Positions 1-64,000 of a stretch of DNA of 64,000 nucleotides are shown here, in pieces (positions within the stretch are counted from its first letter, which is position 1; each line of letters begins with the position of its first letter). The notes under the pieces are model-generated. The model made no database searches. It saw only the letters and a list, made by a program, of their open reading frames with translations, and was not told where the DNA came from. The position numbers and the translations under genes are program-made. Source of the stretch: Escherichia coli (GTDB taxonomy: Bacteria > Pseudomonadota > Gammaproteobacteria > Enterobacterales > Enterobacteriaceae); NCBI RefSeq assembly GCF_003334385.1, contig NZ_QOWN01000007.1; one strand, 5' to 3'.

Positions 1-46
1 GCGCCCACACAGTGATGTTGAGGCTATTTTACCTAAATCGGCATAA
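1..46 (+). CDS. pduJ: 3' end of BMC shell protein PduJ (partial, starts upstream of window)
   Basis: Frame ending at TAA 44-46 translates ...RPHSDVEAILPKSA*, a typical PduA/PduJ shell-protein C-terminus; followed by RBS and pduK. Confidence 0.7.
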   Translation, partial: RPHSDVEAILPKSA

Positions 47-69
47 CCCCATTTGCTAAGGAGCACAGC

Positions 70-492
70 GTGAAGCAATCACTGGGATTACTTGAAGTCA
101 GTGGTCTGGCTCTCGCCATCAGTTGCGCAGACGCTATGGCAAAAGCCGCGTCCATCACGCTGGTTGGCCTTGAGAAGACCAATGGCTCAGGCTGGACGCT
201 CATCAAAATCACCGGTGACGTCGCCTCGGTTAATGCGGCGATCGCGACGGGAGCCAGTTTCGCCGGACAGCGAAATGGCCTTGTCGCACACAAAGTGATT
301 GCCCGCCCGGGAGACGGCATTCTGCCCCACACAACTGAAGCATTGACCGTGACGGTTGAAACAAGCAAAACACCAGCAACAACCGTCACCTCAGAGATTA
401 TCAGTTGTAATTTGTGTCTTGACCCGGCATGTCAGCGGCAAAAAGGTGAGCCCCGCTCACTTTGCCTGTACGCCAATAAGCGAGGGGAGTAG
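70..492 (+). CDS. pduK: Bacterial microcompartment shell protein PduK
   Basis: GTG start after AAGGAG RBS; N-terminal BMC domain MKQSLGLLEVSGLALAISCAD...; operon position. Confidence 0.85.
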   Translation: MKQSLGLLEVSGLALAISCADAMAKAASITLVGLEKTNGSGWTLIKITGDVASVNAAIATGASFAGQRNGLVAHKVIARPGDGILPHTTEALTVTVETSKTPATTVTSEIISCNLCLDPACQRQKGEPRSLCLYANKRGE

Positions 493-494
493 CA

Positions 495-1127
495 GTGGAT
501 AAACAAACCTTGCAGGAAACAGTGAACCAGATTCTGGATGAGATGCGCGAGCGCCCTATCCCACTGGGCGTTTCCAGTCGCCATATACATCTTTCAACAG
601 CGGATTATTTGCGTCTTTTTCCTGAACAACCGATTAGCGAGAAAAAGCCGTTAATGCAACCTGGCCAATACGCTGCGGAACAGGTTGTTACGCTGGAGGG
701 ACCAAAAGGCAAATTGCACAACGTTCGCTTGTTGGGGCCGCTACGCAATGCAAGTCAGGTGGAAATTTCCCGGACGGACGCCAGAACGTTAGGGATCACC
801 GCCCCGCTACGCATGTCAGGCGATCTCAGCGGCACTCCGGGGATTCGTTTGATAAGCCCATTTGCGGAACTGGAGATCACATCTGGCGTTATTGTCGCGC
901 AACGGCATATTCATATGTCTCCGCTGGATGCCCTGATTTATGGCGTTACGCATGGCGATAAAGTGGCGGTTGCCATTGAAGGTGATGAGCGACGACTGAT
1001 ATTCGAAAACGTCGCTGTTCGCGTCTCTCCGGATATGCGTCTTGAAATGCATATTGATACCGATGAGGCCAACGCCGCAGGCGCTGATAGCCCTGACGTT
1101 TTTGCCACACTGGTGTCAGTGCCATGA
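495..1127 (+). CDS. pduL: Phosphate propanoyltransferase PduL
   Basis: 210 aa, PduL/EutD-like sequence, position after pduK. Confidence 0.85.
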   Translation: MDKQTLQETVNQILDEMRERPIPLGVSSRHIHLSTADYLRLFPEQPISEKKPLMQPGQYAAEQVVTLEGPKGKLHNVRLLGPLRNASQVEISRTDARTLGITAPLRMSGDLSGTPGIRLISPFAELEITSGVIVAQRHIHMSPLDALIYGVTHGDKVAVAIEGDERRLIFENVAVRVSPDMRLEMHIDTDEANAAGADSPDVFATLVSVP

Positions 1128-1615
1128 ATAACATGCTGATGCAACGTATTGTTGACGAAGTGGTTTTTCGCCTTAAACAACGTGCGGGAAAAACACTCGT
1201 GCTGACTGTTTTTCAACTGCGAGACGCCAGCGTTCAAGAGAGCGTTCATCAGTATGCGTCATTACAAATCCGATATGTCGATCTGCCGCTGCTGCGACAA
1301 CTTGCGGAGAACGAAACGTCAGATCGAGCAGCGATTCAGATACACGAAGCGTTAGCCTGGGGATTGCACATTCAATTGTCGTTGCAGCGTCATTTCCTGA
1401 ACGCCATTGAATTGAAGACTCTCGCCCGTCTACCGCTAAGCTGGTGCGACGAACAAGGGCAACCGATCTACCTTCATCGTGATCGACTTTTAAGTTATGC
1501 CGATATCGCACAGTTAAGCTCGGGAATACTGGTTTTACAGCGGAAATGTTGTGTGACCGCACTGGCTCGTGAAGCGGCAATTACCCGAAATATTCAGTTA
1601 ATCAGGCAGGAGTAA
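1124..1615 (+). CDS. pduM: Microcompartment protein PduM
   Basis: 163 aa ORF, 4-bp overlap with pduL, operon synteny. Confidence 0.8.
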   Translation: MNNMLMQRIVDEVVFRLKQRAGKTLVLTVFQLRDASVQESVHQYASLQIRYVDLPLLRQLAENETSDRAAIQIHEALAWGLHIQLSLQRHFLNAIELKTLARLPLSWCDEQGQPIYLHRDRLLSYADIAQLSSGILVLQRKCCVTALAREAAITRNIQLIRQE

Positions 1616-1618
1616 CTT

Positions 1619-1894
1619 ATGCATCTGGCTCGAGTCACTGGCGCGGTAGTATCCACGCAAAAATCACCTTCTCTGATCGGGAAAAAACTGCTGCTGGTTC
1701 GCCGGATCAGTGCTGACGGCGAACTGCCTCTCACGCCATTAACCGGCGACGAAGTTGCCGTTGATTCAGTCGGCGCAGGCGTTGGTGAGTTGGTACTCCT
1801 CAGCAGTGGTTCCAGCGCCAGACATGTGTTTTCAGGCCCTAACGAGGCCATCGACCTGGCAGTGGTCGGCATTGTCGATACGCTTTCGCGCTAA
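1619..1894 (+). CDS. pduN: BMC vertex protein PduN (EutN/CcmL family)
   Basis: 91 aa, [15 protein letters not shown]... EutN/PduN-like. Confidence 0.85.
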
Positions 1895-1905
1895 GGAGCT
1901 AAAAG

Positions 1906-2913
1906 ATGGCAATTTATACCCGAACAGGTGATTCAGGAAGTACGTCTTTATTTACCGGACAGCGCGTCAGCAAAACTCATCTACGTGTCGAAACCTATGG
2001 CACGCTGGATGAACTGAACGCGACACTCAGTCTGTGTTATTGCGCCACCGCCATCGAAAGCCATCGCATCTTACTGGAAGCCATTCAACAACAGATATTT
2101 TGGTTTAGCGCCGAACTCGCCAGTGAAAGTGAACAGCCGTCAGCGCAACAGCGTTACATCGGTACGGAAGAAATTGCTGCGCTGGAAAACGCGATCGATA
2201 GCGCAATGAACGCCGTCCCCCCAGTTCACAGCTTCATTCTGCCTGGTCGATGTGAAGCCGCGAGCCGCATGCATTTCGCCCGCACAGTGGCTCGACGGGC
2301 TGAAAGACGTCTGGTTGAACTGACAACGGAAACCACCGTCCGGAATGTTTTGCTGCACTATATCAACCGACTTTCCGATTGTCTGTATGCCCTCGCCCGC
2401 GTGGAAGACAACGTTGCTCATCAAAACCTGATGATTCAGGAAATCACAAAACGTTATCACGAAGCCAACCACATACCAGCATTGAAGGAACGCACAATGC
2501 CGCTCACTTTTCAGGATCTTCACCAGCTCATTCGTAGTGCGGCAATGCGCGCGGATGAACTGCATATTCCCGTTGTCATCAGCATTGTTGATGCCAACGG
2601 AACAGAAAGTGTTACCTGGCGGATGCCTGATGCCCTGTTGGTCAGCAGTGAACTGGCACCGAAAAAAGCCTGGACCGCCGTGGCGATGAAAACGGCAACC
2701 CACAAACTTGCTGATACCGTGCAACCCGGCGCGCCGCTTTACGGGCTCGAAAGCCATATGCAAGGCAAAGTCGTCACTTTTGGTGGCGGCTTCCCCCTCT
2801 GGCGTGACGGAAAATTGCTTGGCGGGCTTGGCATCAGCGGCGGTAGCGTTGAACAAGACATGGATATTGCTCAAAGCGCAATGGCGGCAATTAACGTGGG
2901 AGTAAACCAATGA
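1906..2913 (+). CDS. pduO: ATP:cob(I)alamin adenosyltransferase PduO (N-terminal PduO-type ACA domain + C-terminal DUF336)
   Basis: 335 aa; N-terminus MAIYTRTGDSGSTSLF typical of PduO-type adenosyltransferases. Confidence 0.9.
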   Translation: MAIYTRTGDSGSTSLFTGQRVSKTHLRVETYGTLDELNATLSLCYCATAIESHRILLEAIQQQIFWFSAELASESEQPSAQQRYIGTEEIAALENAIDSAMNAVPPVHSFILPGRCEAASRMHFARTVARRAERRLVELTTETTVRNVLLHYINRLSDCLYALARVEDNVAHQNLMIQEITKRYHEANHIPALKERTMPLTFQDLHQLIRSAAMRADELHIPVVISIVDANGTESVTWRMPDALLVSSELAPKKAWTAVAMKTATHKLADTVQPGAPLYGLESHMQGKVVTFGGGFPLWRDGKLLGGLGISGGSVEQDMDIAQSAMAAINVGVNQ

Positions 2914-4295
2914 ATAACTCTGAATTAGAAACACTGATCCGCAATATTCTGCGCGAGCAACTTGTCCCCGCTACACCACGAACGCTAAGAAACGCTATTT
3001 TCCAGACTGTTGATGAAGCGGTCTGCGCAGCACACCAGGCCTTTTTACGCTTTCAACAGTGCCCGCTTAAAACCCGTAGCGCCATTATCAGTGCTATTCG
3101 CGAAGAATTAATGCCCCGCCTTACCGAACTGGCAGAAGAAAGCGCCAAAGAAACGGGGATGGGAAATAAAGAAGATAAGTACCTAAAAAACAAAGCGGCA
3201 CTCGATAATACGCCAGGAGTTGAAGATTTAACCACCACTGCACTAACCGGTGATGGTGGCATGGTTTTGTTTGAATACTCCCCGTTTGGGGTTATTGGCT
3301 CGGTCACGCCAAGCACCAATCCCACGGAAACCATCATTAACAACAGCATCAGCATGCTGGCAGCAGGTAATAGCGTCTACTTCAGTCCACACCCGGGAGC
3401 CAAATACGTTTCGTTAAAACTGATTACCACAATCGAAGACATCGCGTTTCGCTGTAGTGGCATTCATAACCTGATCGTTACCGTATCTGAACCGACCTTT
3501 GCTGCTACCGAACAGATGATGGCGCACCCTAAAATCAGCGTTCTGGCGATTACCGGCGGTCCGGGGATCGTCGCCATGGGAATGAAAAGTGGCAAGAAAG
3601 TGATTGGTGCCGGAGCGGGTAACCCTCCGTGTATCGTCGATGAAACGGCGGATATTGTGAAAGCCGCCGAAGATATCATCAACGGCGCTTCATTTGATTA
3701 CAACCTGCCGTGTATCGCTGAAAAAAGCCTGATTGTCGTAGCATCAGTGGCAGAGTATTTAATTCAGCAGATGCAAAGTTTTGGCGCGCTTCTTCTTAAC
3801 TATGAGCAAACGGAGAAATTGCGTGCAATTTGCCTGCCAGACGGTAGCGCCAACAAAAAACTGGTTGGGAAAAGCCCATCAGCCTTGCTGGAAGCGGCAG
3901 GCCTCCCTTTGCCCGCAAAAGCGCCGCGCCTACTGATTGCTGTTGTCGACGCCAATGATAGTTGGGTTACTTGTGAACAACTGATGCCAATGCTGCCCAT
4001 TGTGAAGGTCAACGATTTTGATAGCGCTCTCACCCTGGCGCTGAAAGTGGAAGACGGCTTGCACCACACGGCAATTATGCACTCGCAGAACGTCTCACGG
4101 CTCAACCTTGCCGCACGCGTTATGCAAACCTCAATCTTTGTCAAAAACGGCCCCTCCTGGGCGGGTATTGGCGTCGGCGGCGAAGGCTTTACGACCTTTA
4201 CCATTGCAACACCGACCGGAGAAGGGACAACGTCAGCCCGGACTTTTGCCCGCTCACGACGCTGCGTGTTAACCAGCGGCTTTTCAATTCGCTAG
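2910..4295 (+). CDS. pduP: CoA-acylating propionaldehyde dehydrogenase PduP
   Basis: 461 aa aldehyde dehydrogenase family with N-terminal encapsulation-like peptide; synteny. Confidence 0.9.
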   Translation: MNNSELETLIRNILREQLVPATPRTLRNAIFQTVDEAVCAAHQAFLRFQQCPLKTRSAIISAIREELMPRLTELAEESAKETGMGNKEDKYLKNKAALDNTPGVEDLTTTALTGDGGMVLFEYSPFGVIGSVTPSTNPTETIINNSISMLAAGNSVYFSPHPGAKYVSLKLITTIEDIAFRCSGIHNLIVTVSEPTFAATEQMMAHPKISVLAITGGPGIVAMGMKSGKKVIGAGAGNPPCIVDETADIVKAAEDIINGASFDYNLPCIAEKSLIVVASVAEYLIQQMQSFGALLLNYEQTEKLRAICLPDGSANKKLVGKSPSALLEAAGLPLPAKAPRLLIAVVDANDSWVTCEQLMPMLPIVKVNDFDSALTLALKVEDGLHHTAIMHSQNVSRLNLAARVMQTSIFVKNGPSWAGIGVGGEGFTTFTIATPTGEGTTSARTFARSRRCVLTSGFSIR

Positions 4296-4305
4296 AGAAA
4301 CGGAA

Positions 4306-5418
4306 ATGAATACTTTTTCACTGCAGACGCGTTTATACAGCGGACCGGGAAGTCTCAAGGTACTTAGCCGTTTCTCTCATAAACACATCTGGATTATTTG
4401 CGACGTCTTTCTGGCACGCTCACCACTCATTAACACGTTGCATCAGGCGCTGCCCGACAGTAATCGTCTTAGTATTTTTAGCGAAATAACGCCCGACCCA
4501 ACTATCCAGACCGTGGTGAAAGGCATTGCGCAAATGCAGACTTTACGCCCGGATGTGGTTATCGGTTTTGGCGGCGGTTCTGCCCTGGACGCCGCAAAAG
4601 CGATTGTCTGGTTCGGTCGCCAGTGTGGCATTGAAATTGAAACCTGCGTAGCCATTCCTACCACCAGCGGTACCGGTTCCGAAGTGACCAGTGCTTGTGT
4701 CATCAGCGATCCTGAGAAAGGGATTAAATATCCCCTTTTCGATAATGCACTTTATCCGGATATTGCGATCCTTGATCCATCTCTGGTCGTCAGCGTGCCA
4801 CCGGCGATAACGGCCAATACCGGGATGGATGTTTTAACCCATGCGCTTGAAGCTTATGTTTCTCCTCGCGCCAGCGACTTCACGGATGCACTGGTCGAAA
4901 AAGCCGTGCAAATTGTTTTTCAATACCTGCCCACTGCAGTGAAAAAAGGCGATTGTCTTGCCTCCCGTGGCAAAATGCATAATTCATCGACGCTTGCAGG
5001 AATGGCCTTTAGCCAGGCCGGACTCGGTTTAAACCATGCAATTGCTCATCAACTCGGCGGACAGTTTCATCTGCCGCACGGACTGGCGAATGCGCTCCTG
5101 CTCACGGCAGTTATCCGCTTTAATGCTGGCGATCCGCGCGCTGCCAAACGCTATGCCCGGCTGGCGAAAACGTGCCATTTATGCCCGGACAACGCCAATG
5201 ATACCGCCAGCCTGAATGCACTTATTCAACATATTGAGCAGCTTAAAACAACCTGTACGCTGCCGACTCTTGCCAATGCGCTGAAAGAAAAAAAAGCAGA
5301 ATGGTCAATACGCATACCAGATATGGTTCAGGCGGCGCTGGCGGATGCAACGTTGCGTACCAACCCGCGTGCGGCTGATGCCTCCGCGATTGCAGAACTG
5401 CTCGAGGAGTTGTTATGA
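4306..5418 (+). CDS. pduQ: Iron-containing alcohol dehydrogenase (1-propanol dehydrogenase) PduQ
   Basis: 370 aa Fe-ADH family (GGGSALDAAK motif). Confidence 0.9.
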   Translation: MNTFSLQTRLYSGPGSLKVLSRFSHKHIWIICDVFLARSPLINTLHQALPDSNRLSIFSEITPDPTIQTVVKGIAQMQTLRPDVVIGFGGGSALDAAKAIVWFGRQCGIEIETCVAIPTTSGTGSEVTSACVISDPEKGIKYPLFDNALYPDIAILDPSLVVSVPPAITANTGMDVLTHALEAYVSPRASDFTDALVEKAVQIVFQYLPTAVKKGDCLASRGKMHNSSTLAGMAFSQAGLGLNHAIAHQLGGQFHLPHGLANALLLTAVIRFNAGDPRAAKRYARLAKTCHLCPDNANDTASLNALIQHIEQLKTTCTLPTLANALKEKKAEWSIRIPDMVQAALADATLRTNPRAADASAIAELLEELL

Positions 5419-6758
5419 ACGTCGAGTTAACCTCCTGCGACGACCAGATCATCCGCGAGCGAGTACAAGCAGCAGGTGTCGTGGGTGCTGGCGGCGCAGG
5501 TTTTCCAACCCATATTAAGCTACAAGCGCGTGTTGACACTTTCCTGGTGAATGCGGCGGAATGCGAACCCATGTTGAAAGTGGATCAACAGTTAATGGCG
5601 CAGCAAGCCAGTCGCCTGCTTCGCGGTGTTCACTATGCGATGAAAGCCACCGGGGCCAGTAGCGGAATCATCGCGCTGAAAGAGAAATATCAACTGGCAA
5701 TAAACGCACTCACACCACTGTTACCACCGGATATCCGCCTGCATATTTTGCCCGATGTTTACCCCGCAGGAGACGAAGTGCTGACCATCTGGATGGCAAC
5801 TGGTCGCCGCGTTCCACCCGCTGCATTACCCGTTAGCGTCGGTGTGGTGGTCAATAATGTTCAAACCGTACTTAATATTGCCAGAGCCGTCGAGCAACAG
5901 TATCCAGTGACGCACCGCACACTCACCGTTAATGGTGCAGTGGCGAAACCAATAACGGTAACCGTCCCCATCGGCATGTCTTTACGTGAAGTCCTGGCGC
6001 TGGCGGGCGGCGCAACAGTGGATGCTCCTGGTTTTATCAATGGCGGGCCGATGATGGGAAGTTTGATCACATCGCTCGACACACCAGTCAGCAAAACCAC
6101 TGGCGGCTTGCTGGTTTTACCCAACTCTCATTCACTGATCCAACGTCGAATGCAGAATGACCGCAGCGTACTTGCCGTCGCGAAAACTGTTTGTGAGCAA
6201 TGCCGCTTGTGTACCGATCTCTGTCCACGTCATTTAATCGGCCACGAACTGGCTCCCCATTTACTAGTACGTGCGGTTAACTACCAACAGCTCGCTACGC
6301 CGCAACTGTTACTGACGGCGCTCACCTGTTCAGAGTGCAACGTCTGCGCCAGTGTCGCCTGTCCGGTAGGAATTTCACCAATGCGCATAAACCGCCTGCT
6401 TAAGCAGGAATTACGCGCAAAAAATCTCCGTTACGAAGGTACCTTAAATCCTGCAGATCCCATGGCAAATTATCGACTGATTCCCGTAAAACAGCTGGTA
6501 ACCAGACTTGGCTTAACCCCGTGGTATCAGGATGCGCCATTGTCTGAACAGGTGCCTCAGCCCGAAAAAGTGACGTTATTGTTACGCCAGCACATCGGTG
6601 CCAGCGCAATTGCGTGTGTACAAAAAGGCGATCGCGTCGTTCATGGGCAATGTGTAGGTCAAATTCCACACGGCACATTAGGTGCCCCCATTCATGCCAG
6701 TATTGATGGCATGGTCAGCGATGTGACAGAAAACGCGATTACGCTTGTGAGAGGTTAA
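5415..6758 (+). CDS. pduS: Cobalamin reductase PduS (RnfC/NuoF-like, Fe-S)
   Basis: 447 aa, [12 protein letters not shown] motif and two Cys clusters; synteny. Confidence 0.9.
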
Positions 6759-6760
6759 CC

Positions 6761-7315
6761 ATGTCGAAAGCGGTAGGTATTTTAGAACTTAGCAGTATCG
6801 CGAAAGGGATGGAAACCGGCGACGCCATGCTGAAAAGCGCCAACGTTGAGTTACTGGTCAGCAAAACGCTATGCCCCGGAAAATTTCTGCTGATGCTCGG
6901 TGGCGATGTGGGCGCGGTGCAACAGGCCATCAACAGCGGAGCGTCCCTTGCTGGTGAAATGCTGGTCGACAGTCTTGTCCTGCCGAATATTCATCCCAGC
7001 CTCCTTTCTGCAATCAGCGGACTTAACCATGTTGAACAGCACCGGGCTGTCGGCGTAGTCGAAACCTGGAGTGTCGCCGCCTGCATTGACGCTGCCGATT
7101 GTGCTGTCAAAGCTGCGAATGTCATTCTCGTTCGCGTACATATGGCTTTTGGCATTGGCGGTAAATGCTACATGGTGGTTGCTGGCGATATTTCAGATGT
7201 TAATAACGCGGTCTCTGTCGCCAGCGAGCGTGCGGGGGAAAAAGGTTTGTTGGTCTATCGGTCGGTGATTGCCCGTCCACATGAAGCCATGTGGCGTCAG
7301 ATGGTGGAGGGATAA
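6761..7315 (+). CDS. pduT: BMC shell protein PduT (tandem BMC domains)
   Basis: 184 aa with two BMC-like halves; synteny. Confidence 0.85.
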
Positions 7316-7665
7316 TGACAACTCAGCACACAACTGAACGGATGATTCAGGAATATGTCCCTGGTAAGCAGGTCACGCTGGCACATGTCATCGCCAATCC
7401 AGGGAAGGATCTGTTTAAGAAATTGGGTTTACCAGACACCATTTCCGCTATTGGCATTCTGACGATTACCCCCAGCGAAGCATCTATCATCGCATGCGAT
7501 ATCGCCACAAAATCAGGCGCTGTAGAGATCGGTTTTCTTGATCGTTTTACCGGTGCCGTAGTGCTGACTGGTGATGTTTCTGCGATCGAATATGCACTTA
7601 GCCAGGTTACCCGTACGCTGGGTGAAATGATGCGCTTTACCGCCTGCCCCATTACGCGAACCTGA
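7315..7665 (+). CDS. pduU: BMC shell protein PduU (EutS/PduU family)
   Basis: 116 aa from ATG overlapping pduT stop (TAATG); ORF-track start at 7291 is probably an upstream extension. Confidence 0.8.
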
Positions 7666-7669
7666 CGTT

Positions 7670-8113
7670 ATGCAACGTATGATGCTCATCGGCCCCAGCC
7701 AGTGCGGAAAAACGTCACTCACGCAATGTCTGCGTAGCGAAAATATTCATTATCAGAAAACGCAGGCAATCGTCTGGTCCCCGACCACCATTGATACACC
7801 AGGCGAATACCTCGAAAACCGCAGCCTCTACAGTGCACTGTTGGTCAGTGCCTGCGAAGCAGACATTATCGCGCTGGTGCTTAATGCGGACGCACCGTGG
7901 TCACCTTTTTCGCCAGGCTTTACCTTGTCAATGAATCGCCCGGTCATTGGAGTAGTAACCAAAGCAGATTTAGCCAGCATGGAACAAATATCTTTGGTGA
8001 AATGTTGGTTACGGGAAGCTGGAGCGCACAACGTGTTAGTAACCAGTGCGGTTAATAACAATGGAGTGGCAGAACTTTTAGCCTTGCTGCATACAGAAGA
8101 AGGCTGTCGCTAA
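7670..8113 (+). CDS. pduV: Microcompartment-associated GTPase PduV (EutP/PduV family)
   Basis: 147 aa with P-loop [10 protein letters not shown]. Confidence 0.85.
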
Positions 8114-8171
8114 TTTCGACAGGTTATCAGATGGGAATGATGACGGTGATACACAGAAAAGAATCAATGAA

Positions 8172-8200
8172 CATTGAGGGTTGCCAGGCAACCCTCAATG
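8172..8200. terminator. Inverted repeat between convergent pduV and yeeX (possible bidirectional terminator)
   Basis: cattgagggttgcc-a-ggcaaccctcaatg perfect 14-bp stem; weak U-tract. Confidence 0.4.
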
Positions 8201-8213
8201 AATAAAACAGGAA

Positions 8214-8543
8214 TTACTTCGCTTCGCCGTTTTTCATTTCGCCCATAGCTTTCAGCTTTTTGGAGATATCACGGCGTTCTTTGGAGAGCTCGGCATTTTT
8301 GATGATGTAATCGTCAACACGATCTTCATAGTCACCCTTCATGCTGGCGATGATGCCCTGGATTGCTTCAACGCTCATCCCCGGCTTGATGTAATCGCTC
8401 AGGTTGTCCAGCAGCAGGACGCGCTTCTGGTTGTCACGGATCTTTTTCTCAACGTCCTGAATTTCACGTTGCAGTTTGTTCTTACGACGGAACAGACGAA
8501 CAAATTCCAGTACGTCCTGGAATGAAGGCTTGGTAGTTTCCAT
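8214..8543 (-). CDS. yeeX: UPF0265 family protein YeeX
   Basis: 109 aa from [14 protein letters not shown]...; ORF-track 131 aa version is an upstream extension. Confidence 0.85.
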
Positions 8544-8714
8544 TTTTATACCCCTGATAATGTGAGAGTCGGATTCGTTTAAGCAACCGCTATTCGTTAG
8601 GGCCAACATTACTCATAGCTGCCGCAGATGACAATGCTTTTATCCCTTTTCACTATCATACCCTTTATCCTTGCTGAATCGAAGCAGCAGCAAGATGATT
8701 CTGAAGTTCAGGAA

Positions 8715-9773
8715 TTATTTGCGCAAGGCCCGGCAAATCAGATTCGATAGCAACTCAAGCTGATGTGCCGTTTCCATGTTCAGCCACACATAACCATAGA
8801 TTGGTGTTTCCACAACCTTCAGGTCATGGTGGTTATTGAGCAACTGACGCAGCTCTTCCACAGCATCGTTCAATTTTTCCGTATTGGCAAAAACCGGCTG
8901 CGGATTACCTTCGTACAGCGCATGAACAAGGCTCAGCAGTATTTGCTGCATCATGTGCTGGGTATCACGAAGTTTTTGCGCGTTCAATAACACGAAATGG
9001 CTGGGGCGCGTGGCCCAGTACGCATTGATTTGCAACTCCAGCATACAAACCAGATTGCGGTTAATGGTCTGGATACCTTCATATATCGATTTTGGAATAC
9101 GGGTTTCTTTGCTGGCGGGCGCAATCAGCCCACGCATTTTCACGGCATCGGTCAGGAGTTTTTGTAGATGGCTTTCCAGACGTGGGCGTTCGAGTAAGTT
9201 CGGTGAGAATGCTGATTGATAGACCCGATTATACTCGGTCAGACTTTTCGCCAGTTGAATGCGCCAGTGGATGAACGCCCGTTGTGGCCAGATACCGGTA
9301 AACAACATTGCCAGTAAAGAGCCGAGGATCACATCGCCGCTTCGCCATAACGCCGTATCAATTTCACCTGTCGGGGAACCCACAACAATTGCCAGCGTCA
9401 CCCCAATCAATAAACCTTGATACGGTTTCTTGCCCAGCGCCAGCCAACCGCAAAGGAACATGGCCGCCGCGCACCAGACTAACATCAGCGGTAACGAGAT
9501 TAACTCCAGTTGCAGAGCGATAAGACCTAATATCGAACCCAACACCGTACCGCCAATACGTTCGAAGGCACGAGGGACAACGTTACCCCAGAACGAGATT
9601 GGCCCCATAATCACCACCATGGTGACCAGCGGCCAGGTGCTTTCAGGGATAGTAAACAGGCGGATAATGAGAAAAGTGAGCAGGAATGCCAGCGCGACCC
9701 GAGTACCATGCACAATGCGGTAATGGCGGTATACCCGGATTTCAAACGGGCTTAATGACTTATCGGCAAGCAC
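8715..9773 (-). CDS. yeeA: Inner membrane protein YeeA (FUSC-like)
   Basis: 352 aa multi-TM protein, synteny with sbmC. Confidence 0.85.
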   Translation of the reverse strand: MLADKSLSPFEIRVYRHYRIVHGTRVALAFLLTFLIIRLFTIPESTWPLVTMVVIMGPISFWGNVVPRAFERIGGTVLGSILGLIALQLELISLPLMLVWCAAAMFLCGWLALGKKPYQGLLIGVTLAIVVGSPTGEIDTALWRSGDVILGSLLAMLFTGIWPQRAFIHWRIQLAKSLTEYNRVYQSAFSPNLLERPRLESHLQKLLTDAVKMRGLIAPASKETRIPKSIYEGIQTINRNLVCMLELQINAYWATRPSHFVLLNAQKLRDTQHMMQQILLSLVHALYEGNPQPVFANTEKLNDAVEELRQLLNNHHDLKVVETPIYGYVWLNMETAHQLELLSNLICRALRK

Positions 9774-9971
9774 GCAGAAACTCCGTAATGAAAATTAAAA
9801 GCGCTCATAACACATCTGTCGGCCAGAAGGCGCGCCTCTGAATTATCCGACGGACAAACCGGGAACAGTGTAATTTCCCGGCAGGAGCGAAAAATTTGAA
9901 AGGCGCATCTTACTCTTTTCGCTTTCAAAAAAAAGAGTGGTCATCGCGTTAACACACCGCCCTGAGATGAA

Positions 9972-10445
9972 TTAGTGATGTTTTGGCTGCACCGCAACAT
10001 ACATTTCGATATCCCAGTACCCATCTTCCGCGCCATTGTTCAAATAAACCTCGAAGCAGGGCTTTGGTAACATTTCATAAGCACTGTCCTGCAAGAGGCT
10101 ATTAAAGAACTGATACCAGGGTTTAGCAAAATCATCACCGACTACACGAGCCACCGCAACCGCATACTGACCACCTGAAATTTCTGTCAGAATGACGCCC
10201 TCACTGTTTTCGGGGAGCGTAAAGTTATTCGGTACCGTCACGACGGTGTCGCAGCGTAATTTTTCGGCGGGTGTTTCATCTGGATTGTCGTAATAGACAG
10301 CAACCCACTCCTTCGGCACAATATTTTGGCTATCTACCCACATCATCAACTGCTCAAAACCTTTCTTTACCGTCTGTTCCCACGGGCCAACGAGATGGAA
10401 ACCTGCAACGGTACGTTTATCTTCCTGCTTAATCTCGTAGTTCAT
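9972..10445 (-). CDS. sbmC: DNA gyrase inhibitor SbmC (GyrI)
   Basis: 157 aa; LexA box immediately upstream. Confidence 0.9.
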
Positions 10446-10459
10446 GACGCCTCCATTAA

Positions 10460-10479
10460 TACTGTTTTTATATACAGTA
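10460..10479. promoter_or_regulatory. LexA (SOS) box in sbmC promoter
   Basis: TACTGTTTTTATATACAGTA matches CTGT-N8-ACAG consensus, ~15 bp upstream of sbmC start. Confidence 0.8.
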
Positions 10480-10563
10480 TAGTTGCAATATTAAAACCAC
10501 AAGGAATGAGTGTTGATTATGCGAGCAGACTCGCACTCCTGCCAGTCTGCTGCAAAAGAAAGG

Positions 10564-11736
10564 TCAGGCCTTATGGTGGAAATAATCACTCAGGCGAGAA
10601 AACATGCTGCCTTCCCCGACAGATTCCAGGGTAACCAGCGGCCAGTGCGCCACCTGTTTATCACGGTCGTAAAGTTCAATTTCCCCTACCCGCTGATGGG
10701 CGCTAATTGGCGCGGTGAGTTCTTTACCATCAAGGGTATATTTGGCTTTGATATGTGGAATTTCGGCTTTCGGTAGCACCATCCAGAACTCTTGTTCCGT
10801 TCCCAGGGCGATATTTTCTTTATCGCCATACCAGATGCGTTCCGTACCGACCTTTTTCCCACGGTGCAAAATTTGCACCGTAGTAAAGTTTTGTTGCCCC
10901 CAACGCAGTAATTTTCTTGCCTCTTCCTCACGACCTTTTGCGCTGTCAGCACCCATTACCACTGCAATGAGACGACGCTGCCCATCTACAGCCGAAGCAA
11001 TGAGATTAAACCCGGCACCAGAAGTATGACCCGTTTTCAGGCCGTCAACATTCATGGTTTTATCCCACAATAACCCGTTACGGTTTTGCTGGGTGATACC
11101 GTTCCAGGTGAGGCTTTTCTCACTGTACATATGATAAAACTCGGGCTCGCCGTGGATGATAGCACGAGAAAGCACAGCTAAATCATAAGCCGAGCTATGC
11201 TGACCTGGCGCATCCAGGCCATGCACTGTTTCAAAATGCGTATCCTTGAGATGCAGCTTCTCGGCATAGTTGTTCATCATTTCAACAAACTGCCGTTGCC
11301 CACCGGCAATATAGTCAGCCAGAGCAACACAAGCGTCATTTCCGGAATCAACAATTAAACCACGGCTTAAATCACGTACCGATACGCGATCGCCCTCTTT
11401 CAAAAACATCAGTGAAGAACCGACAAACACCGGATTATCTTTCGCCCACGCATCGCGCCCCACGGTGACAATATCGTCTGGCGTAATGCGATGACTATCG
11501 ATAGCGCGATCCACGACATAACCCGTCATCAGCTTTGTCAGGCTGGCGGGATTGCGCTGTTGATGCTCATTACCCGCGGTGAGGATCTGTCCGGTGGTGT
11601 AATCCATCAGTACCCAGGACCCGGCATGAATCTCTGGAGGCTGAGGTGAAAAAGGAATGTTTTCCGCCGCAAAACCAGACGATAAGTTAAAAACGAACAA
11701 AGAAGCAGCAATAATAAGACGGCGTTTCAACAGCAA
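10564..11736 (-). CDS. dacD: D-alanyl-D-alanine carboxypeptidase DacD (PBP6b)
   Basis: 390 aa with signal peptide and SxxK (ASLTKLMT) motif. Confidence 0.9.
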   Translation of the reverse strand: MLLKRRLIIAASLFVFNLSSGFAAENIPFSPQPPEIHAGSWVLMDYTTGQILTAGNEHQQRNPASLTKLMTGYVVDRAIDSHRITPDDIVTVGRDAWAKDNPVFVGSSLMFLKEGDRVSVRDLSRGLIVDSGNDACVALADYIAGGQRQFVEMMNNYAEKLHLKDTHFETVHGLDAPGQHSSAYDLAVLSRAIIHGEPEFYHMYSEKSLTWNGITQQNRNGLLWDKTMNVDGLKTGHTSGAGFNLIASAVDGQRRLIAVVMGADSAKGREEEARKLLRWGQQNFTTVQILHRGKKVGTERIWYGDKENIALGTEQEFWMVLPKAEIPHIKAKYTLDGKELTAPISAHQRVGEIELYDRDKQVAHWPLVTLESVGEGSMFSRLSDYFHHKA

Positions 11737-11938
11737 ACCCTCAGGAGTTTCAAATAGCTGTTCTTTTTACGGAAATACTTATGAACTGGCTGGAATAAAG
11801 TGCAAGAAAATGTGACTACCCTCTCATTTTTATCTGACATGATCTGTTGCCACTCGCTGCCAAATTGTGGCGCTAAAGCTGATTAGCACGGTGATATTTG
11901 ATACTCTGGCAGACAGCAGAAATAACGGATTTAACCTA

Positions 11939-13366
11939 ATGATGAATGACGGTAAGCAACAATCTACCTTTTTGTTTCACGATTACGAAACCTTTGGCAC
12001 GCACCCCGCGTTAGATCGCCCTGCACAGTTCGCAGCCATTCGCACCGATAGCGAATTCAATGTCATCGGCGAACCCGAAGTCTTTTACTGCAAGCCCGCT
12101 GATGACTATTTACCCCAGCCTGGAGCAGTATTAATTACCGGTATTACCCCGCAGGAAGCACGGGCGAAAGGAGAAAACGAAGCCGCGTTTGCCGCCCGTA
12201 TTCACTCGCTTTTTACCGTACCGAAGACCTGTATTCTGGGCTACAACAATGTGCGTTTCGACGACGAAGTCACACGCAACGTTTTTTATCGTAATTTCTA
12301 CGATCCTTACGCCTGGAGCTGGCAGCATGATAACTCGCGCTGGGATTTACTGGATGTTATGCGTGCCTGTTATGCCCTGCGCCCGGAAGGAATAAACTGG
12401 CCTGAAAATGATGACGGTCTACCGAGCTTTCGCCTTGAGCATTTAACCAAAGCGAATGGTATTGAACATAGCAACGCCCACGATGCGATGGCTGATGTGT
12501 ACGCCACTATTGCGATGGCAAAGCTGGTAAAAACGCGTCAGCCACGCCTGTTTGATTATCTCTTTACCCATCGTAATAAACACAAACTGATGGCGTTGAT
12601 TGATGTTCCGCAGATGAAACCCCTGGTGCACGTTTCCGGAATGTTTGGGGCATGGCGCGGCAACACCAGCTGGGTGGCACCGCTGGCGTGGCATCCTGAA
12701 AATCGCAATGCCGTAATTATGGTGGATTTGGCAGGAGACATTTCGCCATTACTGGAACTGGATAGCGACACATTGCGCGAGCGTTTATATACCGCAAAAA
12801 CCGATCTTGGCGATAACGCCGCCGTTCCGGTTAAGCTGGTGCACATCAATAAATGTCCGGTGCTGGCCCAGGCGAATACGCTACGCCCGGAAGATGCCGA
12901 CCGACTGGGAATTAATCGTCAGCATTGCCTCGATAACCTGAAAATTCTGCGTGAAAATCCGCAAGTGCGCGAAAAAGTGGTGGCGATATTCGCGGAAGCC
13001 GAACCGTTTACGCCTTCAGATAACGTGGATGCACAGCTTTATAACGGCTTTTTCAGTGACGCCGATCGTGCAGCAATGAAAATTGTGCTGGAAACCGAGC
13101 CGCGTAATTTACCGGCACTGGATATCACTTTTGTCGATAAACGGATTGAAAAGCTGTTGTTCAATTATCGGGCGCGCAACTTCCCGGGGACGCTGGATTA
13201 TGCCGAGCAGCAACGCTGGCTGGAGCACCGCCGCCAGGTATTCACACCCGAGTTTTTACAAGGCTATGCAGAAGAGATTCAGATGCTGGCGCAGCAGTAT
13301 GCCGACGATAAAGAAAAAGTGGCGCTGTTAAAAGCGCTTTGGCAGTACGCGGAAGAGATTGTCTAG
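11939..13366 (+). CDS. sbcB: Exodeoxyribonuclease I SbcB
   Basis: 475 aa from MMNDGKQQSTFLFHDYETFG; ORF-track start at 11867 is an extension. Confidence 0.9.
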   Translation: MMNDGKQQSTFLFHDYETFGTHPALDRPAQFAAIRTDSEFNVIGEPEVFYCKPADDYLPQPGAVLITGITPQEARAKGENEAAFAARIHSLFTVPKTCILGYNNVRFDDEVTRNVFYRNFYDPYAWSWQHDNSRWDLLDVMRACYALRPEGINWPENDDGLPSFRLEHLTKANGIEHSNAHDAMADVYATIAMAKLVKTRQPRLFDYLFTHRNKHKLMALIDVPQMKPLVHVSGMFGAWRGNTSWVAPLAWHPENRNAVIMVDLAGDISPLLELDSDTLRERLYTAKTDLGDNAAVPVKLVHINKCPVLAQANTLRPEDADRLGINRQHCLDNLKILRENPQVREKVVAIFAEAEPFTPSDNVDAQLYNGFFSDADRAAMKIVLETEPRNLPALDITFVDKRIEKLLFNYRARNFPGTLDYAEQQRWLEHRRQVFTPEFLQGYAEEIQMLAQQYADDKEKVALLKALWQYAEEIV

Positions 13367-13373
13367 TTTGAAG

Positions 13374-13397
13374 CCTCCGCCGCTGATACGGCGGAGG
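13374..13397. terminator. Bidirectional rho-independent terminator between sbcB and yeeD
   Basis: cctccgccg-ctgata-cggcggagg hairpin. Confidence 0.6.
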
Positions 13398-13408
13398 ACA
13401 ATGTTGGG

Positions 13409-13636
13409 TCAGGCTTTTTGAACGGTGATGCTCCACGCAGCATCGCCAATCTGCTGATAATCGGTGATGGCATGTCCTTCTTCTGCCGCCCATTGTGGGA
13501 TTGCTTCTGTTGCCTGGGTGCAATCAAACTCAATTACCAACTCATCGCCGCTGGTCATTTCTGCCAGTGCTGCTTTTGCTTCTATGAGTGGAAACGGACA
13601 GACCTGCGTCACCACATCCAGCTTTTTAATCGCCAT
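13409..13636 (-). CDS. yeeD: TusA-like sulfurtransferase YeeD
   Basis: 75 aa with CPFP motif. Confidence 0.85.
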   Translation of the reverse strand: MAIKKLDVVTQVCPFPLIEAKAALAEMTSGDELVIEFDCTQATEAIPQWAAEEGHAITDYQQIGDAAWSITVQKA

Positions 13637-13649
13637 CTTTACACCTTAC

Positions 13650-14708
13650 TTAATTTGCCGCAGCAGTCGCCAGTCGCGCCTTACGCTGCGGTCGAACATA
13701 CACAAGCCAGGACGCAGTCCAGACACCGAGAATCATAAATACAAGGCCAACCCAGCCCTGCCAGGTCATCATTGCAGTCATAACCAGTCCATTACCGATA
13801 GAGCAACCACCTGCAATACTGGCACCGAAGCCCATCAGTACACCACCTAACCCGCTACGTAATGTTGTTTGTGCATCAGCTGCGCGAACGCGGAACTCAC
13901 GGCTCCCTTTGGCTGCAATAAATGACCCCACGAAGATCCCTAACACCAGGAAAACGCCCCAGTTAATGTATTTCACGTCACCCGCGACCAGAAATTGCAG
14001 AATATTGGCCGTTGGGGAAGTGATTCCTAACCCAAACATGCGTCCGGTTGCTTCACTCAGGGGCCAGGCTAAAAGCGCAATCAAACCGATGAGTACAGCA
14101 GTGACAAAGGGATGCCAGCGTTTTTCAAACAGAATATGAGCGATACCGGTTCGGCGCGGCGGTAAGGTCGCGACTTTGAGTTTTGGCTTCTTCAACTCTT
14201 TCATCACCACCCAGAGCGTTATCACCAGCAAAACGGTAACCAACGGCCACACAGACAAATTAAAAGTCTCAGCAATAGAGTTATGTTCAGTACTGTAGTG
14301 CTGCAAGGTTTGATTTAAACCACTGGCATGTGGAGAACGCATCACCGCACTCATCACCATATAAGTGAAAAGCGCGATCCAACTGCCGATCAATCCCTCC
14401 CCCGCGCGATACCAGGTCCCGGTGGCACATCCACCCGCCAGAACAATTCCCAGCCCGAAGATATACCCACCTATAACAGTACCAAGCCACGGGAACGCCC
14501 CGGCTTCGTAAGTCAGTAGGCCCGCCTGAATTAACGCAAAAACCCCCACGCTTTGTACCGAAATTGCAATCAGCAGGGCATAAAACATGCGATTATTTTT
14601 CGCGATATACATATCGCGAAAACCACCAGTCAGGCAAAAACGCCCACGCTGCATGACAAATCCCAGCAGAGCACCACAAATTAGCCCGCTTAATATCATT
14701 GAAAACAT
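13650..14708 (-). CDS. yeeE: Thiosulfate/sulfur-compound transporter YeeE (TsuA)
   Basis: 352 aa multi-TM; paired with yeeD. Confidence 0.85.
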   Translation of the reverse strand: MFSMILSGLICGALLGFVMQRGRFCLTGGFRDMYIAKNNRMFYALLIAISVQSVGVFALIQAGLLTYEAGAFPWLGTVIGGYIFGLGIVLAGGCATGTWYRAGEGLIGSWIALFTYMVMSAVMRSPHASGLNQTLQHYSTEHNSIAETFNLSVWPLVTVLLVITLWVVMKELKKPKLKVATLPPRRTGIAHILFEKRWHPFVTAVLIGLIALLAWPLSEATGRMFGLGITSPTANILQFLVAGDVKYINWGVFLVLGIFVGSFIAAKGSREFRVRAADAQTTLRSGLGGVLMGFGASIAGGCSIGNGLVMTAMMTWQGWVGLVFMILGVWTASWLVYVRPQRKARLATAAAN

Positions 14709-14886
14709 AAATTAATTAACCAGATGAATGTTAATAGGGAAATTATTCATGACCGGTGGAATGCAGACCAATAACCAAATTCTCTAAATTAGAACAAATG
14801 GTTATTAATGAGGATGTCGATAAAAAAGAATAAAAAAACCGGAGCCCAATATTCATTCGACTCCGGTTTATTATTACAAAAGATGA

Positions 14887-16245
14887 TTACGCTACGTCTT
14901 CGTACTGCGGAACCGGATTACGGAAACTCTTGGTGACGCAAGCCAGGTAAATCAGACCGATAGCCGCCCAGATCAGACCCAGAACCATTGAGCTTTCTTC
15001 CAGGTTAACCCACAGCGCACCAACGGTCAGCGCACCACACATCGGCAGGAACAGATACTGGAAGTGATCTTTCAGCGTCTTGTTACGCTTCTCACGGATC
15101 CAGAACTGCGAGATGACCGACAGGTTAACGAAGGTGAACGCCACCAACGCACCAAAGTTGATCAGCGCTGTAGCCATTACCAGGTCGAAGTTGATTGCCA
15201 GCAAGGCAATCGCGCCAACCAGGATGATGTTCATCGCCGGAGTACGCCATTTCGGGTGTACATAACCGAAGAAGCTTTTCGGGAATACGCCGTCACGCCC
15301 CATTACGTACATCAGACGCGCAACGCCTGCATGCGCCGCCATACCGGACGCCAGTACGGTAATGGTGGAGAAGATCAGCGCACCAACCTGGAATGCTTTA
15401 CCTGCAACATACAGCATGATTTCAGGCTGTGACGCATCCGGATCTTTAAAGCGAGAGATATCCGGGAAGTACAGCTGCAGGAAGTAAGTTGCAAAGATGA
15501 AGATCATGCCGCCAATCAGCGCGGTCAGGAAAATCGCACGCGGGATCACGCGCTCTGCATCTTTGGTTTCTTCCGACAGGTTGCTGATGCCGTCAAAGCC
15601 GGTAAAGGAGAAGCACAGGATTGTCGCCCCGGTAATCATCGGGATAACATGCGCATCGCCAGACCAGAATGGACGAGTGCTCGCCAGCGTACCAGCGCCT
15701 TCACCTTCAAATACGCCATAAACAACCATGCCCAGAATCACCGCGATCAGCACTACCTGCAACACGACGATTACAGTGTTGAAGTTCGCTACGGATTTCA
15801 GACTACGCAGGTTAAAGGCGGTCATAAAGGCCACCAGCGCCACCACAAACATCCACGATGGGATGGAAGGCACCAGAGCTTCAAAATAAATTTTCGCCAG
15901 CAGAATGTTGATCATCGGCGCGAACAGATAGTCGAGCAGAGAAGACCAACCCACCATAAAGCCGACAGTCGGGCTAATGGATTTCTGGGCGTAAGTGTAT
16001 GCAGAGCCAGCAGAAGGATAGCGGCGAACCAGCTTCCCGTAGCTCAGAGCCGTAAACAGGATCGCAATCAATGCGAACGCATAGGCTGTCGGCACATGAC
16101 CATCCGTGAGGCCTGAAACGATACCAAAAGTATCAAACAGCGTCATCGGCTGCATATAGGCAAGACCCATCATTACAACCGGAACTAACGTAAGCGTTTT
16201 ACGCAATTCCACGCGAGAGGTGTTTGGAGTAACGTTATGCGACAT
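14887..16245 (-). CDS. plaP: Putrescine importer PlaP (YeeF), APC family
   Basis: 452 aa from [16 protein letters not shown]; amino-acid/polyamine permease. Confidence 0.9.
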
Positions 16246-16511
16246 GGTCATTCTCCTTTACGGTGATAACCGTCGCGTAAGCAAAAAATTGCCCCATTTT
16301 TTTGGATTCCTCAGCGACAACAACTGTCGATTTTTAGTAAATATCTATCCGGTACGAAGCCCGGCCTCTTGGTATGAATGATTGGTTTGAAGCAAAAAAT
16401 AACCGACGCTGATGAAACGTCGGTTTTTAGTCATTTTTTGACAGCGGCGCATTGTGCCTAAATGGGGGGGAAATGACAAGAGAATGAGAGGCTTGTCATA
16501 ATAATTTTTCT

Positions 16512-17441
16512 TTAAATGGCTGATTTTCCGTCATCAGATTTTGCATAAACACCGGCGATCGCACTATTTGCTAAAATTTCATCTCGCCACCAGCCGCTGG
16601 CAAGGCCTGCGGTCTGTTCGTTCCAGCCAATCCAGACGGGTTCAAAGAGAGTTTGGGCGACCACTTTCTTCTCGATTAACGCGCCACTATCGAGAAACCG
16701 TTGCGCCAGATAACGGGGTAAATAGCCGCAGCCGAGGCCGCTAATTTGCAGCTCCAGCTTGGTTTTAAAATCGAAAACGGTAATGGCTTCTTGTTCGTCG
16801 AGAAGTTGTGAGGCCGTAGAAGCGCCTGCCTGCGCAGTATCCCCCACCACAATCGCCCGATATCGCTTAATAATACGACGGTTTAACGGCTCTTCTTCCA
16901 GGGCTAACGGATGATGAGGCGCGACCGCAAAGACTTGTTCCAGATCGCCCAACCGTGAAAAACCAAACTCACTGGAAGATGGTGGCTCATGCATCGCGCC
17001 AACAATAATATCCGCTCGCCCCTGAGTCAGGGCATCCCAGGAACCACCGAGTACGCCATTGATAAACTTCAGGCGCGTCACGCTATGATGTTGATAAAAA
17101 GCTTCAATCAGTGGCGCAAGCAGAGAAAAAGGAAACGTGTCGTCCACGCCAATCACCAGCTCGTTTTCCCAGCCTTCATGCAGTTTGATCGCCTGCTTTT
17201 CCAGTTCTCGCACGGTATGCAGAACTTCCCGCCCTTTCTCTAATAACATTTTTCCGGTACGGGTGAATTTAGCGCGGTGACCGCTACGATCAAGCAATTG
17301 AATATTAAGGTCGCTTTCCAGCTTGTGAACGGTATAACTCAGAGCGGACGGCGTCTTATAGAGTTTGGCCGACGCCGCCGCAAAACTGCCTTCTTTTTCT
17401 AAGGCATCGAGGATCATCAACACATCCAGCAGTGGTTTCAT
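16512..17441 (-). CDS. yeeY: LysR-family transcriptional regulator YeeY
   Basis: 309 aa from MKPLLDVLMILDALEKEGSF (HTH N-terminus). Confidence 0.85.
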   Translation of the reverse strand: MKPLLDVLMILDALEKEGSFAAASAKLYKTPSALSYTVHKLESDLNIQLLDRSGHRAKFTRTGKMLLEKGREVLHTVRELEKQAIKLHEGWENELVIGVDDTFPFSLLAPLIEAFYQHHSVTRLKFINGVLGGSWDALTQGRADIIVGAMHEPPSSSEFGFSRLGDLEQVFAVAPHHPLALEEEPLNRRIIKRYRAIVVGDTAQAGASTASQLLDEQEAITVFDFKTKLELQISGLGCGYLPRYLAQRFLDSGALIEKKVVAQTLFEPVWIGWNEQTAGLASGWWRDEILANSAIAGVYAKSDDGKSAI

Positions 17442-17486
17442 ACACGCCCCCTTGCAGTGCATGCGGCGTCCTGCTGGCGTGATCGT

Positions 17487-18311
17487 TTACTCCAGCGGCA
17501 TTACCAGCGGATCGGGATACTGGTATTCAAATCCCAGTTCATTACAAATCCGACTGCCATCAATAATCTTACCTTTGCCGCTGTCCAGACTATTTCTGAA
17601 CTGCGGAGGCTCCAGCCCCAGTAAACGGGCCATCTGCGGATAGAAAACATTACGCGCAGGGTGAGCTGGCGCACATATATTATAGATGTGTCCGCCTTTA
17701 GGTGCCTGTAACAACAGAGTGATAGCGCCAATAACATCTTCTAAATGGACTAAATTAACACCATGTTCACCATCAGGCGCGGTTTTTCCGGCAAAGAAGC
17801 GTCCGGGATGACGTCCCGGTCCGACCAGCCCCGCAAGACGCAGAATATCGACCGAAGTACCGGGTAAATTGTGCAGCCAGTCTTCGAGTTCTTCTAATAC
17901 TCGTCCACTGTTGGTCACCGGATTACGCGGGGTGGTTTCTTTCACCGTGCCTTGCGCGTCGCCATAGACAGATGTTGAGCTGGTGAAAATAATGCGGGGA
18001 ATACGATGGGCCAGCGCGCTATCCACTAACTCTTGTACCGCTTGTAAATAGAACTCATCGCCGGGGCCGCTACGACGTGCCGGAAGCGTAATGACCAGCG
18101 CGTCGGCATCCATCAGGGCATCCAGATCGTCAGAATCGCAAACTAGCTCAGGCTCCATGCGAAGCAGATAGCTATCAATGCCACTCATTCGGGCCGCTTC
18201 GACACCATCTTGTGTGGTTTTACTCCCGGTGACTTGCCAGCCTCGCGCTGAAAGTGACATCGCCAGCGGCATGCCTAACCACCCTAACCCGACAATTGCG
18301 ACCTTTTTCAT
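17487..18311 (-). CDS. yeeZ: NAD-dependent epimerase/dehydratase family protein YeeZ
   Basis: 274 aa Rossmann N-terminus MKKVAIVGLGWLG. Confidence 0.85.
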   Translation of the reverse strand: MKKVAIVGLGWLGMPLAMSLSARGWQVTGSKTTQDGVEAARMSGIDSYLLRMEPELVCDSDDLDALMDADALVITLPARRSGPGDEFYLQAVQELVDSALAHRIPRIIFTSSTSVYGDAQGTVKETTPRNPVTNSGRVLEELEDWLHNLPGTSVDILRLAGLVGPGRHPGRFFAGKTAPDGEHGVNLVHLEDVIGAITLLLQAPKGGHIYNICAPAHPARNVFYPQMARLLGLEPPQFRNSLDSGKGKIIDGSRICNELGFEYQYPDPLVMPLE

Positions 18312-18393
18312 CCGTTATCTCCTGATACACCTTAGATCTATAAGGCTACGCTAGCGTATCAAAACTGACAATTCATTCTATGAATGAATCTGT

Positions 18394-18648
18394 TCAATAA
18401 TGATAACGACATGCTGCAATGAGCAGTGAATCGTCGGTAACCGCGTATACCAGACGGTGCTCCTCTGTAATGCGTCGGGACCAGAAACCTGACAAATTAT
18501 GTTTCAGGGGTTCTGGCTTCCCCTTACCTTCAAATGGCGTTCTGCGGGTATCTTTGATAAGTTCATTGATCTTTTTAACAATTCGCTTATCTGTTTCCTG
18601 CCAGTACAGATAATCGTCCCATGATTCCTCAGACCAGATTAGTTTCAC
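18394..18648 (-). CDS. yoeB: Toxin YoeB (RelE/YoeB family ribosome-dependent mRNA interferase)
   Basis: 84 aa, overlaps yefM stop by 4 bp. Confidence 0.9.
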
Positions 18649-18896
18649 TCAATGATGTCCTTTTCCGTTCCTTTGCCTGATTTCAGGCTATCGATTGAGT
18701 CCATCAATCTCCGGGCGTTAGCGGGGGAACGCAGTAGATAAGCCGTCTCTTCCAGGGAGTTATATTCTTCGAGTGACATCAGAACACAAGCCTCTCCATT
18801 CTGACGAGTAATAAGGATCGGGGCATGATCTTCAACGGCTTTCATCATTGTTGCCGACAAATTCTGACGCGCTTCGCTGTAGCTAATTGTACGCAT
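18645..18896 (-). CDS. yefM: Antitoxin YefM
   Basis: 83 aa from [23 protein letters not shown]-track start is extended. Confidence 0.9.
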
Positions 18897-19179
18897 GTCA
18901 ATCTCCTCTTTTGTACAGTTCATTGTACAATGATGGGCGTTAATTAACTATTTATTAATTAGTTTGTAGATCAAGATATTGTCAGTGAGACGAAAAATCC
19001 AGGCTTCGCTATTTTGGGTACCGTCAGGTTAGAGGACAGTCCTCTTAGCCCCCACCTTTCCCCGCTCATTCATTAAACAAATCCATTGCCATAAAATATA
19101 TAAAAAAGCCCTTGCTTTCTAACGTGAAAGTGGTTTAGGTTAAAAAACATCAGTTGAATAAACATTCACAGAGACTTTT

Positions 19180-19230
19180 ATGACACGCGTTCAATTTAAA
19201 CACCACCATCATCACCATCATCCTGACTAG
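19180..19230 (+). CDS. hisL: his operon leader peptide HisL
   Basis: MTRVQFKHHHHHHHPD* with seven consecutive His codons. Confidence 0.95.
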   Translation: MTRVQFKHHHHHHHPD

Positions 19231-19293
19231 TCTTTCAGGCGATGTGTGCTGGAAGACATTCAGATCTTCCAGTGGTGCATGAACGCATGAGAA

Positions 19294-19329
19294 AGCCCCC
19301 GGAAGATCACCTTCCGGGGGCTTTTTTAT
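19294..19329 (+). terminator. his attenuator terminator
   Basis: agcccccggaag-atcac-cttccgggggc followed by TTTTTTAT. Confidence 0.9.
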
Positions 19330-19375
19330 TGCGCGGTTGATAACGGTTCAGACAGGTTTAAAGAGGAATAAGAAA

Positions 19376-20275
19376 ATGACAGACAACACTCGTTTACGCA
19401 TAGCTATGCAGAAATCCGGCCGTTTAAGTGATGACTCACGCGAATTGCTGGCGCGCTGTGGCATTAAAATCAATCTTCACACCCAGCGCCTGATCGCGAT
19501 GGCAGAAAACATGCCGATTGATATTCTGCGCGTGCGTGACGACGACATTCCCGGTCTGGTAATGGACGGCGTGGTTGACCTCGGGATTATCGGCGAAAAC
19601 GTGCTGGAAGAAGAGCTGCTTAACCGCCGCGCCCAGGGTGAAGATCCACGCTACTTTACCCTGCGTCGTCTGGATTTCGGCGGCTGCCGACTTTCACTGG
19701 CAACGCCGGTTGATGAAGCCTGGGATGGCCCGCTCTCCTTAAACGGTAAACGTATCGCCACCTCTTATCCTCACCTGCTCAAGCGTTATCTCGACCAGAA
19801 AGGTATCTGTTTTAAATCCTGCTTACTGAACGGTTCTGTTGAAGTCGCCCCGCGTGCCGGACTGGCGGATGCGATTTGCGATCTGGTTTCCACCGGTGCC
19901 ACGCTGGAAGCTAACGGCCTGCGCGAAGTCGAAGTTATCTATCGCTCGAAAGCCTGCCTGATACAACGCGATGGCGAAATGGAAGAATCCAAACAGCAAC
20001 TGATCGACAAACTGCTGACCCGTATTCAGGGTGTGATTCAGGCGCGCGAATCAAAATACATCATGATGCACGCACCGACCGAACGTCTGGATGAAGTCAT
20101 CGCCCTGCTGCCAGGTGCCGAACGCCCAACCATTCTGCCGCTGGCGGGTGACCAACAGCGCGTAGCGATGCACATGGTCAGCAGTGAAACCCTGTTCTGG
20201 GAAACGATGGAAAAACTGAAAGCGCTGGGTGCCAGTTCAATTCTGGTCCTGCCGATTGAGAAGATGATGGAGTGA
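19376..20275 (+). CDS. hisG: ATP phosphoribosyltransferase HisG
   Basis: 299 aa from [17 protein letters not shown]. Confidence 0.95.
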
Positions 20276-20280
20276 TCGCC

Positions 20281-22651
<2,371 letters not shown>

Positions 22652-22652
<1 letters not shown>

Positions 22653-23718
22653 TGAGTCAGAAGTATCTTTTTATCGATCGCGATGGAACCCTGATTAGCG
22701 AACCGCCGAGTGATTTTCAGGTAGATCGTTTTGACAAACTCGCCTTTGAACCGGGCGTGATCCCGGAGCTGCTGAAGCTGCAAAAAGCGGGCTACAAGCT
22801 GGTGATGATCACTAATCAGGATGGTCTTGGAACACAAAGTTTCCCGCAGGCGGATTTCGATGGCCCGCATAACCTGATGATGCAGATATTCACCTCGCAA
22901 GGCGTGCAGTTTGATGAAGTGCTGATTTGCCCACACCTGCCCGCCGATGAGTGCGACTGCCGTAAACCGAAAGTAAAACTGGTGGAGCGTTATCTCGCTG
23001 AGCAAGCGATGGATCGCGCCAACAGTTATGTGATTGGCGATCGCGCGACCGACATTCAACTGGCGGAAAACATGGGCATTAATGGTTTACGCTACGACCG
23101 CGAAACCCTGAACTGGCCAATGATTGGCGAGCAACTCACCAGACGTGACCGTTACGCTCACGTAGTGCGTAATACCAAAGAGACGCAGATTGACGTTCAG
23201 GTGTGGCTGGATCGCGAGGGTGGCAGCAAGATTAACACCGGCGTTGGCTTCTTTGATCACATGCTGGATCAGATCGCCACCCACGGCGGCTTCCGCATGG
23301 AAATCAACGTCAAAGGCGACCTCTATATTGACGATCACCACACCGTCGAAGATACCGGCCTGGCTCTGGGCGAAGCGTTAAAAATGGCTCTTGGCGACAA
23401 ACGCGGTATTTGCCGCTTTGGTTTTGTACTGCCGATGGACGAATGCCTTGCCCGCTGTGCACTGGATATCTCTGGTCGCCCGCACCTGGAATATAAGGCC
23501 GAGTTTACCTACCAGCGCGTGGGCGATCTCAGCACCGAAATGATCGAGCACTTCTTCCGTTCGCTCTCATACACCATGGGCGTGACGCTACACCTGAAAA
23601 CCAAAGGTAAAAACGATCATCACCGTGTAGAGAGTCTGTTCAAAGCCTTTGGTCGCACCCTGCGCCAGGCCATCCGCGTGGAAGGCGACACCCTGCCCTC
23701 GTCGAAAGGAGTGCTGTA

Positions 23719-23719
<1 letters not shown>
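22652..23719 (+). CDS. hisB: Bifunctional histidinol-phosphatase / imidazoleglycerol-phosphate dehydratase HisB
   Basis: 355 aa. Confidence 0.95.
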
Positions 23720-25797
<2,078 letters not shown>

Positions 25798-25804
<7 letters not shown>

Positions 25805-26409
25805 CAGAACAACAACGTCGCAAACTGGACTGGGAAAAAACCGACGGACTTATGCCGGTGATTGTGCAGCACGCGGTATCCGGTGAAGTGTTAATGCTGG
25901 GCTATATGAACCCGGAAGCCTTAGATAAAACCATCGAAAGCGGCAAAGTCACCTTCTTCTCGCGCACTAAACAGCGACTGTGGACCAAAGGCGAAACGTC
26001 GGGCAATTTCCTCAACGTAGTAAATATTGCGCCGGACTGCGACAACGACACGTTACTGGTGCTGGCGAATCCCATCGGCCCGACCTGCCACAAAGGCACC
26101 AGCAGCTGCTTCGGCGACACCGCTCACCAGTGGCTGTTCCTGTATCAACTGGAACAACTGCTCGCCGAACGCAAATCTGCCGACCCGGAAACCTCCTATA
26201 CCGCCAAACTGTATGCCAGCGGCACCAAACGCATTGCGCAGAAAGTGGGCGAAGAAGGCGTGGAAACCGCACTGGCAGCGACAGTACATGACCGCTTTGA
26301 GCTCACCAACGAGGCGTCTGATTTGATGTATCACCTGCTGGTGCTGTTGCAGGATCAGGATCTGGACTTAACGACGGTGATTGAGAACCTGCGTAAACGG
26401 CATCAGTGA
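25798..26409 (+). CDS. hisI: Bifunctional phosphoribosyl-AMP cyclohydrolase / phosphoribosyl-ATP pyrophosphatase HisIE
   Basis: 203 aa. Confidence 0.95.
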
Positions 26410-26454
26410 GTTGCGGGGTAAGCGGATGCGATATTGTTGTAGCATCCGGCAAAA

Positions 26455-26487
26455 AAAACGGGCAAGGTGTCACCACCCTGCCCTTTT
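26455..26487 (+). terminator. Rho-independent terminator after hisI
   Basis: gggcaagg-tgtcaccac-cctgccc followed by TTTTTCTTT. Confidence 0.7.
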
Positions 26488-26505
26488 TCTTTAAAACCGA
26501 AAAGA

Positions 26506-27483
26506 TTACTTCGCGTTGTAATTACGCAGAGCGTTACGCCCCAAGACAATCCCCGCGCCAACCATGCCGCCCAGCAGCACCGCCAGAATCAAGGTAATTG
26601 CCTTTTTCGGGCTATCGCGACGAATAGGTAACGTCGGTTTCATCACATAACGGTAAGCATGAATATCAAGATCATCAACCTTTAAGTTTTCGATATCCAG
26701 CAGGTTTTGACGTGTCTGATAGTAGTTTGGTGAGAACACTAACGGACGTGTCGCCTCATGCTTAATCATCGACTCCAGAGCTTCGCTCCCCAAAAGGAAC
26801 AACGTATCTTGCGTCACATCTTCAGTCTGCTGAACCTGTGGCTTTGTCACCTGCGCCTGATTCGCATACTGCAACGCTTCCTGAATCTGACGGATACGCA
26901 GATCTTTCTGCTCCTGCGCAACCACTTCCTGGGTCTTCAGCGAATCCTGCAAGTTTTTCATACGCAGCGCGATGTTGTCTTTCAGGTCTTTTTCCAGTTC
27001 TTCGTTTACCTGGTCGTCAACTTGCTGGATATACTTCGCCAGCTGCTTCTGCGCACCTTCAGGTGTTTCACCAACATAAGACACCGCCAGTGGTAACGGC
27101 TGGTTTTTAACGGTAGGCTCAATGGTCAGCTTCTCTGCTTCTTCCTGGTTATCCAGCGTTTCCGCTAATGCTGAGAATGCAGTGCTGTAACGTCCGATAA
27201 GTGAAGCCTGAATGTCGGAGACTTTCGGTACAGCCGGACCGTAAATCACATTCATCGCGTTGGTATAACCAGCGATTTGCCCCACATCAGGTTGAGTAAC
27301 GATAGCTGTGGAAGTCCACTTTTCTTTGGCAACGGCCAGATACCCTATAGCCAGGGCAATAGCCACAATGACAGAGATGATAATTGTCATCTTGCCACGC
27401 CACAACTGCACCAGTAAATCAATCAAATCAATCTGTTCCGGGTCATGGTTTTGCCCAGAAACATTATTATTTTCTACTCTCAT
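26506..27483 (-). CDS. wzzB: O-antigen chain-length determinant WzzB (Cld)
   Basis: 326 aa from MRVENNNVSGQNHDPEQIDLIDLL; two TM segments flanking periplasmic coiled-coil. Confidence 0.9.
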   Translation of the reverse strand: MRVENNNVSGQNHDPEQIDLIDLLVQLWRGKMTIIISVIVAIALAIGYLAVAKEKWTSTAIVTQPDVGQIAGYTNAMNVIYGPAVPKVSDIQASLIGRYSTAFSALAETLDNQEEAEKLTIEPTVKNQPLPLAVSYVGETPEGAQKQLAKYIQQVDDQVNEELEKDLKDNIALRMKNLQDSLKTQEVVAQEQKDLRIRQIQEALQYANQAQVTKPQVQQTEDVTQDTLFLLGSEALESMIKHEATRPLVFSPNYYQTRQNLLDIENLKVDDLDIHAYRYVMKPTLPIRRDSPKKAITLILAVLLGGMVGAGIVLGRNALRNYNAK

Positions 27484-27629
27484 CATTACCCTAACGGACG
27501 AAATAATTTTAAGTCGCCATAGTTTAGCGATAATCGCCATGAATGCTATAGGATAAATGATAAAAATAATGAATTATTACAAAGGGAACATAAGAGAATC
27601 AGGGCGAAAATCGCCCTGATAACATGATG

Positions 27630-27738
<109 letters not shown>

Positions 27739-27908
27739 TAATAGTCAGCTTGGAACAGCTTTGATTGTAAAATGAGCACGTTACCAGAAAAAACAGCCAG
27801 GTTTAGAACTGATACCGATTATCTTTTTTTCTTGTCTAACGGTATGATTTAACTTTCAGTTATGCCAGATGAAGATTGGCTATATTCTAGCCTGAGCGAG
27901 GATTATAA

Positions 27909-28913
27909 ATGAAATTTCTGGTTACGGGAGCTGCTGGCTTTATCGGTTTCTATGTAAGTAAACAGCTTCTTGCAGCTGGTCATCAGGTTGTAGGCATTGA
28001 CAACTTAAATGATTATTACGATGTCAACCTCAAACAAGCACGACTTGATTTACTCAAGCACGACAATTTCAGTTTTTATAAAATTGACCTGGCCGATCGC
28101 GAGATAATGGCGGCACTGTTTGCAGACGAGCGGTTCGATCGCGTAATAAACCTCGCTGCGCAAGCCGGTGTACGTTACTCCCTTGAAAATCCCAATGCAT
28201 ATGCAGATGCAAACCTGATTGGATTCCTGAACATACTGGAAGGATGTCGCCATAATAATGTTCGGCATCTACTTTACGCTTCCTCCAGTTCTGTTTATGG
28301 CATGAACCGCAAGATGCCTTTCTCTACAGATGACTCTGTAGATCATCCTGTTTCGCTGTATGCAGCAACTAAAAAGGCGAATGAACTCATGGCCCATACG
28401 TATTCTCATTTGTATGGCTTACCGACCACAGGGCTGCGTTTCTTTACGGTTTATGGTCCATGGGGACGTCCAGATATGGCATTATTTAAATTCACTAAAG
28501 CCATGCTGGAAGGTAAAAGCATTGATGTTTACAACTTCGGCAAAATGAAGCGTGACTTTACTTATATTGATGATATTGCCGAAGCTATTATTCGCTTACA
28601 GGATGTTATTCCAGAAAAAGATCCACAGTGGGCTGTAGAAACAGGCTCGCCAGCAACAAGTTCAGCACCATATCGTGTCTATAACATTGGTAATAGTTCG
28701 CCTGTGGAGTTAATGGATTATATCAATGCCTTAGAAGAGGCTCTGGGTATTGAAGCCAACAAGAATATGATGCCTCTCCAACCCGGTGATGTACTGGAAA
28801 CCAGTGCTGATACAAAAGCACTGTATGACGTAATAGGATTCAAACCTGAAACGTCAGTTAAAGAGGGGGTAAAGAACTTTGTAGAATGGTATCGTAACTT
28901 CTATAAAGTTTGA
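27909..28913 (+). CDS. NAD-dependent UDP-glucuronate 4-epimerase-like protein (SDR family)
   Basis: 334 aa; GAAGFIGF Rossmann motif, YAATK catalytic motif, [15 protein letters not shown] region resembling UDP-GlcA 4-epimerases. Confidence 0.75.
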
Positions 28914-28935
28914 TTTTATAAAACCATAATAAATA

Positions 28936-28959
28936 TCCTCCGGCATAGCCGGAGGTTTT
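28936..28959 (+). terminator. Hairpin plus T-tract downstream of the epimerase gene (terminator, or part of the IS200 right end)
   Basis: cctccggc-ata-gccggagg followed by TTTTT. Confidence 0.5.
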
Positions 28960-29036
28960 TCAAATGCGCCTATAAGGCTCTCTTACCAGCCGCGCCCTAA
29001 CAGGCGCACACGATCTGACATTTGCATCCAACTTCG

Positions 29037-29495
29037 TTACTTACGGCCCGTAAACGGGCTGCCCGGATAGGGAATCGATAACTGCTCTCCCATTTTATCC
29101 TCTTCAAGCTGGTGCTTTATGTAATCCTGTATCTTCGCCGTGTTCTTACCCACCGTATCGACGTAGTACCCTCTGCACCAGAACTCCCTGTTCCTGTATT
29201 TGAATTTCAAATCACCAAACTGCTCGTAAAGCATCAGACTGCTTTTCTCTTTCAGATATCCCATAAAGCCGGATACGCTCATTTTGGGCGGGATCTCCAC
29301 AAGCATATGGATATGATCTGCACAGCATTCAGCTTCAAGAATCCGTACGCTTTTCCACTCACACAGCTTTCTCAAAATACAGCCTATTGCTCTACGCTTC
29401 TCTCTGTAGAACACTTGTCTTCGGTATTTTGGCGCAAAAACTATGTGATATTTACAGTTCCATCGGGTGTGCGCTAAGCTCTTTTCGTTCCCCAT
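29037..29495 (-). CDS. tnpA: IS200-type transposase TnpA (HUH Y1 transposase)
   Basis: 152 aa from MGNEKSLAHTRWNCKYHIVFAPKYRR; contains HxH (HIHMLV) motif. Confidence 0.85.
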   Translation of the reverse strand: MGNEKSLAHTRWNCKYHIVFAPKYRRQVFYREKRRAIGCILRKLCEWKSVRILEAECCADHIHMLVEIPPKMSVSGFMGYLKEKSSLMLYEQFGDLKFKYRNREFWCRGYYVDTVGKNTAKIQDYIKHQLEEDKMGEQLSIPYPGSPFTGRK

Positions 29496-29650
29496 TGGGA
29501 CCCCCTTTTGATTTCTTGTTTGACACTTGCAGTTGCCAGACCGCAAGGTGTTTTAACAAATCAAAAGGGGTTATAATAACTGGCTCAAAGCTGAAAGCTT
29601 TCCGGAACCCCCAGCCTAGCTGGGGGTTTTCTTAGTATGAAACAAAATAA

Positions 29651-30817
29651 TTAATCATTGCCAAACAAGTCGCGCGTATAAACCTTATCTGCTACATCAG
29701 CCAGATCGGCAGACATACGGTTAGAAATAATAACATCAGCTTCTTGTTTGAACGCATCCAGATCACGTACCACGCGCGAACGGAAAAAATCGACCTCTTT
29801 CATCGCTGGCTCATAAACGATTACTGGCACACCTTTAGCCTTGATTCGCTTCATAATACCCTGAATCGAGGAAGCACGGAAATTGTCTGAACCACTCTTC
29901 ATAATCAAACGATAGACGCCAACAACTTTCGGTTTACGTGCAAGGATAGAATCGGCAATAAAATCTTTGCGCGTGCGGTTGGCGTCAACAATTGCCGAGA
30001 TCAGGTTATTCGGCACAGACTGGTAATTTGCCAGTAACTGCTTAGTATCTTTCGGCAGACAATAACCACCATAACCGAATGACGGGTTGTTGTAGTGATT
30101 ACCGATACGCGGGTCAAGGCATACGCCCTCAATAATCTGGCGTGAATTAAGCCCCAGGCTTTCAGCATAACTATCAAGTTCATTGAAATACGCTACACGC
30201 ATCGCCAGATAGGTGTTGGCAAAAAGTTTAATCGCCTCAGCCTCGGTTGAGTCAGTAAACAATGTTGGTATGTCTTGCTTAATAGCGCCTTCCTGTAATA
30301 ACGCTGCAAAACGTTCTGCGCGGTCGGATTGCTCGCCAATCACAATGCGTGATGGGTGTAAGTTATCATAAAGTGCTTTACCTTCACGCAAAAACTCAGG
30401 CGAAAAGATCACATTTTCAATACCAAACCGTTCTTTAATGGACTCTGTAAAACCAACAGGGATAGTTGATTTTATAATCATTACAGCATTGGGATTAATT
30501 TCTGTCACATCGCGAATGACCGCTTCCACGCTTGAGGTATTAAAATAATTTGTTTTCGGATCATAATCGGTAGGTGTGGCAATAATAACGTAATCGGCAT
30601 TTTTATACGCGTCATACTTATCTGTCGTAGCGCGGAAATTGAGATCTTTAGTCGCCAGATACTCTTCAATCTCCTTATCAACAATCGGTGACTGCTTCTT
30701 GTTAAGCATGTTCACTTTGGCCTGAACGATATCCAGTGCAACCACTTCGTGATTTTGCGCAATCAGAATACCATTTGAAAGACCAACATAACCTGTTCCT
30801 GAAATTGTTATTTTCAT
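29651..30817 (-). CDS. ugd: UDP-glucose 6-dehydrogenase Ugd
   Basis: 388 aa from [16 protein letters not shown]. Confidence 0.95.
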
Positions 30818-31010
30818 TAGCTCTGACTTCTTCCGGTTAAACATTTAGAGTGGTCATTAATCCACCACCACAACTTCATCTACTGCGGGATTTTTAACGC
30901 TGATGTAGATGAACTGTCAAGGCAGCGATCCTGCTGTGCGGCGCTGTATTATATCGCGTTTTTAACTATAAATTATAAAAAAAGGCCATAACCTGCCGCT
31001 TTGTATAATA

Positions 31011-31037
31011 AAAAAGCCCGGAGGGTTTCTCCGGGCC
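31011..31037 (-). terminator. Rho-independent terminator downstream of gnd
   Basis: gcccggag-ggtttc-tccgggc with A-run on + strand (T-run on - strand). Confidence 0.6.
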
Positions 31038-31065
31038 TTGTGTTGGTTAATTGATTTAAATCAGA

Positions 31066-32472
31066 TTAATCCAGCCATTCGGTATGGAACACACCGTCTT
31101 TATCAATGCGCTTATAAGTATGCGCACCGAAATAGTCACGCTGTGCCTGGATCAGGTTCGCAGGAAGAACAGCGGCACGGTAGCTATCGTAATAGGCAAC
31201 CGCAGCGGCGAAGGTCGGAACCGGGATACCGTTCTGTACTGCATAAGCAACGACATCACGCAGCGCCTGCTGGTAGTCATCGGCAATTTGCTTGAAGTAC
31301 GGAGCCAGCAGCAGGTTAGCGATCTGCGGATTTTCGGCATATGCATCGGTGATTTTCTGCAGGAACTGCGCACGGATGATGCAGCCAGCACGGAAAATCT
31401 TCGCGATTTCGCCGTAGTTCAGATCCCAGTTGTATTCTTCAGACGCAGCACGCAGCTGAGAGAAGCCCTGAGCGTAAGAAACGATTTTGCCCAGATACAG
31501 CGCACGGCGAATTTTTTCGATGAACTCAGCCTTGTCGCCTGCTGGCTGTGCTTGCGGGCCAGAGAGAACTTTAGATGCGGCAACACGCTGATCTTTCAGA
31601 GAAGAGATATAACGTGCAAACACAGACTCGGTAATCAGCGACAGCGGTTCGCCGAGATCCAGCGCGCTCTGGCTGGTCCATTTACCGGTACCTTTGTTAG
31701 CCGCTTCATCCAGAATCACATCAACCAGGTAGTTACCGTCTTCATCTTTTTTGGTGAAGATATCTTTGGTGATGTCGATCAGGTAACTGCTCAGTTCACC
31801 GTTATTCCACTCGGTAAACGTCTGCGCCAGTTCTTCGTTAGAAAGATTCAGGCCACCTTTAAGCAGAGAATAGGCTTCAGCAATCAGCTGCATATCGCCG
31901 TATTCAATACCGTTGTGAACCATCTTCACATAGTGACCTGCGCCATCGGCACCAATATAGGTAACGCATGGCTCACCGTCTTCAGCCACTGCGGCGATTT
32001 TAGTCAGGATCGGCGCAACCAGTTCATAGGCTTCTTTCTGTCCGCCAGGCATAATGGAAGGACCTTTCAGCGCACCTTCTTCACCGCCGGAAACACCGGT
32101 ACCAATGAAATTAAAGCCTTCTGCAGAAAGCTCACGGTTACGACGAATAGTGTCCTGGAAGAAGGTATTACCACCATCAATGATGATGTCACCTTTATCG
32201 AGGAATGGCTTGAGGGAATCAATAGCAGCATCCGTGCCTGCACCTGCTTTCACCATTAACAGGATGCGACGAGGCGTTTCCAGAGATTCAACAAACTCTT
32301 TCACCGTATAGTAAGGAACCAGTTTCTTGCCTGGATTTTCGGCAATCACTTCTTCCGTCTTTTCACGGGAACGGTTGAAAATAGAGACGGTATAACCACG
32401 GCTTTCGATGTTGAGCGCAAGGTTGCGCCCCATCACTGCCATACCGACGACGCCGATCTGTTGCTTTGACAT
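31066..32472 (-). CDS. gnd: 6-phosphogluconate dehydrogenase (decarboxylating) Gnd
   Basis: 468 aa [21 protein letters not shown]. Confidence 0.95.
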
Positions 32473-32576
32473 TGTTTACTCCTGTCAGGATTGCCGCTTT
32501 GATGGTGGTATTTAAAATGATGTAAACATACACCTTTATTATCATAAATAATGAACCAATAAAAGTGTTGCCTCGA

Positions 32577-33587
32577 TTAATCATAACCCTTTGGATTTTT
32601 GAGTTGCCAAAGCCAAGCATGCTTCAACATGTCCTCAAGATTATATTTTGCGCTCCAACTTAATTCAGCTCTAATCAATGATGGATCGGCCCAGCATTCA
32701 GGCACATCACCCTTTCGTCGTTTGGAGATACGATAAGGAACAGAGACATTATTAACTCGCTCAAATGTATTTACTATCTCTAATACAGATGAACCAACAC
32801 CCGTACCTAAATTATAAATATGTAGACCATTTGTTTTTTTATTATTCAATGCAGCTATATGTCCTTCAGCTAAATCGCAAACATGAATAAAATCTCTGAT
32901 TCCAGTTCCATCAGGCGTACTATAATCATCGCCATAAATGGTCAAATACGGCAAATCCCCAATTGCGACTTTAGTCACGTAAGGTACTAGATTATTAGGA
33001 ACTCCTAGAGGATCCTCTCCAATCTCTCCTGAAGGGTGGGCACCAATAGGGTTAAAATATCTAAGAATAGTTATATTCCAATCGCCATCAGATTGAATTA
33101 AATCCATCAAAATTTGTTCGACCATATGCTTACTGGTCCCGTAAGGATTTGTAGTTCCTCCAGTTACACATTTTTCAGTTAATGGCATATTATCTGGCAG
33201 TCCATATACAGTCGCAGAAGAACTAAATATAATATCCTTTATCCCATTTATACACATTAACTGCAATAAGTTTAACGTTCCAACTACATTGTTGTGATAA
33301 TATGTTAAAGGTGCCCTACTAGATTCTGAAACTGATTTCAATCCAGCAAAATGAATAACCTTATTAATATCATGTTTAGAAAAAATTTCTTGCAGAGATT
33401 CAGCATTACAAATATCATAATCATAAAATACAAATTCTCCACCGCTCAGCGCTTTTATTCTGTCAATCACACTTGCTTTAGAGTTTGAAAAATTATCAAC
33501 AACTATGACGTTATATTTTAACTCAATCAATCGAATTAAAGTATGAGAACCTATATATCCTAAGCCACCAGTAACTAATATGTTCAT
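32577..33587 (-). CDS. gne: UDP-sugar 4-epimerase (GalE/Gne family)
   Basis: 336 aa, TGGxGYIG and YGTSK motifs; AT-rich; position at gnd-proximal end of O-antigen cluster. Confidence 0.8.
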   Translation of the reverse strand: MNILVTGGLGYIGSHTLIRLIELKYNVIVVDNFSNSKASVIDRIKALSGGEFVFYDYDICNAESLQEIFSKHDINKVIHFAGLKSVSESSRAPLTYYHNNVVGTLNLLQLMCINGIKDIIFSSSATVYGLPDNMPLTEKCVTGGTTNPYGTSKHMVEQILMDLIQSDGDWNITILRYFNPIGAHPSGEIGEDPLGVPNNLVPYVTKVAIGDLPYLTIYGDDYSTPDGTGIRDFIHVCDLAEGHIAALNNKKTNGLHIYNLGTGVGSSVLEIVNTFERVNNVSVPYRISKRRKGDVPECWADPSLIRAELSWSAKYNLEDMLKHAWLWQLKNPKGYD

Positions 33588-33605
33588 GTTGTTTCCTTTA
33601 CAATG

Positions 33606-34727
33606 TCAAATGACATTAAATAATTTTCTTTTAAAAAGAATACATAACCAAGTAAAGGTAAAAAAGTAAGGAATTGCAGTTGTTCCGAGTGACATTGATG
33701 CTATCAAAAATGGAAGCACGATGACAATAGCATCCTCTTTGAGGTAAATGCACATAATGCATAATAATACTAAAAATAAAAATAATCCAATCATGCCAGT
33801 TTCAATTAAGAAAGTCAGAAACAGATTATGTGCCCCCATACCAATAACATCGACTGCATTTCCAAGACCAACCCCCAGCAATATCACCTCAACATTATTA
33901 TTCTTAATGTATTCGAGTGAATACCTAATTAAATCAAATTTACTTTCAAAGCTTATATCATCCGTGAATTTTTTAAATACAAACCATGAAAGAACAATAA
34001 GTAATACTGGCATAAGCATATATGAGAAAGCTTTGATGCGCTTATTTTTCATTAGAACAGAAAGCACAAAAAGCAATATCATTGCTATGATAGCAGCCCT
34101 AGAGAAAGTTAAAACAACCCCAACAAATAAAGCACAAAAAACAAGAAAGTATCTTACGCGCAATAAACCAACAATTTTAATATCTCTGAAGAAATAAAGA
34201 AAACAGGATAATATAAAAACAGCTTCTAGACCAACAAAGTTGGAATCGGCATACATAAGTGAGTTTACTTTATATATTTGAAAGCCGATACCCAGTTCTT
34301 CTAACTTATCAACATTTGCAAGATACGGATGTTGAATTCTCCAAAAACCATCAAGAATGAAAACGAATGAATAAAACAAGAAAACATTCAATAAATTTCT
34401 TTTTGTAATGCTTCGTCCCTTATAATAAAAATCCACCAACATTGGAGAAAGCAGCACCATACACAGATTAATTACAAGTGAAAAATGCGAGTTTATAAAA
34501 AGGAAAGTTGACAATAGTGATATAATAAGACTTATGAGTGTGAAAAAAGAAACATCCCATTTCCTGCAACTAACATTTGTAAGAAAAACCAAAATCATTG
34601 AAAGAATAAAAATAAAATAAACAGGACTAATCGCAGTTATTTGGGTTATATATAAACCACAAGATATCAACCATAAAAGGCCGATAAATGAGATTTTTTT
34701 ATCAGCATTATTATTTTCAAGTTTCAT
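33606..34727 (-). CDS. wzy: Putative O-antigen polymerase Wzy
   Basis: 373 aa, highly hydrophobic, about 10 predicted TM segments, very AT-rich, no conserved enzymatic motif. Confidence 0.6.
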   Translation of the reverse strand: MKLENNNADKKISFIGLLWLISCGLYITQITAISPVYFIFILSMILVFLTNVSCRKWDVSFFTLISLIISLLSTFLFINSHFSLVINLCMVLLSPMLVDFYYKGRSITKRNLLNVFLFYSFVFILDGFWRIQHPYLANVDKLEELGIGFQIYKVNSLMYADSNFVGLEAVFILSCFLYFFRDIKIVGLLRVRYFLVFCALFVGVVLTFSRAAIIAMILLFVLSVLMKNKRIKAFSYMLMPVLLIVLSWFVFKKFTDDISFESKFDLIRYSLEYIKNNNVEVILLGVGLGNAVDVIGMGAHNLFLTFLIETGMIGLFLFLVLLCIMCIYLKEDAIVIVLPFLIASMSLGTTAIPYFFTFTWLCILFKRKLFNVI

Positions 34728-35782
34728 TTTTCACCAATAAGTTTCATATATATATTAAATGTCTTTTCTGAAATCACATCAAACGAATATTTTTCGTTGA
34801 CCATATCTATTCCAGTTATATTAACACCCATATATTTATTTATATCAAACTTATCTTTATTATTGCAAATAAATCCACAAGAACCGTTATTTATCATTTC
34901 ATAAGCAAGCCCTCCCATTTCCCCAATTATCGGATAGACACCATTAGCAAGTGCCTCCAACACAACATTTGGCATACCTTCTCGCTCCGATAAATGTATT
35001 AGGAATTGAGAACGACACATTATTTCATTAATTTTTTGATGTTCAATTTTACCTAAAAAATGGATATTATTACTACTAAACTGCTTACAGTTCAGCACAT
35101 AACCTGCTTCAAAACCATCAAGACTTTCATTATCGGGGCCAATTATCAAAAGTTTATATCCTTGGTTTTCAAAATTATCTTTATAAAATTTTATTCCTTC
35201 TATTATTTTTTTTCTTGGTATAATTGCAGATATTATTAAAACTATTTTTTCCTTAATCTGTTCATTCCCGTACATACAATCAGGGGCACTGACGCCATTT
35301 GGAATAGTAACCAACCTAGTGATGGGAATGTATTTACTATTAATTTCATATATTTGTTTCGATAACGTATTGTTTATCGAAATAAACCTCAACAACCAGT
35401 GCTTAAGAGACCTCAAAGAACCACGATTTATCAATGTATGGAAATCATCACAATCCAATAAAGTTGATTTCCAATAGACAGGTATTTTGAAAATAGCACA
35501 AATACCAAGAAGACCAAAATCAGCCCCATGGAAATGAACAACATCCGGTTTAATAGATTTACACAAAAGAAAGAACTGCCAAAATCTTTTATATGATGAA
35601 GATATTTCCATTACACTGAATTGAACATCCTCACTTAATTTAGAAATACGATTCTGGCATCTAGTCACAAAAATTTGTTCGATATTGGGGGCATGTTTTT
35701 TTAAAGCCTTTGCTAAATTTTTTGCTTGAAGAGATGCGCCGCTAAAGCCATAATAATTATGTACTATATGGATCACTTTCAT
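34724..35782 (-). CDS. Glycosyltransferase, GT-B fold (GT4-like)
   Basis: 352 aa with C-terminal EREGMPNVVLEALANG motif. Confidence 0.75.
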   Translation of the reverse strand: MKVIHIVHNYYGFSGASLQAKNLAKALKKHAPNIEQIFVTRCQNRISKLSEDVQFSVMEISSSYKRFWQFFLLCKSIKPDVVHFHGADFGLLGICAIFKIPVYWKSTLLDCDDFHTLINRGSLRSLKHWLLRFISINNTLSKQIYEINSKYIPITRLVTIPNGVSAPDCMYGNEQIKEKIVLIISAIIPRKKIIEGIKFYKDNFENQGYKLLIIGPDNESLDGFEAGYVLNCKQFSSNNIHFLGKIEHQKINEIMCRSQFLIHLSEREGMPNVVLEALANGVYPIIGEMGGLAYEMINNGSCGFICNNKDKFDINKYMGVNITGIDMVNEKYSFDVISEKTFNIYMKLIGEK

Positions 35783-35991
35783 TTATATATTTTTCTCTTT
35801 GAAAACCTAATAGAAAACATTTTAAATTTATTTACTATTGTGCTGTCTATAATAAAATTTTTGCTATCACACAACACACAAAAAAGGTAAAACCATTGAA
35901 ATAACGTTAATAATATTTTATTACCGTCAGTTTTTTGGTCTTCAATACACCTTTACCTCAAGTGAATTCACCTTACACAAAGCAAGCGTAC

Positions 35992-37215
35992 TCAAATATA
36001 ACAATCGCTATTTTTAGCATCTCGAATGCTACATTTTATCGCATAACCGATAATACCCAAGTTGAAAAGCATACCAATTATAGAATAAATGTATATGAAA
36101 TCTATAAATGATAACTTCATATAAAAGCTATAGCATACAGCCATTACTCTAAATACCAATAGGAACATATCATAGATAAATAAAGATCTGAATCGTCCAA
36201 TAACAGTTAAATATGAAGTTGAAGTAACATTAGCAAAAGATACCAAGAGCCACCATGCTAAAGCTGAAGCTATTTCACCAGCGCCTTCCCATTCTTCACC
36301 TGCATAAATTTTAAAAAAATCAGTTGCAAATAAATTAATGAGAATTATTCCGATCATACTTAGAGATAGTAATAAGATCGAGCTTCTCCATATTATATTT
36401 GATAAAAGACGATAATTTCTTTTATTCCTATTTAACTCTCCCAGAATATATGGTCTAACGGCATTTGTGAAAAAAATAATTGGTACCTGAGTTAATCTTA
36501 CAGCCAAGCCATACAGACTTACAATATAAAAACCATATTGTCCAGAAATAAAAAGAACTGGCAATTGTGAAGAAAAAGAACTAGCAAGAGACTGAACAGA
36601 GCTCAAACCGGCTTCTCTGATCTTCAAAAAACTCACTTTAAACTTAAATTTTCTATTAAGTTTTCTTCCTAGTTTTAAGCAAAATAGGATACATATTATT
36701 TGAGATAATAGAAAGCTCACAATAAGCCCATTTTTAGAAAACTTAAACAAAATTAATTGTAATACAACTAAGCTTGAAGTCCTAATGATATTTAATATTA
36801 TTATGGTTCTGTAATAAGAATACAGACTAAAGTAAGACGTATATAACTGCAATATCGCAAAGGTAAATATTGATGGAGCAATAACAAGGTAACTTATATC
36901 AAATTTAAAAAAATAAAATAATGCTCCAGTCGCAATTAAACACAATAAGGATATGCATATTGCGATAACAAGTCCATTACAAAAACATATGTACCACGAA
37001 TATTTGTCATCGAAATTATACATTATCTGATCATATCTACCGCACGCAATAACTCCCAATATTAAAACCACTGCCATGATAGTAGAATATATACCAAAAT
37101 CACTTGGTTGATAAATTCTTGTAAGTAAGGGGGTGCCTAATATAACAATAATTTGTGCTAATGCATTACCACCGATTACTTTACTTATGGTGGTACTTAT
37201 TTTTTTTAGAGACAT
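35992..37215 (-). CDS. wzx: O-antigen flippase Wzx (MOP superfamily)
   Basis: Multi-TM; LLTRIYQPSDFGIYS motif; start uncertain (ORF extends to 37305 and overlaps the upstream GT). Confidence 0.7.
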   Translation of the reverse strand: MSLKKISTTISKVIGGNALAQIIVILGTPLLTRIYQPSDFGIYSTIMAVVLILGVIACGRYDQIMYNFDDKYSWYICFCNGLVIAICISLLCLIATGALFYFFKFDISYLVIAPSIFTFAILQLYTSYFSLYSYYRTIIILNIIRTSSLVVLQLILFKFSKNGLIVSFLLSQIICILFCLKLGRKLNRKFKFKVSFLKIREAGLSSVQSLASSFSSQLPVLFISGQYGFYIVSLYGLAVRLTQVPIIFFTNAVRPYILGELNRNKRNYRLLSNIIWRSSILLLSLSMIGIILINLFATDFFKIYAGEEWEGAGEIASALAWWLLVSFANVTSTSYLTVIGRFRSLFIYDMFLLVFRVMAVCYSFYMKLSFIDFIYIYSIIGMLFNLGIIGYAIKCSIRDAKNSDCYI

Positions 37216-48799: not shown

Positions 48800-49285
48800 T
48801 TTTTTGCCTGATGCGACGCTGGCGCGTCTTATCAGGCCTACAAGACCCGAGCACAGAACCGTAGGCCGGATAAGGCGTTCACGCCGCATCCGGCATTCAG
48901 TGCCTGATGCGACGCTGACGCGTCTTATCAGGCCTACAGGTCCCGAGCACAGAACCGTAGGATGGATAAGGCGTTCACGCCGCATCCGGCATTCAGTGCC
49001 TGATGCGACGCTGGCGCGTCTTATCAGGCCTACAAGACCCGAGCACAGAACCGTAGGCCGGATAAGGCGTTTTACGCCGCATCCGGCATTCAGTGCCTGA
49101 TGCGACGCTGGCGCGTCTTATCGGGCCTACAAGATCCAAGCCCTGAACCGTAGGCCGGATAAGGCGTTCACGCCGCATCCGGCATTCAGTGCCTGATGCG
49201 ACGCTGACGCGTCTTATCAGGCCTACAGGTCCCGAGCACAGAACCGTAGGATGGATAAGGCGTTTTACGCTGCACCCGGCAACCG
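48800..49285. repeat. BIME array: about 10 REP palindromic units in alternating orientation
   Basis: Repeated gcctgatgcgacgctg(g/a)cgcgtcttatcaggcctac and gtaggccggataaggcgttcacgccgcatccggc units. Confidence 0.9.
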
Positions 49286-49308
49286 TTGTCGGAACCGAAA
49301 ACAACAAC

Positions 49309-50787
49309 TCACCCCGCCCGTAAAAGCATTTTCATTTTTTCGCTGCGACAAAACTGACGCTTCACTTCCACCACCAGCGGATGGCGCGACAGCACAATCA
49401 TCACCACAAACGCCAGCACGCCCGCGGCTATTTGCACCGCCAGCAGCATCCCCAGCGCCAGTTGCCCTTTCAGCACAATGCCCAGCACATAACTGACCAC
49501 CAGCGTCGGCAGCGAGAGATAAAACGGCAGCCACAAACTCAGGATGTACTGGCGATAACTGGAACCAAGAACCGGTTTAATCATCACGAAGTAACTCAGA
49601 ATGGTGTTGATAATCTGCACCAGCAGGAAACCGAGCGTGACGCCGATTGCGCCCGCCATCTGCCCACCAATAACAATCGCCGGAATAAACAGAAATGTTT
49701 TGAATACGTTGAATTTAAAGCTGATGTCGACCCGCGCTTTCGCCATCAGTAGCGAACCAATCGGGTTACCCACCGAACGCAGCAGACCCACCACACACAG
49801 CAATTGCAGCACCGGAATAATGCTGTTCCACTTCTCACCAAAGACCAGCGGTACAAAGTTATTTGACACCACCATCAGCCCCAGCAGCGCCGGAAAGTTG
49901 ATAATCCCCACCACCGACAGCAGCTTGTAGAAGTTGACGCGCAGCTTTTCGGTATCGTCCTGAATTTTGGCGAATGCCGGAAACAACACGCGGGTGATGA
50001 TCGGGTTCAGCTTCATCGGCGGCACAACGGCCACGTTGTACGCCAGGTTGTATCCCCCGGCCACGCCCGCGCCGAGAATACGCGCCAGCACCAGCGTCGA
50101 AAGGTTGGTGTTGAGATAGTTGATGATGCTGTCCGCCGTCAGCCAGGCACCAAAGCGTAAGTTCGGTGCCACCGACGCCAGCGAGAAATGCAGACCGGGG
50201 CGATAAATTTTGCGGCCAAAGTAGCCAAACAGCAGCGTTCTCACCGCACTATTGACCAGATAACCGAGGATCGCGGTCATCGCCAGCGGCCAGAAATGGG
50301 CGCTAACCACCGTAAAAGTGAAGCCCGCCAGTACCGCGCTGGTTTCGATCATGCCGATTTTGTTGAACTCCAGCTCCTTCTGCATCAACGCGCGGAACTG
50401 TTGCCCGTGGGGGATCACCACAAACGCCAGCGACAATGTTTTAATCAACGGTGCCAGGTCCGGGTTATTCAGCACGTCGCCGATGAGATCACTCAACAAA
50501 AACACCGCCACGCACACCACGATCCCCAGCCCGACGTTCAGCCAGTACAACGTGGTGAGTTCAAGGTGACTGATTTCTTTTCGCTGAATAATCGAGTTAG
50601 CGATACCAAAGTCAGAAAGCGTATCTGCCAGCGCGATGATCACCAGCGACACGGTAAGCAAACCGAACTGGTGGTTGTCGATAATCCGCGCCAGCACGGT
50701 CATCTGCACCAGCCCGAGGCCGATGATGATCACCGTGGCAATCGCCGACCACTTCGCGCCGCTGATGGTTTTTTCACGTAAGCTCAT
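49309..50787 (-). CDS. wzxC: Colanic acid flippase WzxC
   Basis: 492 aa MOP family multi-TM. Confidence 0.9.
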   Translation of the reverse strand: MSLREKTISGAKWSAIATVIIIGLGLVQMTVLARIIDNHQFGLLTVSLVIIALADTLSDFGIANSIIQRKEISHLELTTLYWLNVGLGIVVCVAVFLLSDLIGDVLNNPDLAPLIKTLSLAFVVIPHGQQFRALMQKELEFNKIGMIETSAVLAGFTFTVVSAHFWPLAMTAILGYLVNSAVRTLLFGYFGRKIYRPGLHFSLASVAPNLRFGAWLTADSIINYLNTNLSTLVLARILGAGVAGGYNLAYNVAVVPPMKLNPIITRVLFPAFAKIQDDTEKLRVNFYKLLSVVGIINFPALLGLMVVSNNFVPLVFGEKWNSIIPVLQLLCVVGLLRSVGNPIGSLLMAKARVDISFKFNVFKTFLFIPAIVIGGQMAGAIGVTLGFLLVQIINTILSYFVMIKPVLGSSYRQYILSLWLPFYLSLPTLVVSYVLGIVLKGQLALGMLLAVQIAAGVLAFVVMIVLSRHPLVVEVKRQFCRSEKMKMLLRAG

Positions 50788-50788
50788 A

Positions 50789-52183
50789 TCAATATGCCGC
50801 TTTGTTAACGAAGCCTTTGAATACCGTCAGGAAAACGATTTTGATATCGAACCAGACGCTCCATTCGCGGATGTACTCAAGGTCGAACTCGACGCGTTTT
50901 TCCATTTTCTCCAGCGTGTCGGTTTCGCCGCGCCAGCCGTTAATCTGCGCCCAGCCGGTAATGCCCGGTTTCACCTTATGACGCAGCATGTAGCCTTCAA
51001 TGAGCTGTCGATACTGTTCGTTATGCGCCACCGCGTGCGGACGTGGACCGACAATCGACATCCCCCCGGTCAGCACATTGATAAACTGCGGCAATTCATC
51101 CAGCGAGGTGCGGCGCAGAAAGTTCCCCACTTTGGTGACGCGCGGATCGTTCTGCGTCGCCTGGGTCACCACTTTGTCGTTCTCCATCACTTTCATGGAA
51201 CGGAACTTCCACACTTTGATCGGCTTGCCATCCATGCCGTAGCGAGTCTGGCGGAAAATAACCGGCCCAGGTGAACTGAGTTTCACCGCCAGCGCAATGC
51301 AGCACAGCACCGGGGAGATCAGCAGCAGGATAAGCGTCGCCAGCACAATGTCTTCCGCACGTTTGAGCAGGCGGTTAACCCCGGAAAGCGGCGTGTCGTA
51401 AAGCGGCACCACCGGAACGCCGTTCATCTCTTCAAGACGTGAATGGAGAATGTTGAAGGTAAAGACATCGGGGATCAGCAGCACCGAACAGGTGGTGTCC
51501 GCCAGTTGATGGACCAGTTTTTTCACTCGCGCGCCGTCGCACATTTGCATCGCGATATAGACGTTATGAATCTTGCCTGCTTTAGCATCCTCGACCAGCT
51601 GTTGCAGGTTACCCGCCCAGTCGTTAGAAACGCCGCCCGGTTTCGGGTCGTGGTAAACCCCCACCACTTCAAACCCTAACCACGGCTGATTACGGAAGCT
51701 CTCCATCAGCATTTGTCCGGCGGCTAAATCCCCCGCCACCGCGACCATGCGCTTGTTATAGCCATGATTACGCAGCCAGCCCGCCCCAATGCGAATACAC
51801 GAACGGCAAACCACCAGTCCGATGCTGGTCAGCCCATACCACGCCAGCCAGATTTTCAGTTGCGTGTCGAAATCATTGTTGAACGCCACCAGTCCGGCGC
51901 TGAAAATCACGCTTAACGTCCAGTTTTGTAGCAACAGGGCAAATTCTGTCGCTGCCCGAACACCGCGCCATGAGCGATAAAAATCGGTGATGCCGCCCAG
52001 CATCTGGAACACCACCAGCGTAATCAGCGCCACCAACAGGTGCATGTAGAGGAATGACAGTCCGCTGACTTCGCAAACCAGCCATAGCCCGGCAAACATG
52101 ATGGTGATATCTGAAAAGCGTTGCACCATAGAGATTAACGATGCATTGGTTTTCGCTCGCTCGCGCTTTTTTAGATTTGTCAT
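50789..52183 (-). CDS. wcaJ: UDP-glucose:undecaprenyl-phosphate glucose-1-phosphate transferase WcaJ
   Basis: 464 aa polyprenyl-phosphate hexose-1-P transferase. Confidence 0.9.
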   Translation of the reverse strand: MTNLKKRERAKTNASLISMVQRFSDITIMFAGLWLVCEVSGLSFLYMHLLVALITLVVFQMLGGITDFYRSWRGVRAATEFALLLQNWTLSVIFSAGLVAFNNDFDTQLKIWLAWYGLTSIGLVVCRSCIRIGAGWLRNHGYNKRMVAVAGDLAAGQMLMESFRNQPWLGFEVVGVYHDPKPGGVSNDWAGNLQQLVEDAKAGKIHNVYIAMQMCDGARVKKLVHQLADTTCSVLLIPDVFTFNILHSRLEEMNGVPVVPLYDTPLSGVNRLLKRAEDIVLATLILLLISPVLCCIALAVKLSSPGPVIFRQTRYGMDGKPIKVWKFRSMKVMENDKVVTQATQNDPRVTKVGNFLRRTSLDELPQFINVLTGGMSIVGPRPHAVAHNEQYRQLIEGYMLRHKVKPGITGWAQINGWRGETDTLEKMEKRVEFDLEYIREWSVWFDIKIVFLTVFKGFVNKAAY

Positions 52184-52237
52184 CGTTGTTCCTGTTATTA
52201 GCCCCTTACCCGCAATGGGGTAAGGGAAGATCCGACA

Positions 52238-53608
52238 TTACTCATTCAGCAACGTCAGCAGAGTTCGCGTTCGCGCTTCCATCAGCGGCACATCACCGCG
52301 CGATTCCACATTCAACCGCACCACCGGTTCGGTGTTGGAGGAGCGCAGGTTAAAACGCCAGTCGGCAAAGGTCATACTGATGCCATCGGTACGATCCACC
52401 GCCAGCGCCTCACGGCTAAAATGCTGTTCCACGCGGTTAATCGCCTCAGCGGGTTGCGCCAGTTTGCTGTTGATCTCACCGCTTGCCGGAAACGCCACCA
52501 TCCGGTCGCGTACCAGTTCGCCCAGCGTTTTCTCTTTCAGGCACACCAGTTCGGCTACCAGTAGCCACGGGATCATGCCGCTGTCGCAGTAAGCGAAATC
52601 ACGGAAGTAATGGTGAGCGCTCATTTCGCCACCGTAGATGGCGTCCTCCTTGCGCATACGTTCTTTAATAAAGGCGTGTCCGGTTTTCGACATTACCGGC
52701 GTGCCACCTGCGGCAGTCACCACATCAACGGTGTTCCAGGAGAGACGTGGATCGTGGATGATCTTCGCGCCGGGATTTTTTTCGAGGAATGCTTCTGCCA
52801 GCAGGCCGACAATGTAATAGCCCTCGATAAACTGCCCTTTTTCGTCAAACAGGAAACAGCGGTCAAAATCGCCATCAAAGGCAATGCCCATATCCGCGCC
52901 GTGTTTGATGACCGCATTGCGGGTGTCGTCGCGACATTCCGGTAGCAGCGGGTTAGGAATACCGTTGGGGAAATTGCCGTCCGGTGTGTTGTGTACTTTG
53001 ATTAATTCCACGGGCGCGCCGAGGGCTTTAAAGCGGGCTTCAATGGCGTCCACCACCGGACCCGCTGCGCCATTCCCGGAGTTGATCACCAGCTTGAGCG
53101 GCGTGAGATTTTTGACATTGATATAACCGAACAGGTGATCAACGTAAGCGTCACGCAGGTTGATTTGCTGATAGCGACCGCGTTTGGTTTCATCGACGGG
53201 AGGAAAGTCGTTGGCTTCAGCCAGACGCTGGACGTCGCGCAGTCCGGTATCACCGCTGATCGGGCGAGCCCCTTCGCGCACCAGCTTCATGCCGTTATAA
53301 TCCATCGGATTATGGCTGGCGGTGACTTCAATGCCGCCATCCACGCCGAGATGGAACGTGGCGAAATAGATCTCTTCGGTGCCGGACATACCGATATCCA
53401 GCACGTCAACGCCCGCATCCTGTAAACCTTTTGCCAGCGCCAGTTTTAAGGTTTCGCTGGTGAGACGGACATCACCGCCTAACACAATGGTTTTCGGTTT
53501 GAGAAATTCGCCATAGGCGCGACCAATGCGCCAGGCGATATCTTCATTCAGTTCTTCGCCTAATTTCCCGCGAATATCATAGGCTTTAAAGCAGGTTAAT
53601 TTTTTCAT
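52238..53608 (-). CDS. cpsG: Phosphomannomutase CpsG (ManB)
   Basis: 456 aa from [14 protein letters not shown]. Confidence 0.9.
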
Positions 53609-53694
53609 GTCGTTACCCTTTTTCAGGCAATAGTTGGCCCTGACCGAAACGGCCAATTTTGTTTTTGTCGTTATTTACATCTCGGTTTCGCATT

Positions 53695-53800
<106 letters not shown>

Positions 53801-55237
53801 TTACACCCGTCCGTAGCGATCCGCGAAGCGCACCACATCATCCTCTTCGAGATAAGAGCCGGAGCGCACTTCAATTAAATCGAGCGGAATTTTCCCCGGG
53901 TTTTCCAGGCAATGCGTCGCCCCCAGCGGAATATAAATGGACTCGTTTTCACCAAGCAGTTTGATATCACCGTCAATGGTGACTTTTGCCGTTCCCGCGA
54001 CCACTACCCAGTGTTCCGCGCGGTGATGATGCATCTGTACTGACAAGCCTTCGCCCGGTTTCACGGTGATGCGTTTCACCTGATAGCGGTCGCCCGCGTC
54101 AATAGAGTCATATTTGCCCCACGGGCGATAGACCTCGCGATGTACCCGATGCTCATGGCGACCATCGGCTTTGATCTGCTCGACCACTTTTTTCACATCC
54201 TGCACCGCGTTACGGTCGGCAATCAGCACCGCATCTTTGGTCTGCACCACTACCAGATCTTTCACCCCGACGGTGGTGACCAGGCCAGATTCGGCGTACA
54301 CATAGCTGTTTTCAGTTTTGTGATTAATCACATCGCCGTGGCAAACGTTGCCCTCGGCGGTGTGGGCGCTGATCTCCCATAATGAAGACCAGGAACCGAC
54401 ATCACTCCAGCCCGCATCCATCGGCACCACAACGGCATCTGCCGTACGTTCCATGACCGCGTAATCCACCGACTCTTCCGGGCAGGCGAGAAACGCTTCT
54501 TCATCCACACGAATAAAATCGAGATCCGGATCAATGGCGCTCATCGCTTTTTCACAGGCATCGAGAATATCCGGGCGATATTTTTTCAGTTCTTCGAGAT
54601 AGCGTCCGGCGCGGAACAGGAACATACCGCTGTTCCAGTAATATTCGCCGCTTGCCACATAGGCCTGGGCGGTTTCCAGATTCGGTTTTTCGACAAACTG
54701 CGCCACTTCAAAGGCCACCGTATCCTGCTCACCCGCAGACACTTCACCGCGACGAATATAGCCATAACCGGTTTCTGGTAGATCCGGCACAATGCCGAAG
54801 GTCACCAGCTTGCCCGCTTCGGCATATGGCATGGCATTACGCACGGCGGCACGGAACGCGTCTTCATCGGCAATCACATGATCCGCCGCCAATACCAGCA
54901 TTAACGGGTCGCTCTCCGGGCTATGACGTTTTGCCGCCAGCGCCGCCAGTGCAATGGCAGGTGCAGTGTTACGCCCTGCCGGTTCGAGAATAATGTTCTC
55001 GGTGAGTTTGTTCAGTTGACGCAGCTGTTCCGCGACAATAAAGCGGTGCTGCTCATTGCAAATCACCACCGGGCTTTCGCACTCCACGCCGTTCAGGCGG
55101 CAGATGGTGGTTTGCAGCATGGTGAGATCGCCTTTCAGGCATAAAAACTGCTTGGGGTAAAGTACGCGGGAAAGCGGCCATAAGCGGCTACCGGAGCCAC
55201 CTGCCATCACAACTGGATAGAGTTTCGACTGCGCCAT
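53801..55237 (-). CDS. cpsB: Mannose-1-phosphate guanylyltransferase CpsB (ManC)
   Basis: 478 aa. Confidence 0.9.
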
Positions 55238-55239
55238 AA

Positions 55240-56463
55240 TTATCCCCGAATATCATTTATAAATTGACGTAACACGTTCTCTTTATCGAGTGTGCGTTCG
55301 GCATATTCACGTGCCACCGTGTTGTGTTTGGGCAGCAGGAGCGCCTGACGGATCCCCGCCACCAGCGCCTCGACCGATTCCGGTTCTACGCAAACCGCAA
55401 TGCCCGGAAAGGTTTCGCAAAGCTGCCCCAGTTCTGTGTGGGCCTCTGCGGTAATCACCGCGTTACCGCCTACCGCCAGAATATTGGTCAGTTTCGACGG
55501 CAATACGGCATCTGCCGCGCCGCGTTTTTGCACCACCAGATGGCAATCGCCCATCTTCAGCAGTGCGGGTAAAGCGTCATACGATTGCAGCGGGAAAAAT
55601 TGCATGTTGCGCAGTCCACGCTGCTGCGCCATTTTTTCCAGCCGCGCTTTGCCGCCGCCCTGCCCGACAATGGCAAAAATCAGCGGTTCATCGCGCAGAC
55701 GATCGGCAGCTTCAATAACGTTTTCCAGCCCCTGCTTTTCACCAATATTGCCGGAGTAAAGAATGATTTTTTTGTTATCCGGCAGGTCAAGCTGGTTACG
55801 AAGGGCGTCAACATCGGCATCTGCAACATGCTGAAAACGGGCAATTTCCGACCAGTTGGGGAAGAAGATGACGTTTTCCGCCGCCACGCCTTTTTCGATG
55901 GCTTTATTCATCATTGAACGCGAAATCGTGGAGACGTTATCGACGTTATGCAGTCCGCTACGTTCGAACGCCGTTGCCAGCTGTGCCACTTTGCCGCCTT
56001 TGCCTTTTCCGGCAAGGCCCAGCCCCAGCATGGCGTCCACTTCGTAATCCTGAATATGCAGCACGGTACGCGCACCAGAGAGCTTCGCCAGCAGGCGCAT
56101 TCCCGGCGTGCAAAACAGCGTTGGCACTACGCCGATAATGCGATCCGGCTTCCAGCGACGTTGCGCCATCAGTGGAAAGAAACTGCTGACGGCAAAACTG
56201 CCGAGATGCAACAAGCGTTTCAGGGTGCTCGGCTGTTTTGGCACGTACAGCGGGCAGCGCCACACCGTGGCGGCCCCCTCTTCTCGTTTGTAGCGCCAGG
56301 CGGAATAGTTCTCGCCCACCTGCCACTGCGGGTAGTAAGGCGGTGCGGTAATAACCCGCACCTCATGACCTTGTGCCGCCAGCCATTCCACCATCTCGCC
56401 GGTGTATTTGCCGATACCGGTTAACTCCGGCGAGTAGTTAATGCCGTAGACCAGTATTTTCAT
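55240..56463 (-). CDS. wcaI: Colanic acid glycosyltransferase WcaI
   Basis: 407 aa. Confidence 0.9.
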
Positions 56464-56939
56464 AATCCGGGTACTCCGGCACGCTTCTCAGCGAGAAAAT
56501 AGGCGCGGCTGTTAGCGTGAACATCGTTACTGGCGAGCAGCGCGTCCGGCGTCAGCCAGCGGTAATCGTCATGCTGCTCATCCGGCAGTATCAGATCTTC
56601 TTCAGCGACTCTGAAGCGAAAACCGAGCACCACATAGTGAGTGGTGAAATCCGTGCCGGAGAAGTTATCGTCATAAAAGTGCTGCCAGACACCGTAAAAC
56701 TGGCCTGCTGTTATCGGCAGACGCAGCCCCAGTTCCGCCATCGTCAGCCGCTCGAATGCGGCTTCCAGCGTTTCGTCTTTCTGCACGCGCCCTCCCGGCA
56801 CAAACCAGTAACCCTGCGCCGGGCGGTTGGTTCTTTTGCCAAGCAGAAACTCGCCGCGACTGTTCTCGACAATAAAGTCGAGAGAGACAAGCGGAGTGGA
56901 GCGCACTACCGTGGCAAAGTCTTCCTGACGTAAAAACAT
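56460..56939 (-). CDS. gmm: GDP-mannose mannosyl hydrolase Gmm (WcaH, Nudix)
   Basis: 159 aa from [12 protein letters not shown]. Confidence 0.9.
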
Positions 56940-56941
56940 CA

Positions 56942-57907
56942 TTACCCCCGAAAGCGGTCTTGATTCTCAAGGAACCACTGGTAAGTGCTGGCAAGCCCCG
57001 CTTCCAGTGAGATTTCGTGATACCAGCCAAGCTGATGCAGGCGCGTCACATCCAGCAGTTTGCGCGGCGTACCATCCGGTTTACTGGCATCAAAAACCAC
57101 CCGACCTTTGTAACCCACCACTTTGGCGATGGTTTGCGCCAGCTCGCGGATAGTGCAGTCAACGCCCGTGCCGACGTTAATGTGCGACAGCATCGGCTGG
57201 GTGTTCTCCAGCCAGACTTCGTGCGCCAGCTCCATCACATGAATGCTTGCCGCCGCCATATCATCGACGTGCAGGAATTCACGCATCGGTGTACCGCTGC
57301 CCCACACCACCACGTCCGGCGCATTCTGTGCCGTCGCCTCGTGGAAGCGACGCAGCAATGCAGGGATCACATGCGAATTACTCGGGTGGAAGTTGTCGTG
57401 TGGCCCGTACAGGTTGGTCGGCATGACTGAACGGTAATCTCGTCCGTACTGGCGATTGTAAGATTCGCACAATTTGATCCCGGCGATTTTGGCAATAGCA
57501 TAAGGCTCGTTAGTCGGCTCCAGCGTGCCCTGCAACAACTCGCTTTCTGCCATCGGCTGTTTTGCCAGTTTCGGGTAGATGCAGGACGATCCGAGAAACA
57601 GCAGTTTGTTCACGTCGTTCTGATGCGCGGCGTGAATGATGTTGCTCTCAATCATCATGTTCTGGTAGATGAAATCCGCCGGATAGGTGTTGTTGGCAAC
57701 AATGCCGCCCACTTTCGCCGCCGCCAGATAGACCTGGTCAATACGTTCGCTGGCAAAGAAATCATGCACGGCGCGGCTGTCCAGCAGGTTCAGCTCGTCG
57801 CGGGTGCGTAATACCAGTTCCACATCACCGCGCTGTTCGAGCTGTCGCTTGATGGCGGAACCGACCATCCCGCGATGGCCAGCGATAAAAATTCGTTGTT
57901 TACTCAT
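56942..57907 (-). CDS. fcl: GDP-L-fucose synthase Fcl
   Basis: 321 aa. Confidence 0.95.
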
Positions 57908-57909
57908 GC

Positions 57910-59031
57910 TTATGACTCCAGCGCGATCGCCACGTCGTAGCCGTGAGATTTCAGCAGAGAGTGTTTTTTCGCCGCCTCGAGGTCATTAGCCACCATTTCA
58001 GACACCATCTCTCTGAGGGTGATTTCCGGTTTCCAGCCCAGTTTTTCGTGCGCTTTAGTCGGGTCGCCGAGCAGCGTTTCAACTTCAGCCGGACGGAAGT
58101 AACGCGGGTCAACGGCGATAATCACATCCCCCGGTTTAACGCCCGGCGCGTCATGCCCGGTGACGGAAACCACAATGCCCTTCTCTTCAACGCCCGTGCC
58201 TTCAAAGCGCAGTTTGATGCCCAGCTGTGCTGCCGCCATTTCTACGAACTGACGCACGGAGTACTGAACGCCGGTAGCAATAACGAAATCTTCTGGCTGT
58301 TCCTGTTGCAGCATCATCCACTGCATTTTTACGTAGTCTTTGGCATGGCCCCAGTCACGCAGGGAATCCATATTGCCGAGGTACAGGCACGACTCCAGCC
58401 CCTGGGCGATGTTGGCGATTGCGCGGGTTATTTTGCGGGTAACGAAGGTTTCGCCACGGCGCGGGGATTCATGGTTGAAGAGAATACCGTTGCAGGCGTA
58501 CATGCCGTAGGATTCGCGGTAGTTAACGGTGATCCAGTAGGCGTACAGTTTGGCGACCGCATACGGAGATCGCGGGTAGAACGGCGTGGTTTCTTTCTGC
58601 GGAATTTCCTGCACCAGACCATACAGTTCAGAGGTGGAAGCCTGATAGAAACGGGTTTTCTTTTCCAGACCGAGGAAGCGGATCGCCTCGAGCAGGCGCA
58701 GCGTACCCATCGCGTCGACGTCAGCGGTATATTCCGGTGACTCAAAAGAAACCGCAACGTGGCTCATTGCCCCCAGGTTGTACACTTCATCCGGCTGTAC
58801 TTCACGCAAAATGCGCGTCAGGTTGGAGGTATCACTCAGGTCGCCATAATGCAGATGGAATTTCGGGTTGCAGGTGTGCGGATCCTGATAAATGTGATCC
58901 ACGCGCTCGGTGTTGAATGACGATGCGCGACGCTTAATACCATGCACCTCGTAACCTTTTTCCAGCAGAAACTCTGCCAGGTAAGAACCGTCTTGTCCGG
59001 TTACACCGGTGATGAGAGCGACTTTTGACAT
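57910..59031 (-). CDS. gmd: GDP-mannose 4,6-dehydratase Gmd
   Basis: 373 aa from [23 protein letters not shown]. Confidence 0.95.
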
Positions 59032-59057
59032 GTCTTATTCCTCTGTATTTTTTGAAT

Positions 59058-59606
59058 TTATTCAGTTTCAACGCGTTCGCGTATCACCACTGCTGGATTC
59101 CCCCGGCAAACCACATTTGCCGGAAGCGATTTAAAAACACTGCTTCGCGCACCCACGACGGTGCCGTTACCGATCGTGACGCCTGGGGCAACAAAGACAT
59201 CGGTTGCCAGCCAGCATTTCTCGCCAATCACAATAGGCGTGGCGTTAATGGTGAAATGTTGACTTGCATGGTCGTGGCTCCCGGTGCATAAATAACTTTT
59301 TTGCGATATCACCGAATGTGCGCCAATGGTTATTTCACCGAGGGTATATAAATTGACGTCATCGCCGACCCACGCGTAATCACCTAAGGTTAATTTCCAC
59401 GGATAGGTAATTTTTACTGACGGACGAATAACTACGTTTTTTCCTATTTTTGCGCCGAATAAACGTAATAAAAATGCCCGCCAGCGATACAATACTTGTG
59501 GCGACCAGGCAAATATTGTTGCCTGTACTGCCCACCATAATTGCACTTTAATAGCGTTGCCGCCCCGGAACCCTTTCGGCACCGAGAAACCGCTTAAATC
59601 TTGCAT
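59058..59606 (-). CDS. wcaF: Colanic acid acetyltransferase WcaF (hexapeptide repeat)
   Basis: 182 aa. Confidence 0.9.
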   Translation of the reverse strand: MQDLSGFSVPKGFRGGNAIKVQLWWAVQATIFAWSPQVLYRWRAFLLRLFGAKIGKNVVIRPSVKITYPWKLTLGDYAWVGDDVNLYTLGEITIGAHSVISQKSYLCTGSHDHASQHFTINATPIVIGEKCWLATDVFVAPGVTIGNGTVVGARSSVFKSLPANVVCRGNPAVVIRERVETE

Positions 59607-59621
59607 CGTTTTCCCTTATAT

Positions 59622-60368
59622 TCAGCTTTTGTTATATAAGGCTTTCGTCTTTGAGGTAGTACGTTGGCGTAAATGCCAGGATAATTCTGCCCAGAAGCCA
59701 GGCACATGTAATATCTGCCGTTGGACTTTTTTGGCGTCAGCACACAATTCCATATTATTGGTGGTTGATACCCCACCCATTGAAAATTCAGACACCAGGC
59801 CATTGAGTTTTTTAAATGCATAACCGGCTTTATACATTTTAGCCGCCAGCGCGTAATCGGAAGAAACTTTATATTCCAGGTCATAACGCCATTTTTTCAA
59901 GCCGGACACCGGGAAAAATATCGCCTGATGACTGGCGGGCAGACTGTGGTAAATATACCAGCCAGGTTTGGCGCTACGTTTAATTTTATGCCCGTCGCCA
60001 AAATCCAGCAGCGCATCGCCGGTGATCATCACGTTATCTTTTTGCATTTTTAACTTACGGACAAAATTTGCGGCATCCTGATGAAAAATATCGCCCGAGT
60101 TGAGAAACAACGCGAACTTGCCTTGTGCCATCGCAATGCCTTTGTTCATGGCGTCGTAGATACCGTTATCTGGCTCGCTGACAAAGCGTAGGTTATAGAT
60201 ACCATTGAGATTTTCCAGATACTCACGGGTGCCGTCATTGGAGCCGCCATCGACAACAATCCATTCGAAGCTGATATCGTCCGCCTGCGCCAGATGCGCC
60301 AGCGAGGCATGTGTTTTGACTATCCCTTCGAGGTTACGAAACGCGACAGTGATTATGCTAAGCAACAT
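59622..60368 (-). CDS. wcaE: Colanic acid glycosyltransferase WcaE (GT2)
   Basis: 248 aa. Confidence 0.9.
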
Positions 60369-60378
60369 GTTCTTATTA

Positions 60379-61596
60379 TTACCTCGTAATATTTAACGCT
60401 TTTCGCAAAATAAACGGACAGACGATTAAAAATGCATATTCCGGGCTAAATATCGAACCGGTAAAAAACAGCGATACCGGAGTAAAAAGATATAATTGCA
60501 CGCGAAAATTGCGGTTATCACCAAAAGCGTTGATCATCATTTTTATCACTTTCCCCATGTACCACAGCGATAAAAACACCGCGAACCAGGAAAAATAAAT
60601 AATCAGCAGATACAAACCATTGTCTATGGTTTTTCCGACATCCGCACCGTTAAATATTCCGAATGATGCGACATATTCATAAAGTGAGCCAAATCTGACT
60701 ACACCGTCAATATGGGTCAAAGAATAACCGACCATCACCAGCGGACCGACAATACGATAATACGATGACGATCCTTCCGTACCTAAATCGCCCAGACGGG
60801 TGGAAATATAAGGAAATGCGATTACCACACCAACCAGGAATACAGCCAGAGAAATCAATGCTAACGGTAACTTTTTCTTAATCGCCTCTTTATTCAGATA
60901 TTGAAATGCCCACTCCAGCAAATAAAACAGGATAAAGGTCATAACCCCTGAAAACGATCCGGATAATATTATCCCTGCGAGAATCATAGCATCTGTTTTA
61001 GGCGTTTTGATACCAAACTGTTTGATGCTGAGCCAAATTGAGATTAATGCCAGAGCGAAAAATGCCGGTTCGAAATAAAGTGCTGTCGTGCGCTTGCCGC
61101 CGAATTTAATGAAATTCAGCACATAGCTGTTGCTGTAAATCAGATATTTCGAAATCGACTCCATAATACTGCTGCCACCGGTGAGGATAATTTGCGCCAT
61201 CTCCACCGCCGCCAGCGCCACCACCAGCCCGACCACCAGATAAAAGAAACGTAATATCTTGCGATGGTTGTGTGGCGAAATCGTTTTAAAGCGAATACTC
61301 CACACCATGCCAATAATGATCACAATATAGACAAACAGCATGGTTGAAGTGACGTATTTACTGGCATCCAACGACTGACCAAACAGGTAGTTAAACGCCG
61401 TGAGTCCCGCACCAATCCCTAAGGCAATAATCAATTTTTTAACGCTGATGCGTTCTAAAAACAGCAGTAATAAGACAGGTAAAAAAGTGACGATGGTGAT
61501 GGGGAAACTTTCGCCAAGCTGGGCGATTTTGACGTTAACCAGCAGGTAGATCAGCGGCAGCAGCAGGTAGCTACAGATTCTGATAGAAGTTGACAT
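60379..61596 (-). CDS. wcaD: Colanic acid polymerase WcaD
   Basis: 405 aa from [18 protein letters not shown]-track start at 61668 is an extension overlapping wcaC. Confidence 0.85.
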
Positions 61597-62788
61597 ACTC
61601 CTCCAGCATCTGTTGTCCACTGTAGGCGGCGCGGCTGCGTTGGCTGAACTCAGCCAGCGTGGTACCAAATATCGCCTGCGCGATTTCCGGTTTGCTTAAC
61701 TGCACCAGTTGCAGCACGTCTTCTTCGCTGACGGTTTTACCGCCGGATTTTTGCAGCACTTCCCGCGCCGCGTCGCTATGGGTGGCAATCACCGGCACGC
61801 CAATCGATAGCGCCTCACACAAAATCAGCGGGTAGTTATCGACGCGAGAACTGAACACCAGCGCATCCATCTGATTGAGCGCGCTCATCAACTTGCGCTT
61901 GTCAGTTTCAAAGCCGTGATTAACCACGTTGCCAGCGGTGAACGGCGAGAACTTACCAAAGGTATGCAGTTCGATTTTATCGCCCAGCGCCATCATCTCA
62001 CGCACCAGTTGCTGGTTAGTCTTGCCGTCGTAACGCAGGTCATGCGCCACCACCGCGATTTTCGGCTTGCCCTGGGTTTCGCGTACCGGAGGCAAGTCCG
62101 CCAGAATCGCTTCTGTTGCCACATCAATACCATTATTGATAATCCGGCAACGCCCTGGACCGTACAGACTATTGAAAGCGTCAGCCACATGCTGGCTGGG
62201 GGAAATAAACTGACAGCCCAGTGCCAGCATCTCGCGGAATAACTGGCGTTTGCCCGCCACCAGCTGGTGCGCCCGATCAATCTTCACCGGCGGATAGTTA
62301 TTTAAGGTCGGGCATTTCTGGCAGCCCGTTTTCCAGCCTTCGCAACCGTCGGTAAAGGCGCAGCGTCCGGTAACGCTCCAGTGATCGTGCAGCGTCCAGA
62401 CCAGAGTGGCGTCCGGTTTATGGTTTTTCACCTTTTCGCAAAAGCGCACCACGCTGTTAAGATTCAACCAGTAGCTGTGCAGCACATGAAAATGCAGGAC
62501 CACCGGACCCGGTGTGCGAGTAATGGTGCGATATAACTCATTGAAATTGCCGAACAGATCGCGATTAAACAGACGAAACAGGGCAATGTTCGCCATCGCG
62601 GTCATCCGCGGCGTATGTTTGATGACCTGCGGATAGTTTTGATGGCTGACGCTCTCTTTGCCGCCTTTGCCGTAACCGTAGACAAAATGTGACGCCAGCC
62701 CCTGTTGCAGCGCACGCTGGTGGAGATCTAACGCCACACCTGCTGCCCCGCCTTCCGCCAGTCGCACATTAAATTGCAAAATATTCAT
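61571..62788 (-). CDS. wcaC: Colanic acid glycosyltransferase WcaC
   Basis: 405 aa. Confidence 0.9.
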   Translation of the reverse strand: MNILQFNVRLAEGGAAGVALDLHQRALQQGLASHFVYGYGKGGKESVSHQNYPQVIKHTPRMTAMANIALFRLFNRDLFGNFNELYRTITRTPGPVVLHFHVLHSYWLNLNSVVRFCEKVKNHKPDATLVWTLHDHWSVTGRCAFTDGCEGWKTGCQKCPTLNNYPPVKIDRAHQLVAGKRQLFREMLALGCQFISPSQHVADAFNSLYGPGRCRIINNGIDVATEAILADLPPVRETQGKPKIAVVAHDLRYDGKTNQQLVREMMALGDKIELHTFGKFSPFTAGNVVNHGFETDKRKLMSALNQMDALVFSSRVDNYPLILCEALSIGVPVIATHSDAAREVLQKSGGKTVSEEDVLQLVQLSKPEIAQAIFGTTLAEFSQRSRAAYSGQQMLEEYVNFYQNL

Positions 62789-63273
62789 TTAATTACCTTC
62801 ACTCGCGCTTTTTCTCCCACCACCAGCGCGTTGTCCGGGACAGAGTCGAGCACCACGCTGCCCGCACCCACGGTGACGTTGTTACCAAGCGTGATATCAC
62901 CAAGAATAATGACGTTGGCACCGAGTTCGACGCCGTTGCCAATGTGTGGACATGCCATGTTATCGGCACCACGATTGCCGATAGTGACGCCGTGGCGAAT
63001 GGTGAAATCATCCCCCGCCACCACGTTTTTATTGATCACTACGGCGTAACCGTGATGGATAGTAAAGCGGCGGCCAATGGTCGCGGCGGCCTGGATTTCA
63101 TAACCGAAAAAGCATTCGGTGATAATGCGATACAGCACCAGCAGCGGGGCCGCCCACAGATTGTTGAGGACGTTCTTTTTGCGCCACACCGAACAAAAAT
63201 GAGCAACGCGATAGGCAAGAACCATGCAGCACGGGCGTAAACTCCAGCTGTTGGCGCGCAGATCTTCCAGCAT
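62785..63273 (-). CDS. wcaB: Colanic acid acetyltransferase WcaB (hexapeptide repeat)
   Basis: 162 aa. Confidence 0.9.
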   Translation of the reverse strand: MLEDLRANSWSLRPCCMVLAYRVAHFCSVWRKKNVLNNLWAAPLLVLYRIITECFFGYEIQAAATIGRRFTIHHGYAVVINKNVVAGDDFTIRHGVTIGNRGADNMACPHIGNGVELGANVIILGDITLGNNVTVGAGSVVLDSVPDNALVVGEKARVKVIK

Positions 63274-63275
63274 CT

Positions 63276-64000
63276 TTAGCGCCCCCGAATACCATCAGCC
63301 AGACGTTTGCCGTTACGCACCGACAGCAGCGTCAGCAAAGTGCGCCAGGTCATACGTTTATTGCGGATCTGGTAGAGGGTAAACAGCTGATATTTTTTGC
63401 TTGCACGGTCAAATTTATCTTTGTGCTTGCGGTAAAAGTGGAAGTACCCGGAGAATTTTTTCGGTGACGAGGTGATCTGCATTTCACCGTGATTGATATG
63501 CAGGATCTGCGTCGCCTCTTCCACTTTCCACGGTTCGCCATACTCCACCACCATCCGCAGGAAGATGTCGTAATCCTGTGCTGCTTTCAGTTCGGTATCG
63601 AACAAGCACTCTTTGAAACGCCACGCCCAGGTAAAAACCTGATTGCCAATGATATTGCGTTTATAGAACAGGCGGCGTGAGTACGGCGATTTGGGATACA
63701 GTGGTAAGCTTGCTGGTTGGGAATAAACTTCTCCCTGGCATACGTAGTCGTTAGCGTACAAAAAGGCGTGAGTGACCAGTTGCTGTTTATGGGCGAGGAA
63801 GACGCTCAGGCGGTTGGGCGTCCATTCATCATCGTCATCGATCCCGGTAATGTATTCCCCTTGCGCCAGCATAATCGCCTGGTTACGTACCGCGCACGCC
63901 CCGCTGTTAATGTCGTTGTGAATGTAGGTAATACGCGGATCGTTGAGGGCAGTGACGTACTGTTGCAGTTGTTCCCAGGAGGTGGAGCAATCATCCACGA
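63276..64000 (-). CDS. wcaA: Colanic acid glycosyltransferase WcaA (GT2), N-terminus beyond window end
   Basis: C-terminal about 240 aa present, ORF runs off the window; synteny. Confidence 0.85.
   Translation of the reverse strand, partial: VDDCSTSWEQLQQYVTALNDPRITYIHNDINSGACAVRNQAIMLAQGEYITGIDDDDEWTPNRLSVFLAHKQQLVTHAFLYANDYVCQGEVYSQPASLPLYPKSPYSRRLFYKRNIIGNQVFTWAWRFKECLFDTELKAAQDYDIFLRMVVEYGEPWKVEEATQILHINHGEMQITSSPKKFSGYFHFYRKHKDKFDRASKKYQLFTLYQIRNKRMTWRTLLTLLSVRNGKRLADGIRGR

Follow-up and report, generated by a model that had tools for sequence, protein, structure and literature searches.

The pdu operon at the left end of the 64,000-nucleotide stretch of Escherichia coli DNA analysed here (the window) is best read as an ordinary Escherichia pdu locus. 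We consider it highly likely, with a probability of roughly 0.88, that a segment of about 2.15 kb with pduW and pduX disappeared in an ancestor of the genus, or at least in one shared by E. coli, E. albertii and E. whittamii, and that the truncated operon should still work. The lost segment would have run from approximately the first codons of pduW to approximately the pduX stop codon and terminator hairpin, so that pduV now closes the operon, 100 bp away from the convergent gene yeeX (tmaR). PduW is a propionate kinase and PduX an L-threonine kinase. An operon that ends at pduV beside yeeX is the standard and already annotated layout in Escherichia, and as such is already known. The initial annotation had asked whether this lineage is naturally without pduW and pduX or had them deleted; both descriptions hold, at different time scales.

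Over positions 1-8113, the forward-strand open reading frames (ORFs) follow the canonical pdu order with overlapping or tight boundaries. Their identities draw on NCBIfam matches and on the RefSeq annotation of a relative whose genome is 99.9% identical to the window over positions 1-12000. The window opens within the shell protein gene pduJ, whose 3′ end (1-46) has a translation ending in RPHSDVEAILPKSA and corresponds to pduJ at 17771-18046 of the locus in the 99.9%-identical genome (L001). Downstream is pduK (70-492), which encodes a BMC-domain shell protein and is read here from a GTG start at 70; RefSeq annotation of relatives begins the gene at 43, where the window has no standard start codon. 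The phosphate propanoyltransferase gene pduL (495-1127; NF011652, 256 bits against a cut-off of 209) is followed by pduM (1124-1615; NF011957, 246 bits, above its cut-off) and by pduN (1619-1894), a EutN/CcmL vertex protein gene recognized by an NCBIfam match and the relative's annotation. The two-domain adenosyltransferase gene pduO (1906-2913; TIGR00636, 161 bits, and the relative's annotation), pduP for CoA-acylating propionaldehyde dehydrogenase (2910-4295; NF011927, 713 bits) and pduQ for 1-propanol dehydrogenase (4306-5418; Fe-ADH family matches and the relative's annotation) come next. The remaining genes are pduS (5415-6758; TIGR01945, 256 bits, and the relative's annotation), encoding an RnfC-like 4Fe-4S cobalamin reductase, the tandem BMC shell protein gene pduT (6761-7315; NCBIfam match and the relative's annotation), the EutS-type shell protein gene pduU (7315-7665; NF012012, 134 bits, and the relative's annotation) and pduV (7670-8113; TIGR02528, 182 bits against a cut-off of 138), which encodes a EutP/PduV GTPase-like protein and with which the operon closes in Escherichia. 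The initial annotation had listed this same series, from the tail of pduJ through K, L, M, N, O, P, Q, S, T, U and V with tight starts, and the ORFs, NCBIfam matches and annotation bear it out.

The functional complement of the operon is likewise that of an enterobacterial Pdu operon, except that the terminal pduW and pduX are absent. The ORFs of the aldehyde core (pduP, pduQ and pduL) are all intact, and the cobalamin recycling genes pduO and pduS are both present. Shell and vertex genes are represented in the window by the pduJ tail, pduK, pduN, pduT and pduU and in the 99.9%-identical relative by pduA and pduB; the pduCDE diol dehydratase and pduGH reactivase genes lie upstream of the window start and are intact in that relative. 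A tblastn search of the 64-kb window with Citrobacter PduW and PduX gave no match, in line with the earlier statement that neither gene follows pduV.

Downstream of pduV, on the reverse strand, are yeeX (8214-8543; NF003844, 198 bits; NF040881, 188 bits; annotation), which encodes a DUF496 PTS regulator and is convergent with pduV, and the FUSC family gene yeeA (8715-9773), which belongs to a right flank conserved between Escherichia and Citrobacter. The intervening spacer (8114-8213) is exactly 100 bp long and is conserved across Escherichia species, with 84% mean column identity in the homologous spacers. The earlier description of about 100 bp of non-coding DNA with a hairpin proved accurate: positions 8172-8200 form a perfectly paired stem of 13 bp closed by a 3-nt loop (ΔG -21.6 kcal/mol, z -4.5), and none of 200 shuffled sequences folded as stably. 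Two-sided changes that keep the pairing are seen in the hairpins of E. whittamii and E. albertii, and the Escherichia hairpin matches the Citrobacter pduX-yeeX hairpin in position and partly in sequence. The element is probably the tmaR/yeeX terminator, as its U-rich tail occurs on the minus strand only (UUCAUUGAUUCUUUUC, in the tmaR direction), the tail on the plus strand, in the pdu direction, being A-rich; a scan for consensus terminators called it on neither strand. A search of positions 7000-10500 against Rfam at a permissive E-value found no RNA family. The spacer also contains an ORF of 24 codons that opens with an ATG at 8131; as its frame is not conserved across Escherichia, it was rejected as a gene.

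The junction of pduV with yeeX is not peculiar to the sequenced isolate. Among 5426 complete E. coli genomes, 648 contain this pdu operon, and 641 of these have the pduV-yeeX junction as in the window; the 3′ end of pduV joined to the spacer and yeeX is found in 5364 of the 5426. In E. albertii, E. whittamii and two genomes that serve as GTDB "E. coli" representatives, pduV is also followed by yeeX, and Escherichia sp. MOD1-EC7003 has a pduV fragment at the junction together with a homologous spacer; neither pduW nor pduX lies at the locus in these three other species. The initial annotation had pointed to close relatives as decisive for whether this is the normal organisation, and the operons of E. 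albertii, E. whittamii and nearly all pdu-positive E. coli do end at pduV, which makes it the normal organisation rather than the product of a strain-specific deletion. The pdu gene table of the adherent-invasive strain AIEC LF82, in which induction of the operon has been reported, also ends at pduV (PMC6379400). Literature searches on yoeF, the pduV remnant described below, and on the absence of pduW and pduX from E. coli yielded nothing explicit, only indirect statements.

Strains without the operon provide a second view of the same junction, one that the initial annotation had missed. In pdu-negative E. coli, including K-12, a 3′ fragment of pduV (the pseudogene yoeF) is joined to the same spacer and yeeX. 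The fragment begins at the equivalent of position 7931 or thereabouts (about 7815 in some strains) and is about 97% identical to the window. In K-12-type genomes yoeF is annotated as a EutP/PduV family protein and adjoins the CP4-44 prophage (agn43, yeeR, yeeS, yeeT, cbeA, cbtA, yeeW), so that the initial annotation was right to place prophage genes at this position in K-12. In a second pdu-negative class no prophage is present, and the locus runs from cobU through a cbi scrap and the pduV fragment to tmaR. Because pdu-negative strains retain yoeF, the spacer and yeeX, the junction is a fixed, species-wide feature; most E. coli lineages would later have lost the remainder of the operon, with only this 3′ fragment of pduV left.

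Comparison with the next genera out indicates the direction of change. The outgroup sample comprised 20 loci, drawn from the genera Citrobacter, Pseudocitrobacter and Pluralibacter and from related MAGs, with Salmonella and Klebsiella considered from the literature. The order pduU-pduV-pduW-pduX is present in all 20 Citrobacter-type loci, and Salmonella and Klebsiella pdu loci also contain pduW-pduX. A comparison with Citrobacter had been proposed in the initial annotation; its outcome marks the Escherichia arrangement as a derived loss relative to these genera. In 18 of the 20 loci pduX is followed by yeeX-yeeA; one further sequence ends inside pduX (L017) and another has no yeeX match (L020). 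At the site of the Escherichia spacer, Citrobacter has the approximately 2.15 kb of pduW and pduX. At the DNA level, Citrobacter matches the window with about 74-76% identity in pdu and about 76-79% in yeeA, sbmC and dacD, and this similarity between operon and flanks fits vertical descent of one syntenic block.

The spacer itself contains no statistically secure remnant of pduW or pduX. Local alignment with the Citrobacter interval from the end of pduV to the end of yeeX gave one 25-nt match (21/25), to the 3′ end of pduX in C. amalonaticus (L015), a score reached by 2 of 200 shuffles; the other five loci gave nothing. As a scar this match was rejected, since control windows elsewhere in pduW-pduX equal it. 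The same fate befell a pooled score for alignment with the terminal 100 nt of pduX, which exceeded 199 of 200 shuffles but was matched or surpassed by control windows in pduW-pduX, and an in-frame reading of the spacer ending in TQKRINEH and a stop, which resembles the PduX segment TQKKLTIHW and is broken by a 1-nt indel in other E. coli. Nor did any of five Escherichia spacers match an nhmmer profile built from the 3′ end of pduX and the spacer in 19 loci. As no scar is visible in the spacer, deletion in situ rests on parsimony and synteny.

That missing scar would also suit a history in which pdu was acquired horizontally from a donor that already had pduV as its final pdu gene, with nothing deleted in situ. 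Work on ST372 has inferred that pdu was gained and lost repeatedly within lineages of E. coli (PMC9997745), and E. coli strain 48 has a foreign, IS-flanked pdu island in which pduW is present and pduX absent. We nevertheless regard such an origin as unlikely, given the right-side synteny with Citrobacter (yeeX-yeeA, and sbmC-dacD by DNA match) and the equal divergence of pdu (about 75% identity) and the flanking core genes. Two further points count against it: the hairpin on the yeeX side resembles the terminator between pduX and yeeX in Citrobacter, down to where the pduX stop codon lies, and the pduV fragment in pdu-negative strains is allelic. For gain and loss of pdu within the species, homologous recombination of the native locus is the better explanation.

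Relocation of pduW and pduX to another part of the genome is highly improbable, and nothing was found to support it. The initial annotation had called for homologues to be sought elsewhere; a blastn search (word size 11) of the 5426 genomes with 2.2 kb of Citrobacter pduW-pduX returned tdcD fragments, one foreign pduW (in strain 48) and no pduX, an absence that holds at the DNA level down to about 65-70% identity, so that a GHMP-family threonine kinase of much lower similarity would escape the search. The negative tblastn result for the window and the report of TdcD as the only PduW homologue in an AIEC strain (PMC7360682) point the same way. Finally, a recent deletion confined to the sequenced isolate, suggested only by the contrast with Salmonella and Citrobacter, where pduW and pduX follow pduV (PMC7181861), has a negligible chance of being correct and is refuted by the population data, namely the same junction throughout pdu-positive E. 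coli and E. coli at large, and the junction with its homologous spacer in E. albertii and E. whittamii.

Under the favoured reading of ancestral loss, the missing genes appear to be ones that the operon could tolerate losing. In Salmonella LT2, PduW and PduX are cytosolic and are not microcompartment components (PMC7181861). PduCDE, PduP and PduL would still yield propionyl-phosphate, which the housekeeping kinases AckA or TdcD could convert to propionate and ATP; alternatively, propionyl-CoA could enter the methylcitrate cycle. The suggestion in the initial annotation that ackA or tdcD may stand in for pduW agrees with the literature. TdcD is reported as the sole PduW homologue, at 44% identity, in the pdu-positive strain AIEC ZvL2 (PMC7360682). 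PduX acts with CobD to make aminopropanol phosphate for CbiB (PMC6249242). It would feed only this linker into de novo cobamide synthesis, a pathway that also appears to have been lost in Escherichia, where the cbi operon is reduced to scrap beside cobUST. The 99.9%-identical relative has cobT-cobS-cobU, a 145-aa CbiG-N-terminal-like scrap, a B12 riboswitch and pocR-pduF-pduA through pduV; cbi genes are missing from this one close relative and from the genome annotations consulted. With the cbi pathway lost, B12 would be imported or salvaged and then adenosylated by PduO.

The proximity of the operon end to tmaR, a regulator of the polar clustering of PTS enzyme I, invites a regulatory conjecture that we consider very unlikely: induction of pdu might lead to read-through antisense to tmaR, coupling propanediol use to the control of sugar uptake, or loss of PduW might direct propionyl-phosphate to AckA or TdcD and alter acyl-phosphate signalling. 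Removal of pduW and pduX would have brought the operon end within 100 bp of tmaR, and the sole barrier between them is a hairpin that on the pdu strand has no U-tract. A hairpin of this kind also separates pduX from yeeX in Citrobacter.

Beyond correct annotation, the consequence of these findings is small. The Salmonella pduA-X operon is the wrong template for E. coli, in which the operon ends at pduV and K-12 yoeF is the stump of pduV. The joint absence of pduX and cbi neatly illustrates the loss of an accessory gene along with the pathway that it served. In metabolic models of pdu-positive E. coli, AIEC and animal commensals among them, propionyl-phosphate should go via AckA or TdcD, and an external supply of B12 or cobinamide should be assumed.

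Set against the pduABCDEGHJKLMNOPQSTUVWX operon of Salmonella enterica LT2 and Citrobacter, the window has the same order from pduJ to pduV, and its close relatives from pduA onward. The divergent pocR-pduF arrangement and the chromosomal site, beside yeeX-yeeA-sbmC-dacD and cobUST, are likewise common to both, and PduV and PduU are 74-78% and about 90% identical, respectively, to the Citrobacter proteins. The window differs in being without pduW (404 aa) and pduX (288 aa), the approximately 2.15 kb in Citrobacter being replaced by about 58 bp that precede the shared hairpin, and the cbi operon that adjoins pocR in Salmonella and Citrobacter is missing in the Escherichia relative. The K-12 yoeF locus has the same 100-bp spacer and tmaR as the window, but CP4-44 and an IS scrap there take the place of everything upstream, from pocR and pduF through pduA into the 5′ portion of pduV, whereas the operon in the window is intact. 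The pdu loci of LF82, ETEC1734, E. albertii and E. whittamii are identical to that of the window in organisation and junction, with identities of 95-99.9% within E. coli and 88-91% to other Escherichia species. From the loci of pdu-positive E. coli the window shows no difference of substance, and it is one more member of that group.

The first 8.1 kb of the window carries, on the + strand, an unbroken run of ORFs whose boundaries overlap or are closely spaced. Matches to NCBIfam profiles lie above or near the curated cut-offs for pduL, pduM, pduO, pduP, pduS, pduU and pduV; by the same profiles, pduK, pduN and pduT encode BMC or EutN-type shell proteins and pduQ an iron alcohol dehydrogenase. 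The last of these genes, pduV, ends at 8113 and is separated by a 100-bp spacer from the convergent tmaR (as yeeX is now named), which ends at 8214. The chromosome of E. coli ETEC1734, which is 99.9% identical to window 1-12000, is annotated in RefSeq with the same genes, from pduJ to pduV and then tmaR, yeeA, sbmC, dacD and sbcB, and tblastn with Citrobacter queries detected neither PduW (propionate kinase) nor PduX (L-threonine kinase) across the whole 64-kb window. On all these counts the initial annotation, in which the operon stops at pduV beside yeeX, is correct in every detail. In RefSeq relatives, pduK begins at the equivalent of window position 43, where the window has an ATA codon; if the N-terminus of Salmonella PduK is MKQSLGLLEV, as we take it to be, the GTG at 70 is the likely true start.

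An operon of this type is present in 648 of 5426 complete E. coli genomes, and in 641 of the 648 it runs on into yeeX as in the window. In almost all pdu-negative genomes the 3′ portion of pduV is still there, followed by the same 100-bp spacer and tmaR, with the match to the window beginning at ~7931 in most and at ~7815 in a minority, and a 326-bp junction probe (window 7935-8260, counted at coverage ≥ 80%) is present in 5364 of the 5426. Thus, the pduV-yeeX junction lacking pduW and pduX is fixed in the species and is not peculiar to the sequenced strain. The arrangement is both real and already known: hundreds of public genomes show it in their annotation, and it is implied by published pdu tables for E. 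coli, such as that of AIEC LF82, which stops at pduV (PMC6379400).

The remnant of pduV lies beside tmaR in K-12, BL21, O157:H7 and ATCC 25922 (window 7931-8113 or 7815-8113), with two main left breakpoints: one (~7931) adjoins an IS scrap together with CP4-44, and the other (~7815) runs straight into a cbi scrap adjacent to cobU. In K-12-type genomes the stump is yoeF, labelled “EutP/PduV family microcompartment system protein”, and its neighbors are the IS scrap and the CP4-44 genes agn43, yeeR, yeeS, yeeT, cbeA, cbtA and yeeW, in agreement with the initial annotation, which placed prophage genes at this spot in K-12. Another pdu-negative class, in which the prophage is absent, has cobU and a cbi scrap together with the pduV stump and tmaR. 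A useful clarification is that K-12 yoeF is a pduV stump at the same junction. An E. coli-type stump, spacer and tmaR, ~94% identical to the window, also occur in a “Planctomycetota” MAG contig (JADFIX010000334.1), probably as Escherichia contamination.

Similar comparisons were made outside E. coli by scanning a single genome of each species for PduV peptides and placing the flanking genes by tblastn; Salmonella was not among the retrieved loci. In E. albertii, E. whittamii and two GTDB “E. coli” representatives, yeeX directly follows pduV, and in Escherichia sp. MOD1-EC7003 a stump of pduV occupies the yeeX junction; the spacer aligns across these Escherichia with a mean column identity of 84%. 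By contrast, all 20 loci from many Citrobacter species, Pseudocitrobacter, Pluralibacter and related MAGs have the order pduU-pduV-pduW-pduX, followed in 18 by yeeX-yeeA (the L017 sequence stops within pduX, and no yeeX match occurs in L020), so that Escherichia, without pduW and pduX, is cleanly split from Citrobacter-type loci with both. The start of pduW (404 aa; NF009063, 837 bits) in C. braakii lies 16 nt ahead of the pduV stop, and the GHMP-kinase-like pduX (288 aa) ends ~40 bp from the yeeX stop. PduW and PduX are likewise among the 22 proteins encoded by the Salmonella pdu operon (PMC7181861).

At the DNA level, the window and the Citrobacter loci share ~74-76% identity in pdu and ~76-79% in yeeA, sbmC and dacD, and gene order is kept through yeeX-yeeA, with sbmC-dacD also matched in several loci. 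Such a pattern suggests that the block has been passed down vertically since the genera diverged. The simplest history is the loss of ~2.15 kb in the Escherichia stem lineage. Similarity of PduV to its Citrobacter counterparts extends to residue 144 of 147. Close to its 3′ end, pduV has a conserved Cys codon that overlaps the site where the pduW ATG lies in Citrobacter; on this short alignment the loss would begin, on its left side, roughly at the first codons of pduW. From the pduV stop to the spacer hairpin is a stretch of ~58 bp in which no remnant of pduW or pduX could be established statistically, and a search of the spacer with an nhmmer profile likewise gave no hit, so the argument for a deletion is one of parsimony and synteny rather than of a scar. 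A 25-nt match and a pooled alignment score were rejected as remnants, since control windows scored equally. The initial annotation had offered a lineage trait or a deletion as alternatives, and both appear to hold: the absence is the normal state of the lineage, in E. coli and other Escherichia alike, and probably derives from an old deletion relative to the sister genera. A strain-specific loss does not stand.

Copies of pduW and pduX elsewhere in the genome were sought at the DNA level, by blastn (11-base words) of a 2.2-kb Citrobacter pduW-pduX query against all 5426 genomes. Matches occurred in only seven, six being 63-bp stretches of tdcD and the seventh a full-length pduW (75% identity) in strain 48, from deer; pduX was detected in none, although a very divergent threonine kinase would escape such a search. 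The strain 48 gene sits in a second, foreign pdu island, complete at 60-80% identity (NZ_CP166879.1 5244379-5260146), which ends pduV-pduW without pduX. This island, seen in one of the 5426 genomes, adjoins btuB; scraps of IS66, IS21 and IS4 lie at its borders, as does a cdiA locus.

Established functions suggest why the loss would be tolerable. Palacios et al. reportedly found in 2003 that AckA and TdcD render PduW redundant. The reaction of PduW yields propionate and ATP from propionyl-phosphate, and PduX phosphorylates L-threonine in the first step toward the aminopropanol-phosphate linker that CbiB joins to adenosylcobyric acid (PMC7181861; PMC6249242); in Salmonella both Pdu proteins are cytosolic and not part of the microcompartment (PMC7181861). 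In the pdu-positive AIEC strain ZvL2, the sole PduW homolog is TdcD, 44% identical (PMC7360682). Outside the window, the near-identical pdu-positive locus L001 (ETEC1734) contains cobT-cobS-cobU, a 145-aa “hypothetical protein” ORF (L001 8225-8662), a cobalamin riboswitch and pocR. This ORF resembles CbiG, the cobalt-precorrin 5A hydrolase, only over the N-terminal third of that protein (E = 1.6e-19; 70 bits versus a cut-off of 546) and looks like the last scrap of a lost cbi operon in pdu-positive E. coli. To judge from this relative, the cbi genes too have apparently been lost from Escherichia, and PduX would be left without a substrate pathway to serve because corrin ring synthesis and CbiB are absent. 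What is left of the operon (PduCDE, GH, P, Q, L, O, S and shell) appears intact, and imported B12 or CobUST-salvaged cobinamide should sustain its function.

Elsewhere in the window, the segment 13364-14885 (tsuB/yeeD and tsuA/yeeE, between sbcB and plaP) has no blastn match over ~300 bp in the E. albertii, E. whittamii and E. coli E69 loci, and the ORF lists of the first two place plaP directly after sbcB. Between wzzB and ugd lie an extra NAD-dependent sugar epimerase/dehydratase gene (27909-28913, + strand) and an IS200/IS605-family transposase gene (29037-29546, - strand), both missing from the corresponding site in ETEC1734, which is otherwise collinear. The O-antigen cluster (32500-40060) is not the same as the O120 cluster found in the closest pdu match; its genes encode a galE-like epimerase and several glycosyltransferases, and two further ORFs without NCBIfam match may be wzy and wzx.

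The pduV-tmaR spacer itself contains a hairpin at 8172-8200 with a perfect 13-bp stem and a 3-nt loop (dG -21.6 kcal/mol, z = -4.5). Its tail is A-rich on the + strand and U-rich on the - strand, and on the latter basis it is most likely the tmaR terminator; a terminator consensus scan called it on neither strand, and it does not fit the textbook form of a terminator for pdu. Across Escherichia, two positions are altered on both arms with pairing kept; E. whittamii has a G-C to A-T paired change, and E. albertii a T-A to G-C paired change plus two stem mismatches. The E. albertii left arm, CAGTGAGGAT, is identical in two C. amalonaticus-group loci, where the TGA stop codon of pduX lies inside it. 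At the right side of the presumed loss, the Escherichia hairpin resembles one of the same kind in Citrobacter, which resides 3′ of pduX, between pduX and yeeX.

Follow-up and report, generated by a model that had tools for sequence, protein, structure and literature searches.

The DNA analysed here is a 64 kb stretch of an Escherichia coli chromosome (64,000 nucleotides, referred to below as the window), and the feature under study lies in it between two genes of the minus strand, dacD upstream and sbmC downstream (Table 1). The product of the downstream open reading frame matches the NCBIfam equivalog model NF007451 with 302.7 bits, against a cut-off of 179, over residues 1-157 of 157, and is an SbmC equivalog. 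dacD, sbmC and yeeA are co-directional, all three being encoded on the minus strand, and K-12 MG1655 presents an identical layout (yeeA-sbmC-dacD/sbcB). A 629-bp stretch of the locus is matched at a minimum of 95% identity in 5418 of the 5426 complete E. coli genomes, and strain MS7163, which is 100% identical over these 629 bp, is annotated in RefSeq with dacD and sbmC at this place.

Table 1. Features of the dacD-sbmC region and RNA family matches elsewhere in the window.
Feature	Position	Strand	Evidence or remark
sbmC (gyrI) coding sequence, 157 aa, DNA gyrase inhibitor	9972..10445	-	ORF, NCBIfam NF007451, RefSeq annotation
Shine-Dalgarno GGAGG, 4 nt before the sbmC ATG	10450..10454	-	gene-sense sequence; invariant in 42/42 aligned sequences
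LexA operator (SOS box)	10460..10479	-	pattern statistics, matrix score, published identity, ortholog conservation
Core CTGT-N8-ACAG of the LexA box	10462-10477
-10-like hexamer TATACT, with a C before it (CTATACT)	10476..10481	-	putative promoter element
CRP-S-type palindrome TGCGAGTCTGCTCGCA (TGCGA-N6-TCGCA)	10520..10535	-	cross-genus conserved block; probable second regulatory input
Predicted RNA hairpin directly following the dacD stop	10520..10554	-	overlaps the CRP-S palindrome
dacD, upstream, co-directional	10564..11736	-	ORF; NCBIfam DacD equivalog, 848.6 bits
STnc240	16392-16466		Rfam
His operon leader	19206-19329		Rfam
STnc490	29505-29628		Rfam
JUMPstart, in front of the O-antigen cluster	43477-43515		Rfam
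algC RNA	53613-53662		Rfam

The first-pass annotation had proposed that a 20-mer in this intergenic region fits the CTGT-N8-ACAG pattern of a LexA operator and that it stands directly upstream of the sbmC start. Direct reading of the plus strand gives TACTGTTTTTATATACAGTA, which in the sense of the gene, on the minus strand, is TACTGTATATAAAAACAGTA followed by TTAAT-GGAGG-CGTC-ATG. The placement therefore holds with a refinement, since sbmC is read from the minus strand and the end of the box lies 14 nt 5' of its ATG (10445-10443). On the other side, the dacD stop codon precedes the box by 84 nt.

The proposed fit to the LexA pattern is borne out as well, CTGT-N8-ACAG occurring a single time in the window. 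Shuffled sequences contain this pattern 0.45 times on average and at least once in 32 of 100 shuffles; these eight bases are, on their own, weak evidence and not significant. The full 20-mer agrees with the consensus TACTG(TA)5CAGTA (TACTGTATATATATACAGTA) at 18 of 20 positions, with two mismatches. It is the only site in the 64 kb with three mismatches or fewer, a quality of match that none of 100 shuffles produced, and at this length the agreement with the LexA consensus is significant. A LexA weight matrix was also built from the E. coli boxes printed in Table 4 of PMC3009722, with that of sbmC left out. When the umuD box was kept in the matrix, the 20-mer scored 27.6 bits vs 12.0 for the next best 20-mer in the window; when the matrix was symmetrised and both sbmC and umuD were withheld (16 boxes), the values were 26.6 and 10.6 bits. 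A score of 26.6 bits is among the highest of the published E. coli boxes tested, the lowest-scoring boxes of the training set reaching 13.5-18 bits. The heterology index that we obtained, 0.58, derives from 17 sites of PMC3009722 and not from the matrix of Lewis et al., and is not comparable with published indices. Judged by its sequence, the 20-mer has the features of a LexA operator; for LexA binding and for induction, we rely on the literature.

That literature already contains the site. A tiling-array study in which sbmC was UV-induced gives TATACTGTATATAAAAACAGTATCA for sbmC in its list of LexA motifs found in front of UV-induced genes; the offset of 64, counted within the 100 nt that precede the start codon, puts the 20-mer at -34 to -15 (PMC3009722, Table 4). 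This placement of the published K-12 box is exactly the position of the box in the window, and the same table prints the same 20-mer for umuD. Reading the DNA of K-12 MG1655 directly (sbmC, b2009; Baquero et al. 1995 via PMC5999292), we found an identical TACTGTATATAAAAACAGTA at the same 14 nt from the ATG, within a dacD-sbmC intergenic region of the same length (118 nt) that carries the same CRP-S palindrome. Only two differences separate the promoter region of the window from that of K-12, and both are flanking: TTA vs TCA just after the box and AATATTG vs AATTTTG upstream. The encoded SbmC proteins are 96.8% identical. The window shows no departure from the arrangement published for K-12, and the finding is correct and already known: it is the published K-12 sbmC operator, seen here in another strain of E. 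coli. The operator of umuDC is the same 20-mer, although it serves a different gene, with different flanks and in a sigma-70 promoter context, and is accompanied by no CRP-S site. Lewis et al. 1994 reportedly placed this umuDC operator among the tightest LexA operators, and Fernandez de Henestrosa et al. 2000 and Wade et al. 2005 are said to have reported the sbmC box and its occupancy by LexA.

Several further sources bear on the regulation of the gene. A review of the SOS response includes sbmC in its table of the E. coli LexA regulon (PMC6590174), and a promoter-GFP fusion responded to UV with biphasic induction in a study that cites Baquero et al. 1995 (PMC5999292). GyrI/SbmC is summarised elsewhere as SOS-induced and also as induced in stationary phase (PMC10886550). 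Nalidixic acid raised sbmC 3.55-fold in Salmonella, where the gene has a single box at 21 bp from its ATG (PMC8072944, Table 1). Salmonella enterica is like E. coli in its single box near the ATG, with a higher published heterology index of 6.32 (PMC8072944); the boxes of S. enterica subsp. diarizonae and arizonae, CACTGTATATAAATACAGTG and TACTGTATATAAGTACAGTA, differ in sequence from that of E. coli and stand 16 nt before the ATG.

Within E. coli, ten sequences that span the identity range, comprising the window, K-12 and eight other strains, are unchanged at box positions 1-19 and have A or G at position 20. By blastn among complete E. coli genomes, a 41-mer around the box was found in 5150 genomes at no less than 90% identity and 80% coverage. 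Exact 30-mer counts (3947 + 466 of 5426 genomes) underestimate the conservation of the box because polymorphisms in the flanks break the 28-base seed, and the 41-mer search and the direct reading of nine strains plus the window are the better measures.

Natural alleles with a disrupted operator also exist. In ATCC 25922 (L052, 2501-4420), an ISL3-like element is inserted inside the LexA box, at the equivalent of window position 10466/10467, with an 8-bp target duplication (ATATAAAA). The insert contains an ISEc53-family transposase and a ClbS/DfsB-like gene, both annotated as frameshifted, and puts about 1.9 kb between sbmC and its -10 and CRP-S site. The same junction was found in 132 (full length) to 215 of the 5426 complete E. 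coli genomes, Nissle 1917 among them. The Shine-Dalgarno sequence just after the box varies too: E. coli 2011C_4247 has AATGGGACGTCATG in this region, a 1-nt deletion turning GGAGG into GGGAC, and both ATCC 25922 and one further strain (L051) have GGGGG. These differences are natural variation of the ribosome binding site.

To collect orthologous loci, a single genome of each species was scanned with a degenerate DNA pattern encoding GYWDIEMY, a peptide at the C-terminus of SbmC; this search is blind to the promoter. It returned 41 loci from Escherichia, Citrobacter, Salmonella, Enterobacter, Klebsiella, Raoultella, Lelliottia, Silvania and other Enterobacteriaceae; the K-12 and MS7163 loci brought the set to 43, of which 41 had sufficient upstream DNA. 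In all 41 usable loci, from at least eight genera, the LexA matrix finds its best match within the 250 nt upstream of sbmC at a distance of 14-24 nt from the ATG, and this match is also the top one of the whole locus. Its score ranges from 10.9 to 26.6 bits and is 15.5 or more in all but two loci, the next best match elsewhere in the locus usually remaining below 10 bits. The first-pass annotation had considered the box consistent with DNA-damage-inducible expression of sbmC, and this is supported by the identity of SbmC, by the identity of the box with that of K-12, by its presence in 41/41 loci, and by the published induction with UV and nalidixic acid. As a separate observation, the locus of Citrobacter sp. 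wls619 contains a second strong LexA-like 20-mer (23.7 bits) elsewhere in its 14 kb, away from sbmC.

Alignment of the sbmC intergenic regions reveals three conserved islands, namely the box, the GGAGG and a block about 60 bp upstream, the remainder having diverged. Across genera, TGTA and CAG of the box are invariant and the central A/T bases drift. The promoter-proximal half-site is GTGT in nine Enterobacter, Lelliottia and Silvania loci (L007, L013, L017, L018, L028, L033, L034, L040, L042) and ATGT, not CTGT, in eight loci of the Klebsiella/Raoultella type (L006, L022, L023, L025, L026, L030, L039, L043); the other half-site in these loci is ACAG throughout, except for CCAG in L023. A precedent for a non-canonical first half is given by E. 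coli dinG, with TTGG for CTGT (PMC3009722).

The conserved block farther upstream corresponds to the CRP-S-type palindrome, whose centre in the window lies 58 bp upstream of that of the LexA box. According to Cameron & Redfield 2006 (PMC1635313), sbmC is CRP-regulated through a site resembling the CRP-S motif, with the core TGCGA, and is induced 6-fold by Sxy, with an absolute need for CRP and cAMP and by a class I mechanism. CRP-S sites are 22-bp CRP-type palindromes in which position 6 is C and position 17 is G (TGCGA...TCGCA), lying upstream of class I, Sxy-dependent promoters. In the window, TGCGAGTCTGCTCGCA has this sequence feature; this likeness belongs to the upstream element and not to the LexA box. 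From the motif and its conservation, we infer that positions 10520-10535 are the published Sxy-dependent CRP-S site of sbmC. If transcription began 7 nt after TATACT, the centre of this site would fall at about -58.5, the ideal being -61.5. The palindrome also overlaps both a predicted RNA hairpin and a promoter predicted by the consensus scan (CTGGCA-18-CATAAT). The intergenic stretch 10440-10563 (124 nt), taken as a whole and not as the hairpin alone, has a minimum free energy of -35.1 kcal/mol (z = -3.2), and no U-tract follows the hairpin.

The distance between the CRP-type site and the LexA box is 58 bp in E. coli and 59-61 bp in the other loci of Escherichia, Citrobacter, Salmonella and Enterobacter type, this 58-61 bp group of TGCGA-type sites consisting of 28 such loci, the window and the identical MS7163 locus. 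In the Klebsiella/Raoultella-type loci (the eight with ATGT and L041), the distance is 45-47 bp and the site reads TGTGA-N6-GCACA in eight of nine and TGCGA-N6-TCACA in L025, which suggests that these promoters may belong to a different class. It is conceivable, though we would give it only a small chance, that rewiring has changed, from one genus to another, how SOS repression of sbmC is balanced against its activation by CRP/Sxy. Such rewiring could oppose a class I CRP-S promoter under tight LexA control to a class II-like CRP-N promoter in which LexA control is weakened. We know of no description of a between-genus change of this kind in the LexA and CRP control of sbmC.

The -10-like hexamer TATACT runs into the LexA box, the two sharing four bases (the end of the hexamer and the beginning of the box), and in other genera the aligned hexamers are TACACT and TATAGT. 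A consensus promoter scan of the intergenic region did not call TATACT; it called CTGGCA-18-CATAAT at 10545-10516, upstream of the box. No convincing -35 element was found at 16-18 nt from TATACT, the hexamer TTGTGG standing at 15 nt. As a -35 element, TTGTGG was rejected, its spacing to the -10-like hexamer varying from 15 to 18 nt between genera and the hexamer being deleted in the Klebsiella group. In the array data, the 100 nt that precede the UV-induced transcript over sbmC are listed with a motif starting AGGCCTGACC at offset 0 (PMC3009722, Table 8). Since AGGCCTGACC starts at window position 10571, the 5' end of this transcript would lie at about 10471, inside the box, at an array resolution of about 7 nt. 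The promoter-fusion study that described the biphasic response of sbmC notes that no sigma-70 promoter is predicted for it (PMC5999292), so that the promoter architecture given here is tentative.

Taking these elements together, the 20-mer is almost certainly the LexA operator of the E. coli sbmC promoter, probably acting by occlusion and combined with CRP/Sxy input. Occlusion of the -10 and start region is the most likely mode of repression because the box overlaps both TATACT and the approximate start of the UV-induced transcript, the exact -10, the start site and hence the occlusion being deduced from these positions. A class I CRP site near -60 would likewise place the LexA box across the start site, in agreement with occlusion. 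In undamaged cells, a LexA dimer would occupy the CTGT and ACAG half-sites, which would cover the 3' part of TATACT and the start region, some 25 nt before the ATG, and would keep RNA polymerase from forming an open complex. Upon DNA damage, RecA filaments on single-stranded DNA would stimulate the self-cleavage of LexA, whereby the operator would be vacated and sbmC transcribed; SbmC would then bind DNA gyrase and limit gyrase-mediated damage. As the operator is very near the consensus and identical to that of umuDC, tight repression and a late release would be expected. The same promoter would receive positive input from cAMP-CRP and Sxy at the upstream palindrome, in addition to a stationary-phase input.

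An arrangement that competes with occlusion takes CTGGCA-18-CATAAT as the real promoter, with a start near 10509; LexA would then sit at about +30 to +50 and impede elongation as a roadblock. No other minus-strand promoter-like site was called in the intergenic region, and conservation across genera extends to CATAAT/CATACT and to part of the -35-like hexamer. That conservation is, however, accounted for by the CRP-S palindrome and its flank, a class I site lying about 60 bp upstream of the start as described in PMC1635313. Furthermore, the match is only 9/12, with 1.3 such sites expected by chance in the region, and the array places the 5' end of the UV-induced transcript near 10471 and not near 10509 (PMC3009722). 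We consider the roadblock improbable because the conserved upstream block is better explained as a CRP site, and with the array start inside the box, CTGGCA-18-CATAAT was rejected as the main promoter.

The remaining explanations would take the box away from LexA or from sbmC. The palindrome might be a chance AT-rich inverted repeat, or an RNA hairpin of the 5' UTR or of dacD read-through, with no role for LexA: the eight-base pattern does arise in about a third of the shuffles (32/100), and the predicted RNA fold pairs both arms of the box palindrome. Nevertheless, the full 20-mer match was never reached in shuffles, the box is identical to the verified umuDC operator, and a start inside it would leave its hairpin not wholly transcribed. 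Conservation falls on the bases contacted by LexA, TGTA and CAG, while the 8 nt between them vary within A/T, as a protein-binding site would and a stem would not; on the strength of this cross-genus pattern, the hairpin or terminator reading was rejected. With the SOS induction of sbmC documented in several sources besides (PMC5999292, PMC6590174, PMC8072944, PMC3009722), we attach a negligible probability to any account that dispenses with LexA. It also seems highly unlikely that the box chiefly serves a neighbour. Since dacD, sbmC and yeeA are co-directional, bound LexA could block read-through from dacD, and derepression could reach yeeA; yet the box lies far closer to the sbmC ATG (14 nt) than to the dacD stop (84 nt), its position relative to the sbmC start is kept across genera, and the gene lists of PMC6590174 and PMC3009722 name sbmC, dacD and yeeA being absent from the excerpts examined.

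The LexA operator in front of sbmC means, for this strain, that it keeps intact SOS control of SbmC, a gyrase inhibitor that gives protection from microcin B17, from poisons of the quinolone type and from other damage mediated by gyrase; beyond the correct annotation, the import is small. Being of textbook grade and identical to that of umuDC, the box is usable as a positive control in scans for LexA sites. The cross-genus footprint and the natural IS-disrupted alleles could serve studies of sbmC regulation.

Elsewhere in the window, the Rfam matches listed in Table 1 are in keeping with the E. coli region that holds the his, gnd, O-antigen and colanic-acid genes. An naRNA4 element (CssrE / REP325-type) in four tandem copies occupies 48864-49223. 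At 495-8113, adjoining tmaR/yeeX, lie genes resembling those of a propanediol-utilisation (pdu) microcompartment. They encode a phosphate propanoyltransferase, a PduO-type adenosyltransferase, an aldehyde dehydrogenase, an Fe-alcohol dehydrogenase and an RnfC-like protein of the PduS type, together with a PduT-like shell protein, whose match to the PduT family is below the model cut-off, and a full-length EutP/PduV GTPase of 147 aa. At the corresponding place in MS7163 there are only prophage relics and a PduV remnant of 61 aa, and the window therefore comes from a different strain.

Follow-up and report, generated by a model that had tools for sequence, protein, structure and literature searches.

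An intact, wild-type yefM-yoeB toxin-antitoxin operon between yeeZ and the his operon of Escherichia coli

In the stretch of Escherichia coli DNA analyzed here (64,000 nucleotides, below called the window), the minus-strand gene pair next to the his operon is almost certainly the chromosomal E. coli yefM-yoeB type II toxin-antitoxin (TA) operon and, as judged from its sequence, is intact and wild type. The initial annotation of this DNA had named the pair as a yefM-yoeB type II TA module, and this identification was borne out by 100% protein identity, by scores above the curated NCBIfam cutoffs and by matches to the expected Pfam families. Nothing in the sequence contradicts it.

Inspection of the open reading frame (ORF) list for positions 17000..20500 gave the two genes of the module:

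18394..18648, minus strand: yoeB, encoding a predicted ribosome-dependent mRNA interferase toxin of 84 amino acids, with a GTG start and a TGA stop (PDB and K-12 identity, TIGR02116, PF06769)
18645..18896, minus strand: yefM, encoding a predicted Phd/YefM-type antitoxin and autorepressor of 83 amino acids, with an ATG start at 18896 and a TGA stop (PDB and K-12 identity, NF008499, PF02604)

The antitoxin gene comes first and the toxin gene second on the same strand, and the two overlap by 4 bp (GTGA), which hold both the yefM stop codon TGA (18647..18645) and the yoeB start codon GTG (18648..18646), an arrangement expected of an autoregulated type II TA operon. On one side the pair is flanked by yeeZ (17487..18311, minus strand) and on the other by hisL with the His leader (Rfam RF00514, 131.6 bits, 19206..19329), divergently transcribed and followed by hisG. 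Both the protein lengths with the 4-bp overlap and the position between yeeZ and the his operon had been proposed from the letters alone; the former agree with the ORF list and the GTGA sequence, the latter with RefSeq annotation and Rfam. RefSeq coding sequences of the nearly identical strain 2017.17.01CC and of K-12 MG1655 map to 18394..18648 and 18645..18896, with the same lengths and the same overlap. A search of 5426 complete E. coli genomes by megablast with 18300..19180 found the locus annotated as yeeZ, yoeB, yefM and hisL; the best matches were 99.9% identical. The span first given for the module, 18394-18923, is right at its left end; its right end is the start of an over-extended ORF, coding sequence stopping at 18896. 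The promoter/operator region extends beyond the coding region to 18950. When 16000..21000 was scanned against Rfam at E ≤ 1, the only families to match were STnc240 and the His leader, both of them near the module and neither within it.

We closely examined the two predicted proteins by comparison with solved structures and curated families. YoeB is 100% identical over 84/84 residues to PDB chain 2A6Q_E (phmmer E = 1.2e-56), and chains with 100% full-length identity are also present in 2A6R, 2A6S, 4V8X, 6NY6, 6OTR, 6OXA and 6OXI. The 83 residues of YefM are 100% identical to residues 4-86 of chain A of 2A6Q, deposited as "Antitoxin yefM" (phmmer E = 1.8e-49) and co-crystallized there with YoeB. 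With such E values and 100% identity over the full length, chance resemblance is excluded. The homology search against YefM and YoeB that the initial annotation had proposed as a check ended in full-length identity to PDB chains. YoeB scored 132.8 bits against NCBIfam TIGR02116 (Txe/YoeB; curated cutoff, 51.8 bits) over profile positions 1-80 of 80, and YefM scored 186.6 bits against NF008499 (curated cutoff, 121 bits), end to end over 83/83 positions, as well as 48.3 bits against TIGR01552 (cutoff, 20.8). The corresponding Pfam matches were PF06769 (YoeB_toxin) for YoeB at 3.1e-43, covering 1-80 of 80, and PF02604 (PhdYeFM_antitox) for YefM at 7e-28. The 100% identity of YoeB to chains of known structure (2A6Q_E, 2A6S and 4V8X) also places it within the RelE-like microbial RNase fold. 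By comparison, the matches of YoeB to the NCBIfam profiles of RelE/StbE (23 bits) and YafQ (22.8 bits) were weak and under the cutoffs. Neither protein matched PADLOC-DB v2 at E ≤ 0.01, and the module is therefore not classed as a catalogued defense system. Related phage-borne toxin and antitoxin families exist in PHROGs (phrog_1213, a RelE-like toxin, 2.6e-15, and phrog_10078, 2.1e-32).

YoeB is known as a dimeric RNase of the RelE fold that acts in the ribosomal A site, where it cuts the codon 3' of its second nucleotide, with Glu46 as the general base and His83 as the general acid, Arg65 and Arg59 stabilizing the transition state, and Tyr84, Glu63, Lys49 and Asn51 contacting the mRNA (PMC3814384, which reports the YoeB-70S structure, and PMC6821326). 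In the protein encoded here, E46, K49, N51, R59, E63, R65, H83 and Y84 are all at the expected positions. Two findings had been named beforehand as speaking against the module, namely a lack of YoeB catalytic residues and a frameshift in either gene; every catalytic residue was found in the sequence, and both reading frames are intact. RelE, YafQ, HigB and other RelE-superfamily interferases, including the toxin of relBE, share with YoeB the microbial-RNase/RelE fold and the cleavage of A-site codons on the ribosome. YoeB differs in having retained a full Glu/His acid-base pair and in being a dimer when on the ribosome (PMC3814384, PMC6821326), and its antitoxin has a Phd/YefM fold, whereas RelB has a ribbon-helix-helix fold.

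The operator of yefM-yoeB has been defined by DNase I footprinting as a long (L) palindrome and a short (S) repeat with a TGTACA core, spaced 12 bp center to center, YefM being the primary repressor and YoeB a repression enhancer (PMC1802561). Repression involves binding of YefM dimers to L first and to S next, and the complex of YefM with YoeB binds with higher avidity (PMC1802561). The promoter is quoted as a weak one, with -35 TaGttA, a 17-bp spacer, -10 TAcAAT and a G as start, and the S palindrome surrounds the start site (PMC7730913). Translation begins at an ATG at +21 that is separated by 6 bp from a ribosome binding site (PMC1802561). We located each of these elements upstream of yefM:

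18903..18907, minus strand: Shine-Dalgarno sequence AGGAG, with 6 nt between it and the yefM ATG downstream (sequence and PMC1802561)
18912..18917, minus strand: S operator palindrome TGTACA around the transcription start (PMC1802561, PMC7730913)
18916, minus strand: transcription start (+1), a G, placed by setting +21 to 18896
18920..18933, minus strand: L operator palindrome TCATTGTACAATGA, 14 bp, the primary YefM binding site, over the -10 box (PMC1802561)
18922..18927, minus strand: -10 hexamer TACAAT of the promoter pyy (hexamer in PMC7730913)
18945..18950, minus strand: -35 hexamer TAGTTA with a 17-bp spacer, a weak consensus match (PMC7730913)

A repeat search gave two copies of TTGTACA with a 12-bp offset (18911-18917 and 18923-18929), and the TGTACA cores of L and S are likewise 12 bp apart from center to center. 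The published promoter hexamers and both operator palindromes are unchanged base for base, and the putative operator overlaps the operon's own promoter, with L over the -10 box and S over +1, as expected of a TA operon. Autoregulation, which had been suggested early on, is thus predicted from palindromes and hexamers that are those of the footprinted K-12 operator. On the coding strand, the promoter spacer has a C at 18936 (-20) where K-12 has a T. This base, 3 nt away from L, is part of neither palindrome and neither hexamer; it distinguishes the present DNA from that of the published experiments. A scan of 18250..19400 for consensus promoters (at least 4/6 consensus matches per hexamer) and terminators called no minus-strand promoter or terminator. 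The promoter was missed because its -35 hexamer TAGTTA matches only 3/6 consensus bases, and the result of the scan is therefore no argument against the operon.

The ORF ending at 18645 can be opened at two in-frame ATG codons, giving 92 amino acids from 18923 or 83 from 18896. The upstream codon and three ORFs on the opposite strand are as follows:

18921..18923, minus strand: unused in-frame ATG at -7..-5, opening the 92-amino-acid ORF (PMC1802561)
18419..18613, plus strand: ORF of 64 amino acids over the module (ORF list)
18499..18624, plus strand: ORF of 41 amino acids over the module (ORF list)
18825..18947, plus strand: ORF of 40 amino acids over the module (ORF list)

If the true antitoxin were the 92-amino-acid product, it would carry a 9-residue N-terminal extension, MNCTKEEID; its ATG is indeed in frame and the ORF is open. 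However, this ATG lies upstream of the primer-extension start (18916), within the L palindrome and -10 box, and the longer ORF is therefore over-extended, as the initial annotation had guessed. No Shine-Dalgarno sequence precedes 18923, whereas the ATG at 18896 is preceded, read along the minus strand, by AAGAGGAG with AGGAG 6 nt before it. Moreover, overexpression of yefM including the upstream ATG still gave the product that starts at +21, which corresponds to 18896 here (PMC1802561), the NF008499 profile covers residues 1-83 from end to end, and RefSeq annotates 83 amino acids, so that a 92-residue antitoxin is extremely unlikely. The chance that the coding signal belongs to the overlapping plus-strand ORFs and that the minus-strand pair is coincidental is smaller still and practically negligible: these ORFs exist mechanically, but they have no NCBIfam match even at E ≤ 1 and are unannotated in RefSeq, and the minus-strand products are identical to crystallized proteins. 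Along with a 32-amino-acid ORF upstream, which also had no NCBIfam match at E ≤ 1, they were rejected as genes. The preferred reading is the 83-residue YefM paired with the 84-residue YoeB. Other mechanically called ORFs nearby are over-extended in the same way, namely yeeY (16512..17462; 316 versus 309 amino acids annotated), hisG (19337..20275; 312 from TTG versus 299 annotated) and hisD (20272..21585; 437 from GTG versus 434 annotated).

Downstream of the toxin gene, the following structure was noted:

18371..18389, minus strand: AT-rich 8-bp hairpin AUUCAUUC-AUA-GAAUGAAU, then GUUUUG, 4 nt after the yoeB stop

The hairpin is a perfect 8-bp inverted repeat with a 3-nt loop. Its fold of -11.3 kcal/mol has a z-score of only -1.8, which is marginally better than shuffled sequence, and the terminator scan did not call it. 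It is possibly a weak terminator.

The closest reference for the locus is yefM-yoeB of E. coli K-12 (b2017/b4539; PDB 2A6Q, 2A6R, 2A6S, 4V8X, 6OXA). Common to both strains are the gene order, the 4-bp overlap, the GTG start of yoeB, the operator palindromes, the promoter hexamers, the transcription start and the place between yeeZ and hisL. Within 18200..19400, the two sequences differ by 13 substitutions and one 1-bp indel. Three substitutions fall in yefM, all of them synonymous, and none in yoeB; hence both proteins are 100% identical to those of K-12. Most of the remaining substitutions are noncoding and lie upstream of the promoter (18976..19054), and two, at 19146 and 19372, are outside the cassette described below. 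Five substitutions are clustered within 15 bp (19016..19030), just inside the right border of that cassette, and this cluster may mark an old recombination junction.

A second system with the same operator logic is axe-txe of the Enterococcus faecium plasmid pRUM, which belongs to the Txe/YoeB family (TIGR02116), has L and S sites with TGTACA cores and shares the -10 box TACAAT with yefM-yoeB (PMC7730913). This likeness is taken from its published description; axe-txe differs in being plasmid borne, in its much stronger -35 (TTGCTT) and in the placement of its palindromes relative to the promoter (PMC7730913). It is also less completely repressed and has an extra internal promoter (PMC7730913).

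Furthermore, we analyzed the distribution of the locus among the complete E. coli genomes. Of the 5426, 4217 contain the coding segment 18394..18896, in 4225 matching places that are all chromosomal and all at least 95% identical at the DNA level. The flanks were found in 5424 genomes, and 1209 lack the module itself. BLAST and alignments of occupied with empty sites delimited a presence/absence cassette:

18389..~19040, no strand assigned: cassette of ~650 bp comprising both genes, their promoter/operator and a further ~90 bp on the upstream side of the -35 hexamer

Its borders are sharp: the yoeB stop lies 5 bp inside the left one (18388/18389), and the right one is at ~19040. In three empty-site genomes (O157:H7 F8492, tcmA_3 and VE-T2), the distance from yeeZ to hisL is about 426 bp. 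In place of the cassette, the genomes without it, these three among them, have ~205 bp with two palindromic units, as shown by alignment with O157:H7 F8492 and tcmA_3; the units resemble the REP consensus. Neither a target-site duplication nor a terminal or flanking direct repeat could be seen at the borders when occupied and empty sites were aligned. The left border coincides with the last base of the outer arm of the hairpin after yoeB, and 18 of the 19 hairpin bases belong to the conserved flank that is retained in empty-site genomes. No genome matches the window more closely in the O-antigen region than VE-T2 does (99.8% across 23 kb), yet VE-T2 has the empty site; the state of the cassette is therefore uncoupled from the neighboring O-antigen type. 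The cassette could be one of two alternative fillers, TA module or REP pair, at a fixed site beside the his/O-antigen recombination hot spot, its patchiness reflecting a function under selection in certain lineages, for instance abortive-infection defense against particular phages or stabilization of the adjacent region, and not neutral gain and loss. We consider this highly unlikely.

The remainder of the window contains several features around the module, which we list as side observations:

1..8113, plus strand: distal end of the propanediol-utilization (pdu) microcompartment operon, pduJ to pduV, adjoining tmaR/yeeA/sbmC/dacD
16392..16466, minus strand: sRNA STnc240, between yoeI and yeeY, 68.2 bits
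~29037..29628, minus strand: IS200-type element in the vicinity of wzzB, flanked by ugd and an NAD-dependent epimerase gene
~32000..43400, minus strand: O-antigen gene cluster with rfbBDAC and several glycosyltransferases, of the O48 family (wzx, wzy) by annotation in the closest genomes
43477..43515: JUMPstart element
48864..49223, plus strand: four tandem copies of naRNA4 (REP derived) with ~96-bp spacing, in the wzxC-wcaK gap of the colanic acid cluster
53613..53662, minus strand: algC RNA motif upstream of cpsG, 78.2 bits

Only 616/5426 genomes cover at least 80% of 1..18300, and the pdu neighborhood is therefore variable; in VE-T2, a lambdoid prophage beside sbcB takes the place of the pdu region. 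The segment 27000..50000 is covered to at least 80% in only 6/5426 genomes. The tnpA gene of the IS200-type element was mapped from strain VE-T2, and Rfam STnc490 matches at 29505..29628 with 144 bits.

With proteins identical to those studied in the literature, the module would be expected to work as follows. The weak sigma-70 promoter would give a single bicistronic mRNA with yefM first, and translation of yoeB would be coupled to that of yefM through the GTGA stop/start overlap. The C-terminal part of YefM would wrap YoeB and block its active site; neutralization of the toxin by YefM is predicted from work on the identical proteins. YefM dimers would occupy L over the -10 box and then S over the start site, with YefM-bound YoeB as the corepressor, and by this corepression the operon would repress itself. 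Repression by YefM and by YefM-YoeB is likewise expected from published results on identical proteins and DNA. Once YefM, a Lon substrate, is removed, a free YoeB dimer would enter the ribosomal A site and, by general acid/base catalysis, cleave the mRNA between the second and third nucleotides of the codon in that site, Glu46 serving as the base and His83 as the acid, and Arg65, Arg59 and Tyr84 stabilizing the transition state. This ribosome-dependent cleavage and the toxicity of YoeB when made without its antitoxin are, too, presumed for the present copy from the literature on the identical protein.

The release of YoeB in vivo, both its occurrence and its timing, is disputed across the field. 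The lability of YefM to Lon is known from the literature (PMC4554461; LeRoux et al., bioRxiv 10.1101/2020.03.02.972737), and at 42°C YoeB was found to be active in dependence on Lon, with no arrest of growth (Janssen et al., PMC4554461). Stress is reported to induce TA transcription via degradation of free antitoxin but not to liberate the toxin, whose activity was not detectable (LeRoux et al., bioRxiv 10.1101/2020.03.02.972737). The genes could be intact and the module still have no physiological stress role, being a selfish or neutral addiction-type cassette whose toxin is never released naturally and which persists because it is hard to lose. Such a reading would contest the part of the description that speaks of a stress-activated growth regulator, not the identity of the genes. 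It agrees with the report that a strain lacking 10 TA systems showed no growth phenotype and no mRNA cleavage under six stresses and that toxin-bound antitoxin is protected from proteolysis (LeRoux et al., bioRxiv 10.1101/2020.03.02.972737), as well as with the dispensability of the cassette, which 1209/5426 genomes lack, with REP-like DNA cleanly in its place, and with the empty site of VE-T2 despite its close match in the O-antigen region. On the other hand, A-site cleavage that depends on both Lon and YoeB has been detected at 42°C (Janssen et al., PMC4554461), and the proteins are conserved in sequence, every one of the 4217 matching genomes having at least 95% DNA identity and the three yefM changes relative to K-12 being synonymous. 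We therefore regard the absence of a stress role as a serious but tentative possibility, somewhat short of even odds. The identification of the pair as the yefM-yoeB operon stands apart from this dispute.

The yefM-yoeB system is among the best characterized of the type II TA systems: crystal structures and complexes with the ribosome have been solved, its promoter has been mapped and its operator footprinted. The only live question at the locus, whether chromosomal TA toxins are ever released physiologically, is beyond the reach of sequence analysis of this window. The locus itself is already known and ordinary, and the copy described here is, by its sequence, wild type; its value is that of a positive control, in which the genes, their overlap and the over-extended ORF were read correctly from raw sequence.

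Follow-up and report, generated by a model that had tools for sequence, protein, structure and literature searches.

An intact, ordinary hisL attenuator precedes the histidine operon in an Escherichia coli genome

The window, a 64,000-nt stretch of an Escherichia coli genome (contig NZ_QOWN01000007.1) that was analysed as a whole, carries the histidine operon and its control region. Its open reading frames correspond to the gene order plaP-yoeI-yeeY-yeeZ-yoeB-yefM / hisL-hisGDCBHAFI-wzzB, as found in two annotated E. coli neighbourhoods. The operon is intact 3′ of the leader: hisG starts at 19376 and is followed on the same strand by the hisD, C, B, H, A, F and IE reading frames, ending at 26409. 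Divergent from hisL lie the toxin-antitoxin genes yoeB (18394-18648) and yefM (18645-18896), both on the - strand; two TGTACA hexamers just upstream of yefM (18912-18917 and 18924-18929) look like an operator. Elsewhere in the window, Rfam families scoring above threshold were STnc240 (16392-16466, - strand), STnc490 (29505-29628, - strand, 144 bits), a JUMPstart element (43477-43515, - strand), four tandem naRNA4/REP-like units about 96 nt apart (48864-49223, + strand) and an algC RNA motif (53613-53662, - strand), and these matches fit the his, O-antigen and colanic-acid neighbourhood of E. coli. Between yefM and hisG, we delineated the following features.

19112-19141, + strand: candidate hisL promoter, with a -35 hexamer TTGCTT (19112-19117), an 18-nt spacer and a -10 hexamer TAGGTT (19136-19141).
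19149, + strand: predicted transcription start (+1) of a leader RNA of about 180 nt, placed by DnaA-box offsets and leader length rather than by a mapped 5′ end.
19180-19230, + strand: hisL leader peptide gene of 16 codons, from ATG (19180) to TAG (19228-19230), with the translation MTRVQFKHHHHHHHPD and then stop, as in the RefSeq E. coli annotation.
19201-19221, + strand: seven tandem His codons (CAC CAC CAT CAT CAC CAT CAT), the sensor of His-tRNA(His) supply.
19213-19226, + strand: segment A, comprising the last His codons and the Pro-Asp codons, which pairs with B (A:B -12.2 kcal/mol; 95% paired in 78 orthologues).
19222-19250, + strand: predicted his pause signal, a 5-bp hairpin (19222-19226/19235-19239) with an 8-nt loop, followed by G-10 at 19241, U-1 at 19250 and G+1 at 19251.
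19230-19248, + strand: segment B, partner of A in the terminating and of C in the antiterminating arrangement (B:C -12.1 kcal/mol; 98% paired in orthologues).
19248-19257, + strand: segment C, partner of B or D (C:D -12.7 kcal/mol; 99% paired in orthologues).
19263-19273, + strand: segment D, partner of C or E (D:E 96% paired in orthologues).
19292-19327, + strand: the attenuator, an intrinsic terminator with E arm 19292-19305, loop 19306-19310, F arm 19311-19324 and T-run 19322-19327.
19363-19367 and 19376-19378, + strand: hisG ribosome-binding site GAGGA and start codon ATG, read from the sequence; the HisG product is 79-99% identical to 80 Enterobacterales orthologues.

The run of histidine codons, written as (CAY)7, has a single match in the 64-kb window when both strands are considered, and its chance expectation is 0.00, with none found in 100 dinucleotide-preserving shuffles of the window. 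The frame that carries it opens 5 nt 3′ of a weak, purine-rich GAGA, the putative ribosome-binding site of hisL. A preliminary description of this DNA, made from the sequence alone, had placed hisL at 19180-19230 with the product MTRVQFKHHHHHHHPD, and this is exact to the base; the seven tandem His codons that it reported are confirmed at 19201-19221 as the sole such run in the window. It had further described a GC-rich hairpin with a U-tract at 19294-19329 ahead of hisG, in a region ending at 19376. The hairpin was found at 19292-19327, within 2 nt of that position, and hisG indeed starts at 19376.

The 14-bp terminator stem, formed by AAAGCCCCCGGAAG (19292-19305) and CTTCCGGGGGCTTT (19311-19324), closes a loop of sequence ATCAC (19306-19310) with a folding energy of -27.6 kcal/mol and stands 52 nt before hisG (19376). 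Its GC-rich core begins at 19295 and ends at 19321, and the six T at 19322-19327 overlap its 3′ end, the first of them forming the last three pairs of the stem. The element at 19292-19327 ranks among the strongest intrinsic terminators of E. coli. A consensus promoter/terminator scanner returned zero sites in 18900-19500; we rejected this empty result as a false negative, both the promoter and the terminator being visible in the sequence and conserved. The scanner missed the promoter because the -35 hexamer TTGCTT agrees with the consensus at only three of six positions, below the cut-off, and it probably missed the terminator since the A:U extension of the stem uses up the T-run that is required after it. 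Negative output of this scanner is thus not to be taken as absence of sites.

We take the TTGCTT and TAGGTT hexamers to be the his promoter described in the Salmonella and E. coli literature. Of 77 Enterobacterales orthologues, 55 retain TAGGTT upstream of hisL, and a TTGC-type hexamer lies 17-18 nt further upstream; judged by their sequence and by this conservation, the pair look like the promoter. Within the transcribed leader, the pause hairpin has the sequence CCUGA/UCAGG, and the exact pause nucleotide, 19250, is one that we take from the his-pause literature. The sequence features of this predicted pause match the published layout of the hisL pause, in which the hairpin spans -30 to -11 and the consensus is G-10 Y-1 G+1 (PMC9291695). 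The his leader RNA of E. coli is 180 nt long (PMC10989985), and with +1 at 19149 an RNA of this length would end at 19328, just past the T-run at 19322-19327.

The identity of the element was examined by an Rfam scan of the whole window at the gathering threshold, which placed His_leader (RF00514) at 19206-19329 on the + strand with 131.6 bits, where the gathering score is 49. The model is matched from end to end (positions 1-126 of 126; E 1.4e-21). Megablast of 19050-19400 found a match in 5424 of 5426 complete E. coli genomes and none in the other two; identity was at least 95% in 5400 of the matching genomes, and the remaining 24 had copies at only 80-95%. Matches to the leader region in this genome collection include one plasmid record and reach up to six places in one genome. 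Twelve listed records, spanning the identity range, are all annotated with "hisL: his operon leader peptide" and "His leader region", and hisG is annotated as well in each of them except the weakest, partial match. Moreover, the RefSeq annotation of near-identical genomes agrees with the position of the leader between the promoter and hisG. The characterization of the region as a textbook attenuation control region is therefore borne out by the RF00514 score and by the hisL, His leader region and hisG annotation in the sampled E. coli genomes. Its usefulness as a locus anchor is likewise upheld, the position between yefM and hisG being that in annotated E. coli. Its use is that of a locus anchor only: it places the window at the chromosomal yefM-hisL-hisG junction of E. 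coli, beside the O-antigen and colanic-acid region, and shows that neither the his operon nor its control region is disrupted.

Folding of the leader yields two sets of helices, a terminating set of A:B, C:D and E:F and an antiterminating set of B:C and D:E. Helix A:B joins 19213-19219 and 19222-19226 with 19235-19239, 19241-19244 and 19246-19248; B:C joins 19230-19238 with 19249-19257, plus 19239-19240 with 19246-19247; and C:D joins 19248-19256 with 19265-19273, so that position 19248 is used by both A:B and C:D. The core of D:E (19263-19270 with 19301-19308) has an energy of -9.9 kcal/mol, which becomes -16.7 kcal/mol when the helix is extended by 19272:19299 and 19274-19276:19295-19297 around an internal hairpin (19278-19281:19286-19289). 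In doing so, D:E takes up nine of the 11 GC-core bases in the 5′ arm of the terminator, E, and D:E and E:F therefore cannot coexist.

To follow these elements through related bacteria, we scanned for HisG in one genome per species and obtained 80 Enterobacterales loci, ranging from Escherichia and Citrobacter to Photorhabdus, Proteus, Morganella, Plesiomonas and Zophobihabitans. A short leader ORF ending in a His run, then P, S or F, then D or E and a stop codon, lies 123-278 nt upstream of hisG in 78 of the 80; most of these orthologues end in HHHHPD followed by the stop. The longest run of consecutive His codons is 4-7, most often 6, and a few runs are broken by one other codon. The two exceptions are a contig truncated 71 nt upstream of hisG and Candidatus Steffania adelgidicola (NZ_CP045889.1; locus L080, 600-1000). 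The latter has no run of at least four His codons within 400 nt upstream of hisG and no RF00514 match in its leader region, and it keeps hisG at 81% identity; from the sequence, the attenuator seems to have been lost in the 1.37-Mb reduced genome of this symbiont. RF00514 was recovered at 76-107 bits in all five divergent loci with a leader ORF that were scanned, namely Photorhabdus, Proteus, Plesiomonas, Zophobihabitans and a Pantoea symbiont. Outside Escherichia, the leader frame of many orthologues is open upstream to a further in-frame ATG, e.g. MNKHSSRIYMTRVQFKHHHHHHHPD (L003, L004, L005, L007, L008, L015, L021, L026, L035, L045, L049, L051-L055 and L060), and the recurrent MNKHS.../MNSHS... 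start may represent a longer leader peptide or a second start.

Conservation of pairing was quantified on a MAFFT alignment of 78 distinct leaders, with the 3′ partners slid by 1-3 columns as the control. The terminating set was 96.9% paired and the antiterminating set 97.3% paired, compared with 39-59% in the slid registers; for D:E the values were 96% and 45-49%, and the E:F terminator was 97% paired. Two-sided changes were observed in the terminator at G19295:C19321 (17 sequences) and C19299:G19317 (26 sequences), and in D:E at G19263:C19308 (11 sequences, of which 10 have A:U and one U:A). As 19308 lies in the terminator loop, its covariation with D supports D:E specifically and is not explained by E:F. 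As B:C hardly varies among the 78 leaders, none of its pairs showed two-sided changes, and covariation support for this helix is weak. In C, the most frequent change is A19253G (17 sequences), which pairs as G:U with U19234 as well as with U19268. Alignment columns used in both sets were the most conserved (0.11 bits, versus 0.26 and 0.46 where only one set uses the column and 1.03 in non-coding columns left unpaired; Mann-Whitney p = 1.4e-8 for the first of these against the last), a pattern expected from dual pairing constraints. Furthermore, conservation is higher in the non-coding segments B to E than in the N-terminal codons of the leader.

These elements suggest the following course of events. 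Transcription would start near 19149, and the polymerase would pause around 19250 once the A:B pause hairpin has formed, giving a ribosome time to load on hisL; the position of this ribosome would then decide which of the two hairpin relays forms on the emerging RNA. When His-tRNA(His) is plentiful, the ribosome would reach the stop codon at 19228 and cover A and B, whereupon C:D would form and leave E free to pair with F, and the E:F hairpin with its U-tract would end transcription before hisG. Without translation, A:B, C:D and E:F would form and termination would likewise follow. When His-tRNA(His) is scarce, a ribosome stalled in the seven His codons would cover A and leave B free to pair with C as the latter emerges; the unpaired D would then capture the emerging E, leaving F without a partner and allowing readthrough into hisGDCBHAFI. 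The pause, the geometry of the ribosome footprint and the response to histidine in vivo are taken from established knowledge. Literature on the K-12 and Salmonella leader, summarised in PMC10989985, describes increased readthrough when charged tRNA(His) is limiting, and that the ribosome position selects the structure is established only by literature.

We then considered the energetics of the switch. The segment 19180-19335 folds at -68.4 kcal/mol, compared with -37.4 ± 3.6 kcal/mol for its shuffles (z -8.5; none of 200 shuffles as stable), and the full-length fold holds A:B, C:D and E:F, the same three hairpins as the Rfam consensus. When 30-nt ribosome masks were set at successive codons, the terminator was present in the equilibrium fold every time, including with the His codons masked. 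Taking masked equilibrium folding as a refutation of the switch was rejected, since attenuation is decided during RNA synthesis. The competing helices are nearly isoenergetic (A:B -12.2, B:C -12.1 and C:D -12.7 kcal/mol), and E:F at -27.6 kcal/mol outweighs all others.

Stepwise extension of the 3′ end gave a different picture, in that the alternative set appears only while the 3′ arm F is unmade. With the 5′ end free from 19225-19231, corresponding to a ribosome in the His codons, B:C forms once C has emerged. With the 3′ end at 19310, where E is out and F is not yet made, and with A masked, the minimum free energy fold of 19228-19310 is B:C + D:E at -28.8 kcal/mol (z -2.97; two of 200 shuffles equally stable). 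When the 5′ end is free only from 19234, with B partly covered, the fold to 19310 keeps C:D and leaves E open. Partition-function snapshots to 19310, computed for every A-site position, gave C:D with P = 1.00 and E free for untranslated RNA, and B:C and D:E with P of at least 0.93 for a ribosome in His codons 1-6. Even for a ribosome at the stop codon, D:E is still favoured at equilibrium (P = 0.96-0.98), which is not the textbook prediction. As the preliminary description had held, mutually exclusive antiterminator and terminator structures do exist, B:C + D:E being the minimum free energy fold of nascent 19228-19310 and sharing bases with the terminator 5′ arm. Its proposal that folding of 19180-19335 would reveal both stood in one half: the terminator set forms, whereas the antiterminator is not visible at equilibrium, even with the ribosome footprint masked. 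Given that the alternative fold is seen only before F is made, control would therefore be kinetic and co-transcriptional rather than a two-state equilibrium.

Refolding barriers between the competing structures were estimated along findpath direct paths; these values are heuristic upper-bound estimates and not a kinetic simulation.

A:B + C:D to A:B + D:E: 8.7 kcal/mol.
C:D to D:E: 10.4 kcal/mol.
B:C to C:D: 11.7 kcal/mol.
B:C + D:E to E:F: 15.6 kcal/mol.
A:B to B:C: 15.7 kcal/mol.

By the same method, the next helix can form from unpaired strands at a cost of only 2.8-3.2 kcal/mol. With barriers of 8.7-15.7 kcal/mol against about 3 kcal/mol for a new helix, the first-made helix should therefore persist, and according to these estimates it should last the fraction of a second that the polymerase needs for the remaining 20-60 nt. 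Static thermodynamics alone gives no textbook logic; in the modelling, discrimination rests on the order of synthesis together with the heuristic barriers, and the textbook outcome with the ribosome at the stop codon is rescued only by the order of synthesis and a predicted barrier of about 10 kcal/mol. The order-of-synthesis folds and the modelled barriers of 9-16 kcal/mol are consistent with the kinetic relay model. The sequence elements are all present, the two pairing sets overlap and are conserved, and the barriers obtained here are consistent with kinetic trapping. The equilibrium fold of a complete attenuator shows the terminator alone, and a naive two-structure test could thus wrongly refute a genuine attenuator.

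Collectively, we assign the region to the E. coli histidine operon leader, a ribosome-mediated transcription attenuator, with a probability of about 0.97. The hisL attenuator in this strain is an intact, wild-type form, ordinary and already known.

An alternative published for E. coli is that the leader RNA acts additionally, or instead, as a DnaA-binding "riboswitch". In this 2023 proposal, DnaA binds box-like sequences within the his leader transcript and promotes attenuation (PMC10989985); the binding itself is worded by its authors as "might bind" (PMC10989985). The four published DnaA-box offsets (46-56, 126-134 and 187-195; PMC10989985), counted from a start at 19149, fall exactly on boxes with two mismatches, and DnaA-like boxes lie at 19194-19202, 19196-19204, 19274-19282 (- strand) and 19335-19343 (- strand). 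However, each of these boxes carries two mismatches to TTWTNCACA, and boxes of this quality number about four per 200 nt across the window. The leader contains seven of them, and at least seven are found in 14% of 202-nt window tiles, which is indistinguishable from chance. Moreover, the best-conserved columns do not include the box regions, and 19274-19282 lies in a variable spacer. DnaA binding would in any case be an added layer and not a replacement for ribosome-mediated attenuation. The sequence neither supports nor excludes the DnaA proposal, and we regard it as unlikely.

Between the -10 hexamer and the predicted start, a single-base difference was seen at 19146: the sequence is TAGGTTAAAAAAC in this strain, TAGGTTAAAAGAC in the K-12-like one and TAGGTTAAATGAC in E. 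albertii. This part of the promoter is reported to be important for ppGpp control of the Salmonella his promoter, in work cited in PMC10989985. That the attenuator in this strain is modified by a second, protein-mediated input, with DnaA acting at the weak boxes, or that the A-for-G difference at 19146 alters the ppGpp response of its his promoter, seems to us a little less likely still.

Two further readings would dispense with ribosome-mediated sensing altogether. In the first, the small ORF is a chance frame and the hairpin a plain terminator or insulator between the divergent yefM-yoeB genes and hisG, with no sensing. It can draw only on the fact that 16-codon ORFs are common, many spurious ones appearing in the ORF list of the window, and it is contradicted by the zero chance expectation of (CAY)7, by the fact that 78 of 80 Enterobacterales loci retain both the ORF and its His run, and by the stronger conservation of segments B to E than of the N-terminal leader codons. 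In addition, yefM-yoeB lie on the opposite strand and run away from the hairpin, so that a + strand terminator cannot serve them, and we consider this reading extremely improbable. Equally remote is direct sensing of histidine by the RNA, or sensing via uncharged tRNA in the manner of a riboswitch or T-box, with no translating ribosome: the leader is said to resemble tRNA(His) (cited in PMC10989985), but no T-box or riboswitch family reached threshold in the region, where the Rfam scan returned His_leader alone, the His codons lie in a translatable ORF with a possible GAGA ribosome-binding site 5 nt upstream, and a translating ribosome is reported to be required for de-attenuation (PMC10989985).

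The ribosome-mediated attenuator described here is like the hisL-his attenuator of E. coli K-12 and Salmonella enterica (RF00514) in its leader peptide, six pairing segments, pause signal and terminator, and it occupies the same position between yefM and hisG. From 19180 to 19329 it is base-identical to both a K-12-like strain and Escherichia albertii. Over 351 nt, only three substitutions separate it from the K-12-like strain (19054, 19146 and 19372), all outside the leader RNA structure; 19146 is A here and G in the K-12-like strain, and 19372 lies 4 nt before the hisG ATG. In the his leader, six segments (A to F) make up a relay of three hairpins and there are seven consecutive regulatory codons, whereas the trp leader works with four segments (1 to 4) and a pair of Trp codons. 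The principle is shared with the trp, phe, leu, thr and ilv leader-peptide attenuators of enteric bacteria, in each of which a short ORF with tandem regulatory codons and a pause hairpin are combined with alternative hairpins and an intrinsic terminator (PMC1183508, PMC9291695).

Follow-up and report, generated by a model that had tools for sequence, protein, structure and literature searches.

The gene at positions 27909-28913 of the 64,000-nucleotide stretch of Escherichia coli DNA analyzed here (contig NZ_QOWN01000007.1, hereafter the window) very probably encodes a UDP-glucuronate (UDP-GlcA) 4-epimerase whose product is destined for the adjacent O48 O-antigen, having been imported together with the neighboring ugd as one block, with the IS200C element between the two genes arriving later. 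From its sequence, the gene appears to be the already recognized sugar-nucleotide gene gla (uge), the E. coli counterpart of Klebsiella GlaKP/Uge, and thus a member of a well-known enzyme family.

Over positions 19038-51000 the window shares 99.1% identity with the E. coli VE-T2 chromosome, and the RefSeq annotation of that strain was used for gene names. To the left of gla lie, in order, the end of the pdu operon, dacD, sbcB, yeeZ, yoeB-yefM, the his operon (+ strand) and then wzzB (- strand); from gla (+) rightwards, the order is the IS200C transposase gene tnpA, ugd and gnd (all -), the O48 O-antigen cluster, galF and the colanic acid genes. The sequence-only reading had described gla as the only + strand gene in a - strand region, and by the VE-T2 annotation this holds for the whole interval between wzzB and the last of the colanic acid genes. 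The window has no group 1 capsule genes. The features used in the analysis are as follows.

26506-27483, - strand: wzzB, O-antigen chain-length regulator
27630-27736, - strand: K-12-like remnant of the 3' end of ugd, 107 nt, between wzzB and gla (partial hypothetical protein in RefSeq)
27864-27880, + strand: inverted repeat GCCAG-N7-TTGGC in the gla leader, kept in divergent E. coli and Klebsiella alleles
27898-27902, + strand: GAGGA ribosome-binding site, read from the sequence, 6 nt 5' of the gla ATG
27909-28913, + strand: gla (uge), predicted UDP-glucuronate 4-epimerase, 334 aa, intact; assigned from Pfam domains, identity to PDB 5u4q and residues
about 28934-29626, - strand: IS200C insertion (tnpA at 29037-29495) between the convergent gla and ugd, neither gene interrupted
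29651-30817, - strand: ugd, UDP-glucose 6-dehydrogenase, supplier of UDP-GlcA, a divergent allele
31066-32472, - strand: gnd
32577-33587, - strand: gne (annotated galE), UDP-GlcNAc/Glc 4-epimerase of the O48 cluster
33606-43401, - strand: O48 O-antigen cluster (RefSeq "O48 family O-antigen polymerase/flippase" in VE-T2)
33606-34727, - strand: O48 wzy
34724-35782, - strand: O48 glycosyltransferase, GT4
35992-37215, - strand: O48 wzx
37181-37963, - strand: O48 glycosyltransferase, GT2
37960-39003, - strand: O48 glycosyltransferase, GT4
39005-39919, - strand: O48 glycosyltransferase, GT2
within 33606-43401, after the GT2 gene at 39005-39919, - strand: rfbC, rfbA, rfbD and rfbB of the O48 cluster, L-rhamnose synthesis

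Three further observations concern parts of the window away from gla. At the left end (positions 1-12000), the end of the pdu operon (pduP, pduQ) adjoins dacD and yeeA, and only 641 of 5,426 complete E. coli genomes cover this stretch to at least 80%, which marks it as a variable region. Positions 18307-19207 are 98% identical to the yoeB-yefM toxin-antitoxin stretch of E. coli EH41, whereas VE-T2 has no yoeB-yefM annotated between yeeZ and hisL despite its otherwise 99% identity. Between wcaK and wzxC, a 96-bp unit is repeated 4.9 times in tandem (48805-49281); the array is built of REP-type, BIME-like palindromes, which are ordinary in E. coli intergenic regions.

The gla reading frame begins with ATG, remains open throughout its 334 codons and ends with TGA. 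The same frame occurs at 95% or greater nucleotide identity in 279 of the 5,426 complete E. coli genomes, and such conservation marks it as a genuine gene rather than an open frame that arose by chance. All three protein stretches named in the sequence-only reading were located, GAAGFIGF at residues 7-14, YAATK at 151-155 and a 15-residue epimerase-like region at 209-223, and the first of them holds the GxxGxxG NAD-binding motif of the extended short-chain dehydrogenases/reductases (SDRs) as G7-A-A-G10-F-I-G13. In a Pfam profile search the protein matched Epimerase (E=2e-57) and GDP_Man_Dehyd (E=6e-54), domains of the NAD-dependent epimerase/dehydratase family. Upstream, an inverted repeat of the form GCCAG-N7-(T/C)TGGC, approximately 30-45 nt 5' of the start, is common to E. 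coli and Klebsiella alleles that are otherwise only ~72-78% identical, and could be a leader stem-loop or an operator. A sigma-70 consensus scan of the 170-bp leader gave no promoter match; regulation by Fur has been reported for Klebsiella uge (PMC11282780).

The best PDB match of the gla protein is 5u4q from Klebsiella pneumoniae (634.7 bits), with 270 of 334 residues identical (80.8%), which was deposited as a "dTDP-glucose 4,6-dehydratase." Many Klebsiella contigs (368 index blocks) encode a protein identical to 5u4q, and in the Klebsiella places that were read its gene is convergent with that of a 388-aa UDP-glucose dehydrogenase, which is the published layout for glaKP/uge, the gene for UDP-galacturonate 4-epimerase (PMC3101168). 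From this gene position we infer that 5u4q is the sequence of the characterized GlaKP. The second match, and the best among characterized PDB proteins, is BcUGAepi of Bacillus cereus (6zl6; 154 bits, E=5.7e-44), a UDP-GlcA 4-epimerase of established mechanism (PMC7984243), followed by WbgU (139 bits), Thermotoga GalE (137), WbpP (126) and MoeE5 (123), the last being another UDP-GlcA 4-epimerase; E. coli GalE reached only ~80 bits in the same search. As WbgU and WbpP, epimerases of UDP-GalNAc and UDP-GlcNAcA respectively, score not much lower than BcUGAepi, it is the Klebsiella orthologue that mainly carries the assignment. Citrobacter, Klebsiella, Raoultella, Trabulsiella and related genera have homologues at 85-89% identity, and several homologues carry the JGI name "UDP-glucuronate 4-epimerase."

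In UDP-GlcA 4-epimerases the carboxylate of the substrate is held by Thr126, Ser127, Ser128 and Thr178 (BcUGAepi numbering), and in UDP-GlcA decarboxylases Glu replaces Ser128 (PMC7984243). An alignment of the window gla protein with 5u4q, BcUGAepi, the window Gne and the window RmlB placed S126, S127, S128 and T180 of the gla protein in these columns, with no Glu at the 128 position, and aligned its catalytic triad S126/Y151/K155 with T126/Y149/K153 of BcUGAepi. The same columns are occupied by S124, A125, T126 and N179 in Gne, and by T133, D134, E135 and N196 in RmlB, where Asp-Glu is the dehydratase pair. Judged by these residues, the gla protein bears the signature of a uronic-acid epimerase and lacks those of dehydratases and decarboxylases.

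Family placement was based on such residue signatures together with the cut-offs of curated models. No NCBIfam model reaches its cut-off on the gla protein, whether TIGR01181 (RmlB), the top match by E-value (148 bits against 365.1), TIGR01179 (GalE; 146.5 against 262.3) or NF011728 (TviC; 123 against 760); since no Gla-specific model matched either, RefSeq gives the protein only the generic name "NAD-dependent epimerase." The profile search and family comparison that had been suggested as a check did not group the protein with the UDP-Glc or UDP-GlcNAc epimerases, as it is only 23% identical to the window Gne, encoded 4 kb away, and remains below the GalE cut-off. The earlier proposal of a UDP-GlcA 4-epimerase linked to ugd is therefore borne out by the 81% identity to the protein at the Klebsiella gla/uge position, by synteny, by the carboxylate residues and by the failure of the rival models.

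Other activities within the same superfamily were weighed against this assignment. A Gne-type UDP-GlcNAc/UDP-Glc 4-epimerase is what the 334-aa gene between ugd and wzz was taken to be in E. coli LL004, where it was assigned gne (PMC8657804); the title of the GlaKP paper speaks of extended substrate specificity, and according to PMC7984243 the activity of GlaKP on other UDP-sugars is strongly decreased. We regard such an activity as very unlikely here, given the low identity to Gne and the GalE score, the presence of S127, S128 and T180 where Gne has Ala, Thr and Asn, the gne already provided by the O48 cluster, and the fact that the LL004 O-antigen contains GalA while its authors named no other gla (PMC8657804). 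There is similarly little to be said for a GnaB/WbpP/TviC-type UDP-GlcNAcA 4-epimerase yielding UDP-GalNAcA: the PDB scores of WbgU and WbpP are moderately strong and the TviC model does match, but the cut-off of that model lies far above the score, the corresponding VE-T2 region has only ugd annotated and no UDP-GlcNAc 6-dehydrogenase, and the protein at the Klebsiella gla position is a much nearer relative of the gla protein than these enzymes are. A sugar-nucleotide 4,6-dehydratase or a UDP-GlcA decarboxylase has a negligible chance of being correct; the title of 5u4q, some source names ("dTDP-glucose 4,6-dehydratase") and the E-value rank of TIGR01181 speak for the former, but that model falls well short of its cut-off, Ser-Ser stands where RmlB has Asp-Glu, Ser also stands where decarboxylases have Glu (PMC7984243), and a genuine rfbB is already present in the window.

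The history of the locus can be read from its left junction. The window aligns with K-12 from hisI onward, across wzzB and over the final 107 nt of K-12 ugd, the match ending at window position 27736. This remnant agrees with the end of K-12 ugd in 100 of its 107 positions, whereas it matches the full-length ugd of the window at only 77 of 107. The full-length ugd is in turn 75% identical to K-12 ugd in nucleotides and 83.5% in amino acids, with amino acid identities of 90% to Klebsiella ugd and 99% to the ugd of gla-positive E. coli (O113, O147). GC content is 42.5% in both gla and ugd and 55% in the his operon. Most simply, a gla+ugd block would have replaced the resident ugd, with one junction inside the last 107 nt of the latter.

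Among the matches listed, IS200C occurs at the gla-ugd junction in the five best-matching genomes alone, and at least two of these are O48. A locus free of the element (L002, E. coli EH41) has a GC-rich hairpin with U-tracts on both sides between the two stop codons (15025-15047); in the window this native hairpin is replaced by IS200C, whose own terminal hairpins lie at 28937-28955 and about 29606-29626. Because the other gla-positive genomes listed align across the junction without the element, and neither coding sequence is touched, IS200C is a late, lineage-specific insertion that is irrelevant to the acquisition. The possibility that IS200 brought gla in was rejected, as most gla-positive genomes lack IS200 there. 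The suggestion that the flanking element points to separate acquisition thus loses the element as evidence, present as it is in only five of the genomes listed, while the acquisition itself is real and attested by the 107-nt scar and the divergent ugd.

By megablast, gla is present in 293 of the 5,426 complete E. coli genomes, always on the chromosome and in single copy, and the allele group of 279 genomes is 96-100% conserved across many O types. The gla-positive genomes that we sampled include O48, O113, O139, O158, O147, O159, O153/O178, O54, O115, O133, O87, O116 and O155, as well as five further clusters that have no RefSeq type. Six of these serogroups, O113, O116, O115, O139, O159 and O54, we take to be GalA-containing; GalA is stated in paper text for O147 and LL004 only, among the gla-linked serogroups. 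To measure co-occurrence, gla was concatenated with 13 wzy alleles placed on the opposite strand, so that matches could not merge, and this query returned 293 genomes and 451 places, which means that 158 genomes carry one of the 13 wzy alleles and that all of them (158/158) also carry gla. The alleles had been picked from gla-positive genomes and gla lies ~5 kb from wzy, and the count is for that reason not independent of physical linkage; it shows that gla is strictly co-inherited with the 13 sampled wzy alleles and is not independent proof of function.

A more sensitive search added divergent gla alleles (72-78% nucleotide identity), bringing the total to 524 genomes, and those that were sampled occupy the same site. 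Several copies are broken. In an O111:H8 genome (L031, 12001-13005) a nonsense codon stands at position 85 (CAA to TAG) and the gene is annotated "internal stop," and in an O9 and an O8 genome (L032 and L033, 11001-12005) a Klebsiella-type allele bears the same annotation within a Klebsiella-like capsule and O-antigen layout. The O111 unit contains colitose and no uronic acid, and the annotation of the mannosyl-polymerase WbdA marks O8 and O9 as polymannans. The laboratory strain E. coli C (L025, NZ_CP020543, 11119-14501) has a gla cut short by ISSen4 and a wzzB interrupted by IS3. The close allele (95% or greater nucleotide identity) stands beside O types that include GalA-containing ones, while the divergent or interrupted alleles of O111, O8, O9 and E. 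coli C are broken; no other comparative finding speaks as strongly for use of the product in the O-antigen.

In the window, and wherever both genes were in view in a sampled E. coli genome, gla and ugd converge; the copy beside ugd in E. coli C is truncated. A second Klebsiella gla copy follows ugd on the same strand. The Klebsiella homologue P0058 was set aside as a synteny reference, because its ugd side is replaced by IS elements and is uninformative, and the 5u4q sequence was used instead.

Taken together, these patterns lead us to favor, with modest confidence, the view that the wzzB-ugd junction holds a mobile gla(+ugd) enabling module, which is intact where the O-antigen has GalA and absent or pseudogenized where it does not. 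If this is true, major reviews err in assigning the UDP-GalA gene to a conserved locus elsewhere, "gne" is a mistaken label in the literature, and for the many untyped O-antigen clusters the presence of GalA could be predicted from the state of gla. Our literature search found no open paper that tabulates gla against O serogroups.

The sequence-only reading had left the acceptor pathway of the product unknown. That position can now be narrowed, since the O48 cluster is adjacent, gla is co-inherited with O-antigen clusters and it decays where the O-antigen lacks GalA, and the most likely acceptor is the O48 O-antigen. The other polysaccharide encoded nearby, colanic acid, uses GlcA and not GalA. 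The related statement that no glycosyltransferase can be specifically assigned to GalA stands: BLASTP comparison of the O48 glycosyltransferases with those of nine other gla-linked clusters found only weak, non-diagnostic similarities, and no GalA transferase was assigned. The gene content (rfbBDAC, Gne for GalNAc, four glycosyltransferases and GlcNAc initiated by WecA) implies a five-sugar O48 unit, in which D-GalA is reportedly among the components of the O48:H21 antigen. PMC11989651 cites the O48:H21 structure (MacLean, Webb & Perry 2006) for its reference data on D-GalA, and a review of E. coli O-antigens counts O48 among the units that contain a single GlcNAc and a single GalNAc and have gne (PMC7685785).

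Published work on other strains points the same way. In E. coli LL004, a novel serogroup with D-GalA in its O-unit, ugd and wzz are separated by a 334-aa "NAD-dependent epimerase" gene of 42.7% GC that runs on the strand opposite to theirs, and O147, the sampled genomes of which carry gla, contains beta-D-GalA (PMC8657804). A gene named "gla" has also been noted in the O-antigen region of UPEC 965 (PMC8849078).

A separate observation on the gla-linked O-antigen clusters is that genes for ATP-grasp fold amidoligases recur in them (L011, 10482-11366, O54; L020, 9504-10418; L025, 4978-5859), the last belonging to the cluster of E. coli C, which otherwise looks complete. Such enzymes would be in keeping with amino acids joined as amides to the carboxyl of GalA, a modification that is recorded for O110 in the reference list of the O-antigen review.

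There remains the question of whether the epimerase, though functional, is a mere passenger of the imported ugd whose product enters no glycan of the strain. The import of gla and ugd as one block would suit such a history, as would the decay of divergent alleles at the site in O111, O8 and O9 genomes and the fact that GalA is verified for some linked serogroups only (not, for example, for O158, O133, O87 or O155). We nonetheless consider it improbable, since the window gene is intact and its allele group is conserved at 96-100% across 279 genomes of many O types, whereas unused copies demonstrably gain stops or IS insertions, and since PMC11989651 draws on the O48 structure paper for D-GalA.

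Under the preferred reading, in which enzyme activity, GalA in the product and its use by the O48 transferases are predicted, an E. coli ancestor would have received gla and the neighboring ugd allele as one block that replaced the resident ugd, and IS200C would later have inserted harmlessly between the two. Ugd would supply UDP-GlcA as the substrate of Gla, and Gla, as an extended SDR with bound NAD+, would oxidize C4 of UDP-GlcA to a 4-keto intermediate, which may then rotate and be re-reduced from the opposite face to give UDP-GalA. This course of C4 oxidation, rotation and re-reduction is the mechanism established for BcUGAepi (PMC7984243). One or more of the four O48 glycosyltransferases would then put GalA into the O48 repeat unit, and Wzx, Wzy and WzzB would process the GalA-bearing unit.

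The finding reveals no new enzyme, pathway or mechanism, and its main value lies in the correction of annotation, namely of the RefSeq name "NAD-dependent epimerase," the dehydratase name in the PDB, the gne of LL004 and the review's "elsewhere." In addition, recognition of gla completes the predicted O48 pathway, from Ugd through Gla to a glycosyltransferase, and provides a simple genomic marker for GalA-containing O-antigens.

Among known enzymes, BcUGAepi (6zl6) and Streptomyces MoeE5 (6kv9) share with Gla the SDR fold, the Ser/Thr-Tyr-Lys triad and a carboxylate pocket of Ser-Ser plus Thr, although BcUGAepi is a distant match (154 against 634.7 bits for 5u4q) and the enterobacterial proteins have a 16-residue insertion (approximately residues 233-248) that is absent from BcUGAepi. 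The Gne of the O48 cluster is also an SDR 4-epimerase from the same polysaccharide region, but it differs from Gla in sequence, is without the residues that bind the carboxylate and falls in the GalE/Gne clade. The "gne" (orf11) of LL004 resembles gla in its 334-aa length, its position between ugd and wzz, its opposite orientation and its GC content, and its best match is an E. coli "NAD-dependent epimerase," which indicates that orf11 is gla itself. Its authors, in contrast, assigned orf11 to UDP-GlcNAc/Glc epimerization and held that gla "always maps elsewhere" (PMC8657804, Table 3), and the main E. coli O-antigen review likewise places UDP-GalA genes at conserved loci elsewhere (PMC7685785). 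From our data, both "gne" for orf11 and "dTDP-glucose 4,6-dehydratase" for 5u4q look wrong.

The closest parallel is Klebsiella GlaKP/Uge (Regue 2004; Frirdich & Whitfield 2005), with which the window gene shares a 334-aa product, here compared through the 5u4q protein, a convergent arrangement with ugd downstream of gnd, and the same catalytic and carboxylate-binding residues. The GC content of the window gene is 42.5%, against 55% for the Klebsiella copy. Klebsiella uge makes UDP-GalA for the LPS core (PMC11282780) and is found species-wide, whereas E. coli gla, present in ~5-9% of complete genomes, goes with particular O-antigen clusters and has decayed in O8, O9 and O111. The two therefore differ in role, the E. 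coli gene being a strain-variable accessory of the O-antigen and the Klebsiella gene a species-wide gene of the core.

Follow-up and report, generated by a model that had tools for sequence, protein, structure and literature searches.

Insertion sequences of the IS200/IS605 family move as single strands (“peel and paste”), and their Y1 HUH transposase recognizes subterminal hairpins. For IS608 of Helicobacter pylori, guide bases 5' of each hairpin foot have been found to read the cleavage sites, and insertion occurs 3' of a short target (PMC3201880). The IS200 of Salmonella is 707 bp long and comprises a terminator hairpin at nt 12-34, a stem-loop at nt 69-138 that sequesters the SD sequence, and art200/STnc490 (PMC4513863). 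In addition, terminators upstream of IS200/IS605 elements were reported in a preprint (10.1101/2025.07.22.666184). Our literature search yielded these three sources (for the IS608 rules, the IS200 anatomy, and the upstream terminators, respectively) and no base-level statement of the target of IS200C, the element considered here.

The copy that we analyzed lies in a 64,000-nucleotide stretch of Escherichia coli DNA (contig NZ_QOWN01000007.1; hereafter, the window). A preliminary description of this DNA had placed an apparently intact IS200-family element at 28930-29645, just downstream of ugd. As judged from its sequence, this feature is a copy of IS200C, already annotated as such, which lies at the border of an O48-type O-antigen locus, with ugd on one side and an epimerase gene on the other. 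The family assignment and the position thus hold, based on matches to Y1_Tnp, transpos_IS200, and STnc490 and on the RefSeq annotation of IS200C at the identical locus of strain VE-T2. The IS200C-derived segment occupies 28928-29632 on the minus strand and corresponds to nt 7-711 of a 711-bp unit (705 bp), as established by alignment, consensus, empty-site comparison, reconstruction, and the RefSeq annotation of the identical locus; the portion that is unambiguously derived from the IS is 28930-29626. It is the only copy of the element within the 64-kb window. Compared with a consensus built from six copies, the segment has five substitutions (700 of 705 nt identical), and BLAST identities to other IS200C copies range from 98.0% to 98.6%.

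The sole gene in the 705 bp is tnpA (29037-29495, minus strand, ATG start), which encodes a 152-aa Y1 HUH transposase identified by Pfam, NCBIfam, and residue alignment, in line with the open reading frame already proposed. The protein matches Pfam Y1_Tnp PF01797 over model positions 2-121 of 121 (8.2e-37) and NCBIfam NF033573 transpos_IS200 with 143.5 bits (cutoff 55), and no tnpB-like ORF accompanies its gene. The noncoding ends measure 137 nt on the left and 109 nt on the right, within the approximately 100-145 bp previously estimated. The two strong hairpins noted earlier at the left end are also real, and there is a third, at the right end, that had gone unmentioned. The left subterminal hairpin, cccccagcctagctggggg / AACCCCCAGCTAGGCTGGGGGTT (29606-29628, minus strand), is a 10-bp hairpin with a single-stranded DNA fold of -12.6 kcal/mol (z = -3.55); it aligns with positions 1-23 of the Rfam STnc490 model, matches the bidirectional terminator at IS200 nt 12-34, and is presumably the hairpin bound by TnpA. 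Upstream of tnpA follows a long stem-loop of the SD-sequestering type, ccccttttgatt/aatcaaaagggg (29502-29570, minus strand; fold -21.6 kcal/mol, z = -6.5). Together, the left hairpin and the long stem-loop, both of which are much more stable than shuffled sequences, give an end-to-end match to Rfam STnc490 (RF01405, the IS200 5'UTR) that scores 144 bits (gathering score 56), and by analogy with IS200 an art200 antisense RNA would be expected on the plus strand at approximately 29487-29576. The right subterminal hairpin, CCTCCGGCTATGCCGGAGG (28937-28955, minus strand; single-stranded DNA fold -10 kcal/mol, z = -2.9), is terminator-like on both strands. The stems of the left and right hairpins resemble each other, and terminal inverted repeats are absent. 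A second match to STnc490, at 28876-28957, was set aside (20.6 bits against the gathering score of 56, E = 0.37), as it reflects merely the likeness of the right hairpin to the left one. A promoter scan of 28700-29800 found no sigma-70-like promoter, a result that is uninformative, although it fits the weak, undefined tnpA promoter that has been reported.

In architecture and regulatory elements the window copy resembles Salmonella IS200, and it matches the full length of the STnc490 model that was built on the 5'UTR of that element. However, Salmonella IS200 is another isoform, a few per cent divergent, and in a plasmid search Salmonella IS200F copies matched IS200C only from nt 8. With IS608 it shares a Y1 HUH TnpA (phmmer 1.7e-17 to 2a6m), subterminal hairpins, and a right tip approximately 9-10 nt 3' of the hairpin foot; canonical IS200C copies have in common with IS608 an insertion 3' of a short target without duplication. 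IS608, in contrast, carries tnpB and targets TTAC 19 nt from its left hairpin, whereas IS200C lacks tnpB and has a T-rich pentamer as its left flank, 10 nt from the hairpin foot, with a putative pairing of guides and cleavage sites that is modeled on IS608. The RAYT (TnpA-REP) proteins have a distantly related Y1 HUH fold and are linked with extragenic palindromes, but the window protein scores only 31.5 bits against NCBIfam REP_Tyr_transpos (cutoff 80) and its gene is flanked by IS200 ends, not by REPs. REP/BIME-type sequences do occur elsewhere in the window, as four tandem Rfam naRNA4 matches (71.6-79.7 bits) at 48864-49223 on the plus strand, intergenic within the colanic-acid/O-antigen region; other RNA elements in the window are a JUMPstart at 43477-43515 (minus), an algC RNA motif at 53613-53662 (minus), and a His leader at 19206-19329 (plus).

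The right end of the element faces the gene for an NAD-dependent (UDP-glucuronate-type) epimerase (27909-28913, plus strand, stop codon at 28911-28913), a convergent neighbor that is not disrupted by the IS. On its upstream side is ugd (29651-30844, minus strand), which has the same orientation as tnpA and lacks its own terminator. The outer neighbors are wzzB to the left and gnd to the right. Over 1801 bases around the element, the E. coli strains VE-T2 and VE-T10 match the window at 100% identity, and two other strains do so at 99.9%. In VE-T2 (NZ_AP027960.1), the RefSeq gene order is gndA, ugd, “IS200/IS605-like element IS200C family transposase,” NAD-dependent epimerase, wzzB, hisIE, and the locus adjoins an “O48 family” wzy; the element is thus known and already named in the public annotation of identical genomes. 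The gap between the epimerase gene and wzzB also holds a small gene remnant (window 27630-27734, minus strand), the equivalent of which in VE-T2 is annotated by RefSeq as “incomplete hypothetical protein, missing N-terminus.” The VE-T2 chromosome (NZ_AP027960.1) also matches IS200C at a second place, outside the segment equivalent to the window, which could provide TnpA in trans. More generally, element-like sequence was found in 3164 of 5426 complete E. coli genomes, at up to 35 places per genome; IS200C places in complete E. coli genomes number roughly 10,000. The GC content is 0.32-0.39 over the O-antigen cluster (32000-44000) and approximately 0.50-0.54 in the flanking his and colanic-acid regions. 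Low GC is the usual mark of horizontally exchanged O-antigen genes.

The ends were set by aligning the window copy with copies at unrelated sites (dsbA-yihF, gnd-ugd, wzzB-hisIE, ugd-epimerase in an 87%-identical lineage, and several plasmid sites). Similarity among the aligned copies extends from GTGCACAGAAAACCCCC to ...CCGGAGGATATTTATT, and canonical IS200C is 711 bp long, GTGCACAG...ATATTTATT, based on six sampled copies and on nine independent copies together with two empty sites. The comparison with other copies and with IS-free loci, which the preliminary description had proposed as a check, thus provided base-level ends as well as a probable insertion point, after TTTTCTT. The start of the interval first given was accurate (the true right end is at 28928-28930), but its end lay 13-19 nt too far out (the true left boundary is at 29626-29632). 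The right-end tip of the window copy, ATATTTATT (28928-28936, minus strand), where similarity among independent copies stops, has TTATT as its last bases. By analogy with IS608, this pentanucleotide would be the right cleavage site, and it resembles the T-rich pentanucleotides that flank canonical left ends. We rejected a right end overlapping the epimerase stop codon, although BLAST alignments reached 28909 and, for one plasmid copy, 28900, as a chance extension through AT-rich flanks; the multiple alignment stops at ...ATATTTATT.

At each of the nine independent canonical sites, the left end directly follows a T-rich stretch that ends in TT and is itself preceded by a host hairpin, with left-flank pentamers of TTTTT, TTATT, TTCTT, TCATT, or TGTTT, and tnpA shares the orientation of the terminated gene. 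The empty wzzB-hisIE and dsbA-yihF sites show that canonical insertion occurs inside the T-run of the terminator and, as had been anticipated for this family, without duplication (with an ambiguity of 1-2 nt owing to the T-run). A-rich bases precede both hairpins on the 5' side, AGAAAA for the left hairpin and GAAAAA for the right one. This suggests, from what is known of IS608, that the A-rich guides of IS200C pair with T-rich cleavage and target sites; in the window copy, the A-rich stretch that precedes the foot of the left hairpin, within 29627-29632, would form the left guide. The hexamer GTGCAC precedes AGAAAA in nine of nine canonical copies, and plasmid copies of Yersinia IS1541 match from query nt 1. 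Because GTGCAC is constant despite unrelated outer flanks, and is also present in IS1541, it is part of the element.

In other lineages, canonical copies occupy three more intergenic sites of the gnd-ugd-wzz-his segment: one between gnd and ugd in E. coli WCHEC96200 and approximately 27 similar genomes (L005), one between ugd and the epimerase gene in the lineage of strain CT30 (L004; an independent insertion at an analogous site), and one between wzzB and hisIE in strain 14EC020 (L006). They are co-oriented with gnd, ugd, and wzzB, each directly behind a terminator T-tract, and look like repeated independent targeting of terminators, not shared ancestry. In the CT30 lineage, the annotation gives the epimerase gene (L004 2820-3824) as a pseudogene, interrupted by an internal stop. 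In some plasmid copies (L021 780-830, pLKJULY7989; H181-H183), the left end is degenerate (GATGCACAGACCCCCCCCCAGCCTAGCAGGGGG) and contains a poly-C run and a mutated hairpin, so the window copy is not alone in showing left-end decay.

A query with the sequences flanking the window copy retrieved 269 genomes that carry this ugd/epimerase allele. The IS is present in four of them (span 1651 bp) and an IS1 in one, and every other genome among the matches listed (MB30 and more than 50 with the same span) has a 979-bp span that represents the empty site. Read in the orientation of the IS, the IS-free allele of MB30 consists of CATACTAAGAAAAGGCCCTAATAAATTAGGGCCTTTTCTT up to the insertion point and ATGGTTTT beyond it, that is, ...CATACTAAGAAAA, GGCCCTAATAAATTAGGGCC, TTTTCTT, and ATGGTTTT in succession; the window allele reads CATACTAAGAAAA-CCCCCAGC...ATATTTATT and then directly ATGGTTTT. 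At the empty site, GGCCCTAATAAATTAGGGCC and TTTTCTT make up a strong, bidirectional terminator (-16.5 kcal/mol, z = -5.7). The right junction of the window copy is exactly what a canonical insertion after GGGCCTTTTCTT of this ugd/epimerase terminator would produce, and the plasmid copy L016 follows an identical ...GTTTTCTT tract. The left side lacks IS nt 1-6 (GTGCAC), the T-tract, and the host terminator hairpin of the IS-free loci, and the flank is CATACTA in place of the T-tract. With 27 nt of host sequence found in IS-free alleles missing, a one-step canonical insertion was rejected. As for target duplication in the window copy itself, the right junction is canonical, the left is a deletion junction, and the original target was reconstructed. 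Where canonical spacing from the hairpin would place a pentamer ending in TT, the window has GTTTC; TGTTT occurs one base further out than the canonical position (TTGTTT, then CATACTAAGAA, then the hairpin), so some residual cleavage at the left end may still take place. The variant left tip reads CATACTAAGAAAACC..., with CATACTAAGAAAACCCCCAGC as the sequence that marks the variant, and among the 5426 complete E. coli genomes this junction was detected only in the four with this locus.

At the left junction there is a microhomology, AGAAAA (29627-29632, minus strand), which occurs in the host DNA immediately before the lost terminator and again at IS200C nt 7-12. When the consensus IS was placed after TTTTCTT in the empty site and the 39 nt between the AGAAAA repeats were removed, the resulting sequence and the window differed over 1401 nt by 10 substitutions and by no indel. 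The predicted intermediate, in which the host terminator is followed by the full-length IS at this site, would have the junction GGGCCTTTTCTTGTGCACAGAAAACCCCC beside this ugd allele. A 120-nt reconstruction of this junction was covered to at least 80% in none of the 5426 complete E. coli genomes, and we therefore infer the two-step order from the reconstruction only.

In the transposase itself, the HUH histidines (H61 and H63, in H61-I-H63) and the catalytic Y125 and Q129 are present and align with the HUH motif and with Y127/Q131 of IS608; among diverse representatives, His occupies the two HUH columns in 144 of 148 and 146 of 149 cases. Two of 152 residues differ from the commonest IS200C TnpA: S39C (base 29381), at a position that is variable, and G83E (base 29248). 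Position 83 is part of a K-G-x-S motif; of 149 diverse relatives, 139 have Gly at this position and one has Glu, and the four solved homologs that were aligned all have Gly, and from this conservation G83E would be expected to impair TnpA. The exact protein, listed in 310 index blocks, was read on 24 contigs, in every case in the context gnd-ugd-tnpA-epimerase-wzz; the three loci returned for the exact variant have identical junctions, and the same variant at a second site, which would be a sign of recent movement, was not found among those 24 contigs. Members of the IS200/IS605 family are cleaved on the left within the flank, which they require for further transposition (PMC3201880), and by analogy the loss of the outer 6 nt together with the T-rich left flank may disable the copy. 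Overall, the window copy is likely stranded, either immobile or strongly impaired, because the T-rich cleavage/target site and the outer left tip have been lost and because G83E falls at a nearly invariant Gly. The term “apparently intact” is thus apt for the full-length reading frame (with no frameshift), the catalytic residues, and the left-end regulatory structures, but not for an element that has lost GTGCAC, the T-tract, and the adjoining host hairpin, carries G83E, and is known as an exact protein from a single locus on the 24 contigs read. Relative to IS200C as annotated in RefSeq (“IS200/IS605-like element IS200C family transposase”), it has the same hairpins, the same 5'UTR structure, and the same TnpA but for two residues; the differences are the missing nt 1-6, the missing hairpin and T-tract flank of every canonical copy, and S39C and G83E.

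Loss of the 39 nt would have deprived the convergent ugd and epimerase genes of the only terminator that separated them. The left-end hairpin of the IS now directly follows ugd, and its counterpart in Salmonella IS200 is a bidirectional Rho-independent terminator (PMC4513863). On the plus strand, the right-end hairpin, followed by TTTTT, lies 24 nt after the epimerase stop codon and was scored as terminator-like in the terminator scan. The left hairpin on the plus strand was not among the results of that scan, possibly because a G-T extension of the stem uses up the T-run. From these predicted terminators and the analogy with IS200, the end hairpins of the IS probably terminate the ugd and epimerase transcripts.

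The history that we consider probable begins with a canonical insertion. IS200C would have inserted, without duplication, directly on the 3' side of the T-tract (after GGGCCTTTTCTT) that belongs to the bidirectional ugd/epimerase terminator, and a deletion of 39 nt between the two AGAAAA direct repeats would then have taken the host hairpin, the T-tract, and IS nt 1-6. The remainder (nt 7-711) would have retained a full-length tnpA with its regulatory 5'UTR, as well as the two subterminal hairpins, and the copy, most likely immobile or impaired, would simply have been inherited with the segment that flanks the O-antigen genes, its two end hairpins now replacing the lost terminator between the convergent genes and probably ending both transcripts. 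The absence of the intermediate allele from the 5426 genomes would also fit a single aberrant event, in which an IS strand cut within the left tip was linked, by TnpA or by replication slippage during integration, to the host strand before the terminator hairpin, so that insertion and hairpin loss coincided; GAAAA precedes both the host hairpin and the left hairpin of the IS, and on single-stranded DNA the host terminator could mimic an IS end. However, a normal insertion after TTTTCTT would give precisely the right junction observed, and a 6-nt repeat flanking two adjacent palindromes is a classic substrate for slipped-strand deletion that needs no special transposase chemistry, and we regard the single event as improbable.

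Even less probable, in our judgment, is that the copy is fully intact and transposition-competent, a canonical insertion that starts at or inside AGAAAA, with the differences at the left tip belonging to the flank. It is true that the ORF is complete with its catalytic residues, that the two subterminal hairpins are unharmed, as are the A-rich bases on their 5' side, and that the ends of IS200 have long been difficult to define. Nevertheless, GTGCAC belongs to the element (as seen in nine of nine canonical copies and in the IS1541 plasmid copies), the missing host hairpin could not be produced by seamless insertion, G83E alters a Gly conserved at 93%, and the variant was present at no other locus among the 24 contigs read. 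A further possibility is that the copy has been kept as useful, not as a neutral relic but as a domesticated remnant whose hairpins are the only ugd/epimerase terminators and/or whose 5'UTR and art200 RNAs act in trans. This would be consistent with IS hairpins in the place of the vanished host terminator, with perfectly conserved RNA elements, and with the occurrence of the allele in many assemblies (310 index blocks). We find it rather unlikely, however, in that a few substitutions and one deletion are predicted equally by neutral decay, and tnpA still has an open reading frame, for which a function purely as terminator creates no need.

Beyond this one copy, IS200C may be a dedicated “terminator-seeker,” the A-rich guides of which would pair with the T-tracts of intrinsic terminators on the lagging-strand template, so that the element lands harmlessly and transcriptionally insulated behind genes; at this site, a later deletion would have left the IS hairpins as the sole terminators of two convergent sugar-nucleotide genes. 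We offer this as a tentative idea, about which we are more doubtful than convinced. An orientation on the lagging-strand template is expected for the IS200/IS605 family (PMC3201880). The plus strand of the window has negative GC skew throughout, placing the top strand of the IS on the G-rich strand (the lagging-strand template), a measure that is confounded by gene orientation. Were the idea correct, the window would offer a modest example of a host terminator recruited from the end of an IS.

It had also been suggested that the location of the element could contribute to serotype-switching recombination. This finds no support in the window, which has a single copy and, at the site, no rearrangement beyond the 39-nt deletion; terminator targeting, seen also at nine other sites, explains the position at the edge of the O-antigen region without a role in switching. 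As the element was already annotated, the importance of these results goes little beyond annotation hygiene, but the base-level ends of IS200C and their context of terminator T-tracts are a useful addition. T-tract targeting explains why the element recurs at several intergenic sites of the gnd-ugd-wzz-his region without invoking O-antigen switching. Further, a full-length tnpA can sit in an element that is stranded by a clipped end and a change at a conserved Gly, and counts based on tnpA only would therefore overestimate the number of mobile copies.

Follow-up and report, generated by a model that had tools for sequence, protein, structure and literature searches.

A strain-variable BIME-2 array of ten REPs in the wzxC-wcaK spacer of the Escherichia coli colanic acid operon

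What fills the 564-nt spacer that runs from the wzxC stop codon to the wcaK start codon in the Escherichia coli colanic acid operon, and does it matter to the genes on either side? The question was considered in the window, that is, the whole 64,000-nt stretch of E. coli DNA analyzed here, which covers the his operon, the O-antigen cluster and the colanic acid region and matches E. coli MSI001 (NZ_CP076645) at 100% identity. A reading made from the sequence alone (the sequence-only reading) had recognized some five BIMEs, made up of about ten REP palindromes of two types in alternation, in the stretch separating wcaK from wzxC, in the middle of this operon. The assigned location was borne out by NCBIfam equivalogs together with RefSeq annotation, which identify wcaK, encoding a pyruvyl transferase, at 47464-48744 (-; TIGR04006, 935 bits) and wzxC, encoding the colanic acid flippase, at 49309-50787 (-; NF007773, 835 bits). 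WcaK and WzxC are in turn flanked on their outer sides by WcaL and WcaJ, respectively, with all four ORFs scoring far over the NCBIfam equivalog cut-offs, and PGAP annotates wcaL, wcaK, wzxC and wcaJ in the identical MSI001 record, with no CDS in the spacer. As wzxC and wcaK are both found on the minus strand, wzxC is upstream and wcaK downstream of the array in the transcript. The array is extragenic and inside the wza-to-wcaM operon, where it splits wcaK, wcaL and wcaM, the three genes at the operon's end, off from the rest of the cluster.

Examination of the spacer with Tandem Repeats Finder revealed a single tandem array at 48805-49281 (period 96, 4.9 copies, 91% matches, no indels, score 803) with a higher-order period of 193 nt. 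The same array was recovered by a direct-repeat finder, such that the limits originally given, 48800-49285, changed only slightly. Partitioning by hand yielded five units of 96/97 nt. In each, a 37-nt Z2 REP (TGCCTGATGCGACGCTG(G/A)CGCGTCTTATCAGGCCTAC) is separated by a 19-nt linker (AAGACCCGAGCACAGAACC or a variant) from an inverted Y REP of 35/36 nt (GTAGGCCGGATAAGGCGTTCACGCCGCATCCGGCA), after which comes TTCAG. The count of ten REPs in five Z2/Y units was accordingly as predicted, and pairwise alignment showed the units to be 82.5-97.9% identical to one another. The Z2 REPs (-) of units 1 to 5 span 48805-48841, 48901-48937, 48997-49033, 49094-49130 and 49190-49226, respectively, with none showing more than a single mismatch to the Z2 consensus; unit 1 presents 0 mismatches, units 2, 3 and 5 match the consensus and unit 4 contains 1 mismatch, together with a divergent 19-nt linker (AAGATCCAAGCCCTGAACC). 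The Y REPs (+), all with 0-2 mismatches in the 19-nt half-site, span 48861-48895 in unit 1, 48957-48991 in unit 2 (2 mismatches, with a degraded stem base, GTAGGATGG), 49053-49088 in unit 3 (36 nt, with the loop variant GCGTTTTACGC), 49150-49184 in unit 4 (a half-site match) and 49246-49281 in unit 5, the most degenerate of the set. The Z2 REP of unit 1 reads GTAG-first on the minus (mRNA) strand, and the Y REP of the same unit reads GTAG-first on the plus strand. Along the mRNA, the wzxC TGA is followed by 27 nt, by the Y REP of unit 5, which is the earliest REP of the transcript, by the Z2 REP of unit 5 and so on to the Y and Z2 REPs of unit 1, the latter being the final REP, and then by 60 nt leading to the wcaK ATG. 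A GAGG ribosome-binding site for wcaK lies within these final 60 nt, at 48750-48753.

Such matches are hardly expected by chance. With up to 3 mismatches allowed, the Z2 consensus is matched six times in the 64-kb window, as compared to 0.00 matches expected, while the 19-nt Y half-site is likewise matched six times, as compared to 0.02 expected. For Z2 and Y alike, five of the six matches fall inside the array and the sixth lies at 53698-53780.

That sixth match corresponds to the smaller REP pair that the sequence-only reading had also noted between cpsG and cpsB, and which proved to be present. This smaller BIME-2 of the cpsB-cpsG spacer (53698-53799) comprises a Z2 REP (53698-53734), an 11-nt linker, a Y REP (53746-53780) and a truncated Z2 arm (53787-53799), with the unit being bracketed by a 13-nt direct repeat, GCCTGATGCGACG, that corresponds to a Z2 arm (53699-53711 and 53787-53799). 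K-12 is without this REP pair and has kept a 14-nt Z2 arm, TGCCTGATGCGACG (K-12 locus 9069-9083). Judging from these sequences, the K-12 state would most simply reflect contraction by one unit between successive Z2 arms. An Rfam algC RNA motif (53613-53662, -; 78 bits, gathering score 33.8) adjoins the pair just upstream of the start codon of cpsG, which encodes phosphomannomutase.

To which class does the wzxC-wcaK array belong? BIME-1 elements combine Z1 and Y REPs around a long L linker that often contains an IHF site and exist in single copy, whereas BIME-2 elements combine Z2 and Y REPs separated by short linkers and exist in multiple tandem copies, the number of which varies between strains (PMC3333891). 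The array is composed of Y and Z2 REPs, as reflected in both the consensus matches and the Rfam model considered below; successive REPs are inverted and separated by short linkers (19 and 5 nt); the units are in tandem and variable in number (4.9 copies here and 0-6 units elsewhere in E. coli); predicted folds describe imperfect palindromes with a GTAG foot and an internal stem mismatch; and the location, in the 564-nt spacer, is extragenic. All of these properties are shared with the BIME-2 family (Gilson/Bachellier, via Ton-Hoang, 2012; PMC3333891), from which the array differs in no substantive manner, and nothing specific to BIME-1 is present. Moreover, a 1.5-kb query around the array matched E. 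coli genomes at a median of 26 places each, in keeping with a dispersed repeat. The array is a BIME-2, an ordinary member of the dispersed REP/BIME family of E. coli. A CRISPR-like array was also considered and rejected, since the 'spacers' (5 and 19 nt) are themselves repeated and the units are classical REPs.

When folded as RNA of the operon strand, seven of the ten REPs are predicted to form hairpins, with free energies between -21.3 and -22.1 kcal/mol and z-scores between -5.3 and -6.2. These are the Z2 REPs of units 1, 2, 3 and 5 (-21.9 kcal/mol each) and the Y REPs of units 1 and 4 (-21.3 kcal/mol each) and of unit 3 (-22.1 kcal/mol). The remaining three, namely, the Z2 REP of unit 4 (-17.2 kcal/mol) and the Y REPs of units 2 (-12.9 kcal/mol) and 5 (-8.6 kcal/mol; z-score -1.1), are predicted to be weaker, with the stem base of the two Y REPs reading GGATGG rather than GGCCGG. 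In the predicted folds, an internal loop interrupts the stem, and the GUAG/CUAC tail is left unpaired. In the minimum-free-energy fold of the entire spacer, distant Y and Z2 units pair; this was set aside as a thermodynamic artefact of the repeats, as local hairpins should win co-transcriptionally. A scan of both strands of 48500-49600 revealed no intrinsic terminator-like site and no sigma-70-like promoter site. Indeed, the final REP on the mRNA is followed by AAAAA and not by the U tract that, together with a G+C-rich hairpin, makes an intrinsic terminator.

The number of units at this site was next compared across strains, a check that had been proposed along with the original description of the array. 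Accordingly, 5,426 complete E. coli genomes were searched using flank-only queries from which the array had been removed. Both flanks were present in 4,625 genomes, across which sixty records at even ranking steps were taken twice with different flank lengths (~59 genomes each). Insert size was calculated as the span minus the query length, and one example of each allele class was read as sequence. In samples 1 and 2, respectively, zero units were found in 8 and 8 genomes, one unit in 13 and 11, two units in 19 and 17, three units in 1 and 4, four units in 6 and 6, five units in 4 and 6, and six units in 5 and 2, with an internally deleted unit being found in 1 and 2 genomes and a BL21-type allele in 4 and 3. 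The wzxC-wcaK site thus contains 0-6 units in the two ~59-genome samples, with a mode of 2, as compared to 5 in the window. Among the alleles that were read, K-12 MG1655 presents 2 units in a 275-bp spacer, O157:H7 presents 1 unit, RM14723 presents 6 units, FDN-24 presents one unit that has lost most of Z2 to an internal deletion, and BL21 presents an unrelated 161-nt spacer (locus positions 496-656) with a different G+C-rich palindromic repeat. The difference between the 275-bp spacer of K-12 and the 564-bp spacer seen here affects PCR and assembly over the cps locus.

Every sampled O157:H7 genome contains 1 unit and every sampled K-12 derivative contains 2, which argues that changes in unit number are slow relative to clonal spread and that the array is no fast switch. 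Unit variants are ordered differently in different lineages, with RM14723 containing 96+97-nt double-unit repeats, while in the alleles read, the Y REP nearest wzxC is always the GCGTTTTACGC variant. A unit number that ranges from 0 to 6 between lineages but is constant within clones is compatible with infrequent unequal recombination, or with slippage during replication, in a 96-nt or 193-nt register; amplification mediated by TnpA(REP), as has been proposed (PMC3333891), offers an alternative route.

REP polymorphism at wcaK-wzxC is already known, and the array is a textbook BIME-2. Iguchi et al. (2011; PMC3158064) described REPs at wcaK-wzxC, cpsG-cpsB and wcaA-wzc, reported REP-containing indels between strains and noted that the level of similarity shifts at the wcaK-wzxC spacer. 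Variable REP number was hence described earlier for the same two sites as considered here, wcaK-wzxC and cpsG-cpsB; that study considered six O157 strains and counted single REPs, whereas the range of 0-6 units obtained here is wider. On the wcaM-wcaK side of the array, the window and K-12 share 96.1% identity, as compared to 97.6% on the wzxC side, a mild step only, and the notion of a sharp recombination breakpoint at the array was rejected. The array marks a mosaic junction beside the O-antigen region. O55:H7 presents an allele with no units, while the 1-unit allele of O157:H7 presents flanks 99.5% identical to the window, observations consistent with replacement of the region beside the O-antigen locus during the O55-to-O157 transition.

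The empty allele was next examined for what it reveals of the site itself. It presents a 71-nt spacer in O166:H15 (L003, 496-566) and, judging by span length, in E2348/69 and O55:H7 as well. Directly after the wzxC stop codon, it opens with a perfect 13-bp inverted repeat, GUUGUUGUUUUCG-N10-CGAAAACAACAAC, that takes up the first 36 nt, and the 74 nt comprising stop codon and spacer are predicted to fold at -21.7 kcal/mol (z-score -3.4). Comparison of window positions 48780-48804 and 49282-49308 with the O166:H15 empty allele revealed that in occupied alleles, the whole array lies within the loop of this 13-bp hairpin, the arms of which have decayed. In the window, the decayed left arm lies at 48780-48793, while the right arm, CGAAAACAACAAC, lies at 49296-49308 and abuts the wzxC stop codon. 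An 8-bp direct repeat, CGTTGCCG, further flanks the array on both sides, whereas the empty allele contains a single copy of it. The left copy lies at 48792-48799, and the right copy (49284-49291) reads CGTTGTCG, matching at 7 of 8 positions here and at 8 of 8 in RM14723.

How a BIME first inserts has been described as still to be elucidated (PMC8266576). It is conceivable, although rather doubtful, that the occupied and empty alleles record such an event, namely, insertion into a hairpin loop with duplication of an 8-bp target. Precise deletion between the 8-bp repeats could equally explain the pair of alleles. Neighbor-joining trees of the two flanks disagree on the direction of change between empty and occupied states: the empty allele branches close to the base of the wcaK-side tree, but in the wzxC-side tree it falls within the occupied alleles, and its distances are similarly discordant (4.6% on the wcaK side vs. 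1.7% on the wzxC side). E69, the most divergent E. coli lineage sampled, is occupied. The hairpin of the empty allele, with the array in its loop and the 8-bp repeat at its borders, is a minor new point rather than part of the textbook description.

To determine how the same junction appears in other genera, one genome per species was scanned with a degenerate pattern for the WcaK N-terminus, yielding at least 120 loci; those listed included no Escherichia albertii or Escherichia fergusonii. Among the listed loci, the wzxC-wcaK spacer is mostly 13-30 nt long, as in Enterobacter cloacae (17 nt) and Citrobacter werkmanii (23 nt). Citrobacter amalonaticus contains a REP pair of its own at this junction and Salmonella arizonae contains one REP-like hairpin, while also among the listed loci, repeats of the form CCCTCTCCC...GGGAGAGGG...GGGTGAGGG are found in Lelliottia, Pluralibacter, Enterobacter kpr-6, Buttiauxella and Phytobacter. 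The palindromic repeat of BL21 belongs to the same kind. The wzxC-wcaK junction is evidently permissive for palindromic repeats and was invaded independently several times. In Escherichia sp. MOD1-EC7003 (L080, 3430-5060), the cps locus has decayed. What is left of a truncated wza is joined to the last 127 residues of Wzc; next come a REP array, of two 95-nt units and more, and directly thereafter wcaK, with wcaA to wzxC missing. The position of this junction inside REP arrays suggests REP-to-REP recombination.

What, then, might such an array do? Three effects can be proposed by analogy with REP325, a BIME-2 of 12 REPs, and with earlier work on REPs. First, the ten hairpins on the cps mRNA (-) would block 3'->5' exonucleases and so stabilize transcripts ending past wzxC. 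Second, the ~560 nt of untranslated, structured RNA could cause partial and partly Rho-dependent attenuation of read-through into wcaK-wcaL-wcaM. Third, at the DNA level, the Y REPs may serve as preferred gyrase cleavage sites, making the array a likely strong gyrase site. In the case of REP325, partial and partly Rho-dependent attenuation of downstream expression (~8-10-fold) and stabilization of the upstream mRNA have been reported (bioRxiv 10.64898/2026.03.23.713779), while genome-wide, gyrase cleavage is enriched in BIME-2 elements, with Y REPs being preferred (PMC6379681); wzxC and wcaK go unmentioned in the supplements of the latter study. Taken jointly, BIME-2 identity and these roles in mRNA protection, attenuation and gyrase action offer the probable account of the array, with the identity being close to certain and a measurable regulatory effect at this locus having about an even chance. 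Any such effect would be quantitative and dispensable, given how natural alleles span zero to six units and, in some strains, contain an unrelated repeat. The array itself is dispensable, and that zero-unit and unrelated-repeat alleles are common likewise argues that selection places little weight on it. The weakness of two of the ten hairpins was counted against the functional account. The operon is presumably read by RfaH-modified polymerase, with RfaH being recruited at a JUMPstart/ops element that precedes wza and falls outside the window. Such polymerase could suppress or blunt Rho-dependent attenuation at the array. Although the array matters little by itself, the natural series of 0-6 units would offer a handy test bed for dose-dependent REP attenuation and stabilization, by which the REP325 results could be extended.

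The strongest competitor to this functional account, less probable but to be taken seriously, holds that the array is purely neutral or selfish DNA, a passenger repeat whose copy number drifts and that exerts no measurable effect on cps expression or topology. Variation from 0 to 6 units between strains, the unrelated repeat found at this site in BL21-type strains and the 13-30-nt spacer of most other genera among the listed loci are all as such a passenger would predict, and REP effects are reported to be context-dependent and often absent, with mRNA half-lives not being uniformly changed by REPs (bioRxiv 10.64898/2026.03.23.713779). However, seven of the ten hairpins are predicted to be strong (-21 to -22 kcal/mol), an untranslated gap of 564 nt would hardly leave mRNA decay and polarity wholly unaffected, and REP325, the closest studied analogue, exerts effects of 8-10-fold.

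At the other extreme, unit number could be adaptive, with the array serving as a selected rheostat that tunes expression of the late genes wcaK, wcaL and wcaM relative to the upstream cps genes in a lineage-specific manner. The allelic series is indeed discrete and stable within clones, and palindromic repeats entered the same junction independently in several genera. Yet recurrent invasion is equally expected at any permissive intergenic site after a stop codon, and unit sequences decay within arrays. Selection of this sort is accordingly considered improbable.

More improbable still is that the array represents a cluster of naRNA4-like small RNA genes, the products of which bind HU and organize the nucleoid. 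The sole Rfam family to match the array is RF02564 (naRNA4), with four matches of 71.6-79.7 bits exceeding the gathering score of 59.5, and nucleoid organization through HU and naRNA4 has been proposed for REP325 (PMC4550694). The matches above threshold are, however, all on the plus strand, antisense to the operon, while the operon-sense minus strand scores only 42.2-55.4 bits, and no promoter-like site is present near the array (48500-49600). Moreover, REP325 was recently reported not to compact the nucleoid and REP-REP contacts to be absent (bioRxiv 10.64898/2026.03.23.713779). The RF02564 model was built on the Y/Z2 units of REP325, and the naRNA4 match is read here as reflecting a shared repeat family and not small RNA genes. 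REP325, found at yjdM-yjdN, comprises 12 palindromic units, is the source of naRNA1-6 and is built of the same Y/Z2 unit type as the array. The two are also close in size, with the array containing 10 REPs and 6-unit alleles containing 12, and both lie between co-oriented genes of one operon. They differ in orientation relative to transcription, which is opposite in the array and is the reason why only its antisense strand reaches the naRNA4 gathering score, and in host operon, which here is a long, Rcs-induced polysaccharide operon.

That the array is instead an IHF-binding BIME-1 (RIP/RIB) element is, on its sequence, already refuted. Apart from a generic earlier statement that such arrays can bind gyrase and IHF, nothing speaks for this reading. 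The gyrase half of that statement stands, insofar as the array belongs to the gyrase-associated BIME-2 class, while the IHF half does not. Although BIME-1 elements belong to the same superfamily and also contain a Y REP, they are characterized by Z1 in place of Z2, by a long L linker with an IHF site and by single copy (PMC3333891), whereas the array is multicopy, lacks both a Z1 REP and a long L linker, having linkers of 5 and 19 nt, and includes none of the three matches to the IHF core, WATCAANNNNTTR, found in the window.

Lastly, the mechanical ORFs that overlie the array at 48752-48985 (-), 48804-49100 (+) and 48993-49307 (-), of 77, 98 and 104 aa, respectively, are effectively refuted as real genes: while listed in the mechanical ORF track, they match no NCBIfam family, are not annotated by PGAP in the 100%-identical record, consist of repeat units numbering 0-6 by strain and overlap on opposite strands, in agreement with the sequence-only reading, which had called the ORFs over 48752-49307 artefactual. 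Gene callers and ORF tracks should mask the array.

Two further observations concern the surroundings of the array. A 25-nt direct repeat of 80% identity, with one copy (CCAGAATAAGTAATTTCATTTTTTC, 48726-48750) at the start of wcaK and the other (CCCGTAAAAGCATTTTCATTTTTTC, 49317-49341) at the 3' end of wzxC, is probably due to chance. Elsewhere in the window, Rfam matches correspond to a JUMPstart element at 43477-43515 (-; 60 bits) and to the His operon leader, STnc490 and STnc240 at 19206-19329 (+), 29505-29628 (-) and 16392-16466 (-), respectively.
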